Assembly: GCA_964553615.1 (NCBI GenBank)
Contig: CAZKMA010000001.1
Span: forward strand, 14,209-78,208
From: an uncultured Spirochaetales bacterium
GTDB taxonomy: Bacteria > Spirochaetota > Spirochaetia > DSM-27196 > DATKUC01
Direction of reading: 5' to 3'
Length of the DNA: 64,000 nucleotides
Shown: positions 1-64,000 of the stretch, one piece after another
Numbering within the stretch: the stretch's first letter is position 1
Layout of the letters: each line of letters opens with the position of its first letter
Made by a program: the position numbers and the translations under genes
The notes under the pieces: generated by a model
Told to the model about the DNA's origin: nothing
What the model saw: only the letters and a program-made list of their open reading frames with translations
Database searches by the model: none

Positions 1-2
1 AC

Positions 3-560
3 ATCCCGCTTCCGGGTGAGCACAATGTTTTGAACGCGCTCGGTGCAATTTCAGTGGCGCTCGAGCTCGGCGTGCCGGAAGAAGTCATTCAGCACGGGCT
101 TCAGGGCTTGACCCCGCAGTTCGGGCGGAGCGAAGTCATACGCGGGCCGGTAACGCTGATTCAGGACTGTTATAACGCAAACCCGGATTCTGTCTCGCAA
201 AGCATATCCGCGATTGAACGGATGGAATGGCGGGGGCGGAAAATCCTGGTGCTCGGAGCCATGATGGAGCTCGGTGAGCAGAGCGAGACGCTGCATCGGG
301 AAGTTGGCCGCGACGCGGCGAAGGCCCGACCGCATGCGATCTTTCTGGTGGGCCCCGAGATGGAGGTGGCAGCGGGTGCTGTAAAGGATGCCGGGTTCGG
401 CGGAGATCTTTTCTTCGCAAAGACAACGGATGAACTTGCCGACGCACTGCGGACATATGTGCAGACGGGCGACCTTGTGCTCCTGAAGGGGTCCCGCAGC
501 CTCGGTCTCGAGACACTGACGCCGGTCATTCGCGGAGAACGGAGTAGTAACCGTGGCTGA
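3..560 (+). CDS. murF: UDP-N-acetylmuramoyl-tripeptide--D-alanyl-D-alanine ligase MurF, C-terminal part (5' end lies outside the window)
   Basis: Frame is open from the window edge (IPLPGEHNVLNALGA...). Mur-ligase C-terminal pattern present (DCYNANPDS, ILVLGAMMELG). ftsW follows in dcw order. Confidence 0.85.
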   Translation: MPLPGEHNVLNALGAISVALELGVPEEVIQHGLQGLTPQFGRSEVIRGPVTLIQDCYNANPDSVSQSISAIERMEWRGRKILVLGAMMELGEQSETLHREVGRDAAKARPHAIFLVGPEMEVAAGAVKDAGFGGDLFFAKTTDELADALRTYVQTGDLVLLKGSRSLGLETLTPVIRGERSSNRG

Positions 561-1698
561 TATCTTCAGCGCCGAAAGAATAGAACGAACTCCCGCGGAT
601 TTTGCGCTTTCCGGCGTCCTCTTCCTGCTTCTCGGGGTTGGTCTCTCCATGTTGTTCTCCGCTTCCTATTACTGGGCCCAGACTCTCGTGCAGGATCCGT
701 ACTTCTTCTTCAAGCGTCAATTGATCTGGGTATCCATTGGTCTGGTGCTTGGATTCCTGGCAAGCCGAATTTCGATGGGATTCCTGAAGAAGACTGTTCC
801 GTGGATCCTCCTCATCACGCTTGCGTCAATGTTGCTCACGTTTGTTCCGGGCGTTGGAACGAAGTATCTCGGTGCGCGCAGATGGATCTTCCTTTTCGGT
901 GTCTCATTTCAGCCCTCGGAACTTGTGAAGATATCGCTGGTCATCTATCTGGCATACATACTTGAAAAGAAGCAGCAGAACTTTCACGATGTTGTGAACA
1001 GTCTGCTGCCCCCATTCATTATTGCAATCCTGTTCACCGGTCTTATCTACATGCAGAATGACTATTCAACCGCGATATTTGTCCTCGCTGTGGCTGCCAC
1101 GATGTTCTTTGTTGCCAGGGTGCCACTGCGATACTTCCTGACCGTCGGTCTCACTGTTATTCCTTTTGCGACATTGCTCCTGTTGACCCGGGAGCACCGC
1201 GTGAAGCGAATTATCGCTTTTCTGGATCCGCACATCGATCCGGCAGGAATAGGGTATCAGATCCTTGCTTCGAAGTCGGCGCTCATTAATGGCGGTCTGT
1301 GGGGACGTGGAATTGGTGAGAGTGTCCGGAAGTTCGGCGGTCTTCCCGAGGCCCATTCGGACTTCATCTTTTCGATTCTCGGGGAAGAACTCGGGTTCGT
1401 CGGCGTAGTCCTCATACTTGCGCTCTTTCTTTTTCTCGCCTACCGGGGATACCGGATTTCCTATTACACACAGGATACATTCCGCTCCCTGTTGGCGTTC
1501 GGTCTGACGAGTAGCCTGGTGTTTCAGGCCTTTCTCAACATGGGGGTAGTTGTTGGCCTGGTGCCGGCGACCGGAATCACATTGCCGTTTTTTTCGGCCG
1601 GTGGTTCCTCGATCCTGGTTTCCATGGTCATGTGCGGTCTGTTGATCAATATCTCACGTTATGCAGGAAATGCCGCTGAGGAGGTTCGAGGTGGCTGA
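553..1698 (+). CDS. ftsW: SEDS-family peptidoglycan polymerase FtsW
   Basis: 381 aa polytopic membrane protein with FtsW/RodA motifs (GARRWI..FQPSELVK, PEAHSDFIFS, TGITLPFFSAGGSS). dcw context. GTG start overlaps the murF stop by 8 nt. Confidence 0.9.
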   Translation: MADIFSAERIERTPADFALSGVLFLLLGVGLSMLFSASYYWAQTLVQDPYFFFKRQLIWVSIGLVLGFLASRISMGFLKKTVPWILLITLASMLLTFVPGVGTKYLGARRWIFLFGVSFQPSELVKISLVIYLAYILEKKQQNFHDVVNSLLPPFIIAILFTGLIYMQNDYSTAIFVLAVAATMFFVARVPLRYFLTVGLTVIPFATLLLLTREHRVKRIIAFLDPHIDPAGIGYQILASKSALINGGLWGRGIGESVRKFGGLPEAHSDFIFSILGEELGFVGVVLILALFLFLAYRGYRISYYTQDTFRSLLAFGLTSSLVFQAFLNMGVVVGLVPATGITLPFFSAGGSSILVSMVMCGLLINISRYAGNAAEEVRGG

Positions 1699-2560
1699 TC
1701 AGTTGATATTTACTCGCGGATTTGACCACACCGATGAGAGACAGCGTCTCGGTGCCCGATCCGCTCGCACGGTTCGAAACAGAAGTTCCGCACAGAGCGC
1801 AATCGCCGGCCATGCATTTATCTGGCTTGTTCTCGGGGTTTTCACCATTGTCGGCATTGTTCTGCTCTTTCAGTATGTGGTTGCGCCACGAATGGTTATG
1901 CGTACCTACCACGTGGAGAGTGATCTCAACGTTCCTTCGACGACAATTCTGCGGATTGCCGGACTGGATGGAACACACTACTTCTTCAAGGTTGATCCTC
2001 AGGTAATACAGAAAAGGCTCCAGGCATGGGCACCGGTAAAGCACGCGACCGTAGTGAAGGTCTTTCCCGATACGCTGAGGATTAGTGTGGAGGGAAGGCA
2101 ACCTGTCGGCGTTGCCATGGCCGAAGAGAACGGACGGGAAGCTCCGGTGGCGTTTGACGAAGATGGTGTTGTCTTTGCGATCGGGAAGAAGGTTGCGGAT
2201 CTTGACCTCCCGGTTTTTTCCGGAATCAAGTTCAAGAACTTCAGTCTGGGTGTGAAGCTTCCGCCCATGCTTACGGAGTTCATTCGCGAGGTTCATCAGC
2301 TCAAACTCTCTTCTCCCGCTCTCTACGATTTGATTTCGGAGTACAAGATTATTCCTCGTAACGACCATGAATTCGATGTGCTCCTCTATCCAGTACATCA
2401 CCACGTGGCCGTCGAGATTGGGCCGCATATTAATCGGACGCTCTGCATGTACATTCTTCGGTCGCTTCAGGTCATGGATCGTGAAGGCGCGCTCGGGAAA
2501 GTGAAGGAGATTGATTTCCGAACGAGCGATGTGGTATACACGATGGATAAGGAGGGGTAA
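1661..2560 (+). CDS. ftsQ: Cell division protein FtsQ/DivIB-like (single TM plus POTRA)
   Basis: N-terminal TM (FIWLVLGVFTIVGIVLLF) followed by a POTRA-like segment (ILRIAGLDG...VKVFPDTLRISVEGRQPV). Lies between ftsW and ftsA. Start uncertain (ATG 1661 or 1670). Confidence 0.7.
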   Translation: MQEMPLRRFEVADQLIFTRGFDHTDERQRLGARSARTVRNRSSAQSAIAGHAFIWLVLGVFTIVGIVLLFQYVVAPRMVMRTYHVESDLNVPSTTILRIAGLDGTHYFFKVDPQVIQKRLQAWAPVKHATVVKVFPDTLRISVEGRQPVGVAMAEENGREAPVAFDEDGVVFAIGKKVADLDLPVFSGIKFKNFSLGVKLPPMLTEFIREVHQLKLSSPALYDLISEYKIIPRNDHEFDVLLYPVHHHVAVEIGPHINRTLCMYILRSLQVMDREGALGKVKEIDFRTSDVVYTMDKEG

Positions 2561-3796
2561 TTGCCTTCTGAATCCCTGATTGTTGGGCTTGATATCGGAA
2601 CCACCAAGGTATGTGCCGTTATTGCGGAGTTTAACGAAGACGGCGCTCTTGAAGTTCTCGGAATCGGCACCAGCCCATCCTTCGGCCTTCGCCGCGGGGT
2701 TGTTATCAACATCGAATCCACGCTGAAATCTGTTACTGCGGCAATTGAGGCGGCAGAGCAGATGGCCGGGCGCGAGGTGGAGAGTGTCTTTACCGGTATT
2801 GCCGGCGGACACATTGAGGGGCTCAATTCCCGTGGTGTCGTCGCCGTGACGGGGCGTGGAAGAGAGATCACCCAGGCGGACGTGGACCGCGTTCTGGAAG
2901 CCGCAAAAGCGGTAGTCATTCCGATGGACCGGGAAGTTCTCCACGTAATCCCGCAGGAGTTCATAGTTGATGAGCAGGGCGGAATAAAGAACCCGCTCGA
3001 CATGATTGGAGTTCGGCTGGAGGCGGAGGTTCATATCATCACCGGGTCGGTAACCTCTGCGCAGAACCTGATCAAGTGCGTAAATCGGTCCGGGTTCCGA
3101 GTAGATGGAATTGTCCTTGAATCGCTTGCAGCAGCCCGCGCGGTGTTGACAAAAGATGAAAAGGAACTGGGCGTGCTCATGATTGATCTCGGAGGCGGTA
3201 CAACCGATATCCTTGTCTATTTTGACGGTGCACCCTATTTCACCAGCGTAATTTCCATCGGCGGCGCACAGGTGACCGGAGACCTTTCGATTATGTTGAA
3301 GACGCCGGTGGATGCCGCCGAGCGGATAAAACATGAGTCCGGATGCTGCTATATGCCCCTGGTTGAAGACCACGAACCGGTCATTATCCCAGGCGTGGGA
3401 GGTCGCCCGCCGCTTGCGGTGGAACGAAGGCATATCTGTAGCATTATCCAGCCACGGGTCGGGGAAATCCTGAGTATGGTGAAAGAGAAGGTCGAGAAGA
3501 AGGGACTGCTGAGCAAACTCGGCGGTGGAATCGTCTTGACCGGCGGTGGGGCACTCCTTCCGGGAACCGTGGATCTTGCTCAGGAGATTTTCGGAATGGC
3601 GGCGCGAATCGGGCAGCCGTCCGACAACGGTGGATTGCGCAACGAGTATCAGAGTCCGTCCTACGCAACGGCAGTAGGGCTGGTTCTGTACGGAGCAAGC
3701 GTAGCTCAGGTGGAGGGAAGAGAGGCGCCGGTGAACGAACGATCGAGTGGAGTCATGAATGCGCTAGGAAAGTGGATCAGGAATTTTTTCGAATGA
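2561..3796 (+). CDS. ftsA: Cell division protein FtsA (actin-like ATPase)
   Basis: VGLDIGTTKVCAVI, DLGGGTTDI and VLTGGGALLPG motifs. TTG start follows the AAGGAGGGG SD. Immediately upstream of ftsZ. Confidence 0.93.
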   Translation: MPSESLIVGLDIGTTKVCAVIAEFNEDGALEVLGIGTSPSFGLRRGVVINIESTLKSVTAAIEAAEQMAGREVESVFTGIAGGHIEGLNSRGVVAVTGRGREITQADVDRVLEAAKAVVIPMDREVLHVIPQEFIVDEQGGIKNPLDMIGVRLEAEVHIITGSVTSAQNLIKCVNRSGFRVDGIVLESLAAARAVLTKDEKELGVLMIDLGGGTTDILVYFDGAPYFTSVISIGGAQVTGDLSIMLKTPVDAAERIKHESGCCYMPLVEDHEPVIIPGVGGRPPLAVERRHICSIIQPRVGEILSMVKEKVEKKGLLSKLGGGIVLTGGGALLPGTVDLAQEIFGMAARIGQPSDNGGLRNEYQSPSYATAVGLVLYGASVAQVEGREAPVNERSSGVMNALGKWIRNFFE

Positions 3797-3837
3797 AGAT
3801 TTAGATGCTCGCGTAGGGTGCTCAAAGGGGAGGGGAT

Positions 3838-5091
3838 ATGAAATTTGAGATTCTCGAAGATGGCCGGGACTTCGAAGCGGACTTCGGCAGTCCTACGGTC
3901 ATAAAAGTTGTCGGTGTTGGCGGCGGTGGGAGTAACGCAGTCAATCGGATGATTGCCAGCGGTTTGACGAATGTTGAGTTCATCGCGGTCAATACCGACT
4001 TGCAGGCGCTGCAGCTATCCCACGCCGAGACGCGCATGCCGCTCGGGTCCAAGCTGACCGGAGGCCTCGGAGCCGGCGGAAAGCCTGATGTGGGCGAAAA
4101 GGCCGCGCTCGAAGATCGTGACGACATAGCCGACATGATCAAGGGCGCCGACATGGTGTTCATCACCGCAGGAATGGGCGGCGGGACCGGTACCGGCGCC
4201 GCACCGGTGATTGCCGGTGTTGCGAAGGAACTGGGAATTCTCACCGTTGCGGTGGTTACCAAACCGTTCGATTTCGAGGGCAGGCGGAAGCTGCAGCTTG
4301 CGGAAGAGGGTATTCGAAAGCTTCGCGGAAACGTTGATACCCTCATAACGATACCAAACCAGCACCTTCTCAAGATCGTGGAACGGCGCACTCCTATCAA
4401 GGAAGCGTTCCTTCTCGCCGACGACGTTCTTCGTCAGGGCGTTCAGGGTATCTCGGATCTGATTACGAAACCGGGCGAGATCAACATTGACTTCGCCGAC
4501 GTCAAGACTATCATGAGCGGGCAGGGAGATGCTCTTATGGGCATCGGACTTGGCGAGGGAGACAATCGTGCTGTCGACGCTGCCACGAACGCCATAAACA
4601 ATCCGCTGCTCGAGGACGCCCGAATCGAAGGTGCCAAGGGCATACTCGTGAACGTGACCGGCGGATCGGACTTCTCACTTACCGAATACGAAGAGGTTCT
4701 CAATATAATTACCGCAAATGCCGCCGACGACGCGCTGGTAATAGCAGGCAGTGCGGTAGACGAGCTCATGGACAACGAAGTCAAGGTCACCGTAATCGCG
4801 ACCGGGTTCAAATCATACAACATTGACGACAAACCGGCGCGGACCGAAGAGAAAAAGAGTGACTACATCTCTCTCGATGCATGGATCGAAATGACGAGCG
4901 GCCACAGCGGCAAAGAGCACTCGGATCACGCCGGGCGTGAGCGGATCGCGATGGGGCAGGATGAGCTGTTTCGGACCGGAGATCTTGAGGAACAGGAGCT
5001 CGGAATCCCGGCCGTGCTGCGCTACAAGCGCAACAATGGTTCGAACGGCGGGGTCAATGGAAATGCGACCGGCGGAGGGAGCGGAGTCTGA
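3838..5091 (+). CDS. ftsZ: Cell division GTPase FtsZ
   Basis: Tubulin signature [20 protein letters not shown], and C-terminal peptide [11 protein letters not shown]. Strong SD GGGGAGGGG. Confidence 0.97.
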
Positions 5092-5095
5092 GCGT

Positions 5096-5989
5096 ATGGC
5101 GAATCAGGATGTCCTTCTGCGATTTCAGAACTACCTGATAGTAGAGCTTCGATTGGCGCGTCGAACCGTGGAAACATACCTTCGGGAATGTTCATTCTTT
5201 CTGGACTATCTCGATGCGAAAGGAATGGATCCGGCCGCGGTGGACAGCACCGGCGTCATTGAATATCTGATACGCCGGCAGACCGGAAAACAGGGGCTCG
5301 AACAGCGCACCATCGCCAAAGTAGTCTCGAGTTTGCGTTCTTTCTTTCAATTCCTGGTGGTTATCAAACGGCGGAACAACAACCCGGCGCTGCTTGTTGA
5401 AATGCCGAAGATGGAACATCGAGTTCCCGGCGTTTTGCGCGTAGACGAGGTTGAGATGCTTCTGGAAACAATTGAAACCGACACGCCGAACGGGCTTCGG
5501 GATCGTGCGCTGTTTGAGCTCATCTATTCCTGTGGGCTGCGCATCTCCGAAGCTGTCGAACTGAGCGTGCGCAATCTGTTCCTGGATGAGGGTCTCATTC
5601 GAGTGCGCGGAAAGGGAGATAAGGAGAGACTGGTCCCGGTCGGCGGTGAAGCAATTACGTGGCTGAACCGCTATCTTGAGTTCGGCCGTCCGGAATTGAC
5701 GCGTTCGAACCATCGTACGGAAAAGCTCTTCCTCAACCATCTTGGAAACGGGCTGTCTCGAAAAGGCATGTGGAAGCGATTTCGCGAAATTACGGGAAGA
5801 AGCGGTATCGAGGCAAAGGTTCATACGCTTCGTCACTCTTTCGCGACACACCTTCTGGAGGGCGGAGCGGATCTGCGTGCGGTTCAGGAACTACTGGGAC
5901 ACTCGGATATCAGTACAACCCAGATCTACACGCATATCGATAAAGATGATCTTCAGACCTACCATCGGGATTATCATCCCCGCGGATGA
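5096..5989 (+). CDS. xerD: Tyrosine recombinase XerD
   Basis: Phage-integrase SAM-like N domain plus catalytic region ([20 protein letters not shown]; [39 protein letters not shown]). The ATG at 5096 lies 5 nt after the ftsZ stop. The longer track ORF from 4937 overlaps ftsZ and was rejected. Confidence 0.88.
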
Positions 5990-6045
5990 GTCTGAAGCTG
6001 GAAGCAGGGGCATAAATCGGGTGTATACCTGATGGAGGCGAACCG

Positions 6046-6765
6046 GTGAAGAGAATGATAATCGTCACATGCGCATGCTTGCTTGTCCTTGGAGGATGCC
6101 AGCGGAACATGGACTCCATCGTGAATCGGCTCCGTTCACTCGACAGCACCGGGTACAAGGGGCAGCCCGCCTCAACCGCACATATAGAGAAGCTGAAGGC
6201 CGCAATTGAGAAGTATCGGAAGGTGGTGAACGCAAAGGTCAATGCAGCCGACAGTGAAACCGAATACTACAAGATGCTCGCACTTGCCTATCTGGACAGC
6301 AAGATGTACGGACTTGCACTGGATGCTCTGACGAGTGCCGTCCGGCTCGAGCCGGCAAATCCTGTTCTCTTCTATTATGCAGGGATTGCCGCAGGGATGA
6401 TGGGGAAGGCGGACCTGGATCCAACGGCCGCAAGAGACTACTTCGGACGGTCGGAAAAGTCCTATCGCCGTGCATTGGCTCTCGATCCTACCTACAGCGA
6501 AGCAATGTACGGACTGGGAGTCCTTCTGACTTTTGAGCTGCACGAGCCGAGTCAGGCTGAGCCCATCGTGAAGAAGCTGGTCAGTCTCCAGCCCAACGAT
6601 ACCGACGCTCAATTCCTGCTCGCACGGATCTACGTGGAGACCGGACGCACGGAGGATGCCGCACGGCTGTATGACGGCATAGCAAAATCCAGCAAGGATC
6701 CGCAGGCACGCAGCCATGCAGAGGAGAATCGCAAGCAGCTCCTGCAGAGGATGGGAAATGGCTGA
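6046..6765 (+). CDS. TPR-repeat lipoprotein (function unknown)
   Basis: Signal peptide with lipobox (LLVLGGC). TPR-like repeats (YKMLALAYLDSKMYGLALDAL..., YSEAMYGLGVLL, AQFLLARIYVETGRTEDA). Confidence 0.7.
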   Translation: MKRMIIVTCACLLVLGGCQRNMDSIVNRLRSLDSTGYKGQPASTAHIEKLKAAIEKYRKVVNAKVNAADSETEYYKMLALAYLDSKMYGLALDALTSAVRLEPANPVLFYYAGIAAGMMGKADLDPTAARDYFGRSEKSYRRALALDPTYSEAMYGLGVLLTFELHEPSQAEPIVKKLVSLQPNDTDAQFLLARIYVETGRTEDAARLYDGIAKSSKDPQARSHAEENRKQLLQRMGNG

Positions 6766-7903
6766 ACCGGTTGTTACTCTCGCAATCCATTCCCTCGAGA
6801 CTCTCCATACAACGGAGAAGCTTTCGCTGCTGGACACGGTTACAACCGAATCCGATTTTCTTCGTCTTTCACGTCGGAAAGTCGAAGAAATTATTGGCCG
6901 GAGGCTGAAAATTCGAGAATTTCGGCCCGAAGGACTCCTTCAGGCGGCATCAAAAGATCTGAAATACTTGACGCAAGCGCAAATTGCATACACATTCTAC
7001 TGGAGCGGGGACTACCCGCCGCTGCTTCGCGAGATTTACGATCCGCCCTTTGTCCTGTTTTACCGTGGACACCTGCCGGACTCGTCGCGTCCGCTCCTGG
7101 CAATAGTTGGAACCCGCCGCCCAACCGGAGTCGGACTTCGTGCCGCATTTCAACTTGGTTCCGAGCTCGGAAGCGAAAATATCTCCGTGGTTTCCGGACT
7201 GGCTCGAGGGGTTGACGCCGCGGCACATCGGGGCAACATCCACGGCGGTGGGAAAACCGTCGCAGTGCTCGGGAGCGGAATAGATCGGATCTACCCGGAT
7301 TCGAACCGGCGGCTCGCCGAATCCATTCTGACGTCTGGCGGAATGATCTGCAGTGAATTTGCGCCGGGCGTTCCTCCGCTGCGACACCATTTCCCCGGTC
7401 GGAACCGGATAATAAGTGGCCTGAGCCGGGGTGTTGTCATTGTCGAGGCGCCTGTACGCTCAGGAGCGCTGATAACCGCCGATTTTTGCCTTGAGCAGGG
7501 ACGGGATCTGTATGTGCACCAGTCCGGGCTGGCCGGACCGAACAGGGAAGGCTGCGCAGAACTTGCCGGAAACGGTGCAGTTATTGTTTCGAGCCCGACG
7601 GAGATCCTGCGCGACTGGTCTGTTGAAACTCCACCGAATGGGCCCGTGCGTGCAGGAGAGCGCCCGATATTGCGCCGCAAGCAGCGAGAGGCGAGATCGA
7701 CGGCGCCGGGACAATTGGAGTTTGAGCTTGAAGACATTCGACCAGAATTGGTGGAGACTGATCTGGTAGATAATTCGGTGCGGACTGGAACTGCACTGGC
7801 AGATTTGATGCGACGGGAGCTTGCAGGCACCGTCACTACATATTATGGAGCATATTTCAGGAGAAGCGACCGATGGCAGAAAAGAAGGTTCACACGTTGT
7901 TGA
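6758..7903 (+). CDS. dprA: DNA processing protein DprA (Smf)
   Basis: Rossmann-like DprA core (LAIVGTRRPT, VVSGLARGVDAAAHRG, AVLGSGIDRIYP, HHFPGRNRIISGLS, VVIVEAPVRSGALITA). The ATG at 6758 overlaps the previous stop by 8 nt. Confidence 0.9.
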   Translation: MAEPVVTLAIHSLETLHTTEKLSLLDTVTTESDFLRLSRRKVEEIIGRRLKIREFRPEGLLQAASKDLKYLTQAQIAYTFYWSGDYPPLLREIYDPPFVLFYRGHLPDSSRPLLAIVGTRRPTGVGLRAAFQLGSELGSENISVVSGLARGVDAAAHRGNIHGGGKTVAVLGSGIDRIYPDSNRRLAESILTSGGMICSEFAPGVPPLRHHFPGRNRIISGLSRGVVIVEAPVRSGALITADFCLEQGRDLYVHQSGLAGPNREGCAELAGNGAVIVSSPTEILRDWSVETPPNGPVRAGERPILRRKQREARSTAPGQLEFELEDIRPELVETDLVDNSVRTGTALADLMRRELAGTVTTYYGAYFRRSDRWQKRRFTRC

Positions 7904-10002
7904 TCGTGGAGTCTCCCGCGAAGGCCAAGACCATCGAGAAGTATCTCGGGAAAGGCTACGCGGTTGAGGCATCCATGGGGCATCTCATAGACCTTCCAAA
8001 GTCGCGATTGGCGATTGACGTGGAAAGTTCGTTTGAGCCTGAATACATTACCGTTCGGGGAAAGGCCAAGATTCTCAAGGAACTGACGAAGAAGGCAAAA
8101 AAGGCGGGACATGTGCTGCTTGCCTCTGATAATGACCGTGAGGGAGAAGCTATCTCCTATCATCTTCAGCGGGCATTCCTGACCAAGAGCCCCGATCTGG
8201 ATATCCAGCGAATCGTGTTCAATGAGATCACGCCGACGGCAATCCGCGAAGCGGTAGCGCACCCGAGCAAACTGGATCAGGACAAGGTGAGCGCGCAGAA
8301 GGCGCGTCGCGTACTCGATCGGATTGTAGGTTATAATCTGTCCCCGATCCTGTGGAAGAAGGTCAAGAACGGTCTTTCCGCCGGACGAGTCCAGTCGGTT
8401 GCGTTGCGGCTGATCTGCGACCGGGAGGCGGAAGTTGAAGCTTTTATTCCCGAAGAGTACTGGACGCTGGACGCGGATCTCGGCGTCGGGAAGAATCAAT
8501 TCCGGGCACAGCTCGTGAAGTTCCGGGACGAGAGACCGGAAATCAAGAATGAATCGGCCGTGCGGCAGATCATGGAAGCACTTTCCGGCAAACCCTATTC
8601 GGTTGTGGACGTGAAGGAGAGTGAGAAGACAATTCGCCCGAAGGCACCGTTCACGACATCCCAGCTCCAGCAGACGGCGGCGAACCGACTCGGATTTACT
8701 TCAAAGAAGACAATGCAGATTGCTCAGCAGCTGTACGAAGGTATAAACCTCGGTTCAGACCGGATCGGGCTTATCACCTACATGCGTACAGATTCCACCC
8801 GCGTGGCACAATCTGCTCTTGACGAAGTGAGAAAACACATCGGAGAGAACTTTCCCAAGGAGCTTCCTGGGGAGCCGAACAGCTACAGCATGGGCAAGGG
8901 CGCGCAGGATGCCCATGAGGCAATCCGACCGACGGTGGTTGCCTACGCACCGGACGCCATCAAGGAAAGCCTTACAAAGGATCAGCATCGTCTCTATTCG
9001 ATAATCTGGGAGCGTTTTGTATCCAGCCAGATGACGCCTGCGCGGACAAAGTCTGTATCGATTGAAATTCAGGCGGGCGACGGCGTGTTCCGCGTTACGA
9101 CCACCAAGGTTGTGGAGAAGGGATTCCAGCGCGTTCTCAAGCTCCTTGGCACCAAGGAAAAGAATGAACGTGTACCGGCACTCTCCCTCGGAGACCCGGT
9201 TGAACTCATTCAGTTGTTGCCCGAGCAGCATTTCACCTCCGGTCCGCCGCGCTACACCGATGCATCCATCGTAAAGACCCTCGAAGAAAAGGGTATTGGC
9301 CGACCCTCGACTTATGCGCCCATCATTTCGGTTTTGCTGGACCGGTATTATGTCGTACGAAAGAACAAACAGCTTCAGGCAACTCCACTCGGCCGAATCA
9401 TCAGCGGCATCCTCACGACCTCGTTTCCGGATGTGCTTGACGTAAATTTTACGGCGGAAATGGAACAACGGCTGGACCGCGTTGAGGATTCTCAGGAAGA
9501 GTGGGTAAACATGATCCGCAATTTCTACCAGCCATTCAAGCATCGAGTGGATCACGTCATGGAGACTCTGGAATCCATCAAGGGCGTAATGGATGAAGAG
9601 ACCGAATACGTCTGCGAAAAGTGCGGACGCAAGATGCTCAAGAAACTGGGACGCTACGGATTCTTCCTTGCATGTTCCGGTTTCCCCGAGTGCATGAATA
9701 CCCGCTCGGTCCCGCTCGCCGATTGTCCGCGGCCGAATTGCGGCGGTAAGATTGTTGCCAGGAAGAAACAGGGTGGCCGTGGAAAAGAGTTCTATGGGTG
9801 CACGAACTACCCCGAGTGTGACTTCATCAGCCACTTCAAGCCGACTTCAAGCGTCTGCCCGAAGTGTGGCTGGTTTCTGGTGCAAAAATCCGACAAGCGC
9901 CGTGGCACTTACAAGGCATGTATCAATCCTGATTGCGAATACCTCCACTCACATCAAGAAGAGGGGGAGGAAGTTCTCGTGGGAGCGGAGGCGGAAGAGT
10001 AA
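7873..10002 (+). CDS. topA: DNA topoisomerase I (type IA) with C-terminal Zn-ribbon repeats
   Basis: Toprim N-terminus (LLIVESPAKAKTIEKYLG, ASDNDREGEAIS). Active-site region GLITYMRTDS. Three CxxC...C..PEC-type zinc fingers at the C-terminus. Confidence 0.96.
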   Translation: MAEKKVHTLLIVESPAKAKTIEKYLGKGYAVEASMGHLIDLPKSRLAIDVESSFEPEYITVRGKAKILKELTKKAKKAGHVLLASDNDREGEAISYHLQRAFLTKSPDLDIQRIVFNEITPTAIREAVAHPSKLDQDKVSAQKARRVLDRIVGYNLSPILWKKVKNGLSAGRVQSVALRLICDREAEVEAFIPEEYWTLDADLGVGKNQFRAQLVKFRDERPEIKNESAVRQIMEALSGKPYSVVDVKESEKTIRPKAPFTTSQLQQTAANRLGFTSKKTMQIAQQLYEGINLGSDRIGLITYMRTDSTRVAQSALDEVRKHIGENFPKELPGEPNSYSMGKGAQDAHEAIRPTVVAYAPDAIKESLTKDQHRLYSIIWERFVSSQMTPARTKSVSIEIQAGDGVFRVTTTKVVEKGFQRVLKLLGTKEKNERVPALSLGDPVELIQLLPEQHFTSGPPRYTDASIVKTLEEKGIGRPSTYAPIISVLLDRYYVVRKNKQLQATPLGRIISGILTTSFPDVLDVNFTAEMEQRLDRVEDSQEEWVNMIRNFYQPFKHRVDHVMETLESIKGVMDEETEYVCEKCGRKMLKKLGRYGFFLACSGFPECMNTRSVPLADCPRPNCGGKIVARKKQGGRGKEFYGCTNYPECDFISHFKPTSSVCPKCGWFLVQKSDKRRGTYKACINPDCEYLHSHQEEGEEVLVGAEAEE

Positions 10003-10005
10003 GAA

Positions 10006-10968
10006 ATGAGCCGGGTAGACGCCACCCTGTACCTTCAATATCTCACAAGCGTTCGCAACCTGACCCCTGCGACAGTGAAGGCGTATCGTGGCGACATCGG
10101 GGCATTTCTTCGCTGGCTCGAAACCGAGGGACTGACCGAAGACGCGGCGGATCTGGAAACGGTGCGTAGCTATATCGGTCATCTTTCCCGTCAGCACGCG
10201 GCCACATCTTCTATCAACCGTGTACTCTCGGCGTTGAAGGGGTACTTTCGGTTCAAGATCAGGCAGGGCGTTGCGGAGACTTCCCCGCTGGATGGTGTCC
10301 GAGGATTGAAGAAATCCGGTTCGCTTCCGGAGTTCCTTTTTGAAGAGGAAATGGACCGGATTCTTTCGGTGGAAGGGAACGATTTCACGAGTCTTCGAGA
10401 TCGCGCCATTTTTGAGGTGCTCTATTCGACAGGTTCCCGCGTCGGTGAGCTCGTTCAGATGAACGTCTCTGACATCGATATGAAACGGGGACGCGTCATC
10501 GTTCACGGGAAAGGCCGAAAAGACCGGATGGTGTTTCTCGGCAGTCGAGCAATTGCCGCATTGCACGACTACCTCGCTATTCGGCGCGAACGGGTGCGAA
10601 CTGCGAGCGCTGAACAGCTGCTCCCGGAAACCGCATTGTTTCTGAATCATCACTGTGGACGACTCTCGCAGCGCGGCGTCTCCGGAATAATCGAACGCCG
10701 GGTTCTCGAGACCGGACTGCTGAAGAACACGTCTCCTCATACGTTTCGGCATAGTTTTGCCACACACGTTCTCGATCACGGAGCAGATATTCGGGTTGTT
10801 CAGGAGCTTCTCGGACATGCGAGCCTCTCTACGACTCAAGTATACACGCACCTTGGCCTGGGCAGGCTCAAGGAGATTTACGCTCGGGCCCATCCGCACG
10901 GAGGAACGCGGCCCCGGACTGCCGTGATTCCCGGATGCGCGGCAGAGACAAAAAAAAAGGAAAGGTAA
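10006..10968 (+). CDS. xerC: Tyrosine recombinase XerC (CodV-like)
   Basis: LRDRAIFEVLYSTGSRVGEL; HTFRHSFATHVLDHGADIRVVQELLGHASLSTTQVYTHL. Sits directly upstream of hslVU, like B. subtilis codV. Confidence 0.88.
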   Translation: MSRVDATLYLQYLTSVRNLTPATVKAYRGDIGAFLRWLETEGLTEDAADLETVRSYIGHLSRQHAATSSINRVLSALKGYFRFKIRQGVAETSPLDGVRGLKKSGSLPEFLFEEEMDRILSVEGNDFTSLRDRAIFEVLYSTGSRVGELVQMNVSDIDMKRGRVIVHGKGRKDRMVFLGSRAIAALHDYLAIRRERVRTASAEQLLPETALFLNHHCGRLSQRGVSGIIERRVLETGLLKNTSPHTFRHSFATHVLDHGADIRVVQELLGHASLSTTQVYTHLGLGRLKEIYARAHPHGGTRPRTAVIPGCAAETKKKER

Positions 10969-10977
10969 AGGTAAAGA

Positions 10978-11520
10978 ATGGCAAAGAGCGATATACACAG
11001 CACAACCGTGATTGCCGTGCACAGGGATGGGAAGATGGCCATGGCCGGTGACGGACAGGTTACCATGGGCAATACGGTCATGAAGGGCAATGCGCGGAAA
11101 GTGCGCCAAATGTACGATGGCAAGGTGCTTGTGGGCTTTGCAGGAGCTACAGCGGACGCGTTTACGCTCTTCGAACGTTTTGAGGAGAAGATCAAGGAGT
11201 ATTCGGGGGATCTCATGCGATCCGCCGTCGAGCTCGCGAAGGACTGGCGAACGGACAGGATGCTCAGAAGGCTGGAGGCGCTCTTGCTCGTGGCCGACCG
11301 ACAGAAGACTTTTCTCCTCTCGGGTACGGGCGATGTCATAGAGCCGGAGAGCGGGGTTCTTGCGATCGGTTCCGGCGGTCCGTATGCTCACGCTGCGGCT
11401 CTTGCCTATCTTGACAGCTCAACGCTTTCAGCCAAGGAGATTGCCGAACGTTCGCTGAAGATAGCCGGGAGCATCTGTATCTATACCAATCAGGAAATCG
11501 TGGTGGAGGAACTTGCATGA
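10978..11520 (+). CDS. hslV: ATP-dependent protease subunit HslV (ClpQ)
   Basis: N-terminal TTVIAV...GDGQVT motif, 180 aa. ATGA overlap with hslU. Confidence 0.95.
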
Positions 11521-12914
11521 AACTCGATCTGGAAACGCTGACACCACGTGAAATAGTCCAGGAACTCGACAAATTTATCATCGGCCAGGAAAAGGCAAAG
11601 AAGATTGTTGCGATTGCCCTGCGAAACAGGATTCGAAGACAGCGGCTTCCTGAGGATCTGCGCGACGAGGTTGCTCCGAAAAACATCATCATGATCGGGC
11701 CGACCGGGGTTGGAAAGACTGAGATAGCCCGAAGGCTTTCGAAATTGACCGGCGCGCCGTTTATCAAAGTTGAAGCCACGAAATATACTGAGGTGGGGTA
11801 TGTTGGCCGCGACGTGGAGGCTATGGTTCGCGACCTCATGTCCGTTTCGGTAAACATGGTAAAGGCCGAGCTTCGCGAAGGAATCAAGGAACAGGCCGAA
11901 CACCGAACCGAGGAAGTGCTCCTCGATCTGCTTCTGCCCGGCGTAGGTCAGTCCAACGATCAACGTTCAGATCTTGAAAGTACCGAAGACTCCTCGTCTC
12001 AAACGGGGTTCAGTGTGGCACCTCAGTCTGACACACACTCGGCAACCCGGGAGAAGTTCCGGCAGCGGCTGCGTGACGGGAAACTCGACGAAAAGGAAGT
12101 CGAAATCAATGTCACGAAGTCGATGTTTCCCGCAATCGAGATTTTTTCCGGTAGCAATTTCGAAGAGATGGATCTGAACCTCGGCAATATTTCGAATATG
12201 CTCGGTGGACGGAAGAAAAAGAAACGGACGACTGTGAAAAACGCGCGGGAGGTTATCCTCAACGAGGAGACCGATAAGTTGATCGATCAGGACAAGGTCG
12301 CGGAGATGGCCAGGGAACGGGTCGAGCAGATGGGCATCATCTTCATTGACGAAATCGACAAGATCGCCTCGAAGGAGAACCGTGGCGGTGTCGATGTGAG
12401 CCGCGAGGGTGTCCAGCGGGACATACTGCCAATAGTCGAAGGCAGTCAGGTAAACACAAAGTTCGGTATGGTGGATACCTCACACATCCTTTTCATTGCC
12501 GCGGGTGCCTTCAGTATCAGCAAGCCCTCCGACCTGATTCCTGAGCTTCAGGGCAGATTCCCGCTCCGGGTCGAGCTCGAGCCGCTCGGTTCCGACGACT
12601 TCTATCGCATACTGACCCAGCCGAAGAATGCGTTGATAACCCAGTATACTGAGTTGTTGAAAACGGAAGAGGTCACACTCGATTTCAAGGACGAGGCGGT
12701 CAGAGAGATCTCTAATATTGCAGAGGCTGTGAACTCGAAGACCGAGAATATTGGCGCCAGACGACTGCACACCATCATGGAGCTCGTGCTCGAGGATGTT
12801 TCTTTCAATGCAAGCGACCTCACCGGACAGACAATCCCGGTGACCGCAGAATACGTGCAGGAGCGGTTGCGGGATATCGTACAGGATCAGGATCTTTCGC
12901 GTTACATTCTGTAG
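11517..12914 (+). CDS. hslU: ATP-dependent protease ATPase subunit HslU (ClpY)
   Basis: LTPREIV..LD.FIIGQ, Walker [26 protein letters not shown], and C-terminal sensor region. Confidence 0.96.
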
Positions 12915-13004
12915 CGATTCGCCTGAAAGTGGCGAAGGGTTCAAACTGGGCTAAGGGTCGAGTCGATATTGACCGAATCTAGAAGATGAGGAGAACTGGA
13001 AGCG

Positions 13005-13424
13005 ATGTTTCTTGATAACACATTCGGAAAGACAGTCGACATACTCCAGAGAACTATGGACGTGTCGGTCCTTCGTCAGGACGTGATAGCGAACAATATT
13101 GCAAACGCGAATACGCCCAACTTCAAGGCTTCTTACATCAATTTCGAGTCGTCCCTGAAAGCGGCACTGGATTCCGAGAACCACAAGAGCTCATTCAAGG
13201 CGTGGCTCACGAATCCGCGCGATATCCCGTTCGGTCACACCACCGACTGGAGGTCTGTCATGCCGCGAAAGTACCTGGACTGGCAAACTACGAGCCAGAA
13301 TAACGGAAACAATGTTGATCTTGAGCAACAGGCAATGCTGCAGTTGAATAATCAGCTTTCCTATACGCTCATGGCACAGTCAGTTCGCGACATGTTCGCG
13401 AATGTCAACATAGTGTTGAAGTAG
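13005..13424 (+). CDS. flgB: Flagellar proximal rod protein FlgB
   Basis: Rod N-terminal motif (RQDVIANNIANANTPNFK). First gene of the canonical flgB-flgC-fliE-fliF order. Confidence 0.92.
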   Translation: MFLDNTFGKTVDILQRTMDVSVLRQDVIANNIANANTPNFKASYINFESSLKAALDSENHKSSFKAWLTNPRDIPFGHTTDWRSVMPRKYLDWQTTSQNNGNNVDLEQQAMLQLNNQLSYTLMAQSVRDMFANVNIVLK

Positions 13425-13431
13425 GTGATCG

Positions 13432-13887
13432 ATGGGCATGTACTCGACAATTAACATAGCGGCAAGCGGTCTTACCGTAGAACGTCTGCGAGAAGACGTC
13501 ATTGCGAACAATATTGCGAACTCGACAACAACACGGACACCCGAGGGAGGGCCCTTTCGACGGAGTAGGGTCGTGGTTCGTCCGCGGGTGAACGAGCCTT
13601 ACTGGAGGAGCCAATTCCTCCCGACTGCTCTGGACAACGGTATCGGAGATGGCGTTCGGGTAGTTTCCGTCCAGAAGGATAACTCCCCCCCCAAGCTCGT
13701 GTGGGATCCGACGCATCCGGATGCCATCAAGACCGGGCCCAAGAAGGGGTACGTGGAGATGCCAAATGTAAATATCGTCAACGAAATGGTAGATCTGATT
13801 TCTGCGTCGCGCTCCTATGAGGCAAACTCCGCAGTCATCAACAGCGCAAAACAAATGTTTCTCAAAGCACTTGAGATTGGGAGGTAA
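13432..13887 (+). CDS. flgC: Flagellar proximal rod protein FlgC
   Basis: INIAASGL...REDVIANNIAN N-terminus. C-terminal VNIVNEMVDLISASRSYEAN motif. Confidence 0.94.
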   Translation: MGMYSTINIAASGLTVERLREDVIANNIANSTTTRTPEGGPFRRSRVVVRPRVNEPYWRSQFLPTALDNGIGDGVRVVSVQKDNSPPKLVWDPTHPDAIKTGPKKGYVEMPNVNIVNEMVDLISASRSYEANSAVINSAKQMFLKALEIGR

Positions 13888-13890
13888 CAA

Positions 13891-14223
13891 GTGAGCTTCT
13901 TTTCACCCGAACAGGTGTCGGGACAGACGATAAATCTCTGGCGGACCGATCCGCGGCATGTGGCCGGGTCGGGAGACAGCGCGCAGAATGGCGCGGGAGC
14001 GCAACAGAATTTTGGACAGATGTTGATGGATGGCCTGAATCAGGTGAATGATCTGCAGCATCAGCAGTCCAAACTTACCATCCAGGCAATCACCGATCCG
14101 AAAAGTGTAAACGCCCATGACGTGACTATTGCTCAGGCGAAGGCGAGTCTGGCGTTGAGTATAACGAAGAATGTTGTCGACAGGGTAATCCGGGCGTATC
14201 AGGACATAATTAATATTCGATAG
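13891..14223 (+). CDS. fliE: Flagellar hook-basal body complex protein FliE
   Basis: 110 aa with the FliE C-terminal pattern (HDVTIAQAKASLALSITKNVVDRVIRAYQDIINI). Position between flgC and fliF. Confidence 0.88.
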   Translation: MSFFSPEQVSGQTINLWRTDPRHVAGSGDSAQNGAGAQQNFGQMLMDGLNQVNDLQHQQSKLTIQAITDPKSVNAHDVTIAQAKASLALSITKNVVDRVIRAYQDIINIR

Positions 14224-14279
14224 AAAAGACTGGATAACCCGCGTTACATAGCATCACTGCGTTCAGCAAGGGAGGGGAC

Positions 14280-15986
14280 ATGAACGAGTGGTTGAGGAAA
14301 GTGTTTGACCAGCTCAAGCAGCTCTGGTCAAAATGGACGGCCGTCCAGAAAGCAATTCTATTTGGCGTCATTGCTGCAGCGGTGGCCGGAGTGGTATTGC
14401 TCGTATCTGTCACGGCGTCGCCGGGAATGGTGCCCTTGTTGGGGATGCCGATTACTGATCAGAACAACATGGATCAGATAACCGCGCGTCTCGAACGAGA
14501 TAATGTGAACTACACAATATCGCCCGACAAGCGAATTCTCGTTCCAAACGAGGAGATTGCGCGTCGGGAGAGAGCGATCCTGGTTCGCGACAATCTTATT
14601 CCGAAGGGCACCAGCCCGTGGGATATCTTCAATACGCCCCAGTGGACCATTACCGACTTCGAACGGAACGTCAATTTGAGGCGTGCCATTACCAAGAGTC
14701 TCGAACAGCATATCGAGGCCTTGCAGGATGTTGATCGGGCAAGCGTTACGCTGGTCATGCCACAGAAACAGCTGTTCAGCCAGGACCAGAACCCGGTAAC
14801 CGCTTCGGTCATTATCGAACCGCATCCCGGATCAGACATCGAGTCGAACCGGAAGAAAATAGAAGGAATTCAGAAACTCATCCAGTTTGCCGTTGAAGGA
14901 TTGAAACCGGAAAACATTACCATTGCCGACACGAATGGAGTTGTCTTGAATGACTTCTCCAACCTTCAGGGGGTCGATCGACTGGACATGACCCAGAAGG
15001 AGTTGCGGATCAAGCGCGAGATTGAAACTCAGTACATGAGTGCAATATACCGCGCGCTTTCGCAGATGTACGGCAAGGATCGCGTGGAGATTCTGAATAT
15101 CGATGTGCAGATGAACCTCGGAAAGCACACCGTTCAGACGCAGGAGTACTTTCCCATTACGACAGTTCCCGATAATCCGGCAACGCCGTACAACGAGCGC
15201 CAGTTCGTCCTGAGTATCCCCCGTTCTACAGAAAACTTCCAGGAGAACTTTCGCGGCTCCGGGTTCAATCCCGAGGGGCCTCCCGGGCAGGAGGGACAGA
15301 CGCCTCCGGGTTACAAAGACCTCCAGAGCACTGCCGGGAATTACAGCCGTACCGATCAGAAGATCAACAATGAGGTGAACAGCCGGAAGGTCTACGAGGA
15401 GATTACCCCGCAGGTCCAACGGATCACGGTAGCGGTCGCGCTGGACGGTGTCTGGAAGAAAAAGTATAATGACAAAGGTCAGCTGATGGTCAATCCTGAC
15501 GGAAGCATTGAACGGAACTACGTTCCGATTCCGGCACCGGAGCTCGCAAAGGCCACCACATTGGTGGAGAATGCGGTCGGGTACGATCCATCCCGCGGAG
15601 ACTCGGTTACCGTTCAGAACATCCAGTTCGATCGGAATTCGCAGTTCCAGAAGGAAGACGACCAATACCGACGGGCGCGCCAGCTTCAGATGATCATCCT
15701 CTACGCCCTTGTCGGTCTGGCTGTGCTCCTCATTTCGTTTATCGCATTCCGCCTCATTTCCCGTGAGATCGAACGTCGCCGTCGGCTGCGCGAAGAAGAA
15801 CTCGCCCGTCAGCATGCAGCCATGCGGGAAGCCGCGTTGCGCAGTGCGGAAGAAGAGGGAACCGACGTGGAGATGTCGGTTGAAGAGCGCGCTCGACTCG
15901 AATTGCAGGAGAACGCCATGAATATGGCCAGGGAACATCCGGAAGACGTTGCCCAACTGATTCGGACCTGGCTGATGGAGGAGTAG
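14280..15986 (+). CDS. fliF: Flagellar MS-ring protein FliF
   Basis: 568 aa with N-terminal and C-terminal TMs and a YscJ/FliF family core. C-terminal FliG-binding tail (EDVAQLIRTWLMEE). Confidence 0.94.
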   Translation: MNEWLRKVFDQLKQLWSKWTAVQKAILFGVIAAAVAGVVLLVSVTASPGMVPLLGMPITDQNNMDQITARLERDNVNYTISPDKRILVPNEEIARRERAILVRDNLIPKGTSPWDIFNTPQWTITDFERNVNLRRAITKSLEQHIEALQDVDRASVTLVMPQKQLFSQDQNPVTASVIIEPHPGSDIESNRKKIEGIQKLIQFAVEGLKPENITIADTNGVVLNDFSNLQGVDRLDMTQKELRIKREIETQYMSAIYRALSQMYGKDRVEILNIDVQMNLGKHTVQTQEYFPITTVPDNPATPYNERQFVLSIPRSTENFQENFRGSGFNPEGPPGQEGQTPPGYKDLQSTAGNYSRTDQKINNEVNSRKVYEEITPQVQRITVAVALDGVWKKKYNDKGQLMVNPDGSIERNYVPIPAPELAKATTLVENAVGYDPSRGDSVTVQNIQFDRNSQFQKEDDQYRRARQLQMIILYALVGLAVLLISFIAFRLISREIERRRRLREEELARQHAAMREAALRSAEEEGTDVEMSVEERARLELQENAMNMAREHPEDVAQLIRTWLMEE

Positions 15987-15987
15987 C

Positions 15988-17064
15988 ATGGCAAAATCAC
16001 CACGGGGAGGGAGCGTGGCAGGGTCCACATCCTCTCCTGCCGCCAAGAAAGGATCTTCTCATCGCAAGGATATGACCGGTCGCCAGAAGGCGGCCGTCTT
16101 CCTGGTCACGCTCGGATCGGAAGTCTCATCGGAGATCTTCAAACACCTCCGTGAAGACGAGATTGAAGCGCTGACCTTTGAGATTGCCCGGCTGGAGACT
16201 GTGGACTCCGAAGACCGGGATCGTGTGCTCCAGGAATTCCAGGAGCTCATGATGGCGCAGGATTTCATAACTACCGGCGGCATCGAATACGCGCGTGAGC
16301 TCCTCGAAAAGTCCCTCGGCTCGCAGAAGGCGGTGGATATCATTAACCGCCTGACCTCGAGCCTCCAGGTTCGTCCATTCGATTTTATTCGCAGGACGGA
16401 TCCGACACATCTCCTGAACTTTATTCAGCAGGAACATCCGCAGACAATTGCGCTGATTCTTGCCTATCTCGAACCGAACAAGGCGTCGGTCATTCTGTCG
16501 AGTCTTCCCCATGACATCCAGTCGGATGTGGCAAAGCGTATTGCGACGATGGATCGTACCTCTCCGGAGGTGTTGCGCGAGGTTGAACGGGTGCTCGAGA
16601 AGAAGCTTTCGACACTTTCCAGCGAAGACTACACCGCTGCCGGTGGAGTTGAAAGCATCGTCGAAATATTGAACCTCGTGGACCGGTCGACTGAAAAGAC
16701 TATCATTGAAAGTCTTGAAGAAGAGGATCCGGAACTCGCCGAAGACATCAAGAAGCGCATGTTCGTGTTCGAAGATATTGTCATGCTGGATGACCGGGCA
16801 ATCCAGAAGGTTCTGCGTGAGGTCGATACCAGCGAACTGGCCAAGGCACTGAAGAGCGTAGATACCGAGGTTCAGGACAAGATATTCAGAAACATGTCGA
16901 AGCGGGCCGCCACTCTTCTGAAAGAAGACATGGAGTATATGGGACCAATCCGGATGAAGGATGTCGAAGAAGCGCAACAGAAGATTGTTTCAATTATTCG
17001 CAAGCTCGAAGAGCAGGGAGAGATCGTGGTTGCGCGCGCAGGCGAAGACGAGCTTGTCGTGTAG
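15988..17064 (+). CDS. fliG: Flagellar motor switch protein FliG
   Basis: LTGRQKAAVFLVTLG; EHPQTIALILAYL; C-terminal torque helix region (MSKRAATLLKEDMEYMGPIRMKDVEEAQQKIV). Confidence 0.95.
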   Translation: MAKSPRGGSVAGSTSSPAAKKGSSHRKDMTGRQKAAVFLVTLGSEVSSEIFKHLREDEIEALTFEIARLETVDSEDRDRVLQEFQELMMAQDFITTGGIEYARELLEKSLGSQKAVDIINRLTSSLQVRPFDFIRRTDPTHLLNFIQQEHPQTIALILAYLEPNKASVILSSLPHDIQSDVAKRIATMDRTSPEVLREVERVLEKKLSTLSSEDYTAAGGVESIVEILNLVDRSTEKTIIESLEEEDPELAEDIKKRMFVFEDIVMLDDRAIQKVLREVDTSELAKALKSVDTEVQDKIFRNMSKRAATLLKEDMEYMGPIRMKDVEEAQQKIVSIIRKLEEQGEIVVARAGEDELVV

Positions 17065-17094
17065 GGCGGGTTCCCGAAATGACGAGGAGCATCC

Positions 17095-18015
17095 ATGGCT
17101 AAGAATGTCTTTCGATCCGGTGAAGTCACCGTAATTGACGGAAAAGTGAACATCGCTCCACCGTCGCAACGGGCGGTAGAGCCGGTTGAGCCGGAGCCCA
17201 TTCACGAAATAGAAGAGTACTCCGGTCCCACGGCAGATGATCTTCGTCAGGAGGCTGAACTTTTCCGTCAGGACTGGGATCGGCAGAAGGAAGAGATGAT
17301 CCGCATTGCGCGTGAGGAGGCCGACCGGATCGTTAAGGCAGCCGAAGAGACCGCCTTCGAGGAAGTGAAGCGCAAGAACGATCAGGCGCAGGCTATTCGT
17401 GAATCTGCCGAGACCGAAGCGCAGCAGATCGCGGCCGAGGCAAAGACGAACGCCGAAGAGGTTGTTCGGGAGGCGGAGACTCACGCGGCCGAGGTCCGGG
17501 ACCAGGCATATCAGGAAGGTGTTCAACGCGGACGCGATGAAGGTTTCGCCCAGGGGAAGTCGGAGGTTGACCGACTCATCGACCGCGTCCACGCGGTGTT
17601 GAATAAGACCATCGAACGCCGCAACGAAATCCTCGAAGAGTCGGAAGCGCAGGTCGTCCAGCTCGTTCTGACCATCGTAAAGAAGGTCGTGAAGATTCTC
17701 TCCGAGAATCAGCGACAGGTTGTCATGCACAACATTGTTCAGGCACTTCAGAAGCTGAAACACAAAGGCGATATTACGATCCGGGTGAATACCGAGGATC
17801 TCGAGCTGACGAGTGATCATGCAAAGGATCTGACACGGAAGATGGAGAATGTCGGTTACGTCACCGTGCTCGAAGATTCGTCTATAGAACCGGGCGGTTG
17901 CATAATTGAGACAGATTTCGGCGAGATCGATGCCCGAATTGGCTCGCAGCTGCGTGAAATAGAAGAGCGGATCCTGGAGATGGTTCCTATCAAGGAACGA
18001 GAGAAACGCCAGTGA
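17095..18015 (+). CDS. fliH: Flagellar export apparatus protein FliH
   Basis: E/A/K-rich coiled coil followed by a FliH C-terminal domain (GGCIIETDFGEIDARIGSQLREIEE). GTGA overlap with fliI. Confidence 0.8.
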   Translation: MAKNVFRSGEVTVIDGKVNIAPPSQRAVEPVEPEPIHEIEEYSGPTADDLRQEAELFRQDWDRQKEEMIRIAREEADRIVKAAEETAFEEVKRKNDQAQAIRESAETEAQQIAAEAKTNAEEVVREAETHAAEVRDQAYQEGVQRGRDEGFAQGKSEVDRLIDRVHAVLNKTIERRNEILEESEAQVVQLVLTIVKKVVKILSENQRQVVMHNIVQALQKLKHKGDITIRVNTEDLELTSDHAKDLTRKMENVGYVTVLEDSSIEPGGCIIETDFGEIDARIGSQLREIEERILEMVPIKEREKRQ

Positions 18016-19484
18016 TCAAAGCACCGTCGGCACGATTGCAGGGGGACGCCAGCGTGTTCGAAAAATACACACAGGTAGTCGAGAAGCTCGAACCGATAAA
18101 ATACACCGGTCATATTCAACGGGTTCAGGGCCTGCTCATAGAGAGTCGGGGTCCGCAGGCGATTGTCGGTGAGCTCTGCCAGGTGCAAATACCTTCATCT
18201 CATCGTACCGTCTGGGCGGAAGTCGTCGGGCTCCACGACCGGACGGTTCAGCTCATGCCATTTTCTGAGACTCAAGGCCTGGAAGTGGGGTCTACCGTAA
18301 TTGGCACCGGAGATACGCTCTCGGTTCCCGTGTCCGATAAACTGCTCGGCAGAGTCCTGAACTGTCTCGGTAAGCCCATAGACGGCGGACCGGATATTCC
18401 GGTCGAAGATGTCTATCCTGCAATTAACTCCCCGCCTGATGTTATGCGGCGGTCTGCAATTACGGAGCAGATTGTTACCGGGGTACGGGCGATCGATGGA
18501 ATGATCGCCATCGGTAAAGGGCAGCGGCTCGGTATTTTTGCCGGAAGCGGTGTTGGAAAGTCAACTTTGCTCGGAATGGTTGCACGGAATACATCCGCGA
18601 ATGTGAACGTCATTGCGCTAATCGGTGAGCGTGGTCGTGAGGTTCGGGAGTTCATTGAACACGATCTTGGCCCCGAAGGGCTCGCGCGATCGGTCATTGT
18701 TGTTTCCACCTCCGACACCCCGCCCCTTGCGCGACTTCGCGGTGCCTATGTTGCAACTGCCATCGCCGAGTACTTCCGGGACCAGGGGAACGACGTCATG
18801 CTCCTGTTCGATTCGGTAACCCGATTCGCACGTGCTCAACGCGAGATTGGACTTGCTATCGGGGAGCCGCCGGCAACCCGAGGATTTCCGCCGAGCGTGT
18901 TCGAGATATTGCCGAAGTTGCTTGAACGGTGCGGTACCTCCGATCGAGGCACTATAACGGGTTTCTATACCATCCTTGTCGAAGGGGATGATATGGACGA
19001 ACCGATAGCAGACACCGTCCGCGGCATACTTGACGGACATCTGGTGTTGAGCCGCAAGTTGGCGACCCGTTACCACTATCCGGCCATCGACGTAATGGCA
19101 TCGATTTCCCGTCTGGCTACGCGCGTGACGAGCCCTGAGGTCCAGGAGGCCGCGGGTTATCTGCGACGCATGCTGTCGGTCTACGCCGATGCAGAAGATC
19201 TCATTAATGTGGGAGCGTACGTTCAGGGAAGCAATCCGGAAATTGACGAGGCATTGCAGAAAGTCCCAGTCATCAATCAGTTCCTTCGACAGGGAATAGC
19301 TGAACGTACTGAACTTGACCAGACTCACGCGGCCTTGAGATTGCTTGCAGGTGCCGATCCGGAATTGGTGATGGGTGAACGGAATCGACCGTTAGCCGAT
19401 TATTCCGACGAGGATATTGTTGAGGATGCTGTTGAGGATTCTGTTGAAGATGCTGATGGTCCGCCGGATGAAGGAATAGAATGA
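18012..19484 (+). CDS. fliI: Flagellum-specific ATPase FliI
   Basis: Walker A GSGVGKST, Walker B MLLFDSVTRFA, F1/T3SS ATPase core. Carries an acidic repeat tail (see findings). Confidence 0.96.
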   Translation: MIKAPSARLQGDASVFEKYTQVVEKLEPIKYTGHIQRVQGLLIESRGPQAIVGELCQVQIPSSHRTVWAEVVGLHDRTVQLMPFSETQGLEVGSTVIGTGDTLSVPVSDKLLGRVLNCLGKPIDGGPDIPVEDVYPAINSPPDVMRRSAITEQIVTGVRAIDGMIAIGKGQRLGIFAGSGVGKSTLLGMVARNTSANVNVIALIGERGREVREFIEHDLGPEGLARSVIVVSTSDTPPLARLRGAYVATAIAEYFRDQGNDVMLLFDSVTRFARAQREIGLAIGEPPATRGFPPSVFEILPKLLERCGTSDRGTITGFYTILVEGDDMDEPIADTVRGILDGHLVLSRKLATRYHYPAIDVMASISRLATRVTSPEVQEAAGYLRRMLSVYADAEDLINVGAYVQGSNPEIDEALQKVPVINQFLRQGIAERTELDQTHAALRLLAGADPELVMGERNRPLADYSDEDIVEDAVEDSVEDADGPPDEGIE

Positions 19485-19966
19485 AGCGTTTCCAGTTCCG
19501 TCTTGACAGACTTTTGAAGGTCCGCGAGTACCATGAACGGGAGTGGGAAATCCGAATGGGCGATGCCACGCGTGCATGTGTCCGGATTGAGAATGAGCTC
19601 GAATCCCTTGCGGTGGAACGGACGGGCACCCTCGAACAGAGTGCATCGAGCAGGGAAGAGGTCGATCCGACGCAGGCGTCCGTCGTCGATATAGACGACC
19701 GTTTGACGCGGCAGAGATATCTCGAATTGATCGATCATAGGGTAGCCGACTTAAATGCAACACTATCGGAACGGGAGCTTGAGCGGGAACAGGTGCGGGA
19801 AAAACTTTCTGAGGCTTCCCGTCTGAAGAAGGTGCTCGATAAGCTGAAAGAGCGGAAGCAACAGGAATACCACCATTCCGCGGGAAGGCAGTCCGGGATC
19901 CTCCTTGACGAAATTGCCGGGAACTCGGTAGTGCGGAATCGGCAGAAAGGAGAAGATCGTGTCTGA
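19481..19966 (+). CDS. fliJ: Flagellar export protein FliJ
   Basis: 161 aa coiled-coil protein (MKRFQFRLDRLLKVRE...). Canonical position after fliI, with ATGA overlap. Confidence 0.65.
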   Translation: MKRFQFRLDRLLKVREYHEREWEIRMGDATRACVRIENELESLAVERTGTLEQSASSREEVDPTQASVVDIDDRLTRQRYLELIDHRVADLNATLSERELEREQVREKLSEASRLKKVLDKLKERKQQEYHHSAGRQSGILLDEIAGNSVVRNRQKGEDRV

Positions 19967-20594
19967 CTACAGGCGGGTTGGTTCTTTCCCGCGCATTTTT
20001 GTTCTCATACTGCTTGTCCTCGTGCTCCTGTTTGGAGGGCTCCTCTGGTTCGACTATCTGGGAATTATTGACGTAAAATCGACGCTTCAACCGGTCCTCT
20101 CGCCGGTCCTCTCGCTTGTGGGGATAAAACAGCAGACGGCTCCTCCGCCAAGTGACAGTCCACTTCTGCTTGACTCAGCTCGATTGCAGAAGGCTCAGGA
20201 ATCGCTTCTGATTCGTGAACAGGACCTGCAGAAGCAGGAACAGCTGCTGAAAGAGGAATCGACGAAGCTGGACACGAAGGCAGCGGAAATCAAGGACCGG
20301 GAAACGAAACTTGCAGATCAGGAAAAATCGTTCAATGAAAAGCTGAAACAATACGACAATAGAAGAGCGAACCTGATTACGAACTCGGAGTACTTGACGA
20401 ATATGCCGCCCGACCAGGCGGTTGCCATTATGGCCAAGTACGACGATCAGCTTCTGATCGATACCCTGCGGGTAACGGATGAGCTGGCAAAACAGTCAGG
20501 GAAGGCTTCGCTTGTGCCATACTGGCTGTCGAAACTGCCGCCTGCGAGGGTTGCGGAAATACAGAACAAGATGGCCATCAAACCCAGTCAATAG
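19959..20594 (+). CDS. flbB: Spirochaete flagellar protein FlbB (MotE/MgtE-N-like domain)
   Basis: N-terminal TM, coiled coil, and C-terminal MgtE-intracellular-like segment (PPDQAVAIMAKYDDQLLIDTL...LSKLPPARVAEI). Occupies the flbB slot of the Borrelia operon order. Confidence 0.6.
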   Translation: MSDYRRVGSFPRIFVLILLVLVLLFGGLLWFDYLGIIDVKSTLQPVLSPVLSLVGIKQQTAPPPSDSPLLLDSARLQKAQESLLIREQDLQKQEQLLKEESTKLDTKAAEIKDRETKLADQEKSFNEKLKQYDNRRANLITNSEYLTNMPPDQAVAIMAKYDDQLLIDTLRVTDELAKQSGKASLVPYWLSKLPPARVAEIQNKMAIKPSQ

Positions 20595-20607
20595 CTGGAG
20601 GTAGTGT

Positions 20608-22221
20608 GTGACCGTCGGCCAGCCCGAAAATCTGATCTACACGCTGAGTGGCTCTCGAAAGAGCTCAACTCAAACTGAATCGTTTGGCCTCCTTCAGCAA
20701 TCGAATGGTTCCACGTCCTTTCAGTCACTTATGGATTCCCTTACCTCGATACAGAGAACGGCTCATGAACGTCCCAGACCGGGAAGCCCGGATAGCCCGT
20801 ACGATTCATCGGCAGCGGTTCAGGCAATTTACACGCCGGATTCACTCCCGTCAAAGAGTGTCGGGTCTGGAGAAAAGCCTGCGTCGCGTAGCGACAGTGT
20901 CTCCTCGGACGCAAAGAGTACCCATAGCGCCGGCTCGAGTTCTTCCGGCATCTCCGACGGTTCTCCGGCGTCCGGCGGCGGAGAAAAGAAGTCGGGCGGG
21001 GCAGAAGGTACCACCGGTTCAAAAGATTCCAACCCGGCGCAGGATGCCGGCAGGAACAGTTCCACGCAGACCGTGAAAGGCACTCCGCAAGAGACGGGTG
21101 GAAGTGCCAAACCGGCGGATGCCGGGAAGAAAGCAGGCAGTCTGGTGGGTAAGGTGAAGCAGCCATCAGAACATGCACAGCAGGATGTCGCCACGAACAA
21201 CTCGAAGAAGACCAAAGAGGGGGCCCGGAACTCGGCTGCCCTGCACAACGCAGAGAAGGCCGCAGGTGATGTTGGCAAGGTGGTGAATGCGGCGAAAAAT
21301 CCCGTCAGGGAGGGCGCGACGCATGCACAACGCCAACCGACAATTGCGCGCGTTGGTGACCTCGTTGGAAACGGCAAGCTGCTTGCGGTTCACGATCTGC
21401 GGTCGGGCACAAACGCCGCCACGCATGCCGTGCGGGCGGGAAGCGGCCTTACCTCCACTCTCCTCAACGCCCTTCATGCGTCAGCGAACGGGAGTTCGGG
21501 TGGCAAGGCCGGCGGTAATGGCGCAGGCAATCACCCGGGTGCTCAACATTCACACTCGGGGGGCCAGGAGCAAGTCCAGTCGGTTCCACGGGCTGGAAGC
21601 GAGATTGCGCAGGAGCTCGTTCGCATGCGGCAGCAGGTGGCCGAGCAGGCACCGAGCGATCGACATAGGGCCAGCGAACCCGGGACCGGCAACAGTCAGG
21701 GGATTCTCCCGCTTTCGGCAGGTTCCGGAGCGCAGGCCGGACAGAATGCCCGTCCCGTTTCGGCGCCACAATCGGCAGCGTACACCGAACTGGCACGACA
21801 GCTGCGGGAGAACCTGAATACCGACATCGTCCGGGAAGCGAAAGTCACACTGAAAGATCAGAATTCGGGTGAAATCAAAATGACGCTGAGGCCTGAATCT
21901 CTCGGTCGCGTACGGATTAAGCTTCATATTGTCGACAATCGTATAGGCGGGCAGATTTTTGTCGACAATAAGAATGTGAAAGAAGTGTTTCAGCAGAATT
22001 TGAACCAGCTCTATCAGGCTTTTCAGGACAGCGGTTTTGATACCGGGATGCTCGAAGTAGCCGTTGGCAATGATGGCGGCCAGGAATTGCAACACCGGCA
22101 GTCGCAAAGCCAGCCCGGCTCCCAGGCCGCACGAATTGCGTCCATCGGAATGCTCGAAGGGAGTGTGCCGCGGCTTGTGGATGCCTCGTATGGCGAGAGC
22201 CTCGTGAATCTCGTAGTGTAG
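20608..22221 (+). CDS. fliK: Flagellar hook-length control protein FliK (Tap1/FlbC-like)
   Basis: Long S/G/A/K-rich low-complexity region followed by a Flg_hook C-terminal domain (LRPESLGRVRIKLHIVDNRIGGQIFVDNKNVKEVFQQNLNQL). Lies upstream of flgD-flgE. Confidence 0.8.
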   Translation: MTVGQPENLIYTLSGSRKSSTQTESFGLLQQSNGSTSFQSLMDSLTSIQRTAHERPRPGSPDSPYDSSAAVQAIYTPDSLPSKSVGSGEKPASRSDSVSSDAKSTHSAGSSSSGISDGSPASGGGEKKSGGAEGTTGSKDSNPAQDAGRNSSTQTVKGTPQETGGSAKPADAGKKAGSLVGKVKQPSEHAQQDVATNNSKKTKEGARNSAALHNAEKAAGDVGKVVNAAKNPVREGATHAQRQPTIARVGDLVGNGKLLAVHDLRSGTNAATHAVRAGSGLTSTLLNALHASANGSSGGKAGGNGAGNHPGAQHSHSGGQEQVQSVPRAGSEIAQELVRMRQQVAEQAPSDRHRASEPGTGNSQGILPLSAGSGAQAGQNARPVSAPQSAAYTELARQLRENLNTDIVREAKVTLKDQNSGEIKMTLRPESLGRVRIKLHIVDNRIGGQIFVDNKNVKEVFQQNLNQLYQAFQDSGFDTGMLEVAVGNDGGQELQHRQSQSQPGSQAARIASIGMLEGSVPRLVDASYGESLVNLVV

Positions 22222-22230
22222 GAGTGAGAT

Positions 22231-22665
22231 ATGGATCTGAGTACTACCATGAACAGCCAGGACCTTGCCAGGACCAAGATGCAGGTCGACACGCTCAACG
22301 CAACGCTGAACAACGGAAAAAAAATCAAGCACTCACTCGGGAAGGATGATTTCCTGAAGCTGCTTATCACGCAGCTTACTCATCAGGACCCATCGCAACC
22401 GATGAAAGATCAGGCATTCATTGCGCAGATGGCGCAGTTTTCCACACTCGAGCAGATGACGAACATGGCACAAGGGTTCACCAACATCTCGAACCTGCTG
22501 AAATCCGGCGAGGCTATGAATCTCCTCGGAAAGACCGTGGACGTTTCGGCAGGTGACAAGACTATAACCGGGGTCGTCGATCAGGTGTCCAGTGGCCAGT
22601 ACCCACAGGTTCTTGTAGACGGAAACTTCTATGATTACAGCCAGGTTGTACATATTAAGAAATAG
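22231..22665 (+). CDS. flgD: Flagellar hook assembly (capping) protein FlgD
   Basis: [37 protein letters not shown] motif. Confidence 0.93.
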
Positions 22666-22679
22666 GGGGACGTGAGCCT

Positions 22680-24083
22680 ATGATGCGATCACTATGGGCC
22701 GGTGTTTCCGGTCTCGAGAATCATCAGATCCGAATGGACGTCATTGGTAACAACATTTCCAATGTAAACACCACCGGATTCAAGAAAGGGCGTGTGCAAT
22801 TTCAGGATCTGATTTCTCAAACTATGGAAGGGGCTTCACGACCTCAGGTCAACCTTGGCGGGGTGAATCCGAAACAGGTTGGTCTTGGAATGAACGTGGC
22901 CTCAATAGACACCATTCATACCCAGGGTTCCCTTGAGACTACCGGGGTGAAAACCGACGTTGCCATTGAAGGAGACGGAATGTTCGTCCTTCGAAAGGGT
23001 GATCAGAAGTACTTCACCAGGGCCGGAGCCTTCGGATTGGATGCTGATGGCGTGCTCGTGAATCCCGCCAACGGAATGCGCGTCCAGGGTTGGAAAGCGC
23101 AGACCACGAACGGACAGACTTTCATCAACACGTCGGCCGATACAACCGACCTGCAGATTCCGGTGGGAGGCAAGGATCCGGCGCACGAAACCACGCAGGT
23201 GGACCTGATGTGCAACCTGAACAAGAATACTCCAATAGTTCCGCCAAACCCAACGGCCGCAGAGACTCGTGATGGTACATGGACGGTAACCAAGCAGGTA
23301 TTTGATCCGTTCGGCGTGAAACATGATTTGCAGATGGTGTTCAGCCGAGTTGCCAACGCACCCAACCAGTGGCAGGGAACGGTAACCATAGACCCGAACA
23401 CCGCGAACCCTATTACGCCCCAGGTTTCAATTGGAGGAACTCAGGGTCCGAACAATACCGTACTGGTTCAATTTGGCAATGACGGGACACTACAGTCGGT
23501 AACAAACGCGGCCGGAGGCGTGGACAACACTGGTGCACTGAATGTCAATGTAACTTTCCCGGTCCCGGATCAGACTACCCCGGTTAATGCCGCAGGACAG
23601 CCTGGGCCACCGTTGAATCAGACGTTCAGCATGAACCTGGGAACCGTTGGATCGTACACGGATTCAATGACTCAGTTCAGTTCACAAAGTTCCACCAAGA
23701 TTTTCAAACAGGACGGCTACCCGATGGGGTACCTGCAGGACTTTCGGATTGACCAGAGTGGCGTGATCACCGGAGTCTTCTCCAACGGAACAAAACGTCC
23801 GCTCGGTCAGCTGGCCATGGCGAACTTCGTAAATCCCGGCGGACTCGAGAAGGCAGGCGAAAACACGTACGTCCAGAGTATCAACTCCGGAGAGGCGGAC
23901 ATCGCACCGTCCGGACTTGCGGGACGGGGCAAGTTTATCGCGGGTGCGCTTGAAATGAGCAACGTGGATCTGGCACAGGCGTTTGCCGACATGATAGTCA
24001 CCGAACGTGGCTTCCAGGCGAACAGTAAGACAATACAGACGTCCGACCAGATGCTCCAGGAGCTCTTAACACTGAAAAGGTAA
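22680..24083 (+). CDS. flgE: Flagellar hook protein FlgE
   Basis: MMRSLWAGVSGL..IGNNISNVNTTGFK N-terminus. C-terminal LEMSNVDLAQAFADMIVTERGFQANSKTIQTSDQMLQELL. Lys165 and Cys178 present. Confidence 0.96.
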   Translation: MMRSLWAGVSGLENHQIRMDVIGNNISNVNTTGFKKGRVQFQDLISQTMEGASRPQVNLGGVNPKQVGLGMNVASIDTIHTQGSLETTGVKTDVAIEGDGMFVLRKGDQKYFTRAGAFGLDADGVLVNPANGMRVQGWKAQTTNGQTFINTSADTTDLQIPVGGKDPAHETTQVDLMCNLNKNTPIVPPNPTAAETRDGTWTVTKQVFDPFGVKHDLQMVFSRVANAPNQWQGTVTIDPNTANPITPQVSIGGTQGPNNTVLVQFGNDGTLQSVTNAAGGVDNTGALNVNVTFPVPDQTTPVNAAGQPGPPLNQTFSMNLGTVGSYTDSMTQFSSQSSTKIFKQDGYPMGYLQDFRIDQSGVITGVFSNGTKRPLGQLAMANFVNPGGLEKAGENTYVQSINSGEADIAPSGLAGRGKFIAGALEMSNVDLAQAFADMIVTERGFQANSKTIQTSDQMLQELLTLKR

Positions 24084-24103
24084 CGAGGTATAGTGTTGCG
24101 TAA

Positions 24104-24301
24104 ATGGTAAAAGTAACGCGTCTTGATGGAGTTTCGTACTATGTGAATCCCCATCAGATCGAATATATCGAGATAAATCCAGACACAACACTTATCATGC
24201 TTTCCGGCAAGCGTCTGGTGGTCCGAGAGGACTACCAGACCGTTTTTGATTCGATCGTCGCCTACCGTCGCCAGATTGGTGCCTTTAAGAACGAGGAGTA
24301 A
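24104..24301 (+). CDS. flbD: Flagellar protein FlbD (SwrD-like)
   Basis: 65 aa, MVKVTRLDG..YYVNPHQIEYIE pattern. Canonical slot between flgE and motA. Confidence 0.88.
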   Translation: MVKVTRLDGVSYYVNPHQIEYIEINPDTTLIMLSGKRLVVREDYQTVFDSIVAYRRQIGAFKNEE

Positions 24302-24306
24302 GCAGA

Positions 24307-25092
24307 ATGGATCTCGGAACGATCATCGGCTTGATTGGAGGATCTGCCCTCGTCATAATCTCGATCGCACTTGGCGGCGCCGGGTTCAATATCTATCTGT
24401 CCTTGAGTTCATTTGTCCTGGTATTTGGTGGGTCTTTCGGCGCACTGATGATCAGCAATCCGTTGAGCAGAATTCTGGGACTGATCCGATACCTGAATCA
24501 TGCCTTTCGAATTCCCGATCTCCGGGAAGAGAAAATCATCAGTGATCTTGTAGCGTTTTCCGAACGCGCGCGGCGGGAGGGACTCCTGGCGCTGGAAGAC
24601 AATCTCGACGAGGTAGAAGACGAGTTCATGAGGAAGGGAATCCAGCTGGTCGTTGACGGTACCGACCCGGAAATAATCAAGAGTATTCTGTACAACGAGC
24701 TGAATCAGGTTCAAGAACGACACGAGAGTGGCATCAAGATTTTTGACGACTGGGGGAGACTGGCTCCGGCATTCGGTATGATCGGAACATTGATCGGACT
24801 GATTGCAATGCTGGCAAACCTCGGTGGCGATAAGACCGCTATCGGGCAGGGCATGGGGCTTGCACTGATAACGACCTTGTACGGGGCACTGGTTGCGAAT
24901 CTGGTGCTTATTCCGGTGAAGAATAAACTGGAAGATCGAGACAAGGATGAGACGCGGGTAAAGGAGATTATCATAGAAGGGATCCTCTCCATCCAGTCGG
25001 GCGACAACCCGCGGATCCTGCTCGAAAAGCTCATCTCGTTCCTGCCGCCAAGGCAGCGTGAATCCCTGCGGCAGGAGACGGTTCGAGAGTAG
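24307..25092 (+). CDS. motA: Flagellar stator protein MotA
   Basis: 4-TM MotA/TolQ/ExbB family (PAFGMIGTLIGLI, ALITTLYGALVANLVLIP). Confidence 0.95.
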   Translation: MDLGTIIGLIGGSALVIISIALGGAGFNIYLSLSSFVLVFGGSFGALMISNPLSRILGLIRYLNHAFRIPDLREEKIISDLVAFSERARREGLLALEDNLDEVEDEFMRKGIQLVVDGTDPEIIKSILYNELNQVQERHESGIKIFDDWGRLAPAFGMIGTLIGLIAMLANLGGDKTAIGQGMGLALITTLYGALVANLVLIPVKNKLEDRDKDETRVKEIIIEGILSIQSGDNPRILLEKLISFLPPRQRESLRQETVRE

Positions 25093-25103
25093 GGGAAGGC
25101 CCA

Positions 25104-25832
25104 ATGCCGGCACCAAAAAGAAAAAAGAAGCAGAGCGAAGGAACGCCGGACTGGATGGTTACGTATGGCGATATGACCACGCTGTTGCTGACGTTTTTCA
25201 TCTTCATGTTCACTACTGCGGAAATAAACGGTTACAAGCTGCAGCTTATTCTTGCTGCTTTTCAGGGCCTCGGGTCACTGGACGGCGGGAACACTCTTCA
25301 GCATGGAAAACTTGCCGAGCTTGGCAACACCGTAATGAGCCTTCCGTCAATGCAGCCCGGTCGTGCTCTCGACAAGGCACGACGGCAGGCAATTTCGCTC
25401 TTCGAGCCGGAAATCCGAAGCAAGACCGTCCGGGTTACCGAGGACGAGCGGGGACTGGTCATCAGTCTCGCCGCAGACGCATTTTTCAGGCCGGCGAGCG
25501 CGGAGGTGAATATCGAGGCAAGCAGGTCGCTCCTGCAACGCGTTGCAACGTTGTTATCGAGTAAGGACCTGTCCGGACGGAAGTTTCGTATAGAAGGACA
25601 TACCGATTCGGCCCCAACGGATCCTAACGGGCCATGGCCATCTAACTGGGAACTTTCCGCCGCACGCGCGGCGAACGTTCTCCACTATCTGGTGGACTTC
25701 GGCGTGAACGAGAAGCAGTTCCAGATCATGGGGCTTGCCGACACCGTGCCTCTCATGAGTAACGCTACGCCCGAGGGCAGAGCCTACAACAGACGGGTTG
25801 ACATTGTCGTCCTGTCGAGTGGCAATCTGTAA
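25104..25832 (+). CDS. motB: Flagellar stator protein MotB (OmpA-like C-terminus)
   Basis: PDWMVTYGDMTTLLLTFF with the conserved Asp. OmpA-like PG-binding domain (IEGHTDS...NWELSAARAANV...NRRVDIVV). Confidence 0.95.
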   Translation: MPAPKRKKKQSEGTPDWMVTYGDMTTLLLTFFIFMFTTAEINGYKLQLILAAFQGLGSLDGGNTLQHGKLAELGNTVMSLPSMQPGRALDKARRQAISLFEPEIRSKTVRVTEDERGLVISLAADAFFRPASAEVNIEASRSLLQRVATLLSSKDLSGRKFRIEGHTDSAPTDPNGPWPSNWELSAARAANVLHYLVDFGVNEKQFQIMGLADTVPLMSNATPEGRAYNRRVDIVVLSSGNL

Positions 25833-25837
25833 TTCTC

Positions 25838-25867
25838 TGACCGGTGCCGATGATAGATGCTATACTA
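25838..25867 (+). promoter_or_regulatory. Candidate internal sigma-70-type promoter upstream of fliL (cTGACC-N18-TGcTATACT)
   Basis: -35-like CTGACC at 25838-25843. Extended -10 TGcTATACT at 25859-25867. Lies in the 54-nt motB-fliL gap, with SD GGAG before ATG 25887. Confidence 0.3.
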
Positions 25868-25886
25868 CTGTTAGCGGAGATTCGAG

Positions 25887-26438
25887 ATGTCAGATGAACT
25901 GTTTGAAGCCGAAGAAGATGTGGGTGGAGGCGATCAGGCCGGTAAGAAACGGGTCGGCTTCCTGCCCGGTGTGGTCATCCAGATGCTCAAGTGGGTGGCA
26001 ATCATTCTTGGCGCCGTCATATTCATTGTTACCGTAGTGGTCATAACGGTGAACATCCTGAACCGCGGCAGCAAGGCGCAGAGCCAGGAGCCGTTGTCGG
26101 CTCAATATCAGGCAACGAAACCGATTTATGCCTATTTTTCGGAAATCGGAGAGATTCGTGGACGGACCGCGGACTCGGTTCCGCACACCGTGATCGTGGA
26201 TCCGGTTCTCGGCTTCGACCCGAATAACAAAGCGTTGCAGGCGGAGCTCGGTCAGCGGGTCCCGGAGATCCGGGACATCGTTATCCGTTATTTCATTTCA
26301 AAGACCGCGTCGGAGCTTGATGGTCAGGCGAATATGCAGCGAGTGAAGGACGATCTGCGGGAGGAGATAAATCGAATTCTGGCAAATGGGAAGATTGCGG
26401 AGGTATTCTTTAAGAGTTACAACGTGGTTGAATTTTAA
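25887..26438 (+). CDS. fliL: Flagellar basal body-associated protein FliL
   Basis: Single TM followed by a FliL domain (IRGRTAD..HTVIVDPVLGF...IRDIVIRYFISKT...LREEINRIL). Confidence 0.9.
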   Translation: MSDELFEAEEDVGGGDQAGKKRVGFLPGVVIQMLKWVAIILGAVIFIVTVVVITVNILNRGSKAQSQEPLSAQYQATKPIYAYFSEIGEIRGRTADSVPHTVIVDPVLGFDPNNKALQAELGQRVPEIRDIVIRYFISKTASELDGQANMQRVKDDLREEINRILANGKIAEVFFKSYNVVEF

Positions 26439-26499
26439 TCGATAGTGTGTATGAATTCAGGGTGAACCCCGGGGAGGGGCTCTTAAGGCGGGGACGAAC

Positions 26500-27525
26500 A
26501 TGACGGAAGTGCTATCCCAGGACGAAATTGATCAGTTGCTTACGGCAATTTCGTCAGGGGACATCGAAACCGAAGAAATTCATCAGCCGGCTGACCAGCG
26601 GAAGATCAAAATATATGACTTCAAGCGGCCGGACAAGTTTTCGAAGGAACAGATTCGAACGGTTTCGATCATGCATGAAACCTTTGCTCGCCTGACAACG
26701 ACTGCGCTCAGTGCTCAGCTCCGGAGTCTTGCTCAGGTACATGTTGCGTCGGTTGATCAGCTCACCTACGAAGAGTTCATTCGTTCCATTCCGAATCCGA
26801 CCACTCTTGCCGTAATAAACATGGATCCTCTGAAGGGATCGGCAATCCTCGAGATAGACCCTGCAATAACTTTTTCAGTAATAGACAGACTGTTCGGCGG
26901 CCAGGGCGAGGGTCCGAAGGTTACGCGTGAACTCACCGACATCGAGCAGTCGGTTATGGAAGGCATAATTGTACGGATTCTGGGAAACATGCGAGAAGCG
27001 TGGAGCCAGGTCATTGATCTTCGGCCCAGACTTGGTCAGATAGAGACAAATCCGCAGTTTGCGCAGATTGTGCCGCCAACTGAAATGGTGGTCCTGGTTA
27101 CCCTCGAAACGAAGGTTGGTGACGTCGAGGGGATGATGAACTTCTGTATTCCTTATCTTACCATCGAACCAATCATATCGAAACTTTCTGCGCAATACAT
27201 GTATTCATCGATCAGACGAGGAGCCACCACCGAAAACCTGAATATTATCCGCGATCGTCTTTCTACCATTGAGGTGACGGTCGTGGCCGAGATTGGACAG
27301 ATGGACCTTACCGTGCGCGATGTGCTTTCGCTTCGTGCGGGGGACGTAATTCGGCTCCCGAATGTTCGAGTGAACGATCCGATGATCCTGAAAATCGGGA
27401 ACCGGCCGAAGTTCCAGTGCAAGCCGGGGCAGGTCGGAAATAAGATGGCGGTGCAGATCATTAAAAAACTCGAGGATATCGAACAGGAAGACTTTGAGGA
27501 ACTGGTCGTCGAAGGAGAAGAGTAA
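26500..27525 (+). CDS. fliM: Flagellar motor switch protein FliM
   Basis: N-terminal CheY-P docking peptide LSQDEIDQLL. FliM middle domain and C-terminal SpoA domain. Confidence 0.96.
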   Translation: MTEVLSQDEIDQLLTAISSGDIETEEIHQPADQRKIKIYDFKRPDKFSKEQIRTVSIMHETFARLTTTALSAQLRSLAQVHVASVDQLTYEEFIRSIPNPTTLAVINMDPLKGSAILEIDPAITFSVIDRLFGGQGEGPKVTRELTDIEQSVMEGIIVRILGNMREAWSQVIDLRPRLGQIETNPQFAQIVPPTEMVVLVTLETKVGDVEGMMNFCIPYLTIEPIISKLSAQYMYSSIRRGATTENLNIIRDRLSTIEVTVVAEIGQMDLTVRDVLSLRAGDVIRLPNVRVNDPMILKIGNRPKFQCKPGQVGNKMAVQIIKKLEDIEQEDFEELVVEGEE

Positions 27526-28622
27526 TGAGTGATGGATCCCTCTCTCAAGATGAAATAGATGCGCTGTTGCAGGGATCAGGGGGAATGGAGTTCGATGAGC
27601 CATCCGCCCCCGGGCAGACAGCAAGCGCAGAAATATCAAACCAGGACCGCAAAGCCTTTCAGCGGCTTATTGCCCAGACTGTTGATGCGCAGGCGTCGAA
27701 TTTTTCAATGCTCGTGAGTAAGGCGGTCTCGATCAAGAAGCCGTTTATTGATGTTGTCGATGCGGCATCCTTCCTGGAGGATCTGGACGACAACCTTGTC
27801 CAGATATCCCTGAACTTCGTCGAAGGTATTTCGGGTGCCCATTCGTATATTCTGCCGGAATCCGGTGCCACCCAGATTGCCGGTTCAATGATGGGACAGG
27901 AAGATGCGGACCTGGACGATGCAGCGCTCAATGCGCTCCAGGAAGCGTTTTCCCAGGTAAGCAGTCCACTCCTGACGTCGATCGGCGATGGTGTGGGAGC
28001 CCAAGTCCTGCCTGACGTCCCGGAGTCCGTTCACGCTGCAAAGGCACAGCTATCACTGCCATCCGGAGAGTTCGTGAAGGTTGTCTATCCAATATCCATG
28101 GAAGGATCCGACGCCTTCGAATTGGTCGAACTGTTCGATGCAGCCACCGTTGCGGAGATCCTTGACCGTGCAGGCTTGAGAACCGAAGCCCCGCCGCGCC
28201 CCGCTCCGCAGCAGGAAGCGCCCCGACAGCAGCAGCCGGCCAACTTTGGCGGACAACCTGCGTTTGGTGGTATGCAGGGTTACGGAATGCAGCAACCCGG
28301 CGGAGCGCAGGTACAATCGGTACAGTTCCCGAATCTTCAGGGCGGAAACATGCAATCCGAACAAGGCAACATCAGTCTTCTGATGGATGTCTACATGGAG
28401 ATGACCGTTGAGCTTGGACGGACTAAGAAACTCATAAAAGAAATTCTTGGAATGGGAGAAGGCACCATTATCGAGCTCGACAAACTTGCAGGGGAACCTG
28501 TGGATATCCTCGTTAATCACAAACTCATTGCAAAGGGCGAGGTAGTGGTGATCGATGAAAACTTTGGAGTTCGAGTAACAGAGATCGTTTCCACTATGGA
28601 AAGATTAAACAATATGACGTAA
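27525..28622 (+). CDS. fliY: Flagellar motor switch protein FliY (long FliN with CheC-like middle domain)
   Basis: N-terminal LSQDEIDALL, CheC-like repeats, Q/P/G-rich linker, and C-terminal FliN/SpoA domain (MEMTVELGRTKKLIKEILGMGEGTIIELDKLAGEPVDILVNHKLIAKGEVVVIDENFGVRVTEI). Confidence 0.9.
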   Translation: MSDGSLSQDEIDALLQGSGGMEFDEPSAPGQTASAEISNQDRKAFQRLIAQTVDAQASNFSMLVSKAVSIKKPFIDVVDAASFLEDLDDNLVQISLNFVEGISGAHSYILPESGATQIAGSMMGQEDADLDDAALNALQEAFSQVSSPLLTSIGDGVGAQVLPDVPESVHAAKAQLSLPSGEFVKVVYPISMEGSDAFELVELFDAATVAEILDRAGLRTEAPPRPAPQQEAPRQQQPANFGGQPAFGGMQGYGMQQPGGAQVQSVQFPNLQGGNMQSEQGNISLLMDVYMEMTVELGRTKKLIKEILGMGEGTIIELDKLAGEPVDILVNHKLIAKGEVVVIDENFGVRVTEIVSTMERLNNMT

Positions 28623-28710
28623 GATGGAAGAGTAACAGGCCACGCAGGACTGCAGACCTGCAAAAGCCGGTGTTGGGAGGGGACATATCAAAAAGAAAGC
28701 CGCTATTCTC

Positions 28711-29616
28711 GTGGCGGGGCTCGCCGTGCTTGCAGTACTTGCCGTACTCTCGCAGGGGAAGCCGTCCGCCTCTTCGGGCAATTCGAGCAGTCAGCCAAAA
28801 TCTCAGACTCAGTCGTCGGCGAAGACCGCTACTGGAGGAAATTCGTCCACACAACCGGTGAATGAGGCTTCGACTGGTACGACCCAGTCAACCGCTGAGT
28901 CTCCCGGGAATGGGTCAATCCTGCCTACCGGAAGCGGTCAGGCTTCCGGTGTGGCAAGTGTCGAGAACGTGAACGAAAAGAATCTCACCTTCAAGAGCGG
29001 TCCTTCGCAGTCGCCCGCGACAAGTGCCGGGCCAGTTGTAGCCGCGTTCGGAATCTGGGATCTGGTTCGCATGGTTCTTATCCTCGGCATCGTGGTGGGG
29101 TTAATCTATGGAGTCTTCTATCTTCTGAAACGCGGTGCCGGCGGCCGATTACCGGAATCAAATTCGATGCGGGTTCTCGGAAACCTGCAACTTCCGGGAA
29201 ACCGTACACTGCACCTTGTGGAGGCCGGGCGACAGGTGTTCCTTGTTGGCGGCGGCGAACATGGCGTTTCGCTCATCTCCGAAATAACCGATCAGGAAAG
29301 TCTCGACGATATCCATCTCAAGTACCAGACCGCTTCACCGGGAATACGTCGAAATTTTTCCGAACTTCTATCCGGCGTGCTCGCGAGTGCCGGGCTATCC
29401 CATCGGAGCAACGCGGCAGTTTCTGCAGAAGCTGCCGCCGAGGGGACCGGAAACGGCCAGCGTCCGAGAAGTAGCGTCCAGCACGCATCAAGTTCATCCA
29501 TGGCCGATGAGCCGGAGCTCTGGTCTCCGCAGAACGGCGACACGTCGAAGATAACACATGGTCCGGTCGATTTTCTGCGTCAGCAGCGGGACCGGCTGAA
29601 GCGGCTGCAGGAATAA
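28711..29616 (+). CDS. fliO: Flagellar export protein FliO (FliZ), long form
   Basis: Conserved FliO TM plus basic motif (LVRMVLILGIVVGLIYGVFYLLKRG) and following region (MRVLGNLQLPGNRTLHLVEAGRQVFLVG). Position before fliP. True start may be upstream at 28687 (see findings). Confidence 0.65.
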   Translation: MAGLAVLAVLAVLSQGKPSASSGNSSSQPKSQTQSSAKTATGGNSSTQPVNEASTGTTQSTAESPGNGSILPTGSGQASGVASVENVNEKNLTFKSGPSQSPATSAGPVVAAFGIWDLVRMVLILGIVVGLIYGVFYLLKRGAGGRLPESNSMRVLGNLQLPGNRTLHLVEAGRQVFLVGGGEHGVSLISEITDQESLDDIHLKYQTASPGIRRNFSELLSGVLASAGLSHRSNAAVSAEAAAEGTGNGQRPRSSVQHASSSSMADEPELWSPQNGDTSKITHGPVDFLRQQRDRLKRLQE

Positions 29617-29649
29617 GCCGACTTTTTTATTAGCCACTGGGAGGGGCAC

Positions 29650-30462
29650 ATGAAAAAGGCAGCTGCAATTGCGATCTTGGCGGTAATGCTCGCGGGCATC
29701 GCTCCGGGATCCCTCTTTGCACAGACAACACCCAGCACTACGCAACCAGGAGCGCCCGGCGGAAACGGTCTCTCTTCAATCAACATACCCTTCGTGAATC
29801 TCCAGGTAAGACAACCTCAGAACAACAAAGAGGTGGCGTTTTCCCTGCAGCTTCTTCTTATGCTTGCGGTTTTGAGCCTTGCACCGTCGGTCATAATTCT
29901 TATGACGTCGTTTCTGCGAATCGCCATCGTGTTCGACTTTGTAAAGCGCGCACTTTCGCTGCAGCAGGTTCCACCGAACCAGGTGCTGATGGGAATTGCA
30001 CTGTTCATGACGCTGTTCATCATGTGGCCCACAGTCACCGACGTCTATGACAACGCGTACAAGCCGTTTTCGGAAGGCAAGATCGGTGTGCAGGAGGCGT
30101 ACCAGCGCTTCGAGAAACCGATGCGCATCTTCATGTACCGACAGATGGCCTCGCATCCCGACAACATTGAGCTGTTCATGAACATGGCGAAGCTACCGAA
30201 GCCAAGGAATCTCGCGGATGTTCCGACCTACGTTCTGATTCCAGCATTTATTCTCAACGAGCTCACCGTAGCGTTCAAAATTGGAATTCTGCTGTTCATT
30301 CCGTTCATCGTCATAGACATGGTGGTCGCGTCTACACTGATGTCAATGGGCATGATCATGCTTCCGCCTGTCATGATCAGTCTGCCGTTCAAACTGATAC
30401 TCTTCGTACTTGTCGATGGCTGGGGGCTCATTACCCGGCAATTGGTCGCGAGTTTCTCCTAA
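29650..30462 (+). CDS. fliP: Flagellar export gate protein FliP
   Basis: Signal peptide plus FliP core (LLLMLAVLSLAPSVIILMTSFLRIAIVF, FMYRQ, GILLFIPFIVIDMVVAS). Confidence 0.96.
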   Translation: MKKAAAIAILAVMLAGIAPGSLFAQTTPSTTQPGAPGGNGLSSINIPFVNLQVRQPQNNKEVAFSLQLLLMLAVLSLAPSVIILMTSFLRIAIVFDFVKRALSLQQVPPNQVLMGIALFMTLFIMWPTVTDVYDNAYKPFSEGKIGVQEAYQRFEKPMRIFMYRQMASHPDNIELFMNMAKLPKPRNLADVPTYVLIPAFILNELTVAFKIGILLFIPFIVIDMVVASTLMSMGMIMLPPVMISLPFKLILFVLVDGWGLITRQLVASFS

Positions 30463-30504
30463 GACGGGAAGCGCGTGAGGGGCGATATTCGTGGGAGGTG
30501 ATAT

Positions 30505-30774
30505 ATGGACCTTGGTACCGCTGTTCAGTTGATGCGTGCGGGTGTTATTCAGATTCTCGTTATCAGCGCCCCCATCCTGCTAATCGGGATGGTGGTTGGT
30601 TTGATTATTTCGATTTTTCAGGCGACGACTTCCATTCAGGAGCAGACGTTGACCTTTGTACCCAAGATTGTGGCGATTTTTGCGGCCCTTCTGTTTTTCG
30701 GACCGTGGATGTTTGGTTCAATGGTACAGTTCGCGCGTCATGTGTTTGACCAGATTCCGAGCATGGTCGGGTAA
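30505..30774 (+). CDS. fliQ: Flagellar export gate protein FliQ
   Basis: 89 aa, two TMs, and the IFQATTSIQEQTLTFVPKI motif. Confidence 0.95.
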   Translation: MDLGTAVQLMRAGVIQILVISAPILLIGMVVGLIISIFQATTSIQEQTLTFVPKIVAIFAALLFFGPWMFGSMVQFARHVFDQIPSMVG

Positions 30775-30781
30775 CTAGGGA

Positions 30782-31597
30782 GTGACCCTCGGCACGCTCG
30801 CCTTGAACGCAGAGATCTTCTTTCTCATTTTTGCTCGAGTCATTGCGATGCTGGAGATTGCGCCACTTTTTTCCTCGGCGGGTGTTCCGCGTCTTGCGAA
30901 GGTCGGTCTTGCCATGGCGTGCGCCGCTTTGCTTCTCCCGTCGTTGCGTGCGGTGTACACGCCTCTCCCGAATACAGTGCTCGCGTACGTGCTTCTTCTC
31001 GTGGGAGAAGCACTCGTCGGCGTTATTACGTCGTTCTACCTTACAGTTATCTATGCGGCGTTCCAGGTTGCCGGAGAATTCTTCTCGCTCCAGATGGGTT
31101 TTGGTGCATCCTCGGTCTTTGATCCGCTTGCGCAGGTGGAAATCCCGATCATGGGTCAGTTCTTTAATCTCGCTGCAATGTTTGTCTTCCTTTCGGTGGG
31201 TGGTTTCCAGAAACTATTTCTGACAGGAGTAATTGGTTCCTTCCATGCAATGCGGGCAATAGACTTTGCAACCTATCACAGCGATTTTGTATCTCTTCTC
31301 CTCGGGAGCCTGTCGCGACTTTTCGAACAGGCGCTCATTATTTCCCTGCCCATACTGGGAACGTTGTTCCTCGTTGAGGTGGTAATGGGTCTCCTTGCAA
31401 AGGCCGCCCCCCAGCTGAACCTGCTGATGCTCGGATTTCCGCTCGCAATCATCATGGCCTTTGTGATGATACTGCTGTCGCTTCCAATGATCCTGAGTTT
31501 CTTCGGGAACATCATCGATCTCGGATTCGAGGAAATCACCGGCATGTTTACCCGGATTCACGCGTCCGCGGTGGGCGCGGTCGGAGGAGGACAATGA
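30782..31597 (+). CDS. fliR: Flagellar export gate protein FliR
   Basis: 271 aa polytopic protein of the FliR family (AFQVAGEFFSLQMGFG, APQLNLLMLGFPL). Confidence 0.93.
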   Translation: MTLGTLALNAEIFFLIFARVIAMLEIAPLFSSAGVPRLAKVGLAMACAALLLPSLRAVYTPLPNTVLAYVLLLVGEALVGVITSFYLTVIYAAFQVAGEFFSLQMGFGASSVFDPLAQVEIPIMGQFFNLAAMFVFLSVGGFQKLFLTGVIGSFHAMRAIDFATYHSDFVSLLLGSLSRLFEQALIISLPILGTLFLVEVVMGLLAKAAPQLNLLMLGFPLAIIMAFVMILLSLPMILSFFGNIIDLGFEEITGMFTRIHASAVGAVGGGQ

Positions 31598-32811
31598 CCA
31601 TGCTGATGGTGGAGCCACAGAGGTTGAGTCGGGAAGAGGACAACCTCCTGATCCGGCAACTCGCGGCCGTTCATCTGCAATGGTTTGCAGCGGAGGATGA
31701 AGGGCGGACCGAGGAACCGACCGAGCACAAGATTCAGAAGGCGCGTGAAGATGGAAAGGTCGCGAAGTCCCAGGATGTGACCCAATCGATCGTTCTCCTA
31801 TTTACCGTTGTTCTGCTCGGAATTATCGGCAAGTACTTCCTGGGCACCATGGCCGATATGGTGCATTACTTTATCTCACGGGCTGCGACTGTCGATCCAA
31901 CAGTGGATTTTATCCTCGGACAGGCGTTCATCTCCTATTTTATACGGTTGGTCTGGCCCATTGCCGCAGTCGCATTCGTTGCCGCCCTGCTCGGGAATTT
32001 TCTGCAGGTTGGATTTCTCTTTACGACCAAACCCATTACGCCGGACTTCAATCGGGTGGCGCCGCGAATCGGAAAATGGCTGGAGCGCTCCCTGTTCTCG
32101 ACCGAAGCGGTCTATAATCTCGGGAAATCGATCGGGAAGATCATCATTATCATTGGAATTGCGGTGGTGAATATTACGGGTGCAATCGGAAAGCTCGTGA
32201 CGCTGCTCATGGTTCCGTTCCTGCAAGCGGTTTCGATTATCGCGTCTCTGGCTTTTACTATTCTCCTGGAGTCGTCGATAGTGCTGCTGGTTCTCTCAGT
32301 TGTGGACTATTTCTTTCAACGACGGCAGCATATGGAGTCGTTGAAGATGAGCAAGCAGGAGGTAAAAGAAGAACGGCGGATGTATGAGGGAGACCCGCAA
32401 GTCAAGGGCAGACTCCGAAAGAGAATGCAGGAGTTGCTCAGCCGGAACCTTGCTCAGAAGATTCCCGAAGCAGACGTGGTTGTCACCAACCCGACGCACT
32501 ATGCCGTTGTTCTTGAATACAAGCGCGAGTACATGCTCGCGCCAACCGTCACGGCGAAAGGTGCGGACAACATTGCCTTGCGCATTCGTGAATTGGCGGC
32601 AGAACATGCGGTGCCACTCATTGAAAATCGTCCCCTGGCAAGAGCGCTGTACGCCGATGTTGAAATCGGAGACGAGATTCCGGAGAAATACTATGAAGCG
32701 GTCGTGGCAGTATTGAAACAGGTTTATCGTATGAACGGTGGTCCCGACCGAGCCTCGCGGCGGTCGGTCGGCGCAGCCGCACAACGTTCGGCCGGTCAGA
32801 CGGTCGGCTGA
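31594..32811 (+). CDS. flhB: Flagellar export switch protein FlhB
   Basis: LQWFAAEDEGRTEEPTEHKIQKAREDGKVAKS N-terminus. NPTH autocleavage site (VVVTNPTHYAV). ATGA overlap with fliR. Confidence 0.95.
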   Translation: MTMLMVEPQRLSREEDNLLIRQLAAVHLQWFAAEDEGRTEEPTEHKIQKAREDGKVAKSQDVTQSIVLLFTVVLLGIIGKYFLGTMADMVHYFISRAATVDPTVDFILGQAFISYFIRLVWPIAAVAFVAALLGNFLQVGFLFTTKPITPDFNRVAPRIGKWLERSLFSTEAVYNLGKSIGKIIIIIGIAVVNITGAIGKLVTLLMVPFLQAVSIIASLAFTILLESSIVLLVLSVVDYFFQRRQHMESLKMSKQEVKEERRMYEGDPQVKGRLRKRMQELLSRNLAQKIPEADVVVTNPTHYAVVLEYKREYMLAPTVTAKGADNIALRIRELAAEHAVPLIENRPLARALYADVEIGDEIPEKYYEAVVAVLKQVYRMNGGPDRASRRSVGAAAQRSAGQTVG

Positions 32812-32822
32812 AGGAGTAATCG

Positions 32823-34913
32823 ATGGCTGATGTACGGACTCTTTTCGGAGCCTCTTTTCTGAAACAGAAGAGCGACTTCTTCGTCGCCATTGGTGTCATA
32901 GTGGTCGTGATGATGCTCATCATTCCACTTCCGGCAGTCCTGCTGGATACGCTAATGGCATTCAACATTATACTCTCGTTGCTGACCATACTCATTGTTC
33001 TGTACACGAAACGAGCGCTCGAGTTCTCAATATTTCCTACTCTTCTTCTGGTCACCACGGTCTACGGGCTTGCACTGAATGTCTCTTCCACGCGGCTCAT
33101 CCTTTCTCAGGGCAGCCATTTCGGCGGAAAGATTGTTCGTGCTTTTGCACGATTTGTCGTCGGGACCGACGGAACTCAGGGTCTGGTAATCGGATTGATC
33201 ATCTTCATTATTCTGATTGCCGTTCAATTTATCGTTATTACCAAGGGTGCAACCCGCGTAGCCGAGGTTGCAGCGCGGTTCACCCTGGATGCGTTGCCGG
33301 GAAAGCAGATGGCTATAGAGGCCGAGTATAATTCCGGAGCAATTACCGAAGAAGAGGCGATGCGGCGGAAGAACGACTTGCAGCGGGAAGTCGATTTCTA
33401 CGGGGCAATGGATGGTGCCTCGAAGTTTGTTTCAGGCAACGTCAAGGTCGGCATCTTCATTACCCTGGTAAACATGGTGGGAGGTATCATCGTTGGAATG
33501 ACGCTCCACGGTGAGCCGTTCCAGAACGCAATAAATACCTACACCAGCCTGACCATCGGAGATGGCCTTGTTACACAGTTTCCAGCGCTTCTGGTCTCGA
33601 CTGCAACCGGTCTGATCGTTACCCGGGCAATTTCCGATGGGACCTTTGGAGAGGATGTCACACAACAGTTCTCGGCCCAATCCCGGGTCTACTGGATTGC
33701 CGCCGGGTTTCTGCTCCTCCTTGCCTTTCTACCGGGTTTCCCGTGGTATGTGCTTGTCCCCATGGCCGGATTGTTCGCCTTCCTTGCGGTCAGGCTTACG
33801 CAGAGGCAGATAGCGAAAGAACGAGCAGACGAAGAGGCAAAGTCCGGAGAGAAAACCGCTGAAGGTGCTCCAACTGAAGTCTCGCCTGTGGCACCGCTCG
33901 ATCCGATCTCTCTCGAATTGGGATACGGTCTCGTGCCCCTGGTAGACAAGGATCAGGGAGCAGAGCTGCTCGATCGGGTCACACGAATACGCCGTGAGGT
34001 TGCTCTCGACATGGGCCTCGTCGTGCCGCGCATCCGAATTATTGACAACATGCGGCTCGAACCCTCGGAGTACTGCATAAAGATACGGGGAGTGGAGGTC
34101 GGACGCGGTGTCATTCGACTCGGGCATTATCTGTCAATAAATCCTGGGGGCGAAAAGGAAGAAATTCCGGGAGAGAAGACGAAAGATCCCGCATTCGATC
34201 TTCCGGCTCAGTGGATAACTGAGGAGTATCGGGAGCAGGCCGAACGGTCCGGATATACCGTTGTCGACGCCCCTTCAATTGTTGCCACGCACCTGACGGA
34301 AGTCATCAAGAGGCATTCATCCGAGATTCTCGGGCGTCAGGAGGTGAAGTCGATTCTCGACACGCTGAAGAGAGACTATCCGGCCGTAGTTGAAGAGGTG
34401 CAAGGCTCGCTCTCCCTGGGAGACATCCAGAAGGTTCTTCAGGGATTGCTCAAGGAACAAGTGTCCATTCGGAACATGGTGGTCATATTGGAAACGCTTG
34501 CCGACTATGGTACAATCACCAAGGACACTGGGTATCTCATTGAGAAGGCTCGTCAGGGTCTGGCGAGGCAAATCTGTCTCCAATATGCAGATGATGATAA
34601 GCGGCTTTCGGTAATTACCGTCAATCCGCAGCTGGAACAGAACATCATCGACTCTCGCGTCGAGACTTCCGGTGGAGTCATTCCAGCACTGAAGCCCGAA
34701 GTCCAGAGAAAGTGGATAAACGCGGTGACGAACATGGTTCGTCGAGTACAGGAGCAGGGCCTGTATCCCATTATTCTGTGCTCGGAAGCAGCGCGGCCGC
34801 TTGTCAAAGCCAGCACCGTACGCGAGATACCCGATCTGGTAATCCTTTCGGTGTCTGAAATCATACCCGATGTCCGTGTTGAAGGGGTCGGAGAAATAAA
34901 GCTCGATGGATGA
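32823..34913 (+). CDS. flhA: Flagellar export apparatus protein FlhA
   Basis: 696 aa with the FHIPEP family N-terminal TM domain (RFTLDALPGKQMAIEAEYNSG, AMDGASKFV.GN) and a cytoplasmic ring domain. Confidence 0.97.
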   Translation: MADVRTLFGASFLKQKSDFFVAIGVIVVVMMLIIPLPAVLLDTLMAFNIILSLLTILIVLYTKRALEFSIFPTLLLVTTVYGLALNVSSTRLILSQGSHFGGKIVRAFARFVVGTDGTQGLVIGLIIFIILIAVQFIVITKGATRVAEVAARFTLDALPGKQMAIEAEYNSGAITEEEAMRRKNDLQREVDFYGAMDGASKFVSGNVKVGIFITLVNMVGGIIVGMTLHGEPFQNAINTYTSLTIGDGLVTQFPALLVSTATGLIVTRAISDGTFGEDVTQQFSAQSRVYWIAAGFLLLLAFLPGFPWYVLVPMAGLFAFLAVRLTQRQIAKERADEEAKSGEKTAEGAPTEVSPVAPLDPISLELGYGLVPLVDKDQGAELLDRVTRIRREVALDMGLVVPRIRIIDNMRLEPSEYCIKIRGVEVGRGVIRLGHYLSINPGGEKEEIPGEKTKDPAFDLPAQWITEEYREQAERSGYTVVDAPSIVATHLTEVIKRHSSEILGRQEVKSILDTLKRDYPAVVEEVQGSLSLGDIQKVLQGLLKEQVSIRNMVVILETLADYGTITKDTGYLIEKARQGLARQICLQYADDDKRLSVITVNPQLEQNIIDSRVETSGGVIPALKPEVQRKWINAVTNMVRRVQEQGLYPIILCSEAARPLVKASTVREIPDLVILSVSEIIPDVRVEGVGEIKLDG

Positions 34914-34918
34914 GGTAG

Positions 34919-36121
34919 GTGCGGATGGAATACTTCGTTGAACAGGCCCCGACCCATCGCGAAGCTCTGGACAGGGTCCGGACTAAGTATGGGGAAAGCG
35001 CTCGAGTTCTGTCACACAAGACAGTACGCCTGGGTGGGTTTCTCGGGTTCTTTGCACGGGAGGGAGTAGAGGTGACGGGATATTACTCCTACGAGCCCGT
35101 AAAGCGGAAGCCGCTGGACATTGAAGAGGAGAAAAAAAAGATCCTCAATGCGGTGAAATCCGAGAAGACCATAGATCTTGTCCTGAAAGAAATCCAATCC
35201 ATCAAGGAACAGATTACCAACGACCAGAATAGGAACGGGCAACACGTGCGGCAGGATTCTGTTCATCCGACGCTCAAACAGGTCGAGGCCCTGCTTGTTA
35301 AGAATGATTTTACACCGCAGTACACTGAGCAGATGCTTGCCCGGATGCGGTCGGAGCTTTCAGTGCAGGACCTTGAAGATCCCGCAAAGGCGCTCGATCA
35401 TATGGTGGAGTGGATAGGGGAAACAATCCGCATTCACGATCCGGTACCGGAGGTGAGTCCGGAGCAGACAGTGCGTCCGAACAGCGCACCCGTTGTCTTC
35501 ATACTCGTCGGCCCGACCGGCGTGGGCAAAACAACGACAATTGCCAAACTCTCAGCAATGTACGGGATAACCGGCGCTCAGAAAAGGTCGTCCCAGGTCC
35601 GAATACTTACCATCGACAACTATCGAATTGGCGCCAAGCAACAGATCGAGATTTATGGTGAGATCATGGGGATTCCCGTTGCATTTGTTGAATCCCCGCA
35701 GGACCTGAAGAAATACCTGGATCTGTACACCGATGTCGATCTGATTTTCGTGGACACGATCGGGAAGAGCCCGAAAGATTTCTCCAAGCTCGGCGAAATG
35801 CGCGAGCTTCTGCAGCAGTGTGGTTCCGGCAGCAGCGTGCACCTGGCGCTCAGTGCCACGACCAAGAGTGGAGACGTGTACGAGATCCTTCGTCAGTTCG
35901 AACCGTTCAACTATGAGTCGGTAATCCTGACAAAGCTGGATGAGACTACGCGGATCGGGAACATAATCAGTATCTTGTCGGAAAAGCAAAAACCGATTTC
36001 CTTCGTTACCGACGGGCAGGGAGTGCCTCAGGATATCTCCCGGGCGTCTGTTATGAAACTTCTGATGAATCTGGACGGCTTCCGCATTAACCGCGACCGG
36101 TTGGAAGCTCGGTTTGGCTAA
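34919..36121 (+). CDS. flhF: Flagellar biosynthesis SRP-type GTPase FlhF
   Basis: [35 protein letters not shown] and LTKLDET motifs. Start is GTG 34919 or ATG 34925. Confidence 0.92.
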   Translation: MRMEYFVEQAPTHREALDRVRTKYGESARVLSHKTVRLGGFLGFFAREGVEVTGYYSYEPVKRKPLDIEEEKKKILNAVKSEKTIDLVLKEIQSIKEQITNDQNRNGQHVRQDSVHPTLKQVEALLVKNDFTPQYTEQMLARMRSELSVQDLEDPAKALDHMVEWIGETIRIHDPVPEVSPEQTVRPNSAPVVFILVGPTGVGKTTTIAKLSAMYGITGAQKRSSQVRILTIDNYRIGAKQQIEIYGEIMGIPVAFVESPQDLKKYLDLYTDVDLIFVDTIGKSPKDFSKLGEMRELLQQCGSGSSVHLALSATTKSGDVYEILRQFEPFNYESVILTKLDETTRIGNIISILSEKQKPISFVTDGQGVPQDISRASVMKLLMNLDGFRINRDRLEARFG

Positions 36122-37049
36122 AGATCTTGAGGCGGAGAGGGACATGGCAGATCAGGCCGAAACATTGCGGGAGATGATGAAAAAGAAGCCGGCCGGCGAT
36201 GCCGCGGCGGGCGGTCGTAACGACGGGAAGGGTTCGGATGGCAACAAGACCCGAATAATAGCCATTGCAAGTGGGAAGGGCGGCGTCGGAAAGACGAATA
36301 TTGCCACGAATATGGCAATCGCATATGCCCGAATCGGGAAACGCGTAATCCTGATGGACGCCGACCTGGGTCTTGCGAATGTGAACGTCGTATTGGGGAT
36401 TATCCCGAAGTACAACCTGTATCACTTGATTCGGAAGCAGAAGACGATGAGGGAGATCCTGATGGATACCAGCTACGGTATCCAGATAGTCGCCGGGGCC
36501 AGTGGTTTTGCCAAAATTGCAAACCTTTCGGAGGAAGAACGGCAAATCTTCATTCACGAATTGTCTGAACTCTCCAGCGCAGACGTCATTATCATTGATA
36601 CAAGCGCCGGTGTTTCGAACAATGTGCTTTCGTTCATAGCGGCGGCGGACGAGGCAATTATTGTGACAACTCCGGAGCCAACCGCCATTACCGACGCGTA
36701 CGGGATTATCAAGATTATTGCCACCGAGATAGACAATCTGAGTCTCAATCTCAAGCTCATTGTCAATCGAGTTCGTTCAGTAACCGAGGGAAAGAAGGTA
36801 GCGGAGCGGGTAATCAATATTGCCGGACAGTTTCTGAACCTGAAGGTGGACTATCTTGGCTACGTCTATGACGATCCGGCTGTTCATCAGGCTGTTCTCC
36901 GTCAGCGTCCTTTTCTTGCCATGGATGCCAAGGGCAAGGCATCTATCTGTGTTCAGCATATGGTCGGACGTCTGGAGAAGGTGAGTGTCGGCGAAAATGG
37001 TGGAATTGGGCGATTTCTGCGGAAATTGCTCGGCAAGCAGGGAGGATAG
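36114..37049 (+). CDS. flhG: Flagellar number/placement regulator FlhG (MinD/ParA-type ATPase, YlxH)
   Basis: Deviant Walker A IASGKGGVGKTN. MinD-like core. Follows flhF with an 8-nt overlap. Confidence 0.9.
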   Translation: MAKDLEAERDMADQAETLREMMKKKPAGDAAAGGRNDGKGSDGNKTRIIAIASGKGGVGKTNIATNMAIAYARIGKRVILMDADLGLANVNVVLGIIPKYNLYHLIRKQKTMREILMDTSYGIQIVAGASGFAKIANLSEEERQIFIHELSELSSADVIIIDTSAGVSNNVLSFIAAADEAIIVTTPEPTAITDAYGIIKIIATEIDNLSLNLKLIVNRVRSVTEGKKVAERVINIAGQFLNLKVDYLGYVYDDPAVHQAVLRQRPFLAMDAKGKASICVQHMVGRLEKVSVGENGGIGRFLRKLLGKQGG

Positions 37050-37066
37050 CGCGAGGGGCGATTCTG

Positions 37067-37840
37067 TTGACGGGCATAGATATTTGGCCTAAGCTGTACG
37101 TGGGAATAGTAAACTGGGGTATTATGGAAGCGAATTGGAGAGTAAGCGCCGTTTTCGCGGGAGCGGCCTTCATCCTGTCCATATTGATTGGGGCGATAGC
37201 CGGCGTCGGCTTTGGCCTGGTACTCCTGCGCGCGATAGTCGGTGCCGTAGCCTTCGGAATTGTCGGTGCCGTCGTTTCCCTCATCATTGCCAGATACCTG
37301 CCGGAGCTCGGGAGTCTGCTCGGCAGCACACCGGGCCAATCCACCGAAAACAAAGATGAAATCGGTAAGACGGTCAATATTGTTCTTCCGGAAGAAAGCA
37401 ATGACTTGAACTATCGCCCATCGTCCATGGAAGACGGTATCGGCGAGTATGATTCCGACGACGGAGAAGAGCGCAGTCTCGGAGGAGATGCGCTCGTCGA
37501 AGAGGTTGAAGAGCTTGCATCCGGAGATGAAGGAAGCGAAGACAACGAACTCACGGAAGCCGACGAGGTTTCCGAACGCCGCCGTTTCGAATCCGCCGGT
37601 GCGGAAGAAATAGTGAGCGATCGGGAGACTGTAGAGCTGCTCGAGTCGGGAGATGAAAGTTTGCCGGATATTGCCGGATTGTCCGGGTCCTTTACCGAAG
37701 GACCGGAATCGGCAGTGCCGGCGCGGGATGGCTTCGGCGCGGGACCGACGCGCGGGAATAGCTCGTCTGGTATCGACCCGGGAGACCCGGAAACCATTGC
37801 ACGAGCATTGCGGACGGTATTGAAACGGGACGAGTCGTAG
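37067..37840 (+). CDS. Hypothetical membrane protein: two N-terminal TMs plus a long acidic, probably disordered tail
   Basis: Gly/Ala-rich TM pair (AVFAGAAFILSILIGAIAGVGFGLVLL; AIVGAVAFGIVGAVVSLIIARYL). About 170 aa of D/E/S-rich sequence follows. Start is ambiguous (TTG 37067 or ATG 37124). Lies between flhG and fliA. Confidence 0.55.
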   Translation: MTGIDIWPKLYVGIVNWGIMEANWRVSAVFAGAAFILSILIGAIAGVGFGLVLLRAIVGAVAFGIVGAVVSLIIARYLPELGSLLGSTPGQSTENKDEIGKTVNIVLPEESNDLNYRPSSMEDGIGEYDSDDGEERSLGGDALVEEVEELASGDEGSEDNELTEADEVSERRRFESAGAEEIVSDRETVELLESGDESLPDIAGLSGSFTEGPESAVPARDGFGAGPTRGNSSSGIDPGDPETIARALRTVLKRDES

Positions 37841-37861
37841 GTAAGAAAGGAAAGGAACGGT

Positions 37862-38650
37862 ATGGGCGACAACGTGCTGGCGGAAATGACTGAGGAGCAA
37901 CTCTGGCGAAAATACCGCAAGACGCGTAATCCGGAAATCCGTGATGCTCTCGTGAAACAGTATGCTCCGCTGGTGAAGTATGTGGCGGGGAAGGTCGCCA
38001 TTGGGATGCCGCACAATGTCGAGTTCGATGATCTGGTGGGATACGGAGTATTCGGGCTTTTTGATGCGATAGAGAAGTTCGACCCGGAGAAGCACGTCAA
38101 GTTCAAGACGTACGCGGTTACCCGAATACGCGGTGCGATATTCGATGAGTTGCGGTCAATAGACTGGGTGCCGCGCTCGATTCGGCAGAAAAGCAGGGAA
38201 ATTGAGGAAACCGTTCGCCGACTCGAGGCAAGCCTTGGACGTTCTGCAACGGACCGGGAAATTGCCCGGGCGCTGAACATGACCGTACGCGAGTTCGAGA
38301 AACTCATGCTGAAGATCAGCGGAACGTCCATCCTTTCCCTCAATGATGTCTGGTACACAGGCGACGACAACGACAAAGTCTCAATCGCAGACAGCATTGA
38401 ATCACCGCAGAGCCTGAATCCCGACACCATTGTCGAAAAAGATGAGATCCGGCAGGTCATTATTCGATCGATCAATGAGCTTCCGGAAAAGGAAAAGAAG
38501 GTTCTCATTCTTTACTATTACGAGGACCTTACGCTGAAGGAAATCGGCCAGGTGCTCGAAGTCACGGAGTCGCGCATATCTCAACTGCATACAAAGGCGA
38601 TCATGCGTCTTCGGGCAAAACTTACAAACATCCGTAAGGGCATTATGTAG
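37862..38650 (+). CDS. fliA: Flagellar RNA polymerase sigma factor FliA (sigma-28 / SigD / WhiG family)
   Basis: Region 2 ([46 protein letters not shown]). Region 4 HTH ([29 protein letters not shown]). Confidence 0.94.
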
Positions 38651-38658
38651 TTGGCTAT

Positions 38659-40608
38659 ATGATAGGTCTGGATGAACTGCAAAGTTTCATGAAGAAGCAG
38701 GCTGAAGAAGATCGGAAACAGAGTTTTGTCAATGTTTCCGGCGAAAGTCTGCAGGATGCACTCCGACAGGCGTCAATAGAGCTTGGCATGCCGGTGAAGA
38801 ATATCGAGTACGAAGTTCTCGAGAACGGATCGAAGGGATTCCTCGGCACCGGAAAGAAACCATGCATCATTCTGGCGTATCCTGCAAAACAGACCGCTTC
38901 AAAGGATAACGAGTTCATCGATGACCTGGAATTCGCAATGCCGGAAAGCGGAGAAGCACAGAATCCAAACAGCGACGGTGAGGTGTTCGTACGTCTTTCT
39001 CCGCAGGGCGTGCTCCTGAAGGTCACTGCCCCGAGGGGGAGTGGCGCTCGGGTAACAGAGCGCCAGGCGGTGGAGCGATTGGCCGCACGGACCGGCGAAT
39101 CGATCGATCGGGGAATAGTAGCACGTCTGGTCAAGCGCGCGACCGGAGAGTTCGTCCGGGTCGGAGATTTTGACCACAACCCATCGAACGATGCCATCCT
39201 GTCACTCGAGATCGCCGACATGGAAATGAAGGCTTTCCTCACCGCGCTGCCTCCGGGGCCCGGAGGCGCAGATCCGTCGTTCGAGGCTCTTCAGGAGTTC
39301 ATACAGCAAAACGGAGTAAGTGAGGGCGTAAAGGAAGATGTCCTTGCACGGTTCTCGGATGCGCCCCAGTACAAACTGCCCGTTCTGGTTGCCGAAGGCT
39401 TATCCCCGACGAATGGTGAAGATGCCCGGATTGTGTATAACTTTGAGACTGATCCCACCAAGATCCGGCTCAAGGAAACAAATGGCCGGGTGGATTTCAA
39501 GGAGCTCAATCTGGTTCAGAACGTTGTTGAAGGACAGGTTCTGGCGCGGAAGATTGCTGCCCAGCGCGGGGAAGCCGGCCGAACGGTAACCGGGAAGCTG
39601 CTACCGGCCCGGGACGGCAAAAATGTCGATCTGGATGTAGGCAAGAACATCATTCTCTCAGATGACAAGATGACCGCTGTTGCGGAGATGAATGGGCAGG
39701 TCATTCTCTCAGGAGACCGCATTCACGTGGAGCCGGTATACACGGTGACCGGAGACGTAAACCTGAAGACGGGGAATATCCTTTTCCTCGGAACCGTCGT
39801 TGTGACCGGGAACGTCGAGGATGGATTTTCGGTCAAGGCCGCCGGCAATATTGAAGTGATGGGAAGTGTCGGCAAAGGGGATCTGGATGCCGAAGGGGAC
39901 ATCATTGTGCATCGTGGCATAACGGGCAAGTCCACCGGCTCCGTAAAGTGCGGGAAGAGCGTCTGGTCGAAATTCATCGAGAATGCTCGGGTGGAAGCCG
40001 GTGAATTGGTCGTGGTGAGTGATGGCATAATAAACTCCGAAGTGTACGCCAATCGGAGAATAATATGTAAGGGCAAGCGCGCGGCTATTGTCGGCGGCAG
40101 GACACGCGCATCCGAGGAGATTAATGCAAAGATCCTGGGCTCCGTGGCGGGAATGGAGACAGTCCTGGAGGTGGGGTACGATCCGAAGGGTCGCGAACAT
40201 CTTGCGGACCTTATTCGACGCGACGGAGAGATTACCACCGAACAGGGTGATATTCAATTGAACATGAAGACGCTGGAAAATCAGCTTCGGGCCAGGAAAC
40301 AGCTTCCGAAGGAACGTATTTCGGCATACAATGATATGAAGCAGCGAAAAATAACGCTCCTGGGCGAGCAGAAGCGGGTGCGGGAGGAAATCACCGAGCT
40401 TCAGAGCTACCTCAGTCAGCTGAAGGTGCAGGGTAAGATTTCCGCCTCCGGTGCGGTATATCCGGGCGTAAAAATAAACATCAAGGACGCATACCTCGAA
40501 GTGCGAAACGATTTCAAGGGTGTTACGTTCCTTTCTGAAGGTGGGACGGTAAAGGTTACCAAATACGAAGAGTCTGACGAAGATATCAGTATGAACAGGA
40601 GGGAATGA
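38659..40608 (+). CDS. FapA-family (DUF342) flagellar assembly-type protein with a Jag_N-like N-terminal domain
   Basis: N-terminus resembles Jag_N (LQDALRQASIELGMPVKNIEYEVLENGSKGFLGTGKKP). DUF342 hallmarks present (ADMEMKAFLTALPP..., beta-helix repeats GNILFLGTVVVTGNVEDGFSVKAAGNIEVMGSV..., AAIVGGRTRASEEINAKILGS..ETVLEVGYDP) plus a C-terminal coiled coil. Confidence 0.8.
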   Translation: MIGLDELQSFMKKQAEEDRKQSFVNVSGESLQDALRQASIELGMPVKNIEYEVLENGSKGFLGTGKKPCIILAYPAKQTASKDNEFIDDLEFAMPESGEAQNPNSDGEVFVRLSPQGVLLKVTAPRGSGARVTERQAVERLAARTGESIDRGIVARLVKRATGEFVRVGDFDHNPSNDAILSLEIADMEMKAFLTALPPGPGGADPSFEALQEFIQQNGVSEGVKEDVLARFSDAPQYKLPVLVAEGLSPTNGEDARIVYNFETDPTKIRLKETNGRVDFKELNLVQNVVEGQVLARKIAAQRGEAGRTVTGKLLPARDGKNVDLDVGKNIILSDDKMTAVAEMNGQVILSGDRIHVEPVYTVTGDVNLKTGNILFLGTVVVTGNVEDGFSVKAAGNIEVMGSVGKGDLDAEGDIIVHRGITGKSTGSVKCGKSVWSKFIENARVEAGELVVVSDGIINSEVYANRRIICKGKRAAIVGGRTRASEEINAKILGSVAGMETVLEVGYDPKGREHLADLIRRDGEITTEQGDIQLNMKTLENQLRARKQLPKERISAYNDMKQRKITLLGEQKRVREEITELQSYLSQLKVQGKISASGAVYPGVKINIKDAYLEVRNDFKGVTFLSEGGTVKVTKYEESDEDISMNRRE

Positions 40609-40931
40609 TGGCAGTTCAGCCCATCGACCTGCAGACTCTTTTTGTTCGGCTTCAGCAGGTCGGACAGGACCAGGCGGCCCTGAAGGATTCCGTCACGCAG
40701 GCACAGGCGGTTGCCGGGCAGGAAATAGTCCAGAAGAGCGTTCAGCAGCAGTCCAGCGTTACCCAGACACCGGAACTGCAGGAAGGACTCGAAAAGGTAT
40801 CCGACGAAGAAGGACGAAAGGAGCCGCGCGAGCAGTCCCAGAAGCAGAAAGAGGAAGAAGAGGAAAAGAGAAGGAAGGCCAACGTCTTTCATGACCCCGA
40901 CCTGGGGCAGCATATCGATATCTCCGGGTAA
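40605..40931 (+). CDS. Small hypothetical protein (Q-rich N-half, E/K-rich C-half)
   Basis: 108-aa ORF with an ATGA overlap to the upstream gene. No family recognised by eye. Coding status is supported mainly by translational coupling and operon context. Confidence 0.5.
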   Translation: MMAVQPIDLQTLFVRLQQVGQDQAALKDSVTQAQAVAGQEIVQKSVQQQSSVTQTPELQEGLEKVSDEEGRKEPREQSQKQKEEEEEKRRKANVFHDPDLGQHIDISG

Positions 40932-40945
40932 CCATCCAGCGTCCT

Positions 40946-41527
40946 ATGTCAACACTACTGGCCGTACTGCTCAACATACTCATTGCTGCGATTCTATACA
41001 TTATCCTCACCAAAAGAATTGATACTCAGCTGAATCCGAAGGAGATGCTCGACAGAATTCGCAACGAAGTCGAGGATATTCTGAAAGAGCTGAATCATAC
41101 GACCGAACGGAATATTGGTCTTATTGAAGACCGCATTGACTCTCTGAAGGGTATCCTCGAGACCGCAGATCGCCGGTTGTCGTTGTTGCGCCGGGAGGCC
41201 GAGAAGCAGGAAGTCAGTTCGGCAATCTACAGTAATATCGTGAAGAAGGCACGCCCGATTGCGCAGGACGGCGGTTCGGTGGAGGCGCCTGCCGAGGTTC
41301 GTGGAGCAACAGACCCGGTTGAGGCATCCGGAGGAGAAGGGGCAGCGGCAAAGGCGGACGCGTCGCCTGAGCAGCGGCACGGCAAAAAACTGAGCATTCA
41401 GGAACAGGTGCTCGATCTGAACCGGAAGGGTATTTCCGCCAGCGTCATTGCCTCCCGTCTTGGCTCTACGATCGGCGAAGTTGAACTCATAATCTCGATA
41501 CAGGGCAATCGCGCTTCCGACCGCTGA
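40946..41527 (+). CDS. Hypothetical single-pass membrane protein with coiled coil and a C-terminal HTH-like segment
   Basis: N-terminal TM (LLAVLLNILIAAILYIIL), coiled coil (RIRNEVEDILKELNHTTERNIGLIEDRIDSLKGILE), and C-terminal LSIQEQVLDLNRKGISASVIASRLGSTIGEVELIISI. Confidence 0.55.
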   Translation: MSTLLAVLLNILIAAILYIILTKRIDTQLNPKEMLDRIRNEVEDILKELNHTTERNIGLIEDRIDSLKGILETADRRLSLLRREAEKQEVSSAIYSNIVKKARPIAQDGGSVEAPAEVRGATDPVEASGGEGAAAKADASPEQRHGKKLSIQEQVLDLNRKGISASVIASRLGSTIGEVELIISIQGNRASDR

Positions 41528-41561
41528 GCTTTCGGTCGGATCCAGAGAAAGGGAAACATCA

Positions 41562-43253
41562 GTGAAGGCAATCATCGGCATCGACCTTGGCACAACGAAC
41601 TCGGCAATTGCGTTCATGGACGGAGAAGAACCACGTGTCATCCCGAACGATCGTGGCAACCGGATAACGCCTTCGGTTGTTGCCATCAGCGAGTCCGGAG
41701 AGATTCTGGTAGGAGAATCTGCGAAGAATCAGGCAATTGTCAACGCACGTCATACAATATCTGCGGTCAAGCGCACCATGGGCAGTGCAACACGGTTCGA
41801 TATTCTGGGCAGATCATATTCACCCGAGGAGATAAGTTCGTTCATACTTCGAAAATTGAAACAGGACGCGGAGACGTATCTGGGTACGCGGGTTACCGAC
41901 GCCGTCATAACCGTTCCTGCCCATTTTTCCGAGATCCAGCGGAGAGCTACGCAGGAGGCGGGACGACTTGCAGGCCTTCGCGTCCAACGCATCTTGAACG
42001 AGCCAACGGCCGCTGCACTTGCCTATGCCTACAAGACGCCTGGTGACAGGAATATTCTGGTCTATGATCTTGGTGGAGGAACTTTCGACGTAACCTGTCT
42101 GCAAAAGAGTGGGAGCGTATTTTCCGTTCTCGCTACAGAGGGAGACAATCACCTCGGAGGCATAGACTTCGATGCCGCGCTGCGCGAACGAGTACTGGCT
42201 GAGTTTGAGGGAAACTCAGGAGTGAAAATCCGCGAGGAGCCGGTTCTCCTGCAGCAGCTTTCGGAATTGGTGGAACGCGCAAAGATCGAACTATCAACAC
42301 GCGAGTCGGCGCACATCGTAATGCCGTTTCTTGGCGGCGGAACGAATGGACGACCGGTACATCTGAGTTCGGCTATCAGTCGCTCGCTGTTCAATCAACT
42401 CATTGATGAGTCGGTGCAGCAGACGATCAGGTTGACAAAGACTGCCGTTCGCACCGCAGGATTCGGGCTTCGAGGAATAGACAGTCTGGTTCTGTCCGGA
42501 GGATCGAGCCGTATTCCGCTCGTTCACACGTATCTGAAACGCGCACTCAATCTCGATCGTGTAGCGCTCGTAAACCCCGATGAGATTGTTGCTATTGGTG
42601 CCGCAGTTCAGGCTTCGCTTCTGGGACAGAACGGCAAGACCGACGTCAATGACGTAACCGCATACAATCTCGGGGTGGAAATCGAAGGAGATCAATTCAT
42701 CACGGTTCTGTCCCGGAACACCGCAATCCCAGTCGAAATAGAGAAGACCTTCACCACCGTAACCGATCGTCAGGTATCGGTAGAAATTCACGTGTTGCAG
42801 GGCGATTCACCAACCGCATCACGAAATGTTTCTCTCGGACGTTTTCTCCTATCGGGAATTCGCGTGGGCGCACGCGGAGAGCCCCGGGTGAGTATTCGGT
42901 TCAGTGTAGATTCAGATGGTCTTGTGTGGGTGAGCGCCCGTGACGTTGAGACGGGGGCCGAACAGAAGATTACCGTGATTCCGGACGTAACCGGGGACCG
43001 GTCGCAGAAAGAAGCGGAGTTCGACGTCGCCGCCCGAGTGAGTGCTCTTGTGGATCGCGTCACATTGCTGTACGAGCAGGAACAGGGCAGGCTCGAAGCG
43101 TCGTTCAGCACGGAAATTCAGGATCTCGTTCAAACCGCCCGGGCAGCAATCGAAGCGAATGAGCTCCGTACCCTTCACGAGTGTCATCTCGCTCTCGAAA
43201 CAATAATCGGAGAGTTGCACATTGAACTCGGATCATCGGAGGTGTCTCAGTGA
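41562..43253 (+). CDS. Non-canonical Hsp70-family ATPase (short-lid, HscC/DnaK-1-like)
   Basis: IGIDLGTTNSAIAF, YDLGGGTFDVT and VLSGGSSRIPLV ATPase motifs. Interdomain linker DVNDVTAYNLGVEI. Beta-sandwich SBD present. Only 563 aa, with a truncated helical lid and no acidic tail. Confidence 0.88.
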   Translation: MKAIIGIDLGTTNSAIAFMDGEEPRVIPNDRGNRITPSVVAISESGEILVGESAKNQAIVNARHTISAVKRTMGSATRFDILGRSYSPEEISSFILRKLKQDAETYLGTRVTDAVITVPAHFSEIQRRATQEAGRLAGLRVQRILNEPTAAALAYAYKTPGDRNILVYDLGGGTFDVTCLQKSGSVFSVLATEGDNHLGGIDFDAALRERVLAEFEGNSGVKIREEPVLLQQLSELVERAKIELSTRESAHIVMPFLGGGTNGRPVHLSSAISRSLFNQLIDESVQQTIRLTKTAVRTAGFGLRGIDSLVLSGGSSRIPLVHTYLKRALNLDRVALVNPDEIVAIGAAVQASLLGQNGKTDVNDVTAYNLGVEIEGDQFITVLSRNTAIPVEIEKTFTTVTDRQVSVEIHVLQGDSPTASRNVSLGRFLLSGIRVGARGEPRVSIRFSVDSDGLVWVSARDVETGAEQKITVIPDVTGDRSQKEAEFDVAARVSALVDRVTLLYEQEQGRLEASFSTEIQDLVQTARAAIEANELRTLHECHLALETIIGELHIELGSSEVSQ

Positions 43254-43840
43254 CACTTCGGCAGATGTATACTACTCTTGGCTTGAGTGAAGGTGCCAAC
43301 ATATCCGAGGTGAAGAGAGCGTATCGCGATCTGGCAAAACGGTTGCATCCTGACGTGAGCGGATGGGACGGAACGCGCGAGGAGTTCGAACGGGTCAGTG
43401 TTGCGTATTGTGAGCTCTTGGAGCGGCTCTCGCGGGATATCGTACGGAACCGTTCCATGAACCTTGCCGATATCGGACGGCAGCTCGAGTTCGGGTCCTC
43501 CGAAACAATTCGTCTTGGTGCTGCCCGAATGCTTGGCCGATGCGGAAGGAAGGCGGCGTATCCGTATCTCCGAAAGGCATTGTACGATGAAAGCGAAGAT
43601 GTGGTGATTGCCGTTGTCCGCGCAATTGGTGCCTTGCGGATTGCTCAAGCGTCCGGTGAGCTTGCAGCGTTGTTTCTGCGGACTTCGCTTCGAGTGAAAG
43701 AGGAAATTATTGAGGTCGCCGAGACGATGGGTGACAAGCCTCAATTCCTGTCCCTGGCATTGACTGGAATGTCCGACGGCAATCGGACCATTCGCCGCAG
43801 ATGTGTTCGTCTCTATTCCAGACAGAAGAGGGCCGTATGA
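43250..43840 (+). CDS. J-domain protein fused to HEAT/PBS-lyase-like repeats
   Basis: J domain with intact HPD (MYTTLGLSEGANISEVKRAYRDLAKRLHPDVSG). No G/F or zinc-finger region. C-terminal HEAT-like repeats (IRLGAARMLGRCG..AYPYLRKALYDESEDVVIAVVRAIGAL). GTGA overlap with the Hsp70 gene. Confidence 0.8.
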   Translation: MTLRQMYTTLGLSEGANISEVKRAYRDLAKRLHPDVSGWDGTREEFERVSVAYCELLERLSRDIVRNRSMNLADIGRQLEFGSSETIRLGAARMLGRCGRKAAYPYLRKALYDESEDVVIAVVRAIGALRIAQASGELAALFLRTSLRVKEEIIEVAETMGDKPQFLSLALTGMSDGNRTIRRRCVRLYSRQKRAV

Positions 43841-45930
43841 ATGCGAAGCTAGAATCGAGGTTCCTGCGAGACGGATCCGGGATGATCGAGACCGTTGACT
43901 ATTCGGTGAACCAGCTCGAGGAACGTGGATTTGACAATGCACTCATCGAACAGGCGTTCCGGGCGGTTCATTCGCTTAAGTCCGAGAGTGCATTTCTCGG
44001 GTACAGTGATCTCGCTGACAACGCCGGACTTCTCGAGGAGCTTCTTGACCGCTGGAAGAAACGGAAAGCGGCACCACCCGATGCGGATGCGAAGCGGATC
44101 CTCGCAATACTGCAGACAATCAAAGGCCTGTTCCGCTCCATTGCGACGCATTCGGTAGAGAGCGGGGACGATAATCCATCGGGAAAATCGGGCAATTCCT
44201 CCGCCGCGCGTCCGGTCGCACCAAAAACGTCGGGCGATTCACCCGGGCGGCGTGTTCCCGCCGGCCGAGCTGCGGCCCACACGCAGAAATCTTCCGCCAT
44301 TCCCCGAGAAAAGGCGCCGAGAGCCGAAATGGACCCGGAGTTCGCAATACACCTGAATCCGTTCCAGAGACAGTTGCTTCGGGAGGCCCGTGGACGAATG
44401 GAACAGCTTTACCGGCTGGAATGCGAGGTGGATCCGTCAGAGCCTATGACCTATGCACGGCTGTATCTTGTCATCAGCAATCTCGAGCAGATCGTGCATG
44501 TCGTAAAGATGTACCCGAGCCTCGACGCAATACGGCAGGGTAAGAGTGCATTCCTGCAGGTCCTGCTGACAACGACACTTCCCGAAGAGAAGATCACGAA
44601 TGCCGTGAATGTTGATCAGATATCTCATGTGCAAGTCTCTCCGCTCGAATATGAGCCGATTCTCCGAAACTCAGCCGATGAGAGCGTTTCCGACCGTGCC
44701 GGGGCTCCCGGGGAGCGGTTGTTTTCGGTCAGCATGCCCGGACGTAAGTATGAAGAGTTGTGTTTGAATGCCGATGAAATCTACTCAAGACTGGGACAGG
44801 AGTGGACTGAACTCGAAAAGGCGCCAATTGAAAGCTCGATAAAGGCCCGAATCCAGTGGAATCTGCTGCTGGTGAATCGATTGGCGGCGTGGATGAGGAG
44901 CACTATTTCCAGCTTTTCCACTGCGCCGCTCACCGAAGTCTTTCAGGGGCTATCTTCTTTTGTCGAGGAATTGGGTCGGCAGCTCGGAAAGCAGGTTGTC
45001 CTGCGCGTACAGGGTGAACACGCAAGAGTATACCTGCCGGTATCCGACACGATAACCGATGTGCTGCTCCACCTTCTGCGAAACGCGATCGATCATGGTA
45101 TTGAAACGCCGGAGGTGCGCAGGCAGCGGCAGAAGCCTGCGCAAGGTACTATTCGGATATCGGTAACAAGCGGACCGGAAAAGCTGACAATACGAGTTGA
45201 GGACGATGGAAACGGAATACCGGAAGATTTGATTGCGGAAATGCAGCGGGGTTCAACGCAGGACAGTATTGCATCGATCGATGCCGAATCCTCCGGCCTG
45301 CGAGACATGCATCCCGACCAGAAAGCGGTGCGCGAACAGCGAGACCTTCTATCCATAATTTCGAGGGCTGGATTTACAACCCGATCGGAACCAACTGAAG
45401 TCTCAGGACGTGGGGTTGGTCTTGACGTAGTAAGCTACTCTGTCAGGAAGCTGCTTTGCGGTCGCATTGAGCTGCAGAACCGCCCGGGGAAGGGATGCGT
45501 GTTTTCGCTCGTACTGCCTGCCTCCACGAACCTCATTACCGTCCTCATTCTTCAGGCGCGAGGTGAGTATCTTGCTCTTCCGCGGGTGTTCATCTCCGAC
45601 ACCTTCGAACTTGATCGTCGATTTGTCTTCAATGACGAAAAAGACTCTACCTACTATCGCTATGGCGGAGAAAACGTACGATTGTATACGGTGTATGAAC
45701 ATTTCCCCGAAGCTCTATCTTTCGATCGAAAGAGAATGGGTGTTATTATCGAAATAGCCGGTGAACGCGGCGTAATTGTCTCCGATAGATTCGTATCTGA
45801 AGAGACTGTTGTCCACGATCGTTCCAGACGGAACGTAGTCTTTTCTCAGATACTCAACAAGGATGTACGCTTGTTCCTGCCGTCTCAGCTCCTCTCTGCG
45901 CTCAGTTTTCGGCGAGGAGAGTCACATTGA
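43837..45930 (+). CDS. cheA: CheA-family histidine kinase (Hpt, unassigned middle region, kinase core, CheW-like domain)
   Basis: Hpt motif FRAVHSLKSESAFLG (His45 from ATG 43837). N box HLLRNAIDHGIE, G1 DDGNGI, F GFTT, G2 SGRGVGLDVV. C-terminal CheW-like domain. ATGA overlap with the J-domain gene. Confidence 0.8.
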   Translation: MNAKLESRFLRDGSGMIETVDYSVNQLEERGFDNALIEQAFRAVHSLKSESAFLGYSDLADNAGLLEELLDRWKKRKAAPPDADAKRILAILQTIKGLFRSIATHSVESGDDNPSGKSGNSSAARPVAPKTSGDSPGRRVPAGRAAAHTQKSSAIPREKAPRAEMDPEFAIHLNPFQRQLLREARGRMEQLYRLECEVDPSEPMTYARLYLVISNLEQIVHVVKMYPSLDAIRQGKSAFLQVLLTTTLPEEKITNAVNVDQISHVQVSPLEYEPILRNSADESVSDRAGAPGERLFSVSMPGRKYEELCLNADEIYSRLGQEWTELEKAPIESSIKARIQWNLLLVNRLAAWMRSTISSFSTAPLTEVFQGLSSFVEELGRQLGKQVVLRVQGEHARVYLPVSDTITDVLLHLLRNAIDHGIETPEVRRQRQKPAQGTIRISVTSGPEKLTIRVEDDGNGIPEDLIAEMQRGSTQDSIASIDAESSGLRDMHPDQKAVREQRDLLSIISRAGFTTRSEPTEVSGRGVGLDVVSYSVRKLLCGRIELQNRPGKGCVFSLVLPASTNLITVLILQARGEYLALPRVFISDTFELDRRFVFNDEKDSTYYRYGGENVRLYTVYEHFPEALSFDRKRMGVIIEIAGERGVIVSDRFVSEETVVHDRSRRNVVFSQILNKDVRLFLPSQLLSALSFRRGESH

Positions 45931-47055
45931 ATTCGCGTAACCGAATGAGCTCCGCAGAACTCCTGTGTCAGGCGTATACAGATTACCGCGGAGAAACCGA
46001 ATCCCCGTTCTCTGACCACGTTGCATAGTTTCCGCCCGATTATTCTGCACGCGTGCATAGAGTGGTTCGGTACGGCCATCGAGAGAAAGCGCAACCATTG
46101 TGTGCGGACCTTCGGACATCACGGCGATTACCGTAAGCAATCCCTCGTCCCGTCCGCCCTCCGGAAGCATGGAAACCGCCTCCGGTCGAACATGGATGAT
46201 GCACTTATCGTGATTGAACACGCCGCACTCCGGCGGAACTAACAGGAAACAGTACGGATCATCATCAGGAATAAACAACACCCGATCGTCCGCGACGTGT
46301 ATTTCGCCCCGCAGCAGGTTGGTGCGGGGATTGCCGGTGAACTCGGCGACCTGGACGGTTGCCGGATAATCATAGATTTCCTCCGCACTACCAATCTGCT
46401 GCAATTCCCCGTGAGCGAGAACGCCGATGCGGTCCGCCAACGTCATGGCCTCCGTTTGATCATGCGTAACAAAGATCGAAGTTGTTCCCAGGCGATCATG
46501 AAGTTGCTTCAATTGTGCGCGCACCGAAACCCGAAGAAGGGGATCGAGATTCGAAAGAGGTTCGTCGAACAGGAGAATGTCGGGTTGGGCGACAATTGTC
46601 CGTGCCAGTGCAACTCTCTGTTGCTGTCCACCGCTCAGATGACTCGGACGCTGCCCCTTGAATGACTTCATGTCAACCAGATCGAGCGCAGCATCAACAC
46701 GTTGTGCAGTCTCGAGTTTCCCGACGCCCCGAATCTTGAGTCCGAATGCGACATTCTCAAACACGGTCATGTGAGGGTAGAGAGCGTAGCTCTGGAAGAC
46801 GAATCCGGTATGCCTGTCCTTCGGTGAGACATCGATTCCGGTCAGCTCCGAGTGCATGCACCGATCGCCGAAATAGACATCTCCACCAGATGGAGTCTCG
46901 AGTCCTGCCAGACATCGAAGCAGGGTTGTCTTGCCGCAGCCCGATGGACCGAGCAGAACGAAGAACTCACCGTCCTTTACCTCGATCGATACGTCACTCA
47001 ATGCGGGCACTTTGTCGTACCACATTGCCAGGTGTTCGATCCGGATGTCCGGCAT
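45922..47055 (-). CDS. ABC transporter ATP-binding protein, MalK/UgpC/MsmX family (no cognate permease nearby)
   Basis: Walker A GPSGCGKTT, signature LSGGQQQRVALAR, Walker B ILLFDEPLS, and a C-terminal TOBE-like regulatory domain. Confidence 0.9.
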   Translation of the reverse strand: MPDIRIEHLAMWYDKVPALSDVSIEVKDGEFFVLLGPSGCGKTTLLRCLAGLETPSGGDVYFGDRCMHSELTGIDVSPKDRHTGFVFQSYALYPHMTVFENVAFGLKIRGVGKLETAQRVDAALDLVDMKSFKGQRPSHLSGGQQQRVALARTIVAQPDILLFDEPLSNLDPLLRVSVRAQLKQLHDRLGTTSIFVTHDQTEAMTLADRIGVLAHGELQQIGSAEEIYDYPATVQVAEFTGNPRTNLLRGEIHVADDRVLFIPDDDPYCFLLVPPECGVFNHDKCIIHVRPEAVSMLPEGGRDEGLLTVIAVMSEGPHTMVALSLDGRTEPLYARVQNNRAETMQRGQRTGIRFLRGNLYTPDTGVLRSSFGYANSM

Positions 47056-47079
47056 GAAGGAATACCCCTCCCGCGGGTC

Positions 47080-47697
47080 CTACAGGTGGCCGTCTGCGAT
47101 AACTCGCCTGATTTCGGACACGGTTTCGTCCCACAATCCTGCGCGGTACCATGATGCCATTTCCCCGGCTACACTGCGGTAGAGGTCTCGAAGCTTCCGC
47201 TTGTCCTGAAGGTCTTCTGACCCTTCAAGCGTCTTGATCTCATCGGCGTGAGCGGCCTTCCATACGGCCAGTTTTTCTGATGCGGCGGCAGGTCTTTCCA
47301 CCCAGTGACCAATGAGCTTCCATTTCGCATCGTAGAAGGTCAGAACCGGAATATGATCGAGACCCTGATCGTTGTATGCCCTGTTCAGGTCCTCGTAAGT
47401 CTTTATGTGAAAGACTTTCATGTCCATTCCAGGTACGGAATTCACGATTGCCTCGACGATAGGCAGATTGGTGGCCGAATCGCTGCATCTGTCTTCGGTA
47501 AGCACAGAAACATGAATGGTGCCGCCGTGTCTTTGTACGAGGTCGGCAAAGGCGTGCGCTTCCTGCTCCGATATGGCAGCTTCGTTTCGAAGTTCGCTTA
47601 CGAGCTGTTGATGCGCCCGTATGCTTTGCACGAACGTGTCATAGGTTGGTGCCGCTTCGTACAGTTCCGGGTTCATGGGCAGGGTGGTTTGATTCAT
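47080..47697 (-). CDS. Thioredoxin-fold family protein (monothiol RCSDS motif)
   Basis: Thioredoxin-like pattern (VLTEDRCSDSATNLPIVEAI...IPVLTFYD..WKLIGHWVERP). Start chosen at MNQTT (ATG 47697) after SD GGAGGA. The track ORF extends to 47784. Confidence 0.6.
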   Translation of the reverse strand: MNQTTLPMNPELYEAAPTYDTFVQSIRAHQQLVSELRNEAAISEQEAHAFADLVQRHGGTIHVSVLTEDRCSDSATNLPIVEAIVNSVPGMDMKVFHIKTYEDLNRAYNDQGLDHIPVLTFYDAKWKLIGHWVERPAAASEKLAVWKAAHADEIKTLEGSEDLQDKRKLRDLYRSVAGEMASWYRAGLWDETVSEIRRVIADGHL

Positions 47698-47802
47698 CTC
47701 ATCCTCCAGATGCATTATCTTTTGATAAAGTACAGAAACGGCGGGAGCTCGGCAACGTATGCCGCGCACAAAATGAAGTATCACGCAGCGTGTTGATACA
47801 GC

Positions 47803-47843
47803 AAAAAAAAAACGGTATGCCTGGACGTCTTAGCATACCGTTT
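47803..47843 (-). terminator. Rho-independent terminator downstream of the Maf-like gene
   Basis: On the minus strand: perfect 11-bp stem AAACGGTATGC / GCATACCGTTT (47833-47843 pairs with 47810-47820), a 12-nt loop, then a T-run (A10 on the plus strand at 47803-47812). Confidence 0.8.
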
Positions 47844-47895
47844 GGGAAGTATAAGCTTCCGTTGGCTATAGTATCGGCAGGATTGCCCAGAATCT

Positions 47896-49755
47896 TTAGG
47901 CAGAGGGAGAATGGTTTAGCCAGGAAAGGCCGTTTTCGAGGCATTTTCGATGAAAGCGCGAAGATTCGAGGAGTCCCTCGTAGATTGACCGGCTGTTCTG
48001 CAATACCTTCTCCGCGGTAACCAATTCGGGGTTCTGGTTATTCAGCTCCCGGACGTTTCTCTGCATGAGAAATCCTACGATGTCGCGGTTCGGATTTGCA
48101 GAGATCTCGCTGTCCAGTTGGTTCAGAAGTTCGAGGTTCGGAACGATGTTCTCCGACTGGGAGAGAGTGTGTTCTGCTTCTGTGACAATTGCCGTACCGC
48201 GCACCGCCAGTGCTTCAATTTCGAGTAGTTCGGTCCTGAGTGTATTGACGGTATCGATGAGGTTCTTGGTACTCGTCACGGGTGGTGACGCGTTCTCGTG
48301 AAGCTTGCCGATTTCCTCGAGTTTCGAACGCGCTGTTCCGGGCAGGTCCGGAAGACTGAGGACTTCCTCGATGTTGGCGTACGATACGCCCTGGAGCTGT
48401 ACCGCATGGGGTGAAAGAGAGCGAGTGTCACACTCGGGAAACCGTTTGGCCTGTCCCTCGAACCAGGTCCGGTAAATGAGCATCCGCTTGTCGGACAGGA
48501 CCGTGGTTCCCGAGTTGTCCGGGACCGGGAAGAGGCCTGCTTCATGGAGATAACGGAATGAATGATGTTCTCCGGGTGCGAGCCGGGTTGCAATTGTCTG
48601 GATTCGTTCTTCGAAAAAACTGCCCCGGAAATGCGTCTGGCGCCCGGGAAAGCCAAGGTCGACTCCGCTCGTATAGATGGGCGTGCATCCAAGGATCCGG
48701 AGAAAATCCCACGCGCTGGTTGACACCGATCCTCCGGCGCCCAGTTTCCCCATGGGGCCTGTCCGGGCTTCGATGTACTGTCCCAGGGGGAAGAGCGAGC
48801 TGCAGAAATGTATTGGTCCGGAGAGGAGTCTGAAGACTCGTGGATGGGTCGATGATTCGGAGATGAGGGGGGCTTTTGCCCCTGCAGCACGATCCAGGTG
48901 TCGGGTGTTCCAGTACTGAGGATCGACAACAACGACGAAATCCGGTTCCACACCTGCGCTGCGGCAGGCGGCAAGGCTGGTGTCCACCGTGACAACTATG
49001 CAGGAGCGTGCAATTTCCCGAAGATGCGGCAGGACGAGATCGAGGCTCGGGCCTCCTCCGAGTAGTATGCCAGGTAGTGCGGGAAAGAGGCCTTCGAGAT
49101 CGGCGAGGCGCCGGGACCGGGTGAATACTGGAAGATTGCGCGTGAGATTCCGTACCCAGAGCTCACCGAATCGAATGAGCGTGTTTTGATTCACCCGCGT
49201 GCGAGACAGGTAGGCCGCGGCGCGGCTCTCGACCTTCTGGTAATACTCTCGGTGCTGGTCGTATTGCGGCCTGAACCGAATAGTCTGGAAGTCGGTGGAT
49301 TCTGTGGCATTCAGAATGTCCATTATCTGGTCGGCGGCATCGGTGCCGAACAGATAATGGACTCTCTCACGAGCGAACAACTCGCGAAAGTCGCGCGCTT
49401 TCAGCACTGCGGCGAAGAGCGGAATATCCGGTTCGACCACCACGACATGTGCAGATGGATGGGTTTCGACGAGGGTTTCAGTGATGTAGCCGAGTCCAAA
49501 ACCTTCGACGATGTAGCAGCCCGTCGGAACTCCGGAGTCCGCGACAATGCGTTCGGCCTCCCGGCGCGGAGCGTGGCTGCTGTGAAGGCTGATTTCCCCG
49601 TAACGGGCGGTGACTTCACCGCTGCGTGCGATCATTGTATGCAGCTGATCTGAGGCGCAGGTTGATCGGATGAGTGCGGCGAGGTCCGGATACGCCTTCG
49701 AGAGTTCGGAAAGGTTTCTTGACCAGATGGATGTCTCGTCAAAACGGTTCTCCAC
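47896..49755 (-). CDS. Motility-associated factor (Maf)-type glycosyltransferase family protein, DUF115 / MptE-like domain
   Basis: DUF115 core (PGILLGGGPSLDLVLPHLREIARSCIVVTVDTSLAACRSAGVEPDFVVVVDPQYW). GTG 49755 is preferred (SD GGAG, 1-nt overlap with the PBP stop). The alternative ATG 49830 would overlap the PBP gene by 76 nt. Confidence 0.75.
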   Translation of the reverse strand: MENRFDETSIWSRNLSELSKAYPDLAALIRSTCASDQLHTMIARSGEVTARYGEISLHSSHAPRREAERIVADSGVPTGCYIVEGFGLGYITETLVETHPSAHVVVVEPDIPLFAAVLKARDFRELFARERVHYLFGTDAADQIMDILNATESTDFQTIRFRPQYDQHREYYQKVESRAAAYLSRTRVNQNTLIRFGELWVRNLTRNLPVFTRSRRLADLEGLFPALPGILLGGGPSLDLVLPHLREIARSCIVVTVDTSLAACRSAGVEPDFVVVVDPQYWNTRHLDRAAGAKAPLISESSTHPRVFRLLSGPIHFCSSLFPLGQYIEARTGPMGKLGAGGSVSTSAWDFLRILGCTPIYTSGVDLGFPGRQTHFRGSFFEERIQTIATRLAPGEHHSFRYLHEAGLFPVPDNSGTTVLSDKRMLIYRTWFEGQAKRFPECDTRSLSPHAVQLQGVSYANIEEVLSLPDLPGTARSKLEEIGKLHENASPPVTSTKNLIDTVNTLRTELLEIEALAVRGTAIVTEAEHTLSQSENIVPNLELLNQLDSEISANPNRDIVGFLMQRNVRELNNQNPELVTAEKVLQNSRSIYEGLLESSRFHRKCLENGLSWLNHSPSA

Positions 49756-51614
49756 TACTGAAGCTCCAACTGTAGCGTCATGCCGGGCGCAATCCTGGTC
49801 CCGGGCGGAGGCGACTGTTTCGTCACCCAACCGTCCCCGGTTATGGTTACTTTCAGGTCTTTGCGGTCGAACAACGGCAGGAGTGCTCGCTTCGGGAGGC
49901 CGGTGAAGTCGGGAATTGTATCGGTAAATGCCGGAAGCTGAGGGCGAATAACGGTGATTCTGTTGCTGCTGCTTGCAACCTTATCCCCCTTGCGCGGTAT
50001 GCCGAAGTAGTTTCCCAGGAAGAGTGCTGCGTCGTGCGCAACGGGGGCTGCAATAATGCCTCCCAGGTAACCATTCTTCCTCGAATCATCGATCACGACA
50101 TACACAATGATCTGTGGATCGTCTGCGGGAAAGATTGCCATGCATGAGCTGAGGAAGGCGGATTTCGAGTAGGTCCCGGTCTTCTTGTCGTAGACTTGTG
50201 CCGTGCCGGTCTTCGCGGCAATGTCGTAGTCCTCAGAATGCGCGCGGATTGCAGTCCCTCCTGCTTGAGTCGCAGTTACCATGAACCCGAGCATCTTGTC
50301 GGCCATTATCGGCGAGATCACCTGCCGCACGGGATCGCGGGCGGACTGTGAAATAACTCTGCCGTCAGCGGAGACTATCTTCTCCACAACATGAGGTTTC
50401 AAGAGCACACCGTGGTTCGCTATTGCTGTGGCTGCAGTAATCATTTGCATTGCGGTGACGGAGATTTCCTGGCCGAATGTGATTGCCGGTTTAGACCGAT
50501 CAGTCCAGAATTCCGGCGTACGGAAGATCCCCTTCTCTTCGCCCGGGAGGTTGACACCGGTTTGCTCTCCAAATCCGAACTGCCGCAGCATGTGGTAGAG
50601 GTTTTCCTTTGATACCGTTTCGGAGGCGTATGATGCTCCTACGTTTGACGAGTACTTGATTATCCCCTGGACGTTGATCCGTCCGTACACGCCCAGATCG
50701 GTGACGGGAGGGTATACCTTGGTGTAGATGCCGTCGGCATTGAAATAGTCCTTCTCGGTAATTCCACCGAGCTGCATGATTGAGGACAACGAAAAAATCT
50801 TGAAGACGGATCCCGGCTCATAGAGGAAATTCACGGGAAAGTTGCGCCGAACGCTCGGCGGAGACTGGTTGAACTTATTCGGATCGAAGTTCGGCATTGC
50901 CGCGTACGCAAGAACGTTGCCGTTTTTTGCGTTCATTGCGAGGATCATGACCGATTTTGCATCATGATAGTCGTATGTCTGTTTTGCAAGTTCCTCCATC
51001 TTGTACTGAGCGTTTGCATCGATGGTGAGGAATATCTGATCGCCATAGACGGTTCCGCTCCGGGTTTCCGTGGGTGCCGGAGAGAGCTGCTTGTCATACT
51101 GGTACTCAATTCCCGCCAGTCCGTGATTGTCTACGCCCACAAATCCGAGCAGGTGCGACGCGAGGGATTTCTCAGGGTAGCTGCGACCGAAATCTGCCCG
51201 CAAACTGACCCCCTGCAACTTGCCTTCCGATTTCAATTCACGGATCCGCTTGCTCTCAGTTGGGGAGATGGTTCGTTTGATGACCGCAAAATCGCTTGTG
51301 CCGTGGATCTTGTCGAGTATCTGCTGAGCAGGGATGTTCAGCACATTGCCCAGGAGATTGGCCGTCTCCTGTGCGTCGGTTACGTTCGGGCCCCACACGG
51401 TAACCGTGTTCAGCTGTGTTTCTATTGCGAGAATCTTCCCGTTGCGGTCCAGGATTGGTCCGCGTTCGACTACGGTTGGTTGGGCGTCTGAGGTTGCGGC
51501 ATTCCTGTTGTTGAAGACCATCACCGAAGCGTACTGTATAATGAGTGCCATCGCGAACAGTCCCGCCGCGACGAACACAACGATGTAGCGAATACGATTG
51601 TTAGTCTTTTCCAT
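49755..51614 (-). CDS. Class B penicillin-binding protein (FtsI/PBP2-type transpeptidase) with C-terminal PASTA domain
   Basis: N-terminal TM anchor. SxxK (GSVFK), SxN (YSSN) and KTG (KTGTA) motifs. C-terminal PASTA-like segment (IPDFTGLPKRALLPLFDRKDLKVTITGDGWVTKQSPPPGTRIAPGMTLQLEL). Confidence 0.9.
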   Translation of the reverse strand: MEKTNNRIRYIVVFVAAGLFAMALIIQYASVMVFNNRNAATSDAQPTVVERGPILDRNGKILAIETQLNTVTVWGPNVTDAQETANLLGNVLNIPAQQILDKIHGTSDFAVIKRTISPTESKRIRELKSEGKLQGVSLRADFGRSYPEKSLASHLLGFVGVDNHGLAGIEYQYDKQLSPAPTETRSGTVYGDQIFLTIDANAQYKMEELAKQTYDYHDAKSVMILAMNAKNGNVLAYAAMPNFDPNKFNQSPPSVRRNFPVNFLYEPGSVFKIFSLSSIMQLGGITEKDYFNADGIYTKVYPPVTDLGVYGRINVQGIIKYSSNVGASYASETVSKENLYHMLRQFGFGEQTGVNLPGEEKGIFRTPEFWTDRSKPAITFGQEISVTAMQMITAATAIANHGVLLKPHVVEKIVSADGRVISQSARDPVRQVISPIMADKMLGFMVTATQAGGTAIRAHSEDYDIAAKTGTAQVYDKKTGTYSKSAFLSSCMAIFPADDPQIIVYVVIDDSRKNGYLGGIIAAPVAHDAALFLGNYFGIPRKGDKVASSSNRITVIRPQLPAFTDTIPDFTGLPKRALLPLFDRKDLKVTITGDGWVTKQSPPPGTRIAPGMTLQLELQ

Positions 51615-51638
51615 GCCGTAAACCGTCTTACCAAATGT

Positions 51639-51665
51639 TCATCGGCAAGAATTAAGTCCACTGTA
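51639..51665 (-). promoter_or_regulatory. Candidate sigma-28-type promoter upstream of the PBP-Maf pair (TACA-N15-GCCGATGA)
   Basis: Minus strand reads TACA gtggacttaattctt GCCGATGA, 24 nt upstream of the PBP ATG. Compare the sigma-28/SigD consensus TAAA-N15-GCCGATAA (3/4 and 7/8 matches, correct spacing). Confidence 0.3.
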
Positions 51666-51681
51666 ATACGCGCGCCCTATC

Positions 51682-53085
51682 TTGTCGATATCTATGGACA
51701 TGGTCACCTATGGCGTAGAACAGCGCGTCTCAAAAAGACGTACCATTTCAGACTCCAGGAGCCGAATGGCTCCTGAAACGTATAATACCGACGCAATGAT
51801 TTCCCGAGGAGAGCAATCTCTCGCCCAACCGGGAGTCGTATCACGATTGATCGAACGACCGCGAAGCCGAAAGATACCGGCGGACCGCGGCACTCGTACA
51901 ACATTGCTGAGGGCCGAGCTGATGAACGACGACGGAATAGATACGGTGGGCGGACCGACACGGATTGCCCCGCCGGATCGGACAGCCATAGGTATGAGTC
52001 TGATGGCTCGTCCGGAGTATCGGCGTCGTTCAACCTCTGCGGCTATCTTTCCGTCGCGCGGCGAGACGGCTGTACGGAATGCGATGGAACGGATGGGCCA
52101 CTGGCTTCCCGTTCTGATTGCCGCGCTCGTTATTTTTGTCGCCGTGCTCGGCAGGTTGAGCATGCTCAAGGATCAGTTCATCTATCCGCCTGCGGCGCAG
52201 CTTCAGATGCCCCCGGACAAGCAGCTCGAGCCGCAGCTCATGGCGACCGCGGTTCCCGGCTACGATGCGGCGACGGGATCAGACGCGTATTCTTCTGCTG
52301 CCAGGGACGAGTCCCAGGCGGTGGCGCCGCCGGAGAACCTGTCGAGGTTCGAATCGCTGAAGTTGACAACCTACACGGTGAAGCCGGGGGACTCGATTTC
52401 GGGTATAGCGAAAAAATTCGGAATTGATGAGGGTACGATCATCAGTTTTAACGACATCAATGATGTTCGCAGAATACCGGTCGGGGCATCCTTTCAAATT
52501 CCAAACAAGAACGGACTCCGTTATACCGTGCACCGGGGGGATTCGCTCAGTTCAATTGCTGGACGATTCAATACTTCCGTCAACAGTCTTCTTGACACCA
52601 ACAACATGAAGTCCACCGTGCTTCATGTGGGGCAGGATTTATTCGTTCCCGGCGCAAAGATGAGCACTTTTCAGCTCCAGCTTGTGCTTGGTGAAGCGTT
52701 TCAGTGGCCTGTGCGCGGTGCGGTAATGACCTCGACATTCGGAATCAGGCGCGATCCGTTTACCGGTGCTCGGGATTTCCATCCCGGAATTGATCTTGCC
52801 CTCTATTTCGGCGCGCCGATCCACGCCGCCGGCAATGGAGTGGTGAAAGATGCCGGGTACAACAATATCTTCGGGTATTACATCATCATCTCCCATCCGA
52901 ACAGCTTTCAGACCCTCTATGGACACCTGTCGAAGCAGTTGGTCCATTCCGGGCAGAGCGTGGTTGCCGGGCAGACCATTGGATTGATGGGAAGCACGGG
53001 GTACAGCACCGGAACGCACCTGCATTTTGGCATATATCACAACTACAAGCCGGTGAATCCGCTGAAGTATCTTCCAAAGCAATAA
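51682..53085 (+). CDS. LysM-domain M23 family metallopeptidase (membrane anchored)
   Basis: TM (WLPVLIAALVIFVAVLG). Two LysM repeats (YTVKPGDSISGIAKKFGI...; YTVHRGDSLSSIAGRFNT...). M23 core (HPGIDLA...GYYIIISHP..FQTLYGHLS...GSTGYSTGTHLHFGI). Start uncertain (TTG 51682, ATG 51694 or ATG 51700). Confidence 0.9.
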   Translation: MSISMDMVTYGVEQRVSKRRTISDSRSRMAPETYNTDAMISRGEQSLAQPGVVSRLIERPRSRKIPADRGTRTTLLRAELMNDDGIDTVGGPTRIAPPDRTAIGMSLMARPEYRRRSTSAAIFPSRGETAVRNAMERMGHWLPVLIAALVIFVAVLGRLSMLKDQFIYPPAAQLQMPPDKQLEPQLMATAVPGYDAATGSDAYSSAARDESQAVAPPENLSRFESLKLTTYTVKPGDSISGIAKKFGIDEGTIISFNDINDVRRIPVGASFQIPNKNGLRYTVHRGDSLSSIAGRFNTSVNSLLDTNNMKSTVLHVGQDLFVPGAKMSTFQLQLVLGEAFQWPVRGAVMTSTFGIRRDPFTGARDFHPGIDLALYFGAPIHAAGNGVVKDAGYNNIFGYYIIISHPNSFQTLYGHLSKQLVHSGQSVVAGQTIGLMGSTGYSTGTHLHFGIYHNYKPVNPLKYLPKQ

Positions 53086-53120
53086 AAAATGCCGCGCGGG
53101 CAACAAAGCCTGCGCGGCAT
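53083..53120 (-). terminator. Rho-independent terminator after secA (possibly bidirectional for the convergent M23 gene)
   Basis: 13-bp GC-rich stem (53089-53101 pairs with 53108-53120; one G-T/C-A position) with loop AACAAA. On the minus strand it is followed by TTTTTTATT. Starts 19 nt after the secA stop. Confidence 0.75.
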
Positions 53121-53139
53121 TCTCAACCGTTTTTCACCC

Positions 53140-55869
53140 TTATTTACCGTGACAGTATTTATATTTTCTGCCGCTGCCGCAGGGGCAGAGGTCGTTTCTG
53201 CCGACCTTCGGATAGGTACGTTTGACCTGTGCCTGCGCGGGCGCAGTTGCGGTCTGAGTGCCGCCGCCTGCAGCCGAAAACATCTGCACTTCGCTGTGAG
53301 TGGCCACCTGCCGCCGTCCTGAAACCTGCGCATCCGGAACTCGCGCCCGCATTCCTTCGGCCTTCACGGCAAAGAGCTTCCGGGCAATTGCAAGGCGGAT
53401 ATCATAGAGCAGCTCGTCGAAGATCTGGAACCCTTCGAGCTTGTATTCGAGGAGCGGATTTTTCTGTCCATAGGCCCTGAGGTAGACTGCCTCCCGGAGG
53501 GCTTCGAGATTCTCCAGATGGTCCTGCCAGCGCGCATCGATGTTCCGCAGATACTCGTAGCGGATTGCCATGTTCAACACTTCCGGTTCGACAATCTCCG
53601 CCTTCTCCGTCAGTTCCCGTTCCATCTCTTCGGCCAGTGTAGCACTGAGCTCGTCGGGAGTAAGCTCTGCGAGCTCTTCCGCGGGCGTATCTGAGGTAAA
53701 GTACAGCTTGTCCCGAAGCAGGTTGAGGAACTCGGCAAAGATCTGCTTGTCATCTCCGCGGCTCTTGATGTATGGCTGAAGTCCGTCTTCGATGATATCA
53801 CGGCCTGTTTGAAGTACGCGGCCCTTCAAATCTTCGTTTGCCAGAATCTGATCTCTCTGGGCGTAGATGAACTTTCTCTGCTCGTTCAGGACGTCGTCGT
53901 ACTCGAGAAGGTGCTTTCTTATTTCGAAGTTCCGCTCCTCGACCCGGGTCTGTGCACGTTCGATGCTCCGGGTAATGAGAGGACTGTTTATCGGCTCGCC
54001 GGGCTGCATGCCGACGCGGGACATGAGATTCTTCAGTCCGCCGGATCCCCCACCGAAAAGCCGCATGAGGTCATCGTCCATTGAGATGAAGAATCGCGAC
54101 AGACCGGGGTCTCCCTGACGTCCTGAACGTCCGCGGAGCTGGTTGTCAATGCGCCGCGACTCGTGCCGTTCGGTTCCAAGGACGTAGAGCCCTCCGGCCT
54201 GCTGAACTTCGGCATACTGCTGTCGCCAGAGTTCTCGCTCCCTTTCAAATGCTGTCTGATACTCGGCCTCGGTCGCTTCGGTACCTGCGCGCTTTCGCGC
54301 TCGATACTCGGGGTTCCCTCCCAGCTTTATGTCGGTTCCACGGCCTGCCATGTTTGTTGCGATGGTAACGGAACCCTTTGCTCCGGCCTCCGATATGATG
54401 AGGGCCTCACGGGCGTGGTTCTTGGCATTCAACACCTCGTGACGAACTCCGCGCTTCGTGAGCAGGCGGGATAATTCTTCTGATTTTTCAATGGATACCG
54501 TTCCAACGAGTGTCGGTTGACCCTTCTTGTTGACCCTGGATATCTCGTCGCAGATTGCTTCGAACTTGTCGGCTTCGTTCAGGTAGATAAGGTCATTATC
54601 GTCATTCCGGGCAAGCGGCCTGTTCGTTGGAATAACCACGACATCCAGATCGTAGATTTTGCCGAACTCCTTCGCTTCGGTCTCCGCTGTTCCGGTCATT
54701 CCAGAGATCTTGTCGTACATGCGGAAGTAGTTCTGGAAGGTGATGGTTGCAAGGGTCCGGTTCCTCATTGCTACCTTTATTCCCTCCTTGGCCTCTATTG
54801 CCTGATGGAGTCCATCGGAATAGCGACGACCATAGAGGATACGTCCGGTGAACTCGTCTACAATCTGGACCTGTCCGTCGGTTACCACGTAGTCGGTATC
54901 GAGGTGAAAGAGCTTGTGCGCACGCACCGCCTGAGTTACATGGTGGATGTACTCGAAGCTCTCGTCATCAAACAAAGACCCATGGATGGAACCGCGCTTC
55001 TGCAGGAGCTCCTCCACGTGATTCAATCCCTGATCGGTGAACGTGACGCGTTTCCCCTTTTCGTCGAGCTTGAAGTCTCCTTCAGGATCGTCTGGATAAT
55101 CACCGGTTGCAGGGTCTTTCGAGCATTCGATGAGGTCCGGCACAATCCGGTTCGCTTCCATGTACGTCCGGGTGTCGTCATCTGCCTGGCCGGATATGAT
55201 GAGTGGCGTTCTCGCTTCGTCGATGAGGATGGAGTCGATTTCGTCGATAACGCAGTAGTGATGGTCGCGTTGTACCTTGCTGTCGGACTCTATGCGCATG
55301 TTGTCCCGCAGGTAGTCGAATCCAAACTCGTTGTTCGTCCCGTAGGTGATGTCCTGGGCGTAGGCTATCTTTCGGGCTTCGTTATCCATCTGAGTCAGAA
55401 CGACTCCCACACTGACTCCAAGGTAGGAGTAGACTTTGCCCATCCAGGCAGCGTCTCGTTCCGCAAGGTAGTCATTGACTGTTATGACATGCAGACCTCG
55501 TCCGGTCAGACTGTTCAGATACGCCGCAGTAACCGACGATACGGTTTTCCCTTCACCGGTTTTCATCTCGACGATCTTTCCCTGATGAAGGACTATGCCG
55601 CCAAGTATCTGTACGTCGTACAATCGTTCACCGAGCGTGCGGCGTGCCGCCTCCCGGACCAGCGCAAAGGCTTCCGGCAGCAGGTCGTCAAGGGATTCGC
55701 CACCTGCGTATCGTTTCTTGAACAATTCGGTGGTTTGGGGGAACTCTTCCGGGGCGAGGCTCATGGCCCAGGATTCTTTCTCGTTTGTGAGGTGAAGAAT
55801 GGGGATGAGTTTTTTCAGGTCGCTCTCGTTCTTCGAACCGAAGAAGAAGTCGATGATGTTCTGGATCAT
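53140..55869 (-). CDS. secA: Preprotein translocase ATPase SecA
   Basis: 909 aa. DEAD motor motifs (MKTGEGKT, VIDEIDSILIDEARTPLIISG, TNMAGRGTDIKLGG) and a C-terminal zinc finger CPCGSGRKYKYCHGK. Confidence 0.98.
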   Translation of the reverse strand: MIQNIIDFFFGSKNESDLKKLIPILHLTNEKESWAMSLAPEEFPQTTELFKKRYAGGESLDDLLPEAFALVREAARRTLGERLYDVQILGGIVLHQGKIVEMKTGEGKTVSSVTAAYLNSLTGRGLHVITVNDYLAERDAAWMGKVYSYLGVSVGVVLTQMDNEARKIAYAQDITYGTNNEFGFDYLRDNMRIESDSKVQRDHHYCVIDEIDSILIDEARTPLIISGQADDDTRTYMEANRIVPDLIECSKDPATGDYPDDPEGDFKLDEKGKRVTFTDQGLNHVEELLQKRGSIHGSLFDDESFEYIHHVTQAVRAHKLFHLDTDYVVTDGQVQIVDEFTGRILYGRRYSDGLHQAIEAKEGIKVAMRNRTLATITFQNYFRMYDKISGMTGTAETEAKEFGKIYDLDVVVIPTNRPLARNDDNDLIYLNEADKFEAICDEISRVNKKGQPTLVGTVSIEKSEELSRLLTKRGVRHEVLNAKNHAREALIISEAGAKGSVTIATNMAGRGTDIKLGGNPEYRARKRAGTEATEAEYQTAFERERELWRQQYAEVQQAGGLYVLGTERHESRRIDNQLRGRSGRQGDPGLSRFFISMDDDLMRLFGGGSGGLKNLMSRVGMQPGEPINSPLITRSIERAQTRVEERNFEIRKHLLEYDDVLNEQRKFIYAQRDQILANEDLKGRVLQTGRDIIEDGLQPYIKSRGDDKQIFAEFLNLLRDKLYFTSDTPAEELAELTPDELSATLAEEMERELTEKAEIVEPEVLNMAIRYEYLRNIDARWQDHLENLEALREAVYLRAYGQKNPLLEYKLEGFQIFDELLYDIRLAIARKLFAVKAEGMRARVPDAQVSGRRQVATHSEVQMFSAAGGGTQTATAPAQAQVKRTYPKVGRNDLCPCGSGRKYKYCHGK

Positions 55870-55875
55870 GGAAAA

Positions 55876-55904
55876 ACTGTATACTTTTGTAACCTTCGGG
55901 TCAA
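55876..55904 (-). promoter_or_regulatory. Candidate sigma-70-type promoter for secA (TTGACC-N17-TACAGT), implying a leaderless or near-leaderless mRNA
   Basis: Minus strand: TTGACC (55904-55899), 17-nt spacer, TACAGT (55881-55876), then only ttttcc before ATG 55869. No SD-like purine tract. Confidence 0.35.
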
Positions 55905-55917
55905 GATTTCCGTAAGA

Positions 55918-55946
55918 TTGACACGGTCCAACGCCAAAGCTACTAT
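55918..55946 (+). promoter_or_regulatory. Candidate sigma-70-type promoter for the lipoprotein gene (TTGACA-N17-TACTAT), implying a leaderless mRNA at ATG 55954
   Basis: Perfect -35 TTGACA at 55918-55923, 17-nt spacer, and -10 TACTAT at 55941-55946. ATG 55954 lies 8 nt downstream, with no SD. Confidence 0.45.
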
Positions 55947-55953
55947 GACGGTA

Positions 55954-57192
55954 ATGAAAACCAGGGCCCCACTGAAACGCGTCCTCCCGATCATTACGAT
56001 CGTCCTGGCAGCTTCGCTGATGTTCGCCTGCAACAACGTTCAGGTGGTCAATATCCAGAGAGAAAGTCTGTTTTCGCTCGATATCGGAAAGATGGAAGAC
56101 CAGCTGGATCTGTTCCAGATTCCCGGTGCACCCATGGCGCGAAAGACAACCATCGCCATGCGGGATGGTATCTTCTACGTAGCGAACGGCAGTTCAAACA
56201 AGGTCATGGAGTTTACCAGCTACGGCGACCTTCTCTCCCTGTACTACAACCCGGATGAGAATCCGGAACCGGTTCTGCTGCAAACCAACAATTCCGACCC
56301 GAAGACCACGAACAGACGGGCCTTTCCCTACTACTTCAACCAGATCGGGCATATTGCCGTAACGAAAAAGCGCCAACTCCTGGTGGAGGACCGATTACCC
56401 GAGGAACGTGCGGTGTTCGACAAGAACCTCGGTGTGCTCCTTGACCGCGTTGTTCTGCGTTTCGATGATCAGGGGCATCTTCTGGATTTCCTTGGACAGG
56501 AAGGAGTGGGCGGAACCCCGTTTCCGTACATAGAAAAGATATACGTTACCCACAATAACGATATTGTCGTGGTGACGCGAACCATCGATTCGTGGATCGT
56601 CTTCTGGTACAACGAACAGGGCACATTGAAGTATAACGTAACGGTCAGCCTGGACAAGCTGCCGGTTCCGAAGAACGAAAAGGTCATTCCGACCCTGGAA
56701 ACAATTGTCCCGGACCAGAACAACAATCGTATCTATCTCAAACTCGACTACTATCATCAGGCGTTGGACGTCACCACCGGTGCCAAGGTCGGAATGCAGA
56801 ACGTCTTTTCCCGCATCTATTGGATTAACCTGGAGACCGGGCATTATGACAAGAATTACGTCCAGGTTCCCGAAAACGACCAGCGTGTTGGCGCAGGGAA
56901 TATCTTCGGACGCCAGACCGTGCACTACCAATACCATCTCCTCGGATCCGCATCGGGCGGGTATCTGGTCTTCCTGAGTCAGGAAGACAACAACCGCGAA
57001 CAGCTTCTCATCATGAACACATCGGGCAGAGTGGTACGGAGGCGGTATATTGCCGTCGAAGACAGCAAACTCGTCTACAAGGCCTTCACACTGTCCCCAG
57101 AGGGCATCCTGTGCGCGCTCCTGGTGTCGGATAGCAGCGCGCACGTGGTGTGGTGGAGGACGGACAAGCTGTTCGACCGGGAGGGTTCGTGA
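55954..57192 (+). CDS. Hypothetical lipoprotein (function unknown; repetitive beta-rich sequence)
   Basis: MKTRAPLKRVLPIITIVLAASLMFAC lipobox signal peptide. Alternative in-frame ATG at 55945. The upstream 1.4 kb of the 54517..57192 track ORF is antisense to secA and was rejected. Confidence 0.7.
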   Translation: MKTRAPLKRVLPIITIVLAASLMFACNNVQVVNIQRESLFSLDIGKMEDQLDLFQIPGAPMARKTTIAMRDGIFYVANGSSNKVMEFTSYGDLLSLYYNPDENPEPVLLQTNNSDPKTTNRRAFPYYFNQIGHIAVTKKRQLLVEDRLPEERAVFDKNLGVLLDRVVLRFDDQGHLLDFLGQEGVGGTPFPYIEKIYVTHNNDIVVVTRTIDSWIVFWYNEQGTLKYNVTVSLDKLPVPKNEKVIPTLETIVPDQNNNRIYLKLDYYHQALDVTTGAKVGMQNVFSRIYWINLETGHYDKNYVQVPENDQRVGAGNIFGRQTVHYQYHLLGSASGGYLVFLSQEDNNREQLLIMNTSGRVVRRRYIAVEDSKLVYKAFTLSPEGILCALLVSDSSAHVVWWRTDKLFDREGS

Positions 57193-58736
57193 AGCTGGTA
57201 TCGACCGAAAGAATGGCCTCCATCGATCGCGACGCACAGGAACGTTTCTCAATACCCGGTATCGTCCTGATGGAAGGGGCGGCGTTGCGTTGTTTTGATC
57301 TGCTGAAGGTCCACGCGCGGAATCTCGGCGAAGCGCGGGCACGACTGGTATTCGCAGCAGGTCGGGGAAATAACGGCGGTGATGCACTTGCAATGGCGCG
57401 ACTTGCCAGAATCGATGGTCACTTTGACGTCCACGTGGTTCTGAGCCATGGTGAACCGACGGGCCAGTGCGGTCAACAGCTGGCCGCCTGCCGCGCCCTC
57501 GGAATTCCTGTTCTGCTGTATGAGGATGCGGCCGAGGAGTGCCGGAATCTGTTTGCAGCCGCCTCGTGGATTGTCGACGGTCTTTCCGGAACCGGGATAC
57601 GTGGGAGCCTCAGGCAGCCGGTTGCGGAGATCGTGAACGCGGTGAATGCGGCCGGACGGCCCGTTTTTGCAGTGGACACGCCAAGTGGAATAGGCGACTC
57701 GTTCAGGGAAAACTACCCGGCCGTGCGGGCAACCATCACGGCAACCGTGGGACTCCCGAAGATCTGTCTCTATCTTCCGCGGGCGCGACCATTCTGCGGA
57801 ACAATCATCCATGTGCCCATTTCCTTTCCTTCTGAGCTTACCGAAGCCCCCGATATTCCCGGCGAGATCATGAGTCCGGAGGAACTATCCTCGCTCCTCC
57901 CGGCAATCGCGCCGTGGACATACAAGAATCGGCGCGGCTACCTCGGGGTATTCGCCGGAAACACCGGCACCAGTGGTGCGGCACTCCTTGCAGCAACCGC
58001 GGGAGCACGAACCCGGACAGGGCTAGTTTCACTGCACATAGACAGGGAGGTCTACGGAGCGGTTGCCGCATCCTGCCGTTCAGTCATGGCCCGCCCATGG
58101 TCCGGACCGGATGACCCTGCGAACACGCTCCCCGGGCCATATACCGCCATACTCGCCGGACCCGGTTGGGGCAGGGACGAGGACCGCTCGCGCTGGCTCG
58201 AAGCGATAATTGCCACGGGGCTCCCCGGTGTGCTGGACGCCGACGCGCTCAACCTGTTGGGAGAGTGGGGAGAAGAGCGCAGAAAGGCGGTGGATTTTGG
58301 CGGTAGATGGGTGTTCACGCCGCATCCTGGCGAGTTTGCCCGGCTGTGGTCAGCCGTGCATGGATCCACGGCGGATTCTCCGCGGGAGCAGCTGCTGGAC
58401 AATCCGGTCCCTGCCGTCCTGTCTCTTGCTGCGGATTTTCGTGCCGTCATTGTGTTGAAGGGGCATGTTACCACGATTGCCGCCCCGGACGGTCGATTCT
58501 GGATGGTGGACGGCATGAATCCGGCGATGGCAACCGGTGGATCGGGGGATGTTCTCAGCGGCATTATCGCCGGGCTGATCGCATCCGGGCTTCCGGCCGA
58601 GGATGCTGCCCGTGCGGGCGTCCTGCTTCATCTGGAGACGGGCAGGGAAGTCTTTGAAAAGATGGGCTGGTTCATTTCCGAGGACCTTCTGGACTATCTT
58701 TCTCCGGTCCTTGGCCGATACCAGCGGCAGGAGTAG
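57189..58736 (+). CDS. nnr: Bifunctional NAD(P)H-hydrate repair enzyme Nnr (YjeF: epimerase plus ADP-dependent dehydratase)
   Basis: YjeF_N (AGRGNNGGDALAMAR, VDGLSGTG) and carbohydrate-kinase-like C domain (ILAGPGWG, TPHPGEFARL, ATGGSGDVLSGIIAGL). GTG 57189 forms a GTGA overlap with the lipoprotein stop. Confidence 0.9.
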   Translation: MKLVSTERMASIDRDAQERFSIPGIVLMEGAALRCFDLLKVHARNLGEARARLVFAAGRGNNGGDALAMARLARIDGHFDVHVVLSHGEPTGQCGQQLAACRALGIPVLLYEDAAEECRNLFAAASWIVDGLSGTGIRGSLRQPVAEIVNAVNAAGRPVFAVDTPSGIGDSFRENYPAVRATITATVGLPKICLYLPRARPFCGTIIHVPISFPSELTEAPDIPGEIMSPEELSSLLPAIAPWTYKNRRGYLGVFAGNTGTSGAALLAATAGARTRTGLVSLHIDREVYGAVAASCRSVMARPWSGPDDPANTLPGPYTAILAGPGWGRDEDRSRWLEAIIATGLPGVLDADALNLLGEWGEERRKAVDFGGRWVFTPHPGEFARLWSAVHGSTADSPREQLLDNPVPAVLSLAADFRAVIVLKGHVTTIAAPDGRFWMVDGMNPAMATGGSGDVLSGIIAGLIASGLPAEDAARAGVLLHLETGREVFEKMGWFISEDLLDYLSPVLGRYQRQE

Positions 58737-58744
58737 TCCTTATC

Positions 58745-59323
58745 ATGGAACGCCGGGGCGACCGACGCCGCCAACCGGGCCAGCAGGGCCAGGAAGAGGT
58801 CAGAGTACCGAACAGTCTCAACTTTCACTATGACCGCGATGAACGTCTGTCCATGGCGTCGGAGGAACTTCGAGAGGCCGGCCGGCAACAGTCGTTTTTC
58901 AGACGATATCGCGGGCCGCTTCTCATGCTTGTAGATGTCGCACTCCTGGTGGGCATGATCGGCCTGTTTGTGTGGCTTACCGGGGGGGAACAGAGGGCTT
59001 CTCTTCCCGGTTATTCGGTAACGCTTCGGGCGGCTCGCTTTGGCCAGCAGGCGCTGGTGACCGTGACCATAGAGCAAACCGAGGCAAGCCCCGAGCTGTC
59101 CGGAGATATCGTCGAACTGGCAATGAGCGTACCGGGGACTTCGCTTTCGGTGACGGAGAAGGATGTCCTGCCTGCGAAGAAGGGGCAGGTCCGTACAATT
59201 CGCGCGGTTCTGGAGCCACTCCCTGAATCTTCGCACCCGCAGAACAAGAACAAGTCGGTCTTCGTTGTTGTTCGCGCTGCCGACCATACCGCAAAGCTTT
59301 CGGTCGTCATGCAGAACGAGTAG
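58745..59323 (+). CDS. Hypothetical single-pass membrane protein
   Basis: Basic N-terminus, one TM (LLMLVDVALLVGMIGLFVWL), and a beta-rich C-terminal domain. No family recognised. Start uncertain. Confidence 0.5.
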   Translation: MERRGDRRRQPGQQGQEEVRVPNSLNFHYDRDERLSMASEELREAGRQQSFFRRYRGPLLMLVDVALLVGMIGLFVWLTGGEQRASLPGYSVTLRAARFGQQALVTVTIEQTEASPELSGDIVELAMSVPGTSLSVTEKDVLPAKKGQVRTIRAVLEPLPESSHPQNKNKSVFVVVRAADHTAKLSVVMQNE

Positions 59324-59328
59324 TCGCC

Positions 59329-59357
59329 TTGACCGGCCTTATCGGTTGAAGTATCCT
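59329..59357 (+). promoter_or_regulatory. Candidate sigma-70-type promoter (TTGACC-N17-TATCCT) in the 59-nt gap before the 59383 gene
   Basis: TTGACC at 59329-59334, 17-nt spacer, TATCCT at 59352-59357. SD-like CAGGGGGG lies before ATG 59383. Confidence 0.3.
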
Positions 59358-59382
59358 TAAGTCAATCCAATCAGGGGGGCGT

Positions 59383-59796
59383 ATGTATCAGTTCTATTTC
59401 CTTTCCATTCTCCTCAACCTCCTCGCGGGTATCGCTCTCGCGTTCGACTCCCTGGATGAGAAACTCGGCCTGAGCCGTTTCTTCAATAGAGAGGTATTTG
59501 CGCAATCCGGTTTTAGAGTAACGGTAGGCATACTGACACTCATTGTCGGGGTTTTCAAGTTCCTCTCCGTTACTGCCGGGAACGTCCCGGTAGTAGGAGA
59601 TCTGCTGCCGGCCGTAATGGGAGTCCTTCTCGGGCTTTCCCTTATCGTTATGTTCTACAAGGATCGTTCGACGGTTTCGAGCCCGATCATCGAGACTCTG
59701 GATGCCGTACTGATAAAGAATCGTACTGTCCTCGGAGTCCTGGGCATCATTGCCGCGATCATGCACTTTCTGTTTCCGTCGGTACTGTTCCTGTGA
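59383..59796 (+). CDS. Hypothetical small integral membrane protein (about 4 TMs)
   Basis: 137 aa, hydrophobic throughout (FYFLSILLNLLAGIALAF; VTVGILTLIVGVFKFL; LLPAVMGVLLGLSLIVMF; VLGVLGIIAAIMHFLFP). 4-nt overlap with mutT. Confidence 0.6.
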   Translation: MYQFYFLSILLNLLAGIALAFDSLDEKLGLSRFFNREVFAQSGFRVTVGILTLIVGVFKFLSVTAGNVPVVGDLLPAVMGVLLGLSLIVMFYKDRSTVSSPIIETLDAVLIKNRTVLGVLGIIAAIMHFLFPSVLFL

Positions 59797-60227
59797 GCGA
59801 TCCGGACGGGATCCCGGCAGCCGGTGAATCGGTGGCCGGAATTGTCCTGAAATCGGAAACCGTATTTCTTGCCCGGCGCCGTATGGGCGGCAGCATCGGC
59901 GGCAAGTGGGAGTTCCCCGGCGGGAAGGTGGAACCGGGAGAGTATCCGGTGGAGGCGCTCAAGCGGGAGTTCATGGAAGAACTCGGTGTCCGCATACACG
60001 TCGGGTCTGCCATCGGGCAGAGCGAGTTCGAGCATGACGCCCGCCAATTCGTGGTCACTGCCTATGAGGTTGAGCTTGAGGGAGAGCCCCGGACGCTCGA
60101 AGAACACATCTCCCTTGGGTGGTTTCCGGTGGAAAGTCTGTCGGAAGTTGATCTGCCGGACTCAGACCGCGGCCTGGTCGAGTCCGTTCTTCGGTATGTG
60201 AAAAACAGGACACCCGACGCTATATGA
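59793..60227 (+). CDS. mutT: NUDIX hydrolase, MutT-like (8-oxo-dGTP diphosphatase family)
   Basis: Nudix box GGKWEFPGGKVEPGEYPVEALKREFMEELG. 144 aa. Confidence 0.85.
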   Translation: MSDPDGIPAAGESVAGIVLKSETVFLARRRMGGSIGGKWEFPGGKVEPGEYPVEALKREFMEELGVRIHVGSAIGQSEFEHDARQFVVTAYEVELEGEPRTLEEHISLGWFPVESLSEVDLPDSDRGLVESVLRYVKNRTPDAI

Positions 60228-61500
60228 CCGTGCCCGGCGGGATAATTGCGTTTTTTGGAATGACAATTACGCCGTCTCTCACAAAGTAGCAGTCGAAATC
60301 TCCATCGGGTCGGTCCTTCTCTTCGACGCCAATTCTGCATCCCTCGCCAATCCGTGCGTTCTTGTCTATTATCGCCTTGCGAACCACCGAATTCCGTCCA
60401 ATTCCAATATCCGGCCGTCCGAGCAACAGGTTTTCCTTTCGTCCGTCATCGGTTTCGTAGTAGTCAGCACCCATGCAAATGACGCCGTCGAGTTCACACT
60501 CGGTCTCTATGAAGGTCCGAATTCCGACAATTGCGTTGTTCACACGCGCATTCGTTATTACGCAGCCATCCGCGGCAAGAACATGGGAAAGTGTGCACGC
60601 ATTGAACTTGGATGCCGGGAGATCTCGCCGATGCGTGTAGATTGGCATTGTTTCATCATAGAAATTGAAGTCCGGGCGAAGACTCGCAAGATTCAGGTTG
60701 GTTTCGTAGAATGACTTCACGGTACCAATATCTTCCCAGAATCCGTCGAAAACGTACGCGTACACGTTGCGCCGTTCTATTGCGCGGGGGATTATCTCTT
60801 TGCCGAAATCCGTGAACTCGTTGTCAAGTTCCTGCTCAAGCACATTTGCATTGAAGATATAGATCCCCATGCTTGCAAGGTATTCTTTCCCGGCAGACAG
60901 CTTTTCTTTGTCCGGATGAATCTCCGGCGGAATCCTCAGGTGGGGTATGTCAATCGAGAGCGGAGGTTTTTCGAGGAACTCCGTAATCCGGGCATCGGAA
61001 CCCGCTTTCAGGATTCCAAAGCCGACCGCCTGATCCCGCGTTACCGGGGTTGCTGCGACGGTCACTTCCGCGCCGGTTTCGACATGACGCCGAAACACTT
61101 CCGCAAGGTTCATACGGTAGAGCTGGTCACCTGACAGGACTATATAGTGCGAGGGTCCCTGTGTCCGAAAATGGACGAAGTTCTTTCGAACCGCGTCCGC
61201 GGTGCCTTCGTACCATCCGGAGTGTTCGAATGTCTGTTCCGCCGCCAGGATTTCAACGAATCCCTGCGTGAATGAATCGAATACATACGTCTGAGCGATA
61301 TGGAGGTGGAGGCTTGCGGAATTGAACTGGGTAAGCACATAGATCTGTTTGAAACCCGAGTTAATGCTGTTGGATAGCGGAATGTCCACCAGGCGATATT
61401 TCGCCCCGAAGGGTACAGCGGGCTTTGCACGATCTTTGGTGAGCGGATACAGGCGAGTTCCCTTACCGCCGCCCATGACGATGGAAAGTACTTTGGACAT
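60220..61500 (-). CDS. glgC: Glucose-1-phosphate adenylyltransferase GlgC
   Basis: MSKVLSIVMGGGKGTRLYPLTKDRAKPAVPFGAKYRLVDIPLSNSINSG, plus a left-handed beta-helix C-terminus. ATG 61500 follows SD AAGGAAA. The track ORF start at 61569 was rejected. Confidence 0.93.
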   Translation of the reverse strand: MSKVLSIVMGGGKGTRLYPLTKDRAKPAVPFGAKYRLVDIPLSNSINSGFKQIYVLTQFNSASLHLHIAQTYVFDSFTQGFVEILAAEQTFEHSGWYEGTADAVRKNFVHFRTQGPSHYIVLSGDQLYRMNLAEVFRRHVETGAEVTVAATPVTRDQAVGFGILKAGSDARITEFLEKPPLSIDIPHLRIPPEIHPDKEKLSAGKEYLASMGIYIFNANVLEQELDNEFTDFGKEIIPRAIERRNVYAYVFDGFWEDIGTVKSFYETNLNLASLRPDFNFYDETMPIYTHRRDLPASKFNACTLSHVLAADGCVITNARVNNAIVGIRTFIETECELDGVICMGADYYETDDGRKENLLLGRPDIGIGRNSVVRKAIIDKNARIGEGCRIGVEEKDRPDGDFDCYFVRDGVIVIPKNAIIPPGTVI

Positions 61501-61586
61501 GTTGCGGGTTTCCTTTACCCATTCATTGTATGGAACCAATTGCGAACGGTCAAGAAAATCTTGGCACAAACGCTAATGTTTGTGAT

Positions 61587-63938
61587 ATGATGCGCTCAGC
61601 TCGTATGGATTCTGTGAGAAGCGTATTAGAAACTCTTCAAGGTGATCCGGCGTTCATGTCGTGCGTGACCCGTTGGGAGGTTATTCCGCCGCGGGACGCG
61701 AGTTACGCACCACTGCCGAATGATCTTGATCCGCGCGTGCGGGATGCGTTGGGCTCCCGTGGCATATCGCGCCTCTACAGCCATCAGGCAGAGACCTACA
61801 GGCTGGTCAGAGACGGAGTGAACGCGACGGTGGTAACGCCCACCGCATCCGGAAAGACCCTCTGTTACAACCTTCCAGTGCTTCAATCGCTTATCGAGCG
61901 GCCGGAGCTCCGTGCTCTGTACCTGTTCCCGACCAAGGCGCTGTCGCAGGATCAGCAATCCGAATTGAATGAGAATATCAACTTCGGTTCGCTCCCGGTC
62001 AAGGTTTCAACGTATGACGGTGATACGCCGGCGAGTCTTCGTGTATCAGCACGGGAAACCGGACAGGTCATCATCAGCAATCCTGACATGCTGCACGCCG
62101 GTATTCTCCCGAATCACCCGAAATGGATCAAGTTTTTGAAGAACCTCGCTTTCGTGGTCATAGACGAGGTTCACACCTACCGCGGCGTATTCGGTTCGCA
62201 CATGACGAACGTCATTCGACGGCTCAAACGGATTGCGCGATTCTACGGAGCGGAGCCGATCTTCATCTGTTGTTCGGCCACCATTGGCAATCCTCTCGAG
62301 CTGGCAATGCGTGTTATCGAAGAGGATTCCGTTCTGGTGGATCGAAACGGCGCCCCGGCCGGGGAGAAGCACTTTGTTCTGTACAATCCTCCGCTCGTGG
62401 ATCGGGTTCAGGGCATTCGCAGGGGCGTGGTTCTCGAGTCACAGCGAATGGCGCTGCGTCTGTTGCGGGCCGGCATAAAGACAATAGTATTCTCCCGTTC
62501 GCGCGTTCGTACCGAACTCATTGCTTCCTATATCAATGAATCGCTCTCGAATATGTATACGGACGACGAGCGTATTCGTGTTGAGCCCTACCGAGGTGGA
62601 TACCTTCCGAACGAGCGCCGGGCAATCGAGAAGGGATTGCGTGATGGATCCATCCGCGGTGTTGTGTCTACGAATGCGCTCGAACTCGGGATAGACATTG
62701 GCGGACTGGATGCTGCCATTCTTGCAGGATTCCCGGGTTCCATATCTTCGAGCTGGCAGCAGGCGGGACGGGCGGGACGGCGCAGCAGCATCTCGGTTGC
62801 ATTTCTCATAGCCACGTCGAGTCCGCTCGATCAGTACATGGCAAAACATCCCGGATACTTCCTCGGCCGGTCCCCGGAATCCGGATTCATCGACCCGAAC
62901 AACCTGTATATTCTCCTCGATCAGTTGAAATGCGCGGTGTTCGAACTCCCGTTTAGAAGCGATGAACAATTCGGACCGGACACCGCTGAGTATCTGCAAA
63001 TCCTTGAGGAGAGCGGCGTTGTACGGATGTCCGCCGGCACCTATTACTGGTCCGACCGCTCATATCCCGCCGAACAGATCAGCCTGCGGAGTGCCACATC
63101 CGACAACGTGGTCATTGTGGATGCAACGAAAGGGCGAAACCGCGTCATCGGAGAGATGGATCGCCCGAGCGCGAAGGAGCTGATTTTCGACAACGCGGTG
63201 TACATTCATCACGGCGAACAATATGTAGTAAAGAATCTCGATCTGGAGAACCGACGCTGCTATGTCGAGGAATCCACGGTGAACTATTACACCGATGCGA
63301 TCGTCAAGCGGGATCTCAAGGTGCTGCATGAAGATGAACGTCTGCAGACAGAAGGCTGCACGGTTGTCGTTGGCGATATTCTTGTCCGCAACCAGGTGGC
63401 GAAGTTCAAGAAGATTCGTTTCCATACCCACGAAAACGTCGGTTACGGCGAGATCTCTCTGCCGGAGGAGGAAATGCACACCAGAAGCATTATCCTCCTG
63501 TTTGACGAGGCGGATGCGTCCGGCCTGGCACTTGCAAATCTGGATCCGACGCTTACCGGCGCAGTCATTGCGCGGCTCGGCACAATCGTCAAGAATGTCG
63601 CACCGTTCTTTCTCCTGTGCGACGCAAAGGATATCGGCGTTGCCGAACGGCTCCGCGATCCTCACCTGGGAACACCCTGTCTGTACATCTATGATTCCTA
63701 TCCGGGGGGAAGCGGTCTTTCCGAAGCCTTTCTTACAAAGCTCCCGGACATTCTCCGCGCAGGGCTGGATCTCGTTCGCGCGTGTCCGTGCGACGAGGGA
63801 TGTCCGAGCTGTGTTGGTCCACGGGACCCGCAGGAAGAGCTTGACGGGAATCCGAAGGCGGGAGTGGTAGAGTTCCTCGATCGATGGCTCGGAAGTCTCC
63901 CTGCACGAATACCCACAGAGGAAGTCCATGGCACTTGA
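61587..63938 (+). CDS. DEAD/DEAH-box helicase with C-terminal DUF1998 zinc-cluster domain (YprA/MrfA-like)
   Basis: Walker A TPTASGKTLCYNLP, DEVH box (VVIDEVHTYRG), SAT (CSATIGNP), motif VI (QQAGRAGRR), and C-terminal CPCDEGCPSCVGP. Start uncertain (61530, 61587 or 61605). Confidence 0.88.
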   Translation: MMRSARMDSVRSVLETLQGDPAFMSCVTRWEVIPPRDASYAPLPNDLDPRVRDALGSRGISRLYSHQAETYRLVRDGVNATVVTPTASGKTLCYNLPVLQSLIERPELRALYLFPTKALSQDQQSELNENINFGSLPVKVSTYDGDTPASLRVSARETGQVIISNPDMLHAGILPNHPKWIKFLKNLAFVVIDEVHTYRGVFGSHMTNVIRRLKRIARFYGAEPIFICCSATIGNPLELAMRVIEEDSVLVDRNGAPAGEKHFVLYNPPLVDRVQGIRRGVVLESQRMALRLLRAGIKTIVFSRSRVRTELIASYINESLSNMYTDDERIRVEPYRGGYLPNERRAIEKGLRDGSIRGVVSTNALELGIDIGGLDAAILAGFPGSISSSWQQAGRAGRRSSISVAFLIATSSPLDQYMAKHPGYFLGRSPESGFIDPNNLYILLDQLKCAVFELPFRSDEQFGPDTAEYLQILEESGVVRMSAGTYYWSDRSYPAEQISLRSATSDNVVIVDATKGRNRVIGEMDRPSAKELIFDNAVYIHHGEQYVVKNLDLENRRCYVEESTVNYYTDAIVKRDLKVLHEDERLQTEGCTVVVGDILVRNQVAKFKKIRFHTHENVGYGEISLPEEEMHTRSIILLFDEADASGLALANLDPTLTGAVIARLGTIVKNVAPFFLLCDAKDIGVAERLRDPHLGTPCLYIYDSYPGGSGLSEAFLTKLPDILRAGLDLVRACPCDEGCPSCVGPRDPQEELDGNPKAGVVEFLDRWLGSLPARIPTEEVHGT

Positions 63939-64000
63939 CCTGTATGAACGGTTGAGGCAACTGAAAGAGGGAGCGGTTCCCGCGGCGGGTAACACGGTCG
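63928..64000 (+). CDS. 5' end of an ORF overlapping the helicase stop (possibly the MrfB/YprB-type partner); truncated by the window edge
   Basis: ATG 63928 overlaps the helicase TGA (ATGGCACTTGA). The frame MALDLYERLRQLKEGAVPAAGNTV stays open to the window end. Too short to identify. Confidence 0.3.
   Translation, partial: MALDLYERLRQLKEGAVPAAGNTV

Follow-up and report, generated by a model that had tools for sequence, protein, structure and literature searches.

Analysis of the window, a stretch of 64,000 nucleotides from an uncultured Spirochaetales bacterium, located three tightly coupled genes at 41562-45930 on the + strand, encoding an Hsp70, a J-domain protein with HEAT repeats (J-HEAT), and a CheA-family kinase. 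The trio closes the flagellar superoperon flgB...flhF-flhG-fliA-fapA-yjfB-TM/HTH and follows the conserved sub-module sigma28-FapA-YjfB-TM+HTH, which has already been described (PMC11607428). The first gene of this sub-module is fliA (sigma-28; 37862..38650, +; NCBIfam FliA/WhiG 295 bits, above the cut-off), found in essentially every related locus. It is followed by fapA (38659..40608, +; Jag_N, FapA_N, and FapA domains, Pfam FapA E=9e-74) and a gene for a small conserved protein of 108 aa (40605..40931, +), both present in all loci; the small protein is position-equivalent to 'YjfB' and had no match in the Pfam scan. Directly 5' of the Hsp70 gene lies the gene for a 193-aa TM/HTH protein (40946..41527, +; Pfam DUF6115 25 bits, below the cut-off), which consists of a single-pass TM and a C-terminal HTH-like region. 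In 20 related loci this gene runs 4 nt into the start of the Hsp70 gene, while a 34-nt gap separates the two in the window; at most junctions between the tail genes, the related loci show an overlap or a spacing of 1-4 nt. The ORF list confirmed the three reading frames of the preliminary description as the last genes of the + strand block, whose end is marked by a convergent ABC-type ATPase gene (45922..47055, -; ORF list, with Pfam ABC_tran on the identical public contig) overlapping the 3' end of the CheA gene by 9 nt with its own 3' end. It was also correct that cheW, cheY, MCP, and grpE are missing from the 64-kb window: a phmmer --max search of its six frames with E. coli CheY, CheW, GrpE, and the Tsr signalling domain gave a best match of only E=0.2.

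The first gene of the trio encodes a short DnaK-derived Hsp70 of 563 aa (41562..43253, +; Pfam HSP70 E=2e-149), which reaches neither the DnaK nor the HscA cut-off of NCBIfam (412 bits against 708 for HscA). It is composed of a nucleotide-binding domain (NBD, residues ~1-355), an interdomain linker (~356-364), SBD-beta (~365-472), and a shortened helical lid (473-563). Its best PDB match is the DnaK of G. kaustophilus (2v7y), and over residues 1-472 it shares 45% identity with a canonical spirochaete DnaK. The ATPase motifs and the R-x-x-N-E-P-T patch, which carries the J-binding Arg/Asn/Thr residues, are intact in the window and at least 90% conserved across the family. As had been noted beforehand, the lid is short and the acidic tail is missing; since 91 aa remain beyond SBD-beta, compared with 140-149 aa in the canonical DnaKs of related MAGs, the lid is shortened and not absent. 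Alignment with canonical DnaKs revealed that the hydrophobic VLLL of the linker (42627..42653, +) is replaced. The window has K-T-D-V-N ahead of D-V-T, and comparison of 36 family members with two canonical DnaKs gave the family pattern h-x-[RKN]-D-V-T in place of DVLLLDVT, so this Hsp70 could lie outside J regulation of the classical manner.

The second gene encodes a class-C J-domain protein of 196 aa (43250..43840, +), with a J domain (residues 1-67) joined to a HEAT-like alpha-solenoid (~76-196). The DnaJ (45 bits) and HEAT_2 (36 bits) matches both exceed the Pfam cut-offs, and the same scan found no G/F, zinc-finger, or DnaJ_C region, in agreement with the architecture first proposed. The HPD tripeptide (residues 33-35; 43346..43354, +) is present in all of the roughly 40 intact orthologues aligned and in 52 of 54 J-HEAT representative clusters. 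The AlphaFold model is all-alpha with 11 helices, and its structural matches comprise only generic ARM/HEAT/alphaRep proteins and the DnaJ J-domain. The three genes had been described as chained by 4-nt overlaps. The junction letters cagTGA/GTGA at 43250-43253 and tATGA at 43837-43840 bear this out, but in a public gene call for the identical contig the J protein begins at ATG 43265, and an 11-nt spacer would then take the place of the first overlap. The orthologue N-termini, which place 5-6 residues ahead of the Y-x-x-LG motif, favour GTG 43250 as the start, and a Shine-Dalgarno sequence, GGAGGTG, lies 7 nt 5' of this codon.

The third gene encodes a divergent CheA of 697 aa (43837..45930, +); its start at 43837, and not the in-frame upstream ATG at 43801, agrees with the orthologues and the public gene call. 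Pfam matched only Hpt, P2, and HATPase_c and did not detect P3 or P5. Profile-profile comparison with canonical CheA by hhalign, however, gave a probability of 100 over columns 1-624, and the AlphaFold model (mean pLDDT 75) retrieved the CheA P3-P4-P5 structures 1b3q and 8c5v as top Foldseek matches. By these profiles and the model, the protein is a complete P1-P5 CheA with diverged P3 and P5, arranged as P1/Hpt (1-110), a disordered linker (108-160), P2 (175-279), a P3 hairpin (302-360), the P4 kinase domain (362-561), and a P5 beta domain (564-690). The predicted phospho-accepting histidine of P1, His45 in the motif FRAVHSLKSE (codon 43969..43971, +), is invariant in 13 orthologues spanning 23-63% identity, as are the N box (H412, N416, H420-E423), G1 (D456-G460), and G2 (G524-D530).

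Comparison with related loci revealed the ancestry of this kinase. Three loci (L030, L072, and L079) carry cheW-cheA-cheY in the same operon slot, and in the two scanned, L030 and L072, the CheA contains all five Pfam CheA domains. In a neighbour-joining tree (built, like our other trees, without support values), these three CheAs branch as sister to the divergent CheA-like clade, which is monophyletic. With its full CheA anatomy and this sister clade, the kinase is no peculiarity that arose to serve the chaperones. Such CheAs within or appended to a flagellar operon, as in these cassettes and the B. subtilis fla/che operon, share the P1-P5 order and the catalytic motifs with the window kinase, which differs in having no cheW or cheY neighbours and in a P3 and P5 too diverged for Pfam. 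The same features, together with NCBIfam CheA scores of 180 and 109 bits that fall far short of the cut-offs of 950 and 793, would fit a functionless pseudokinase decaying after the loss of a chemotaxis cassette. Such decay is hard to reconcile with catalytic boxes unchanged down to 23% identity, the predicted five-domain fold, retention of the gene in about 80 loci while the adjoining pair was repeatedly deleted, and the MCP genes directly after the kinase in L098 and L099; we therefore consider a mere relic highly improbable.

To examine the gene neighbourhood across Spirochaetia, we surveyed about 85 related loci of about 20 kb each, gathered independently via CheA, Hsp70, and the HEAT domain; presence and absence refer to this locus only. 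All three routes placed the genes after fliA-fapA-small-TM/HTH, and the arrangement, being recurrent in more than 50 independent genomes, is far beyond chance. Of the 72 loci in which the TM+HTH and CheA-like genes are both present, Hsp70 and J-HEAT occur together in 40, are both missing in 30, where the CheA-like gene directly follows the TM+HTH gene, and persist only as decayed remnants in 2; none has Hsp70 without J-HEAT. The pair-less loci are spread over the FapA and CheA trees. In L019, compared with L021 (about 89% nucleotide identity), a clean 2,393-bp deletion has taken out both pair genes, and in L044, compared with L005 (about 84%), a deletion of ~2,015 bp has left an in-frame Hsp70-N::HEAT fusion. 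Hsp70 and J-HEAT are thus one co-inherited unit, gained and lost jointly. Conversely, in the metagenomic loci L100-L102 the operon stops after J-HEAT, with no CheA.

These patterns bear on the proposal that the trio is an obligate chaperone-kinase module, in which HEAT would recruit the kinase and Hsp70 would fold, activate, or disassemble it in place of receptor/CheW control. The 4-nt overlaps that link the trio, both here and in most orthologous loci, speak for it, as does the position of the pair in the slot held by cheW in the three cassette loci. The kinase lies immediately 3' of the pair in 47 of ~50 pair-bearing loci, so a functional link in those lineages is still plausible. The best precedent for such a link between chaperone and kinase is DjlA/DnaK-Rcs, in which a specialised J protein modulates a two-component pathway through Hsp70: overproduced DjlA with DnaK activates the Rcs phosphorelay, acting by weakening the IgaA-RcsD interaction (PMC11709261). 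DjlA, unlike the window pair, uses the housekeeping DnaK and is not encoded with the kinase. Against an integrated module stand the 30 of 72 loci (including the two clean recent deletions) in which the kinase survives without the pair, the loci in which the pair survives without the kinase, the retention of Hsp70 alone in Borrelia, and P3 and P5 that are equally diverged with or without the pair. Obligate coupling is contradicted by these findings, and we regard an integrated module in general as unlikely. What stands of the earlier proposal is a dedicated Hsp70/J pair, co-inherited, keeping HPD and the Arg/Asn/Thr patch, and locked into the superoperon, with no obligate tie to CheA.

Rate covariation was assessed in an exploratory way with partial Mantel statistics, which are anti-conservative when the sequences are related. 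Significant residual covariation between Hsp70 NBD/SBD-beta and CheA P1/P4 (r 0.31-0.42) points toward the kinase, and residual covariation also links the J domain with CheA P2 (r 0.33). The HEAT domain covaried positively with none of the CheA domains (r -0.22 to 0.11), which speaks against an integrated module. With the background removed, the distances of the HEAT domain correlate with those of FliA (r 0.37) and FapA (r 0.40). The latter would suit a pair that controls sigma-28 or its partners (FlgM, FapA) and times the late flagellar genes, with the kinase as an unrelated neighbour. DnaK acts on sigma-32 and E. coli HscC on sigma-70, offering analogies; the pair always lies 3-4 genes past fliA in the sigma28-FapA-YjfB-TM/HTH sub-module, and B. 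burgdorferi, a single case, lacks both sigma-28 and a J-HEAT gene after Hsp70. However, FliA and FapA are found in all loci regardless of the pair and therefore do not need it, and this explanation seems to us decidedly unlikely.

The repeated loss of the pair indicates that it is dispensable, and its HEAT domain resembles the generic HEAT/PBS-lyase-like repeats of thousands of unrelated proteins; a general or stress chaperone paralogue with no role specific to motility could thus be hitch-hiking at the operon end. We judge this very unlikely, given the position, which is fixed over deep divergence and was recovered by three independent search routes, and the translational coupling of Hsp70 to the flagellar TM/HTH gene in related loci. 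In addition, separate housekeeping grpE-dnaK-dnaJ sets are kept in the related MAGs L013 and L016 (and grpE with a partial dnaK at the contig end of L012), and no promoter-like site private to the pair was found when looked for. The viability of transposon mutants in bb0264 (hsp70, dnaK-1) of B. burgdorferi, whose mouse infectivity is reduced (7/15 tissues), would fit a hitch-hiker. The earlier statement of a second Borrelia Hsp70 near flhF/flhG proved right: the uncharacterised bb0264 (1,476 nt, about 491 aa, shorter than the window Hsp70) overlaps bb0265 and closes the flgB superoperon, the next gene being lepB-3 in the opposite orientation. It occupies the same slot, directly after the gene following fapA and the small gene, and is by position and annotation a candidate orthologue; unlike the window, Borrelia has no J-HEAT gene, CheA-like gene, or sigma-28 here.

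Among known chaperone pairs, HscA/HscB is similar in placing a DnaK-derived Hsp70 gene beside its own short J-protein gene with no grpE partner in the operon, and HscB likewise combines HPD with a non-DnaJ client-binding helical domain and has no G/F or zinc finger. HscA/HscB, however, is the Fe-S cluster assembly pair of the isc context, the window Hsp70 is by score not an HscA and has a non-canonical linker, unlike HscA, and the client-binding domain is a three-helix bundle in HscB and a HEAT-like solenoid here. E. coli HscC, an atypical Hsp70 of only about 560 aa whose dedicated class-C partners DjlB/DjlC are encoded beside it, has a regulatory role rather than one in general folding. By description it resembles the window pair in its short Hsp70 and class-C partners; DjlB and DjlC differ from J-HEAT in being membrane-anchored, with neither HEAT repeats nor flagellar linkage.

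Our literature search found no paper describing either the chaperone pair or the orphan CheA. The trio is real and widely conserved, but consists of two separable add-ons and not one obligate chaperone-kinase machine. We think it probable that the segment, the conserved end of the flagellar superoperon in spirochaetes, joins a private Hsp70/J-HEAT pair, serving a flagellum-linked and not obligately CheA client, to an orphaned CheA from a cheW-cheA-cheY cassette. In the first module, the DnaK-derived Hsp70, its ATPase and SBD-beta intact, is coupled in translation to a class-C J partner of its own. Established Hsp70/J biology suggests that the J-HEAT solenoid would bind a specific client or anchoring partner, HPD would dock on the Arg/Asn/Thr patch of the NBD and trigger ATP hydrolysis, and Hsp70 would then clamp a client segment, holding, remodelling, or releasing the client. 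As the pair is fixed behind fliA-fapA-yjfB-TM/HTH whether or not the kinase is present, its client is most likely flagellum- or motility-linked, and would be made from the same operon or assemble at the same site. The kinase is possibly at most one optional client, neither sole nor obligate; a different flagellar client, such as sigma-28 or FapA, would be at least as likely, as rate covariation weakly suggests. In the second module, an orphaned CheA paralogue derives from a cassette once at the same operon end, its P3 (dimerisation) and P5 (coupling) having diverged since the loss of the adjoining cheW. Keeping its phospho-His, kinase boxes, and P2 docking domain, it should be capable of autophosphorylation and of phosphotransfer to a CheY-type regulator whose gene lies elsewhere, and any motility phenotype of these modules would follow as a prediction.

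The three ORFs of the trio occupy 41562-45930 of the + strand and encode proteins of 563, 196, and 697 aa, namely an Hsp70 (41562-43253), a J-domain/HEAT-repeat protein (J-HEAT, 43250-43840), and a CheA-like kinase (43837-45930). The ORFs are chained by 4-nt overlaps: GTGA at 43250-43253 is common to the Hsp70 stop and the GTG start of J-HEAT, with the Shine-Dalgarno sequence GGAGGTG located 7 nt 5' of this GTG, and ATGA at 43837-43840 is common to the J-HEAT stop and the kinase ATG. In a public annotation of the identical contig, J-HEAT starts instead at ATG 43265; the start at 43250 is favoured because of the N-termini of the orthologues. The following gene (45922-47055) is convergent and overlaps the 3' end of the kinase by 9 nt, and the trio therefore forms the end of the + block, so that both the chaining and the terminal position were read correctly in the preliminary description. 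Upstream of the trio lies a complete flagellar block from flgB onward, which ends in the order flhA-flhF-flhG, a 238-aa gene in the flgV position, fliA, fapA, a 108-aa gene (40605-40931), and a 193-aa transmembrane protein with an HTH-like region (TM+HTH, 40946-41527, weak DUF6115 match). This order agrees with the sigma28-FapA-YjfB-TM+HTH sub-module of spirochaetes (PMC11607428). The 108-aa and TM+HTH genes are present in every related locus compared. At the junctions TM+HTH/Hsp70, Hsp70/J-HEAT, and J-HEAT/CheA, the genes mostly overlap or lie 1-4 nt apart. In 20 loci the stop of the TM+HTH gene and the start of the Hsp70 gene share 4 nt, and the membrane protein, a possible relative of B. 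subtilis SwrB, is on that account a candidate anchor or client.

Scanning of 36000-47500 yielded 1 sigma-70-like site (6.2 expected) and 10 terminator-like sites (11.3 expected), and the sigma-28 site TAAA-N14-16-CCGATA was found nowhere in the window. These scans are uninformative on an internal promoter, and operon membership is thus judged from gene packing only. An anti-phage defence role was rejected, as PADLOC gave no match for any of the three proteins. Convergent with the end of the superoperon is a gene for a 644-aa protein (47896-49830, - strand) whose Maf_flag10_N and MptE-like domains are characteristic of Maf-type flagellin glycosyltransferases; a PBP gene (49755-51614, - strand) comes after it and, in the related loci L090 and L091, a signal peptidase gene.

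Analysis of the first protein placed it in the Hsp70 superfamily (PF00012, 499 bits, E=2e-149). Conservation across 36 members of this Hsp70 family is at least 90% for the motifs IGIDLGTTNS, KR, NEPTAAALAY, DLGGGTFD, and GGSSRIP and for the Arg/Asn/Thr patch on which a J domain docks. Residues 1-472 share 45% identity with canonical spirochaete DnaK, the SBD-beta is alignable with DnaK, and the best solved relative is Geobacillus DnaK. The protein nevertheless scores below the DnaK equivalog thresholds (547 vs 648 bits for NF001413; 529 vs 822 for TIGR02350) and below that of HscA (412 vs 708 bits), and its neighbourhood is flagellar rather than hscB/isc. The canonical DVLLLD linker is replaced by K-T-D-V-N-D in the window Hsp70, and alignment revealed that VLLL is replaced throughout the family, with one hydrophobic residue followed by R/K/N. 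The segment after the SBD-beta comprises 91 aa (86-110 aa in the family) vs 140-149 aa in canonical DnaK, so that the full DnaK lid is lacking, and the acidic C-terminal tail is absent. Relatives of GrpE, CheW, CheY, and MCP were found in no frame of the 64 kb by a six-frame search, in line with the first reading. The canonical grpE-dnaK-dnaJ genes form a separate locus in L013 and L016, two of the related loci. In one lineage, these housekeeping genes (L013:13606-17416, L016:7804-10430, L012:4874-5901) lie about 1.6 kb 3' of the CheA-like gene; the short flagellar Hsp70 thus coexists with a canonical DnaK system in these genomes, and the adjacency is probably coincidental.

The J domain of J-HEAT scores 45.4 bits against a Pfam threshold of 27.8, and its HPD tripeptide (residues 33-35) is invariant in about 40 orthologues and present in 52 of 54 representative J-HEAT clusters. 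Since Pfam detects no G/F, zinc-finger, or DnaJ_C domain, and the NCBIfam DnaJ/CbpA scores are all 19-43 bits vs cut-offs above 290, J-HEAT belongs to class C. The remainder matches HEAT_2 (36.2 bits vs 27.7), and a single-sequence model is all-helical (pLDDT about 76), with a HEAT-like solenoid of roughly 120 aa. Its fold matches are ARM, HEAT, alphaRep, and PP2A-A, all with E above 0.001; being generic solenoids only, they give no clue to the client. The linker between the J and HEAT domains is variable among the orthologues: most carry the motif [VI]-[DSN]-F-P followed by basic residues, some contain Gly/Arg/Ala-rich low-complexity insertions of up to about 150 aa, and the window protein has the shortest linker, which lacks the motif. 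A word-indexed search with J-HEAT returned 4 proteins only, and the family was reached through genome loci and an exhaustive HEAT-domain search.

The kinase retains an Hpt domain as P1 (33.8 bits vs 24.6) with an invariant phospho-accepting His45, and a HATPase_c domain as P4 (63.6 bits) with invariant N, G1, and G2 boxes, and the invariance of these residues holds down to 23% identity. The Pfam matches are confined to Hpt, P2, and HATPase_c, with no detection of P3 or P5. Profile comparison by hhalign aligned the kinase collinearly with canonical CheA at probability 100, P3 and P5 included, and the AlphaFold model contains P1, P2, a P3 helical hairpin (302-360), P4, and an all-beta P5 (564-690). 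Foldseek matched the kinase to CheA P4 structures with TMt of 0.8-0.9, and the best structural matches are CheA P3-P4-P5. P3 and P5 are present but strongly diverged, and the protein is a full CheA-family member scoring below the NCBIfam CheA equivalog cut-offs (180 vs 950 and 109 vs 793 bits). Autophosphorylation and phosphotransfer by the kinase are predicted from its conserved residues. In the ATP-lid region, a low-confidence variable insertion (45228-45333, residues about 473-499) separates the G1 box from the G2 box; canonical CheA is shorter here, and the orthologues vary in the length of the insertion. The make-up initially assigned to the three proteins, including the intact ATPase motifs and short lid of the Hsp70, the bare J-HEAT architecture with its HPD, and the CheA family of the third, is borne out by these searches.

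To survey the neighbourhood, we used the kinase alignment to scan genomes, one for each species, and obtained 80 loci, nearly all from Spirochaetia. When annotated with the window's proteins, these loci displayed throughout the order fliA, fapA, small gene, TM+HTH, and CheA-like gene, with the Hsp70 and J-HEAT genes, where present, directly before the last. The pair is found in 40 of the 72 loci with both flanks, both genes are missing from 30, and 2 hold decayed remnants; Hsp70 without J-HEAT was seen in none of the 72. Loci without the pair occur at scattered positions in both the FapA and the CheA tree. Comparison of close relatives revealed two clean deletions: L019 (1210-1225) is 2,393 bp short relative to L021 (5876-8268), and L044 (9441-9968) is about 2,015 bp short relative to L005 (8269-10828), leaving in L044 the first ~40 Hsp70 residues joined in frame to the HEAT domain. 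Both losses of the pair are recent. Independent retrieval with the Hsp70 gave four contexts, all with the trio, one of them in the complete genome of Spirochaeta africana, and a metagenome scan for HEAT-domain contexts with an 8-sequence HEAT alignment yielded 7 trios and 3 pair-only loci. In these three (L100:6091-8363, L101:6091-8363, L102:278-2553), the superoperon ends after Hsp70 and J-HEAT, the HPD being intact, without a CheA-like gene. They come from a high-GC spirochaete lineage of sludge and sediment metagenomes, and the gene that follows, on the opposite strand, encodes an NtrC-type response regulator. Among named relatives, the window is closest to Salinispira pacifica (60% CheA identity) and to Spirochaeta africana, which has the full trio; Sediminispirochaeta smaragdinae also bears the trio, and both it and S. 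africana are cultivable. In the window's closest relatives, L050:6300-8755 (70% CheA identity) and L007:8110-10004 (59%), the J-HEAT, Hsp70, and CheA-like ORFs are fragmented, by either pseudogenisation or long-read/assembly frameshifts.

The linkage mentioned at the outset for Borrelia was also recovered. In B. burgdorferi, the flgB superoperon closes with bb0264 (hsp70, dnaK-1), which overlaps bb0265; the Hsp70 stands there alone, with no kinase at the tail. Directly after bb0264, on the opposite strand, is lepB-3, and this arrangement together with the signal peptidase gene in L090 and L091 suggests that the synteny is old. Transposon mutants of bb0264 are viable and attenuated. The trio proposed as one chaperone-kinase module is widely recurrent, but its members are not always together, and obligate co-occurrence of Hsp70, J-HEAT, and CheA is contradicted by the kinase-only loci, the pair-only loci, and Borrelia.

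Comparison of the slot after TM+HTH among the related loci sheds light on the origin of the kinase. In three Spirochaetota MAGs, the slot is occupied by cheW-cheA-cheY (L030:9519-12398, L072:8226-11163, L079:9426-12385), and the CheAs of L030 and L072, the two scanned, contain all five Pfam CheA domains. A neighbour-joining (NJ) tree groups the CheAs of all three loci with one canonical database CheA, as sister to the monophyletic divergent clade; one basal member of that clade, L045, keeps a weak CheW-domain match. In the simplest history, a terminal cheW-cheA-cheY cassette would have been reduced to an orphan cheA, with divergence of P3 and P5 to follow. MCP genes lie directly 3' of the divergent kinase in L098 and L099. 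These chemoreceptor genes (L098:10343-16108, L099:9176-11416) are on the strand of the kinase; one encodes an Fe-only-hydrogenase-like/4Fe-4S sensor fused to MCPsignal and one a CZB zinc-binding domain. The idea that the pair substitutes for CheW was rejected, because loci without the pair are also without cheW and their P5 is equally diverged.

Taken together, the data support two accessory modules that can be separated, the pair and the kinase. The Hsp70/J-HEAT pair bears the hallmarks of a dedicated chaperone system, with a private class-C J protein, an invariant HPD, inheritance as a unit, and an operon that encodes no NEF; it would act by J-stimulated ATPase activity and client binding. 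The kinase does not need the pair, nor the pair the kinase, and the constant partners of the pair are the upstream flagellar genes, not the kinase, which makes a flagellum-linked protein the most likely client. The client-specific pair put forward at the outset keeps its hallmarks and fixed flagellar partners, but the adjacent CheA is not obligate and would be an optional client at best. Rate covariation, obtained by a partial Mantel analysis of 33 trio loci that is anti-conservative on related sequences and serves as an exploratory lead only, gives a mixed picture, linking the HEAT domain to FapA, FliA, and the Hsp70 lid but not to CheA, and the Hsp70 core to CheA P1/P4. As a tentative and rather speculative proposal, the Hsp70 system may be an unrecognised ancient accessory of the spirochaete periplasmic flagellum, acting in biogenesis or regulation from Borrelia (bb0264) to free-living Spirochaetia, in which J-HEAT would bring in one particular flagellar or polar client. 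Candidates would include sigma-28/FlgM, FapA, and the TM+HTH protein, joined in some lineages by the orphan CheA. If this proposal is true, a chaperone cycle would for the first time be seen built into a flagellar operon of bacteria.

HscA/HscB is the paradigm of specialised bacterial Hsp70/J pairs, of which, to our knowledge, few have a known client. The working mode of the present pair is likened to that of HscA/HscB and HscC/DjlC, but it belongs to neither family. A full-text literature search found no description of the pair, the orphan CheA, or their arrangement, and the 2024 FlgV paper that dissects the sigma28-FapA-YjfB-TM+HTH sub-module makes no mention of this arrangement (PMC11607428). 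As a second such pair, widely conserved, equipped with a HEAT-repeat adaptor, and with a clear physiological address in the flagellar superoperon, the Hsp70/J-HEAT pair would be a tractable system for J-protein client specificity. The orphan CheA offers an example of a chemotaxis kinase evolving after loss of its cheW and cheY neighbours, with catalysis apparently kept and the dimerisation and coupling domains remodelled, and it makes testable which regulator is fed and whether receptor arrays are still joined. The function of the pair would also assign a function to bb0264, the terminal gene of the B. burgdorferi motility superoperon, the transposon mutants of which show attenuation.

What the first reader, a model, noticed from the sequence alone, without database searches (positions are those of the whole stretch)
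47896..51665. Class B PBP (PASTA) and Maf/DUF115 glycosyltransferase-type gene share one operon behind a sigma-28-like promoter
Seen:
- The PBP stop (TAG, 49755-49757) shares one base with the preferred GTG start of the Maf-like gene (49755), which is preceded by GGAG.
- A strong terminator follows the pair at 47803-47843.
- 24 nt upstream of the PBP ATG, the - strand reads TACA-N15-GCCGATGA (51665-51639).

Established:
- The sigma-28/SigD consensus is TAAA-N15-GCCGATAA.
- Maf (DUF115) proteins transfer nonulosonic-acid-type glycans onto flagellins.
- Treponemal flagellins are glycosylated.
- fliA is present in this window.

Inference: a peptidoglycan transpeptidase may be co-expressed with a late flagellar modification enzyme under sigma-28. 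That would link cell-wall synthesis or remodelling to assembly of the periplasmic flagellar filament. The divergent neighbour is a LysM/M23 peptidase.
Basis: partly seen in the sequence, partly recalled or inferred. Interest (0 to 1): 0.55.

Follow-up and report, generated by a model that had tools for sequence, protein, structure and literature searches.

The report
Conserved spirochete PBP–Maf operon, sigma-70 promoter

Summary
The sequence facts hold. A class B PBP with a PASTA domain (51614-49755, minus strand) ends in a TAG that shares one base with the GTG start of a Maf/DUF115 gene (49755-47896). GGAG precedes that start, and a strong terminator follows the pair.

- **Operon: supported.** In 79 of 79 related spirochete loci the PBP gene sits directly upstream of the Maf gene. 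In 62 of them the stop and start overlap as ATGA or GTGA.
- **Sigma-28 promoter: not supported.** Matches that good are expected about 2.7 times per window by chance, and the site is not conserved even in the closest relative. Its "TACA" is the first four bases of the -10 hexamer of a sigma-70-type promoter (TCGACA-17-TACAGT). That promoter's core, ATCGACA-N14-TATTA, is exact in 56 of 72 sequences and has one mismatch in nine more. It always lies just upstream of the operon.
- **GCCGATGA box.** It is most likely a leftover of a signal peptidase gene (lepB), which in most relatives sits between this promoter and the PBP gene.

The Maf-like protein has the full-length fold of a solved Maf glycosyltransferase. 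Why it is so tightly coupled to a PBP is unexplained, and I found no report of it. Interest is moderate.

The parts
51660..51691 (-). Conserved sigma-70-type promoter of the operon. The -35 is TCGACA (51688-51683), the spacer is 17 nt, and the -10 is TACAGT (51665-51660). It belongs to the family motif cATATCGACA-N12-CaTATTAnaaT. The predicted transcription start is near 51653.
   Evidence: The consensus scan finds it. The regex ATCGACA-N14-TATTA is exact in 56 of 72 sequences with enough upstream DNA and has one mismatch in 9 more. It is always on the operon strand, just upstream of the first operon gene, and has no exact match anywhere else in 868 kb. The transcription start is inferred, not mapped.
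51639..51665 (-). TACA is the first four bases of the sigma-70 -10 hexamer. GCCGATGA reads as ttG CCG ATG Aac (Leu-Pro-Met-Asn), probably a relic of the 3' end of a lost lepB gene.
49755..51614 (-). Class B penicillin-binding protein (transpeptidase), 619 aa. It has an N-terminal membrane anchor and PBP_dimer, Transpeptidase and C-terminal PASTA domains. The SxxK (SVFK), SxN (SSN) and KTG motifs are all present.
   Evidence: Pfam. The best NCBIfam resemblance is SpoVD, at 354 bits, below the model's cut-off. The motifs were read from the translation.
49764..49767 (-). GGAG ribosome-binding site for the Maf gene. It lies inside the last PBP codons, within the conserved CTGGAGCT that encodes Leu-Glu-Leu.
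47896..49755 (-). Maf-family (DUF115/MptE-like) putative glycosyltransferase, 619 aa. Its GTG start overlaps the PBP stop codon by one base.
   Evidence: Pfam. The identical 619-aa protein was called independently in a JGI record (P0001). The AlphaFold model (mean pLDDT 86) matches the solved Maf structure 5MU5 over its full length, E = 7e-19, TM 0.61.
47803..47843 (-). Intrinsic terminator that ends the operon.
51700..53085 (+). Divergent LysM + M23 peptidase, membrane-anchored, with the HxxxD and HxH motifs present. The likely start is ATG 51700 or 51694. The TTG at 51682 that starts the longest ORF lies directly beside (1 nt from) the -35 hexamer of the PBP promoter.
   Evidence: Pfam. The gene is conserved in this divergent position in 64 loci. 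The start was inferred from alignment with L001-L003.

Best explanation
This is a deeply conserved spirochete envelope-biogenesis operon. The ancestral order is promoter-lepB-pbp-maf, lying divergent from a LysM/M23 peptidase gene and next to secA. In the window's lineage lepB has decayed, leaving pbp-maf behind a leader of about 40 nt.

**How it works.** Transcription starts at a sigma-70-type promoter (TCGACA-17-TACAGT) whose sequence is almost invariant across the family. It ends at the hairpin-U10 terminator after maf. Ribosomes finishing the PBP gene reinitiate on maf through the overlapping stop and start, using the GGAG inside the last PBP codons. The two proteins are therefore made from one mRNA in a fixed ratio.

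**What the products do.** The PBP is an intact SpoVD/FtsI-like class B transpeptidase. The Maf protein is a true Maf-family member by sequence and by fold. It most likely O-glycosylates FlaB flagellins in the cytoplasm with a nonulosonic acid, as shown biochemically for Treponema denticola flagellins.

**What the pairing means.** My reading is that the flagellin-modifying enzyme is expressed constitutively with growth-linked envelope genes, not as a late sigma-28 gene.

**Shown:** gene identities, the overlap, conservation of the pairing and of the promoter, and the terminator.
**Inferred:** the transcription start, the flagellin substrate, and the reason for the pairing.
For: - Domains.
- Adjacency in 79 of 79 loci.
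- ATGA or GTGA overlap in 62 of 79 loci, with conserved CTGGAGCT.
- Gene order SecA> M23< [LepB>] PBP> Maf> across 80 loci. Independent gene calls and Pfam hits confirm it in Spirochaeta isovalerica and in a 3.86-Mb genome.
- The promoter motif is exact in 56 of 72 sequences and has one mismatch in 9 more. It occurs once per locus, always upstream of the first operon gene. It is kept in L039, where the M23 gene is absent.
- The tool scan calls TCGACA-17-TACAGT.
- Terminator.
- Full-length structural match to Maf 5MU5.
- A lepB relic lies in the leaders of relatives. The box-E pattern hits 23 times in 1.7 M six-frame residues. Twenty-two are in lepB genes and the other is in the L003 leader.
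- T. denticola FlaB glycosylation: PMC13439194.
- Maf proteins are listed as present in T. denticola: bioRxiv 10.1101/2023.12.03.569772.
Against: - No transcription start has been mapped.
- No flagellin or nonulosonic-acid biosynthesis gene lies in the window or beside the pair in the related loci. The usual genomic context of Maf genes is therefore missing.
- The score against the NCBIfam PseD model is far below its cut-off (27 against 670).
- Gene pairs kept translationally coupled over this much divergence (Maf identity down to about 35%) often encode proteins that work together. A purely regulatory reading of the pairing may be too modest.
- The -35 region is more conserved than an ordinary promoter needs, which hints at an unidentified regulator.
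Confidence: 0.7

Rival explanations
1. One reading: in this lineage TACA-N15-GCCGATGA is a working sigma-28 (FliA) promoter, so pbp-maf is a late flagellar transcription unit. It might act in addition to the sigma-70 promoter.
For: - The site matches the consensus at 10 of 12 positions with correct spacing, and lies in an intergenic region 24 nt upstream of the ATG.
- fliA is in the window.
- Spirochete sigma-28 promoters follow the general consensus. T. denticola PflaB2 has -35 TTAA and -10 CCGATAA (PMC9481697).
- Using the chance rate, I estimate about 0.05-0.1 such sites expected across all promoter-proximal DNA of the window.
Against: - Window-wide, the match is at chance level.
- The closest relative, L001, has GTCGATTC with 16-nt spacing, which is 4 mismatches.
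- L002 and L003 keep the box but 36-43 nt from TACA, with no TAAA-like -35.
- In L020 the box ends 10 nt before the ATG and lies upstream of the GGGAGGAG ribosome-binding site.
- Across 66 orthologous upstream regions there is no enrichment: 3 sites with two or fewer mismatches, none at the same position.
- TACA is explained as part of the conserved -10, and the box as lepB relic codons.
Confidence: 0.08
2. The Maf-like protein is functionally tied to the PBP or to the cell envelope, and is not only, or not at all, a flagellin glycosyltransferase. It might glycosylate an envelope or divisome protein. Alternatively it might act as a nucleotide-sugar-sensing cytoplasmic regulator of wall synthesis or hydrolysis.
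For: - Translational coupling to a PBP is kept in nearly all of about 80 diverse loci.
- The neighbourhood is envelope biogenesis: secA, M23/LysM, lepB.
- Nonulosonic-acid and flagellin genes are absent nearby.
- There is a weak fold resemblance of the nucleotide-binding domain to SteA, a cytoplasmic regulator of the peptidoglycan hydrolase RipA (PMC12977500).
Against: - The full-length fold and the N-terminal motif are those of flagellar Maf proteins (E = 7e-19 against 5MU5). The SteA hits are marginal (E about 4e-3, TM 0.16-0.28).
- The PBP has only about 10 poorly conserved cytoplasmic residues for a cytoplasmic partner to contact.
- In about 21 loci the pair lies convergent to the tail of the large flagellar operon, so a loose flagellar neighbourhood does exist.
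Confidence: 0.15
3. The conserved ATATCGACA...CATATTA element is mainly an operator, or a shared bidirectional promoter for the divergent M23 peptidase gene, and not simply the pbp-maf promoter.
For: - Nine bases around the -35 are nearly invariant, more than sigma-70 recognition alone needs.
- The M23 start codon lies only 10-25 nt from the motif, so the M23 mRNA must begin within or beyond it.
- The reverse complement of CATATTA (TAATATG) contains a -10-like TAATAT.
Against: - In the PBP direction the element fits TTGACA-17-TATAAT at 9 of 12 positions with fixed spacing. No comparable fit exists in the M23 direction.
- The motif is retained in L039, where the M23 gene is missing.
- In many loci it sits 6-20 nt from the first operon gene.
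Confidence: 0.2

Closest known systems
[quoted passage not shown]
   Same: - The three-part architecture is shared: a Maf N-terminal domain, an MptE-like nucleotide-sugar domain and a helical C-terminal domain.
- The full-length fold matches 5MU5.
- The N-terminus is of the Maf type ("...NL..L....P.L").
   Different: - It is not encoded with flagellin or with pseudaminic/legionaminic acid biosynthesis genes.
- No GlfM-like gene follows it.
- Instead it is translationally coupled to a class B PBP in a secA/M23/lepB neighbourhood.
- It scores far below the NCBIfam PseD cut-off.
- Its substrate is untested.
Treponema denticola flagellin O-glycosylation (FlaB1-3 carry a pseudaminic-acid-type glycan needed for filament assembly)
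   Same: Same phylum, and periplasmic flagella. It gives a plausible substrate and role for a spirochete Maf (PMC13439194; 10.1101/2023.12.03.569772).
   Different: I could not check whether the T. denticola Maf is the ortholog, or whether it sits next to a PBP. The primary paper (Kurniyati 2017) is not held in the library.
Sigma-28 (FliA) promoters, for example T. denticola PflaB2 (-35 TTAA, -10 CCGATAA; PMC9481697)
   Same: The window site resembles the consensus at 10 of 12 positions with 15-nt spacing.
   Different: - It is not conserved.
- It overlaps a conserved sigma-70 -10.
- The -10-like box is explained by lepB relic codons.
- The match is at chance level.
SpoVD/PBP2B/FtsI-type class B PBPs with PASTA domains; B. 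burgdorferi BB_0136 is listed as FtsI/PBP3 in PMC11185795
   Same: The domain order and the catalytic motifs are shared. The best NCBIfam resemblance is SpoVD.
   Different: - It is below every equivalog cut-off.
- It has a single PASTA domain.
- It lies outside the dcw cluster: ftsW, ftsA and ftsZ are at 553-5091 in this window.
- Whether it acts in the divisome or the elongasome was not determined.
SteA/SteB of Corynebacterineae (a cytoplasmic protein with a nucleotide-binding pocket that controls the peptidoglycan hydrolase RipA)
   Same: It is a precedent for a cytoplasmic protein with a sialyltransferase/TPPK-like nucleotide pocket acting in cell-wall control. There are weak Foldseek hits (PMC12977500).
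   Different: The resemblance is marginal and limited to the nucleotide-binding core. There is no SteB-like partner here.

Membership tests
Maf flagellin glycosyltransferase family | Central MptE-like/DUF115 domain | tested here: met
   PF01973, E = 2e-30, 106 bits against a cut-off of 34.6, residues 203-370.
Maf flagellin glycosyltransferase family | Maf N-terminal domain | tested here: met
   PF20157, 27.7 bits against a cut-off of 23.5. Only part of the profile is covered.
Maf flagellin glycosyltransferase family | Full-length fold like a solved Maf | tested here: met
   The AF2 model (pLDDT 86) against 5MU5: Foldseek E = 6.8e-19, TM 0.61/0.60. phmmer E = 4.6e-5.
Maf flagellin glycosyltransferase family | Encoded with flagellin and/or nonulosonic-acid biosynthesis genes | tested here: not met
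   No such gene occurs in the 64-kb window, nor among the recurrent neighbours in 80 loci. The nearest flagellar genes are the convergent tail of the fla operon.
Maf flagellin glycosyltransferase family | Transfers a nonulosonic acid to flagellin Ser/Thr | not testable with these tools
   This needs a mutant and flagellin mass spectrometry.
Sigma-28 (FliA)-dependent promoter | Match to TAAA-N15-GCCGATAA better than chance | tested here: inconclusive
   The site matches at 10 of 12 positions. The window holds 5 such sites against 2.74 expected, and 17 of 100 shuffles reach 5. The intergenic position raises the odds somewhat.
Sigma-28 (FliA)-dependent promoter | Both elements conserved at orthologous positions | tested here: not met
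   L001 has 4 mismatches. L002 and L003 lack a -35. There is no enrichment across 66 loci.
Sigma-28 (FliA)-dependent promoter | Transcription depends on FliA | not testable with these tools
   This needs a fliA mutant or in vitro transcription.
Sigma-70-type promoter | Two hexamers with 16-18 nt spacing | tested here: met
   TCGACA-17-TACAGT, 9 of 12, with A2 and T6 of the -10 present.
Sigma-70-type promoter | Conserved upstream of orthologous operons | tested here: met
   The motif is exact in 56 and has one mismatch in 9 of 72 sequences. Spacing is fixed, orientation is the same, and there is no other exact copy in 868 kb.
Sigma-70-type promoter | Mapped transcription start | not testable with these tools
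   This needs 5'-RACE or dRNA-seq.
Class B PBP (SpoVD/FtsI-like, with PASTA) | PBP_dimer + Transpeptidase + PASTA domains and the SxxK, SxN and KTG motifs | tested here: met
   Pfam. SVFK, SSN and KTG are in the translation.
Class B PBP (SpoVD/FtsI-like, with PASTA) | Reaches an NCBIfam equivalog cut-off (SpoVD, MrdA or FtsI) | tested here: not met
   SpoVD 354 against 688; pbp2_mrdA 231 against 455; FtsI 172 against 737.
Translationally coupled operon | Overlapping stop and start with an upstream ribosome-binding site, conserved in relatives | tested here: met
   TAGTG in the window. ATGA or GTGA in 62 of 79 loci, and gaps of 21 nt or less in most of the rest.

The most novel reading that the evidence does not exclude
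The spirochete Maf-family protein that is always translationally coupled to a class B PBP works with the cell-wall machinery. It might glycosylate an envelope or divisome component. It might instead couple the nucleotide-sugar state to peptidoglycan synthesis near the periplasmic flagella. Either way it would be more than a flagellin glycosyltransferase. The hyper-conserved ATATCGACA promoter or operator would then mark a dedicated regulatory unit for this module.
Probability: 0.15. Interest if true: 0.7.

Novelty: new variant of a known kind. Interest (0 to 1): 0.4.

Why it matters
Maf enzymes are known from flagellin glycosylation islands. Here a Maf gene is hard-wired by overlapping stop and start codons to a peptidoglycan transpeptidase gene. 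The pair sits in a secA, M23 peptidase and signal peptidase neighbourhood behind one of the most conserved promoters I saw in these genomes, across many spirochete lineages. Two readings follow:

- If the pairing is only regulatory, spirochetes make their flagellin-modifying enzyme constitutively with growth genes. That fits their weak flagellar transcription hierarchy.
- If the pairing is functional, it would be a concrete link between wall synthesis and the periplasmic flagellum, and a target for genetics in tractable spirochetes.

The case is also a caution about motif matches. A good-looking sigma-28 site turned out to be half a sigma-70 -10 and half a fossil of a lost gene.

Tried and rejected
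- **Recalled T. pallidum synteny.** I remembered TP0705/TP0706 as the orthologous pair. This was wrong: TP0705 is a PonA-like PBP with more than 700 residues. I dropped it.
- **Positive control for sigma-28 promoters in this clade.** No flagellin gene is in the window. A scan of the 80 loci for sites with one or no mismatch gave 8 scattered hits, mostly inside genes. None was usable as a control.
- **5'-leader hairpin as an explanation for the GCCGATGA box.** The window leader folds so as to pair the box region with the start-codon region (z = -2.5). The leaders of L001-L003 do not fold better than shuffles. This is not a conserved structure.
- **HMM of LepB C-termini against translated leaders.** The top three hits were the right loci, aligned to the right profile positions. 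Scores were only 1-2 bits, so the test was not significant on its own. The explicit box-E pattern test was decisive for L003.
- **blastn-short of the leaders.** It showed only L002-L003 homology.
- **Literature.** Kurniyati 2017 is not held. Searches for DUF115 or Maf in spirochetes and for BB0135/BB0136 found no description of a PBP-Maf operon.
- **Named genera.** I could not examine Treponema, Borrelia, Leptospira or Brachyspira genomes. The single genome-collection scan returned only the 80 best of 521 loci, and all 80 were MAGs. The one cultured species seen, Spirochaeta isovalerica, came from a separate contig look-up.

Full report
**1. Observation**

On the minus strand, an ORF from ATG 51614 to TAG 49757-49755 encodes a 619-aa class B PBP. 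It has PBP_dimer, Transpeptidase (6e-64) and PASTA domains, and the SVFK, SSN and KTG motifs are present.

The G of its TAG is the first base of GTG 49755-49753. This GTG starts a 619-aa ORF with an MptE-like/DUF115 domain (2e-30) and a Maf N-terminal domain. GGAG lies 8 nt upstream of the GTG.

Downstream there is a 12-bp hairpin followed by U10, at 47843-47803 (-16.3 kcal/mol, z = -3.2). TACA-N15-GCCGATGA lies at 51665-51639, 24 nt before the ATG.

The window also carries:
- the large spirochete flagellar operon, from fliF at 14280 through flhA, flhF and flhG;
- fliA at 37862-38650;
- then FapA, DUF6115, Hsp70, DnaJ and a CheA-like gene;
- ftsW, ftsA and ftsZ;
- hslVU.

The divergent neighbour of the PBP gene is a LysM + M23 peptidase, and secA lies beyond it.

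**2. The operon is real and old**

The Maf-like protein has hundreds of full-length relatives in spirochetes. A scan of species-representative genomes found 521 related loci, of which the 80 best were kept.

- In every one of the 79 loci with DNA upstream of the Maf gene, the PBP gene lies directly upstream on the same strand. This holds down to about 35% Maf identity.
- In 62 of 79 the Maf start overlaps the PBP stop as ATGA or GTGA. Most of the rest have gaps of a few bases.
- The last PBP codons are the conserved CTGGAGCT (Leu-Glu-Leu), which also supplies the GGAG ribosome-binding site.

The window's TAGTG is a variant of this junction, so GTG 49755 is the true start. An independent JGI gene call gives the same 619-aa protein (P0001). 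The in-frame TTG at 49830 (-73) recurs in relatives as ATG or TTG. It falls in conserved PASTA-domain codons, so it is a by-product.

The wider order is SecA> M23< [LepB>] PBP> Maf>. Independent gene calls with Pfam hits confirm this order in Spirochaeta isovalerica and in a 3.86-Mb genome. In about 21 loci, as in the window, the pair converges on the tail of the flagellar operon (FliA, FapA, DUF6115, Hsp70, DnaJ, CheA-like).

**3. The promoter**

*Chance level.* Sites with two or fewer mismatches to TAAA-N15-GCCGATAA are expected 2.7 times per window by chance, and 5 are present.

*No conservation.* In 66 orthologous upstream regions there is no conserved sigma-28-like site.

*A different conserved element.* The regions upstream of the operon's first gene (the M23-PBP spacer or, where lepB is present, upstream of lepB) instead share one element, cATATCGACA-N12-CaTATTAnaaT.
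- Its core, ATCGACA-N14-TATTA, is found exactly once in 56 sequences.
- It always lies on the operon strand, just upstream of the first operon gene (lepB where present, otherwise the PBP gene).
- It has no exact match anywhere else in 868 kb on either strand.
- Of the 72 sequences with enough upstream DNA, 56 match exactly and 9 have one mismatch.
- It reads as a sigma-70-type promoter, TCGACA-17 nt-TA(C/T/A)(A/T)(A/G)T.

The scanning tool finds the window copy as TCGACA-17-TACAGT at 51688-51660. The motif persists in L039, where the M23 gene is absent, so it belongs to the operon.

**4. The GCCGATGA box**

A CCGAT-type box follows the promoter only in the nearest relatives (L002, L003 and L020; it is degenerate in L001). 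Its distance from TACA varies from 15 to 43 nt, and there is no TAAA-like -35. In L020 it ends 10 nt before the ATG and lies upstream of the GGGAGGAG ribosome-binding site. That position does not fit a -10 element.

In about 45 loci a signal peptidase I gene (Peptidase_S26) sits between the promoter and the PBP gene. Translating the leaders of the loci that lack lepB gives fragments of the LepB C-terminus:

| Locus | Translated leader fragment |
|---|---|
| L003 | DWRNTGISPITPIVG |
| L002 | NAGFSPMTPFVG |
| L020 | SYGFLPMTGRR*, ending in an ATGA overlap with the PBP start |
| L001 | FGFRSIQMI*HRVM |
| window | FLPMNIW* |

The box-E pattern D.R..G..P[IVLM]..[IVL].G occurs 23 times in 1.7 million six-frame residues of the loci. 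Twenty-two of these are in lepB genes, and the remaining one is in the L003 leader.

The box therefore corresponds to the codons (Leu/Ser)-Pro-(Met/Ile) of a decayed lepB; in the window it reads ttG CCG ATG Aac. This is well supported for L003, L002 and L020. For the window it rests on a short stretch and on homology with those loci.

**5. The proteins**

- *Maf.* An AlphaFold model built from an 18-sequence alignment (mean pLDDT 86) matches the solved Maf of Magnetospirillum magneticum (5MU5) over its full length (E = 7e-19, TM 0.61). Sequence search finds the same entry. The protein is a Maf-family member by domains and by fold. It scores far below the NCBIfam PseD cut-off.
- *Missing context.* No flagellin or nonulosonic-acid gene accompanies it.
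- *Likely substrate.* T. denticola FlaB flagellins carry a pseudaminic-acid-type glycan that is needed for assembly (PMC13439194), and Maf proteins are reported there (10.1101/2023.12.03.569772). Flagellin is therefore the most likely substrate, by inference only.
- *A weak lead.* The nucleotide-binding core has weak Foldseek hits to SteA, a cytoplasmic regulator of a peptidoglycan hydrolase (PMC12977500). This is a lead, not evidence.
- *PBP.* It resembles SpoVD, FtsI and PBP2 but stays below every equivalog cut-off. Its role is undetermined.

**6. Verdict**

The operon claim is right and much stronger than proposed. The sigma-28 claim is not supported and has a better explanation.

What remains is a robust gene pairing that I could not find reported in the literature I could search. 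A Maf gene is translationally coupled to a class B PBP behind a nearly invariant sigma-70-type promoter in many spirochetes.

My preferred reading is constitutive, growth-linked expression of a flagellin glycosyltransferase (confidence 0.7). A direct functional tie to the wall machinery is not excluded (about 0.15).

I did not test Treponema, Borrelia, Leptospira or Brachyspira.

Noticed in passing
window 51660-51691 (-); L001-L080 upstream of lepB or the PBP gene: The promoter element cATATCGACA-N12-CaTATTAnaaT is far more conserved than the flanking DNA, and more than sigma-70 recognition alone would need. The M23 start codon lies only 10-25 nt from it, so the M23 mRNA must start within or beyond it. 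It may be a shared bidirectional promoter or an operator for an unknown regulator.
   Followed up: partly
L003:4064-4108; L002:~3975-4010; L020:~4046-4082; window 51629-51650 (-): Non-coding leaders of the PBP gene hold recognisable fragments of the C-terminus of signal peptidase I. This suggests lepB was lost from an ancestral lepB-pbp-maf operon in the window's lineage.
   Followed up: yes
window 51615-51655 (-): The PBP gene has no obvious Shine-Dalgarno sequence. Its leader can fold into a hairpin that pairs UUGCCG with CGGCAUGG across the start codon (-13.4 kcal/mol, z = -2.5). The fold is not supported in L001-L003.
   Followed up: partly
window 41562-45930 (+): The flagellar operon ends with Hsp70, a DnaJ/HEAT protein and a CheA-like protein. 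The CheA-like protein shows Hpt, P2 and HATPase_c domains but no dimerisation or CheW domain at E <= 1e-4. The same trio recurs at the operon tail in several relatives.
   Followed up: no
window 19959-20594 (+) and 37067-37840 (+): Two ORFs inside the flagellar operon, one between fliJ and fliK and one between flhG and fliA. Neither has a Pfam hit; 37067-37840 also has no NCBIfam hit (19959-20594 was not scanned against NCBIfam).
   Followed up: no
L018:9866-9892 (-); L073:6177-6203 (-): One-mismatch sigma-28-like sites (…GCCGATAA) lie inside the DUF6115-like gene near the tail of the flagellar operon in two relatives. They may be internal promoters. The window has no equivalent site.
   Followed up: no
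window 49830 (-); position -73 in relatives: An in-frame TTG or ATG 73 nt upstream of the PBP stop recurs in the Maf reading frame of many loci. It arises from conserved Gly-Trp codons of the PASTA domain and could mislead gene callers into a longer Maf ORF.
   Followed up: yes
window 4937-5989 (+) and 10006-10968 (+): Two XerC/XerD-type recombinase genes flank a TPR protein, dprA and topA, between the ftsAZ genes and hslVU.
   Followed up: no
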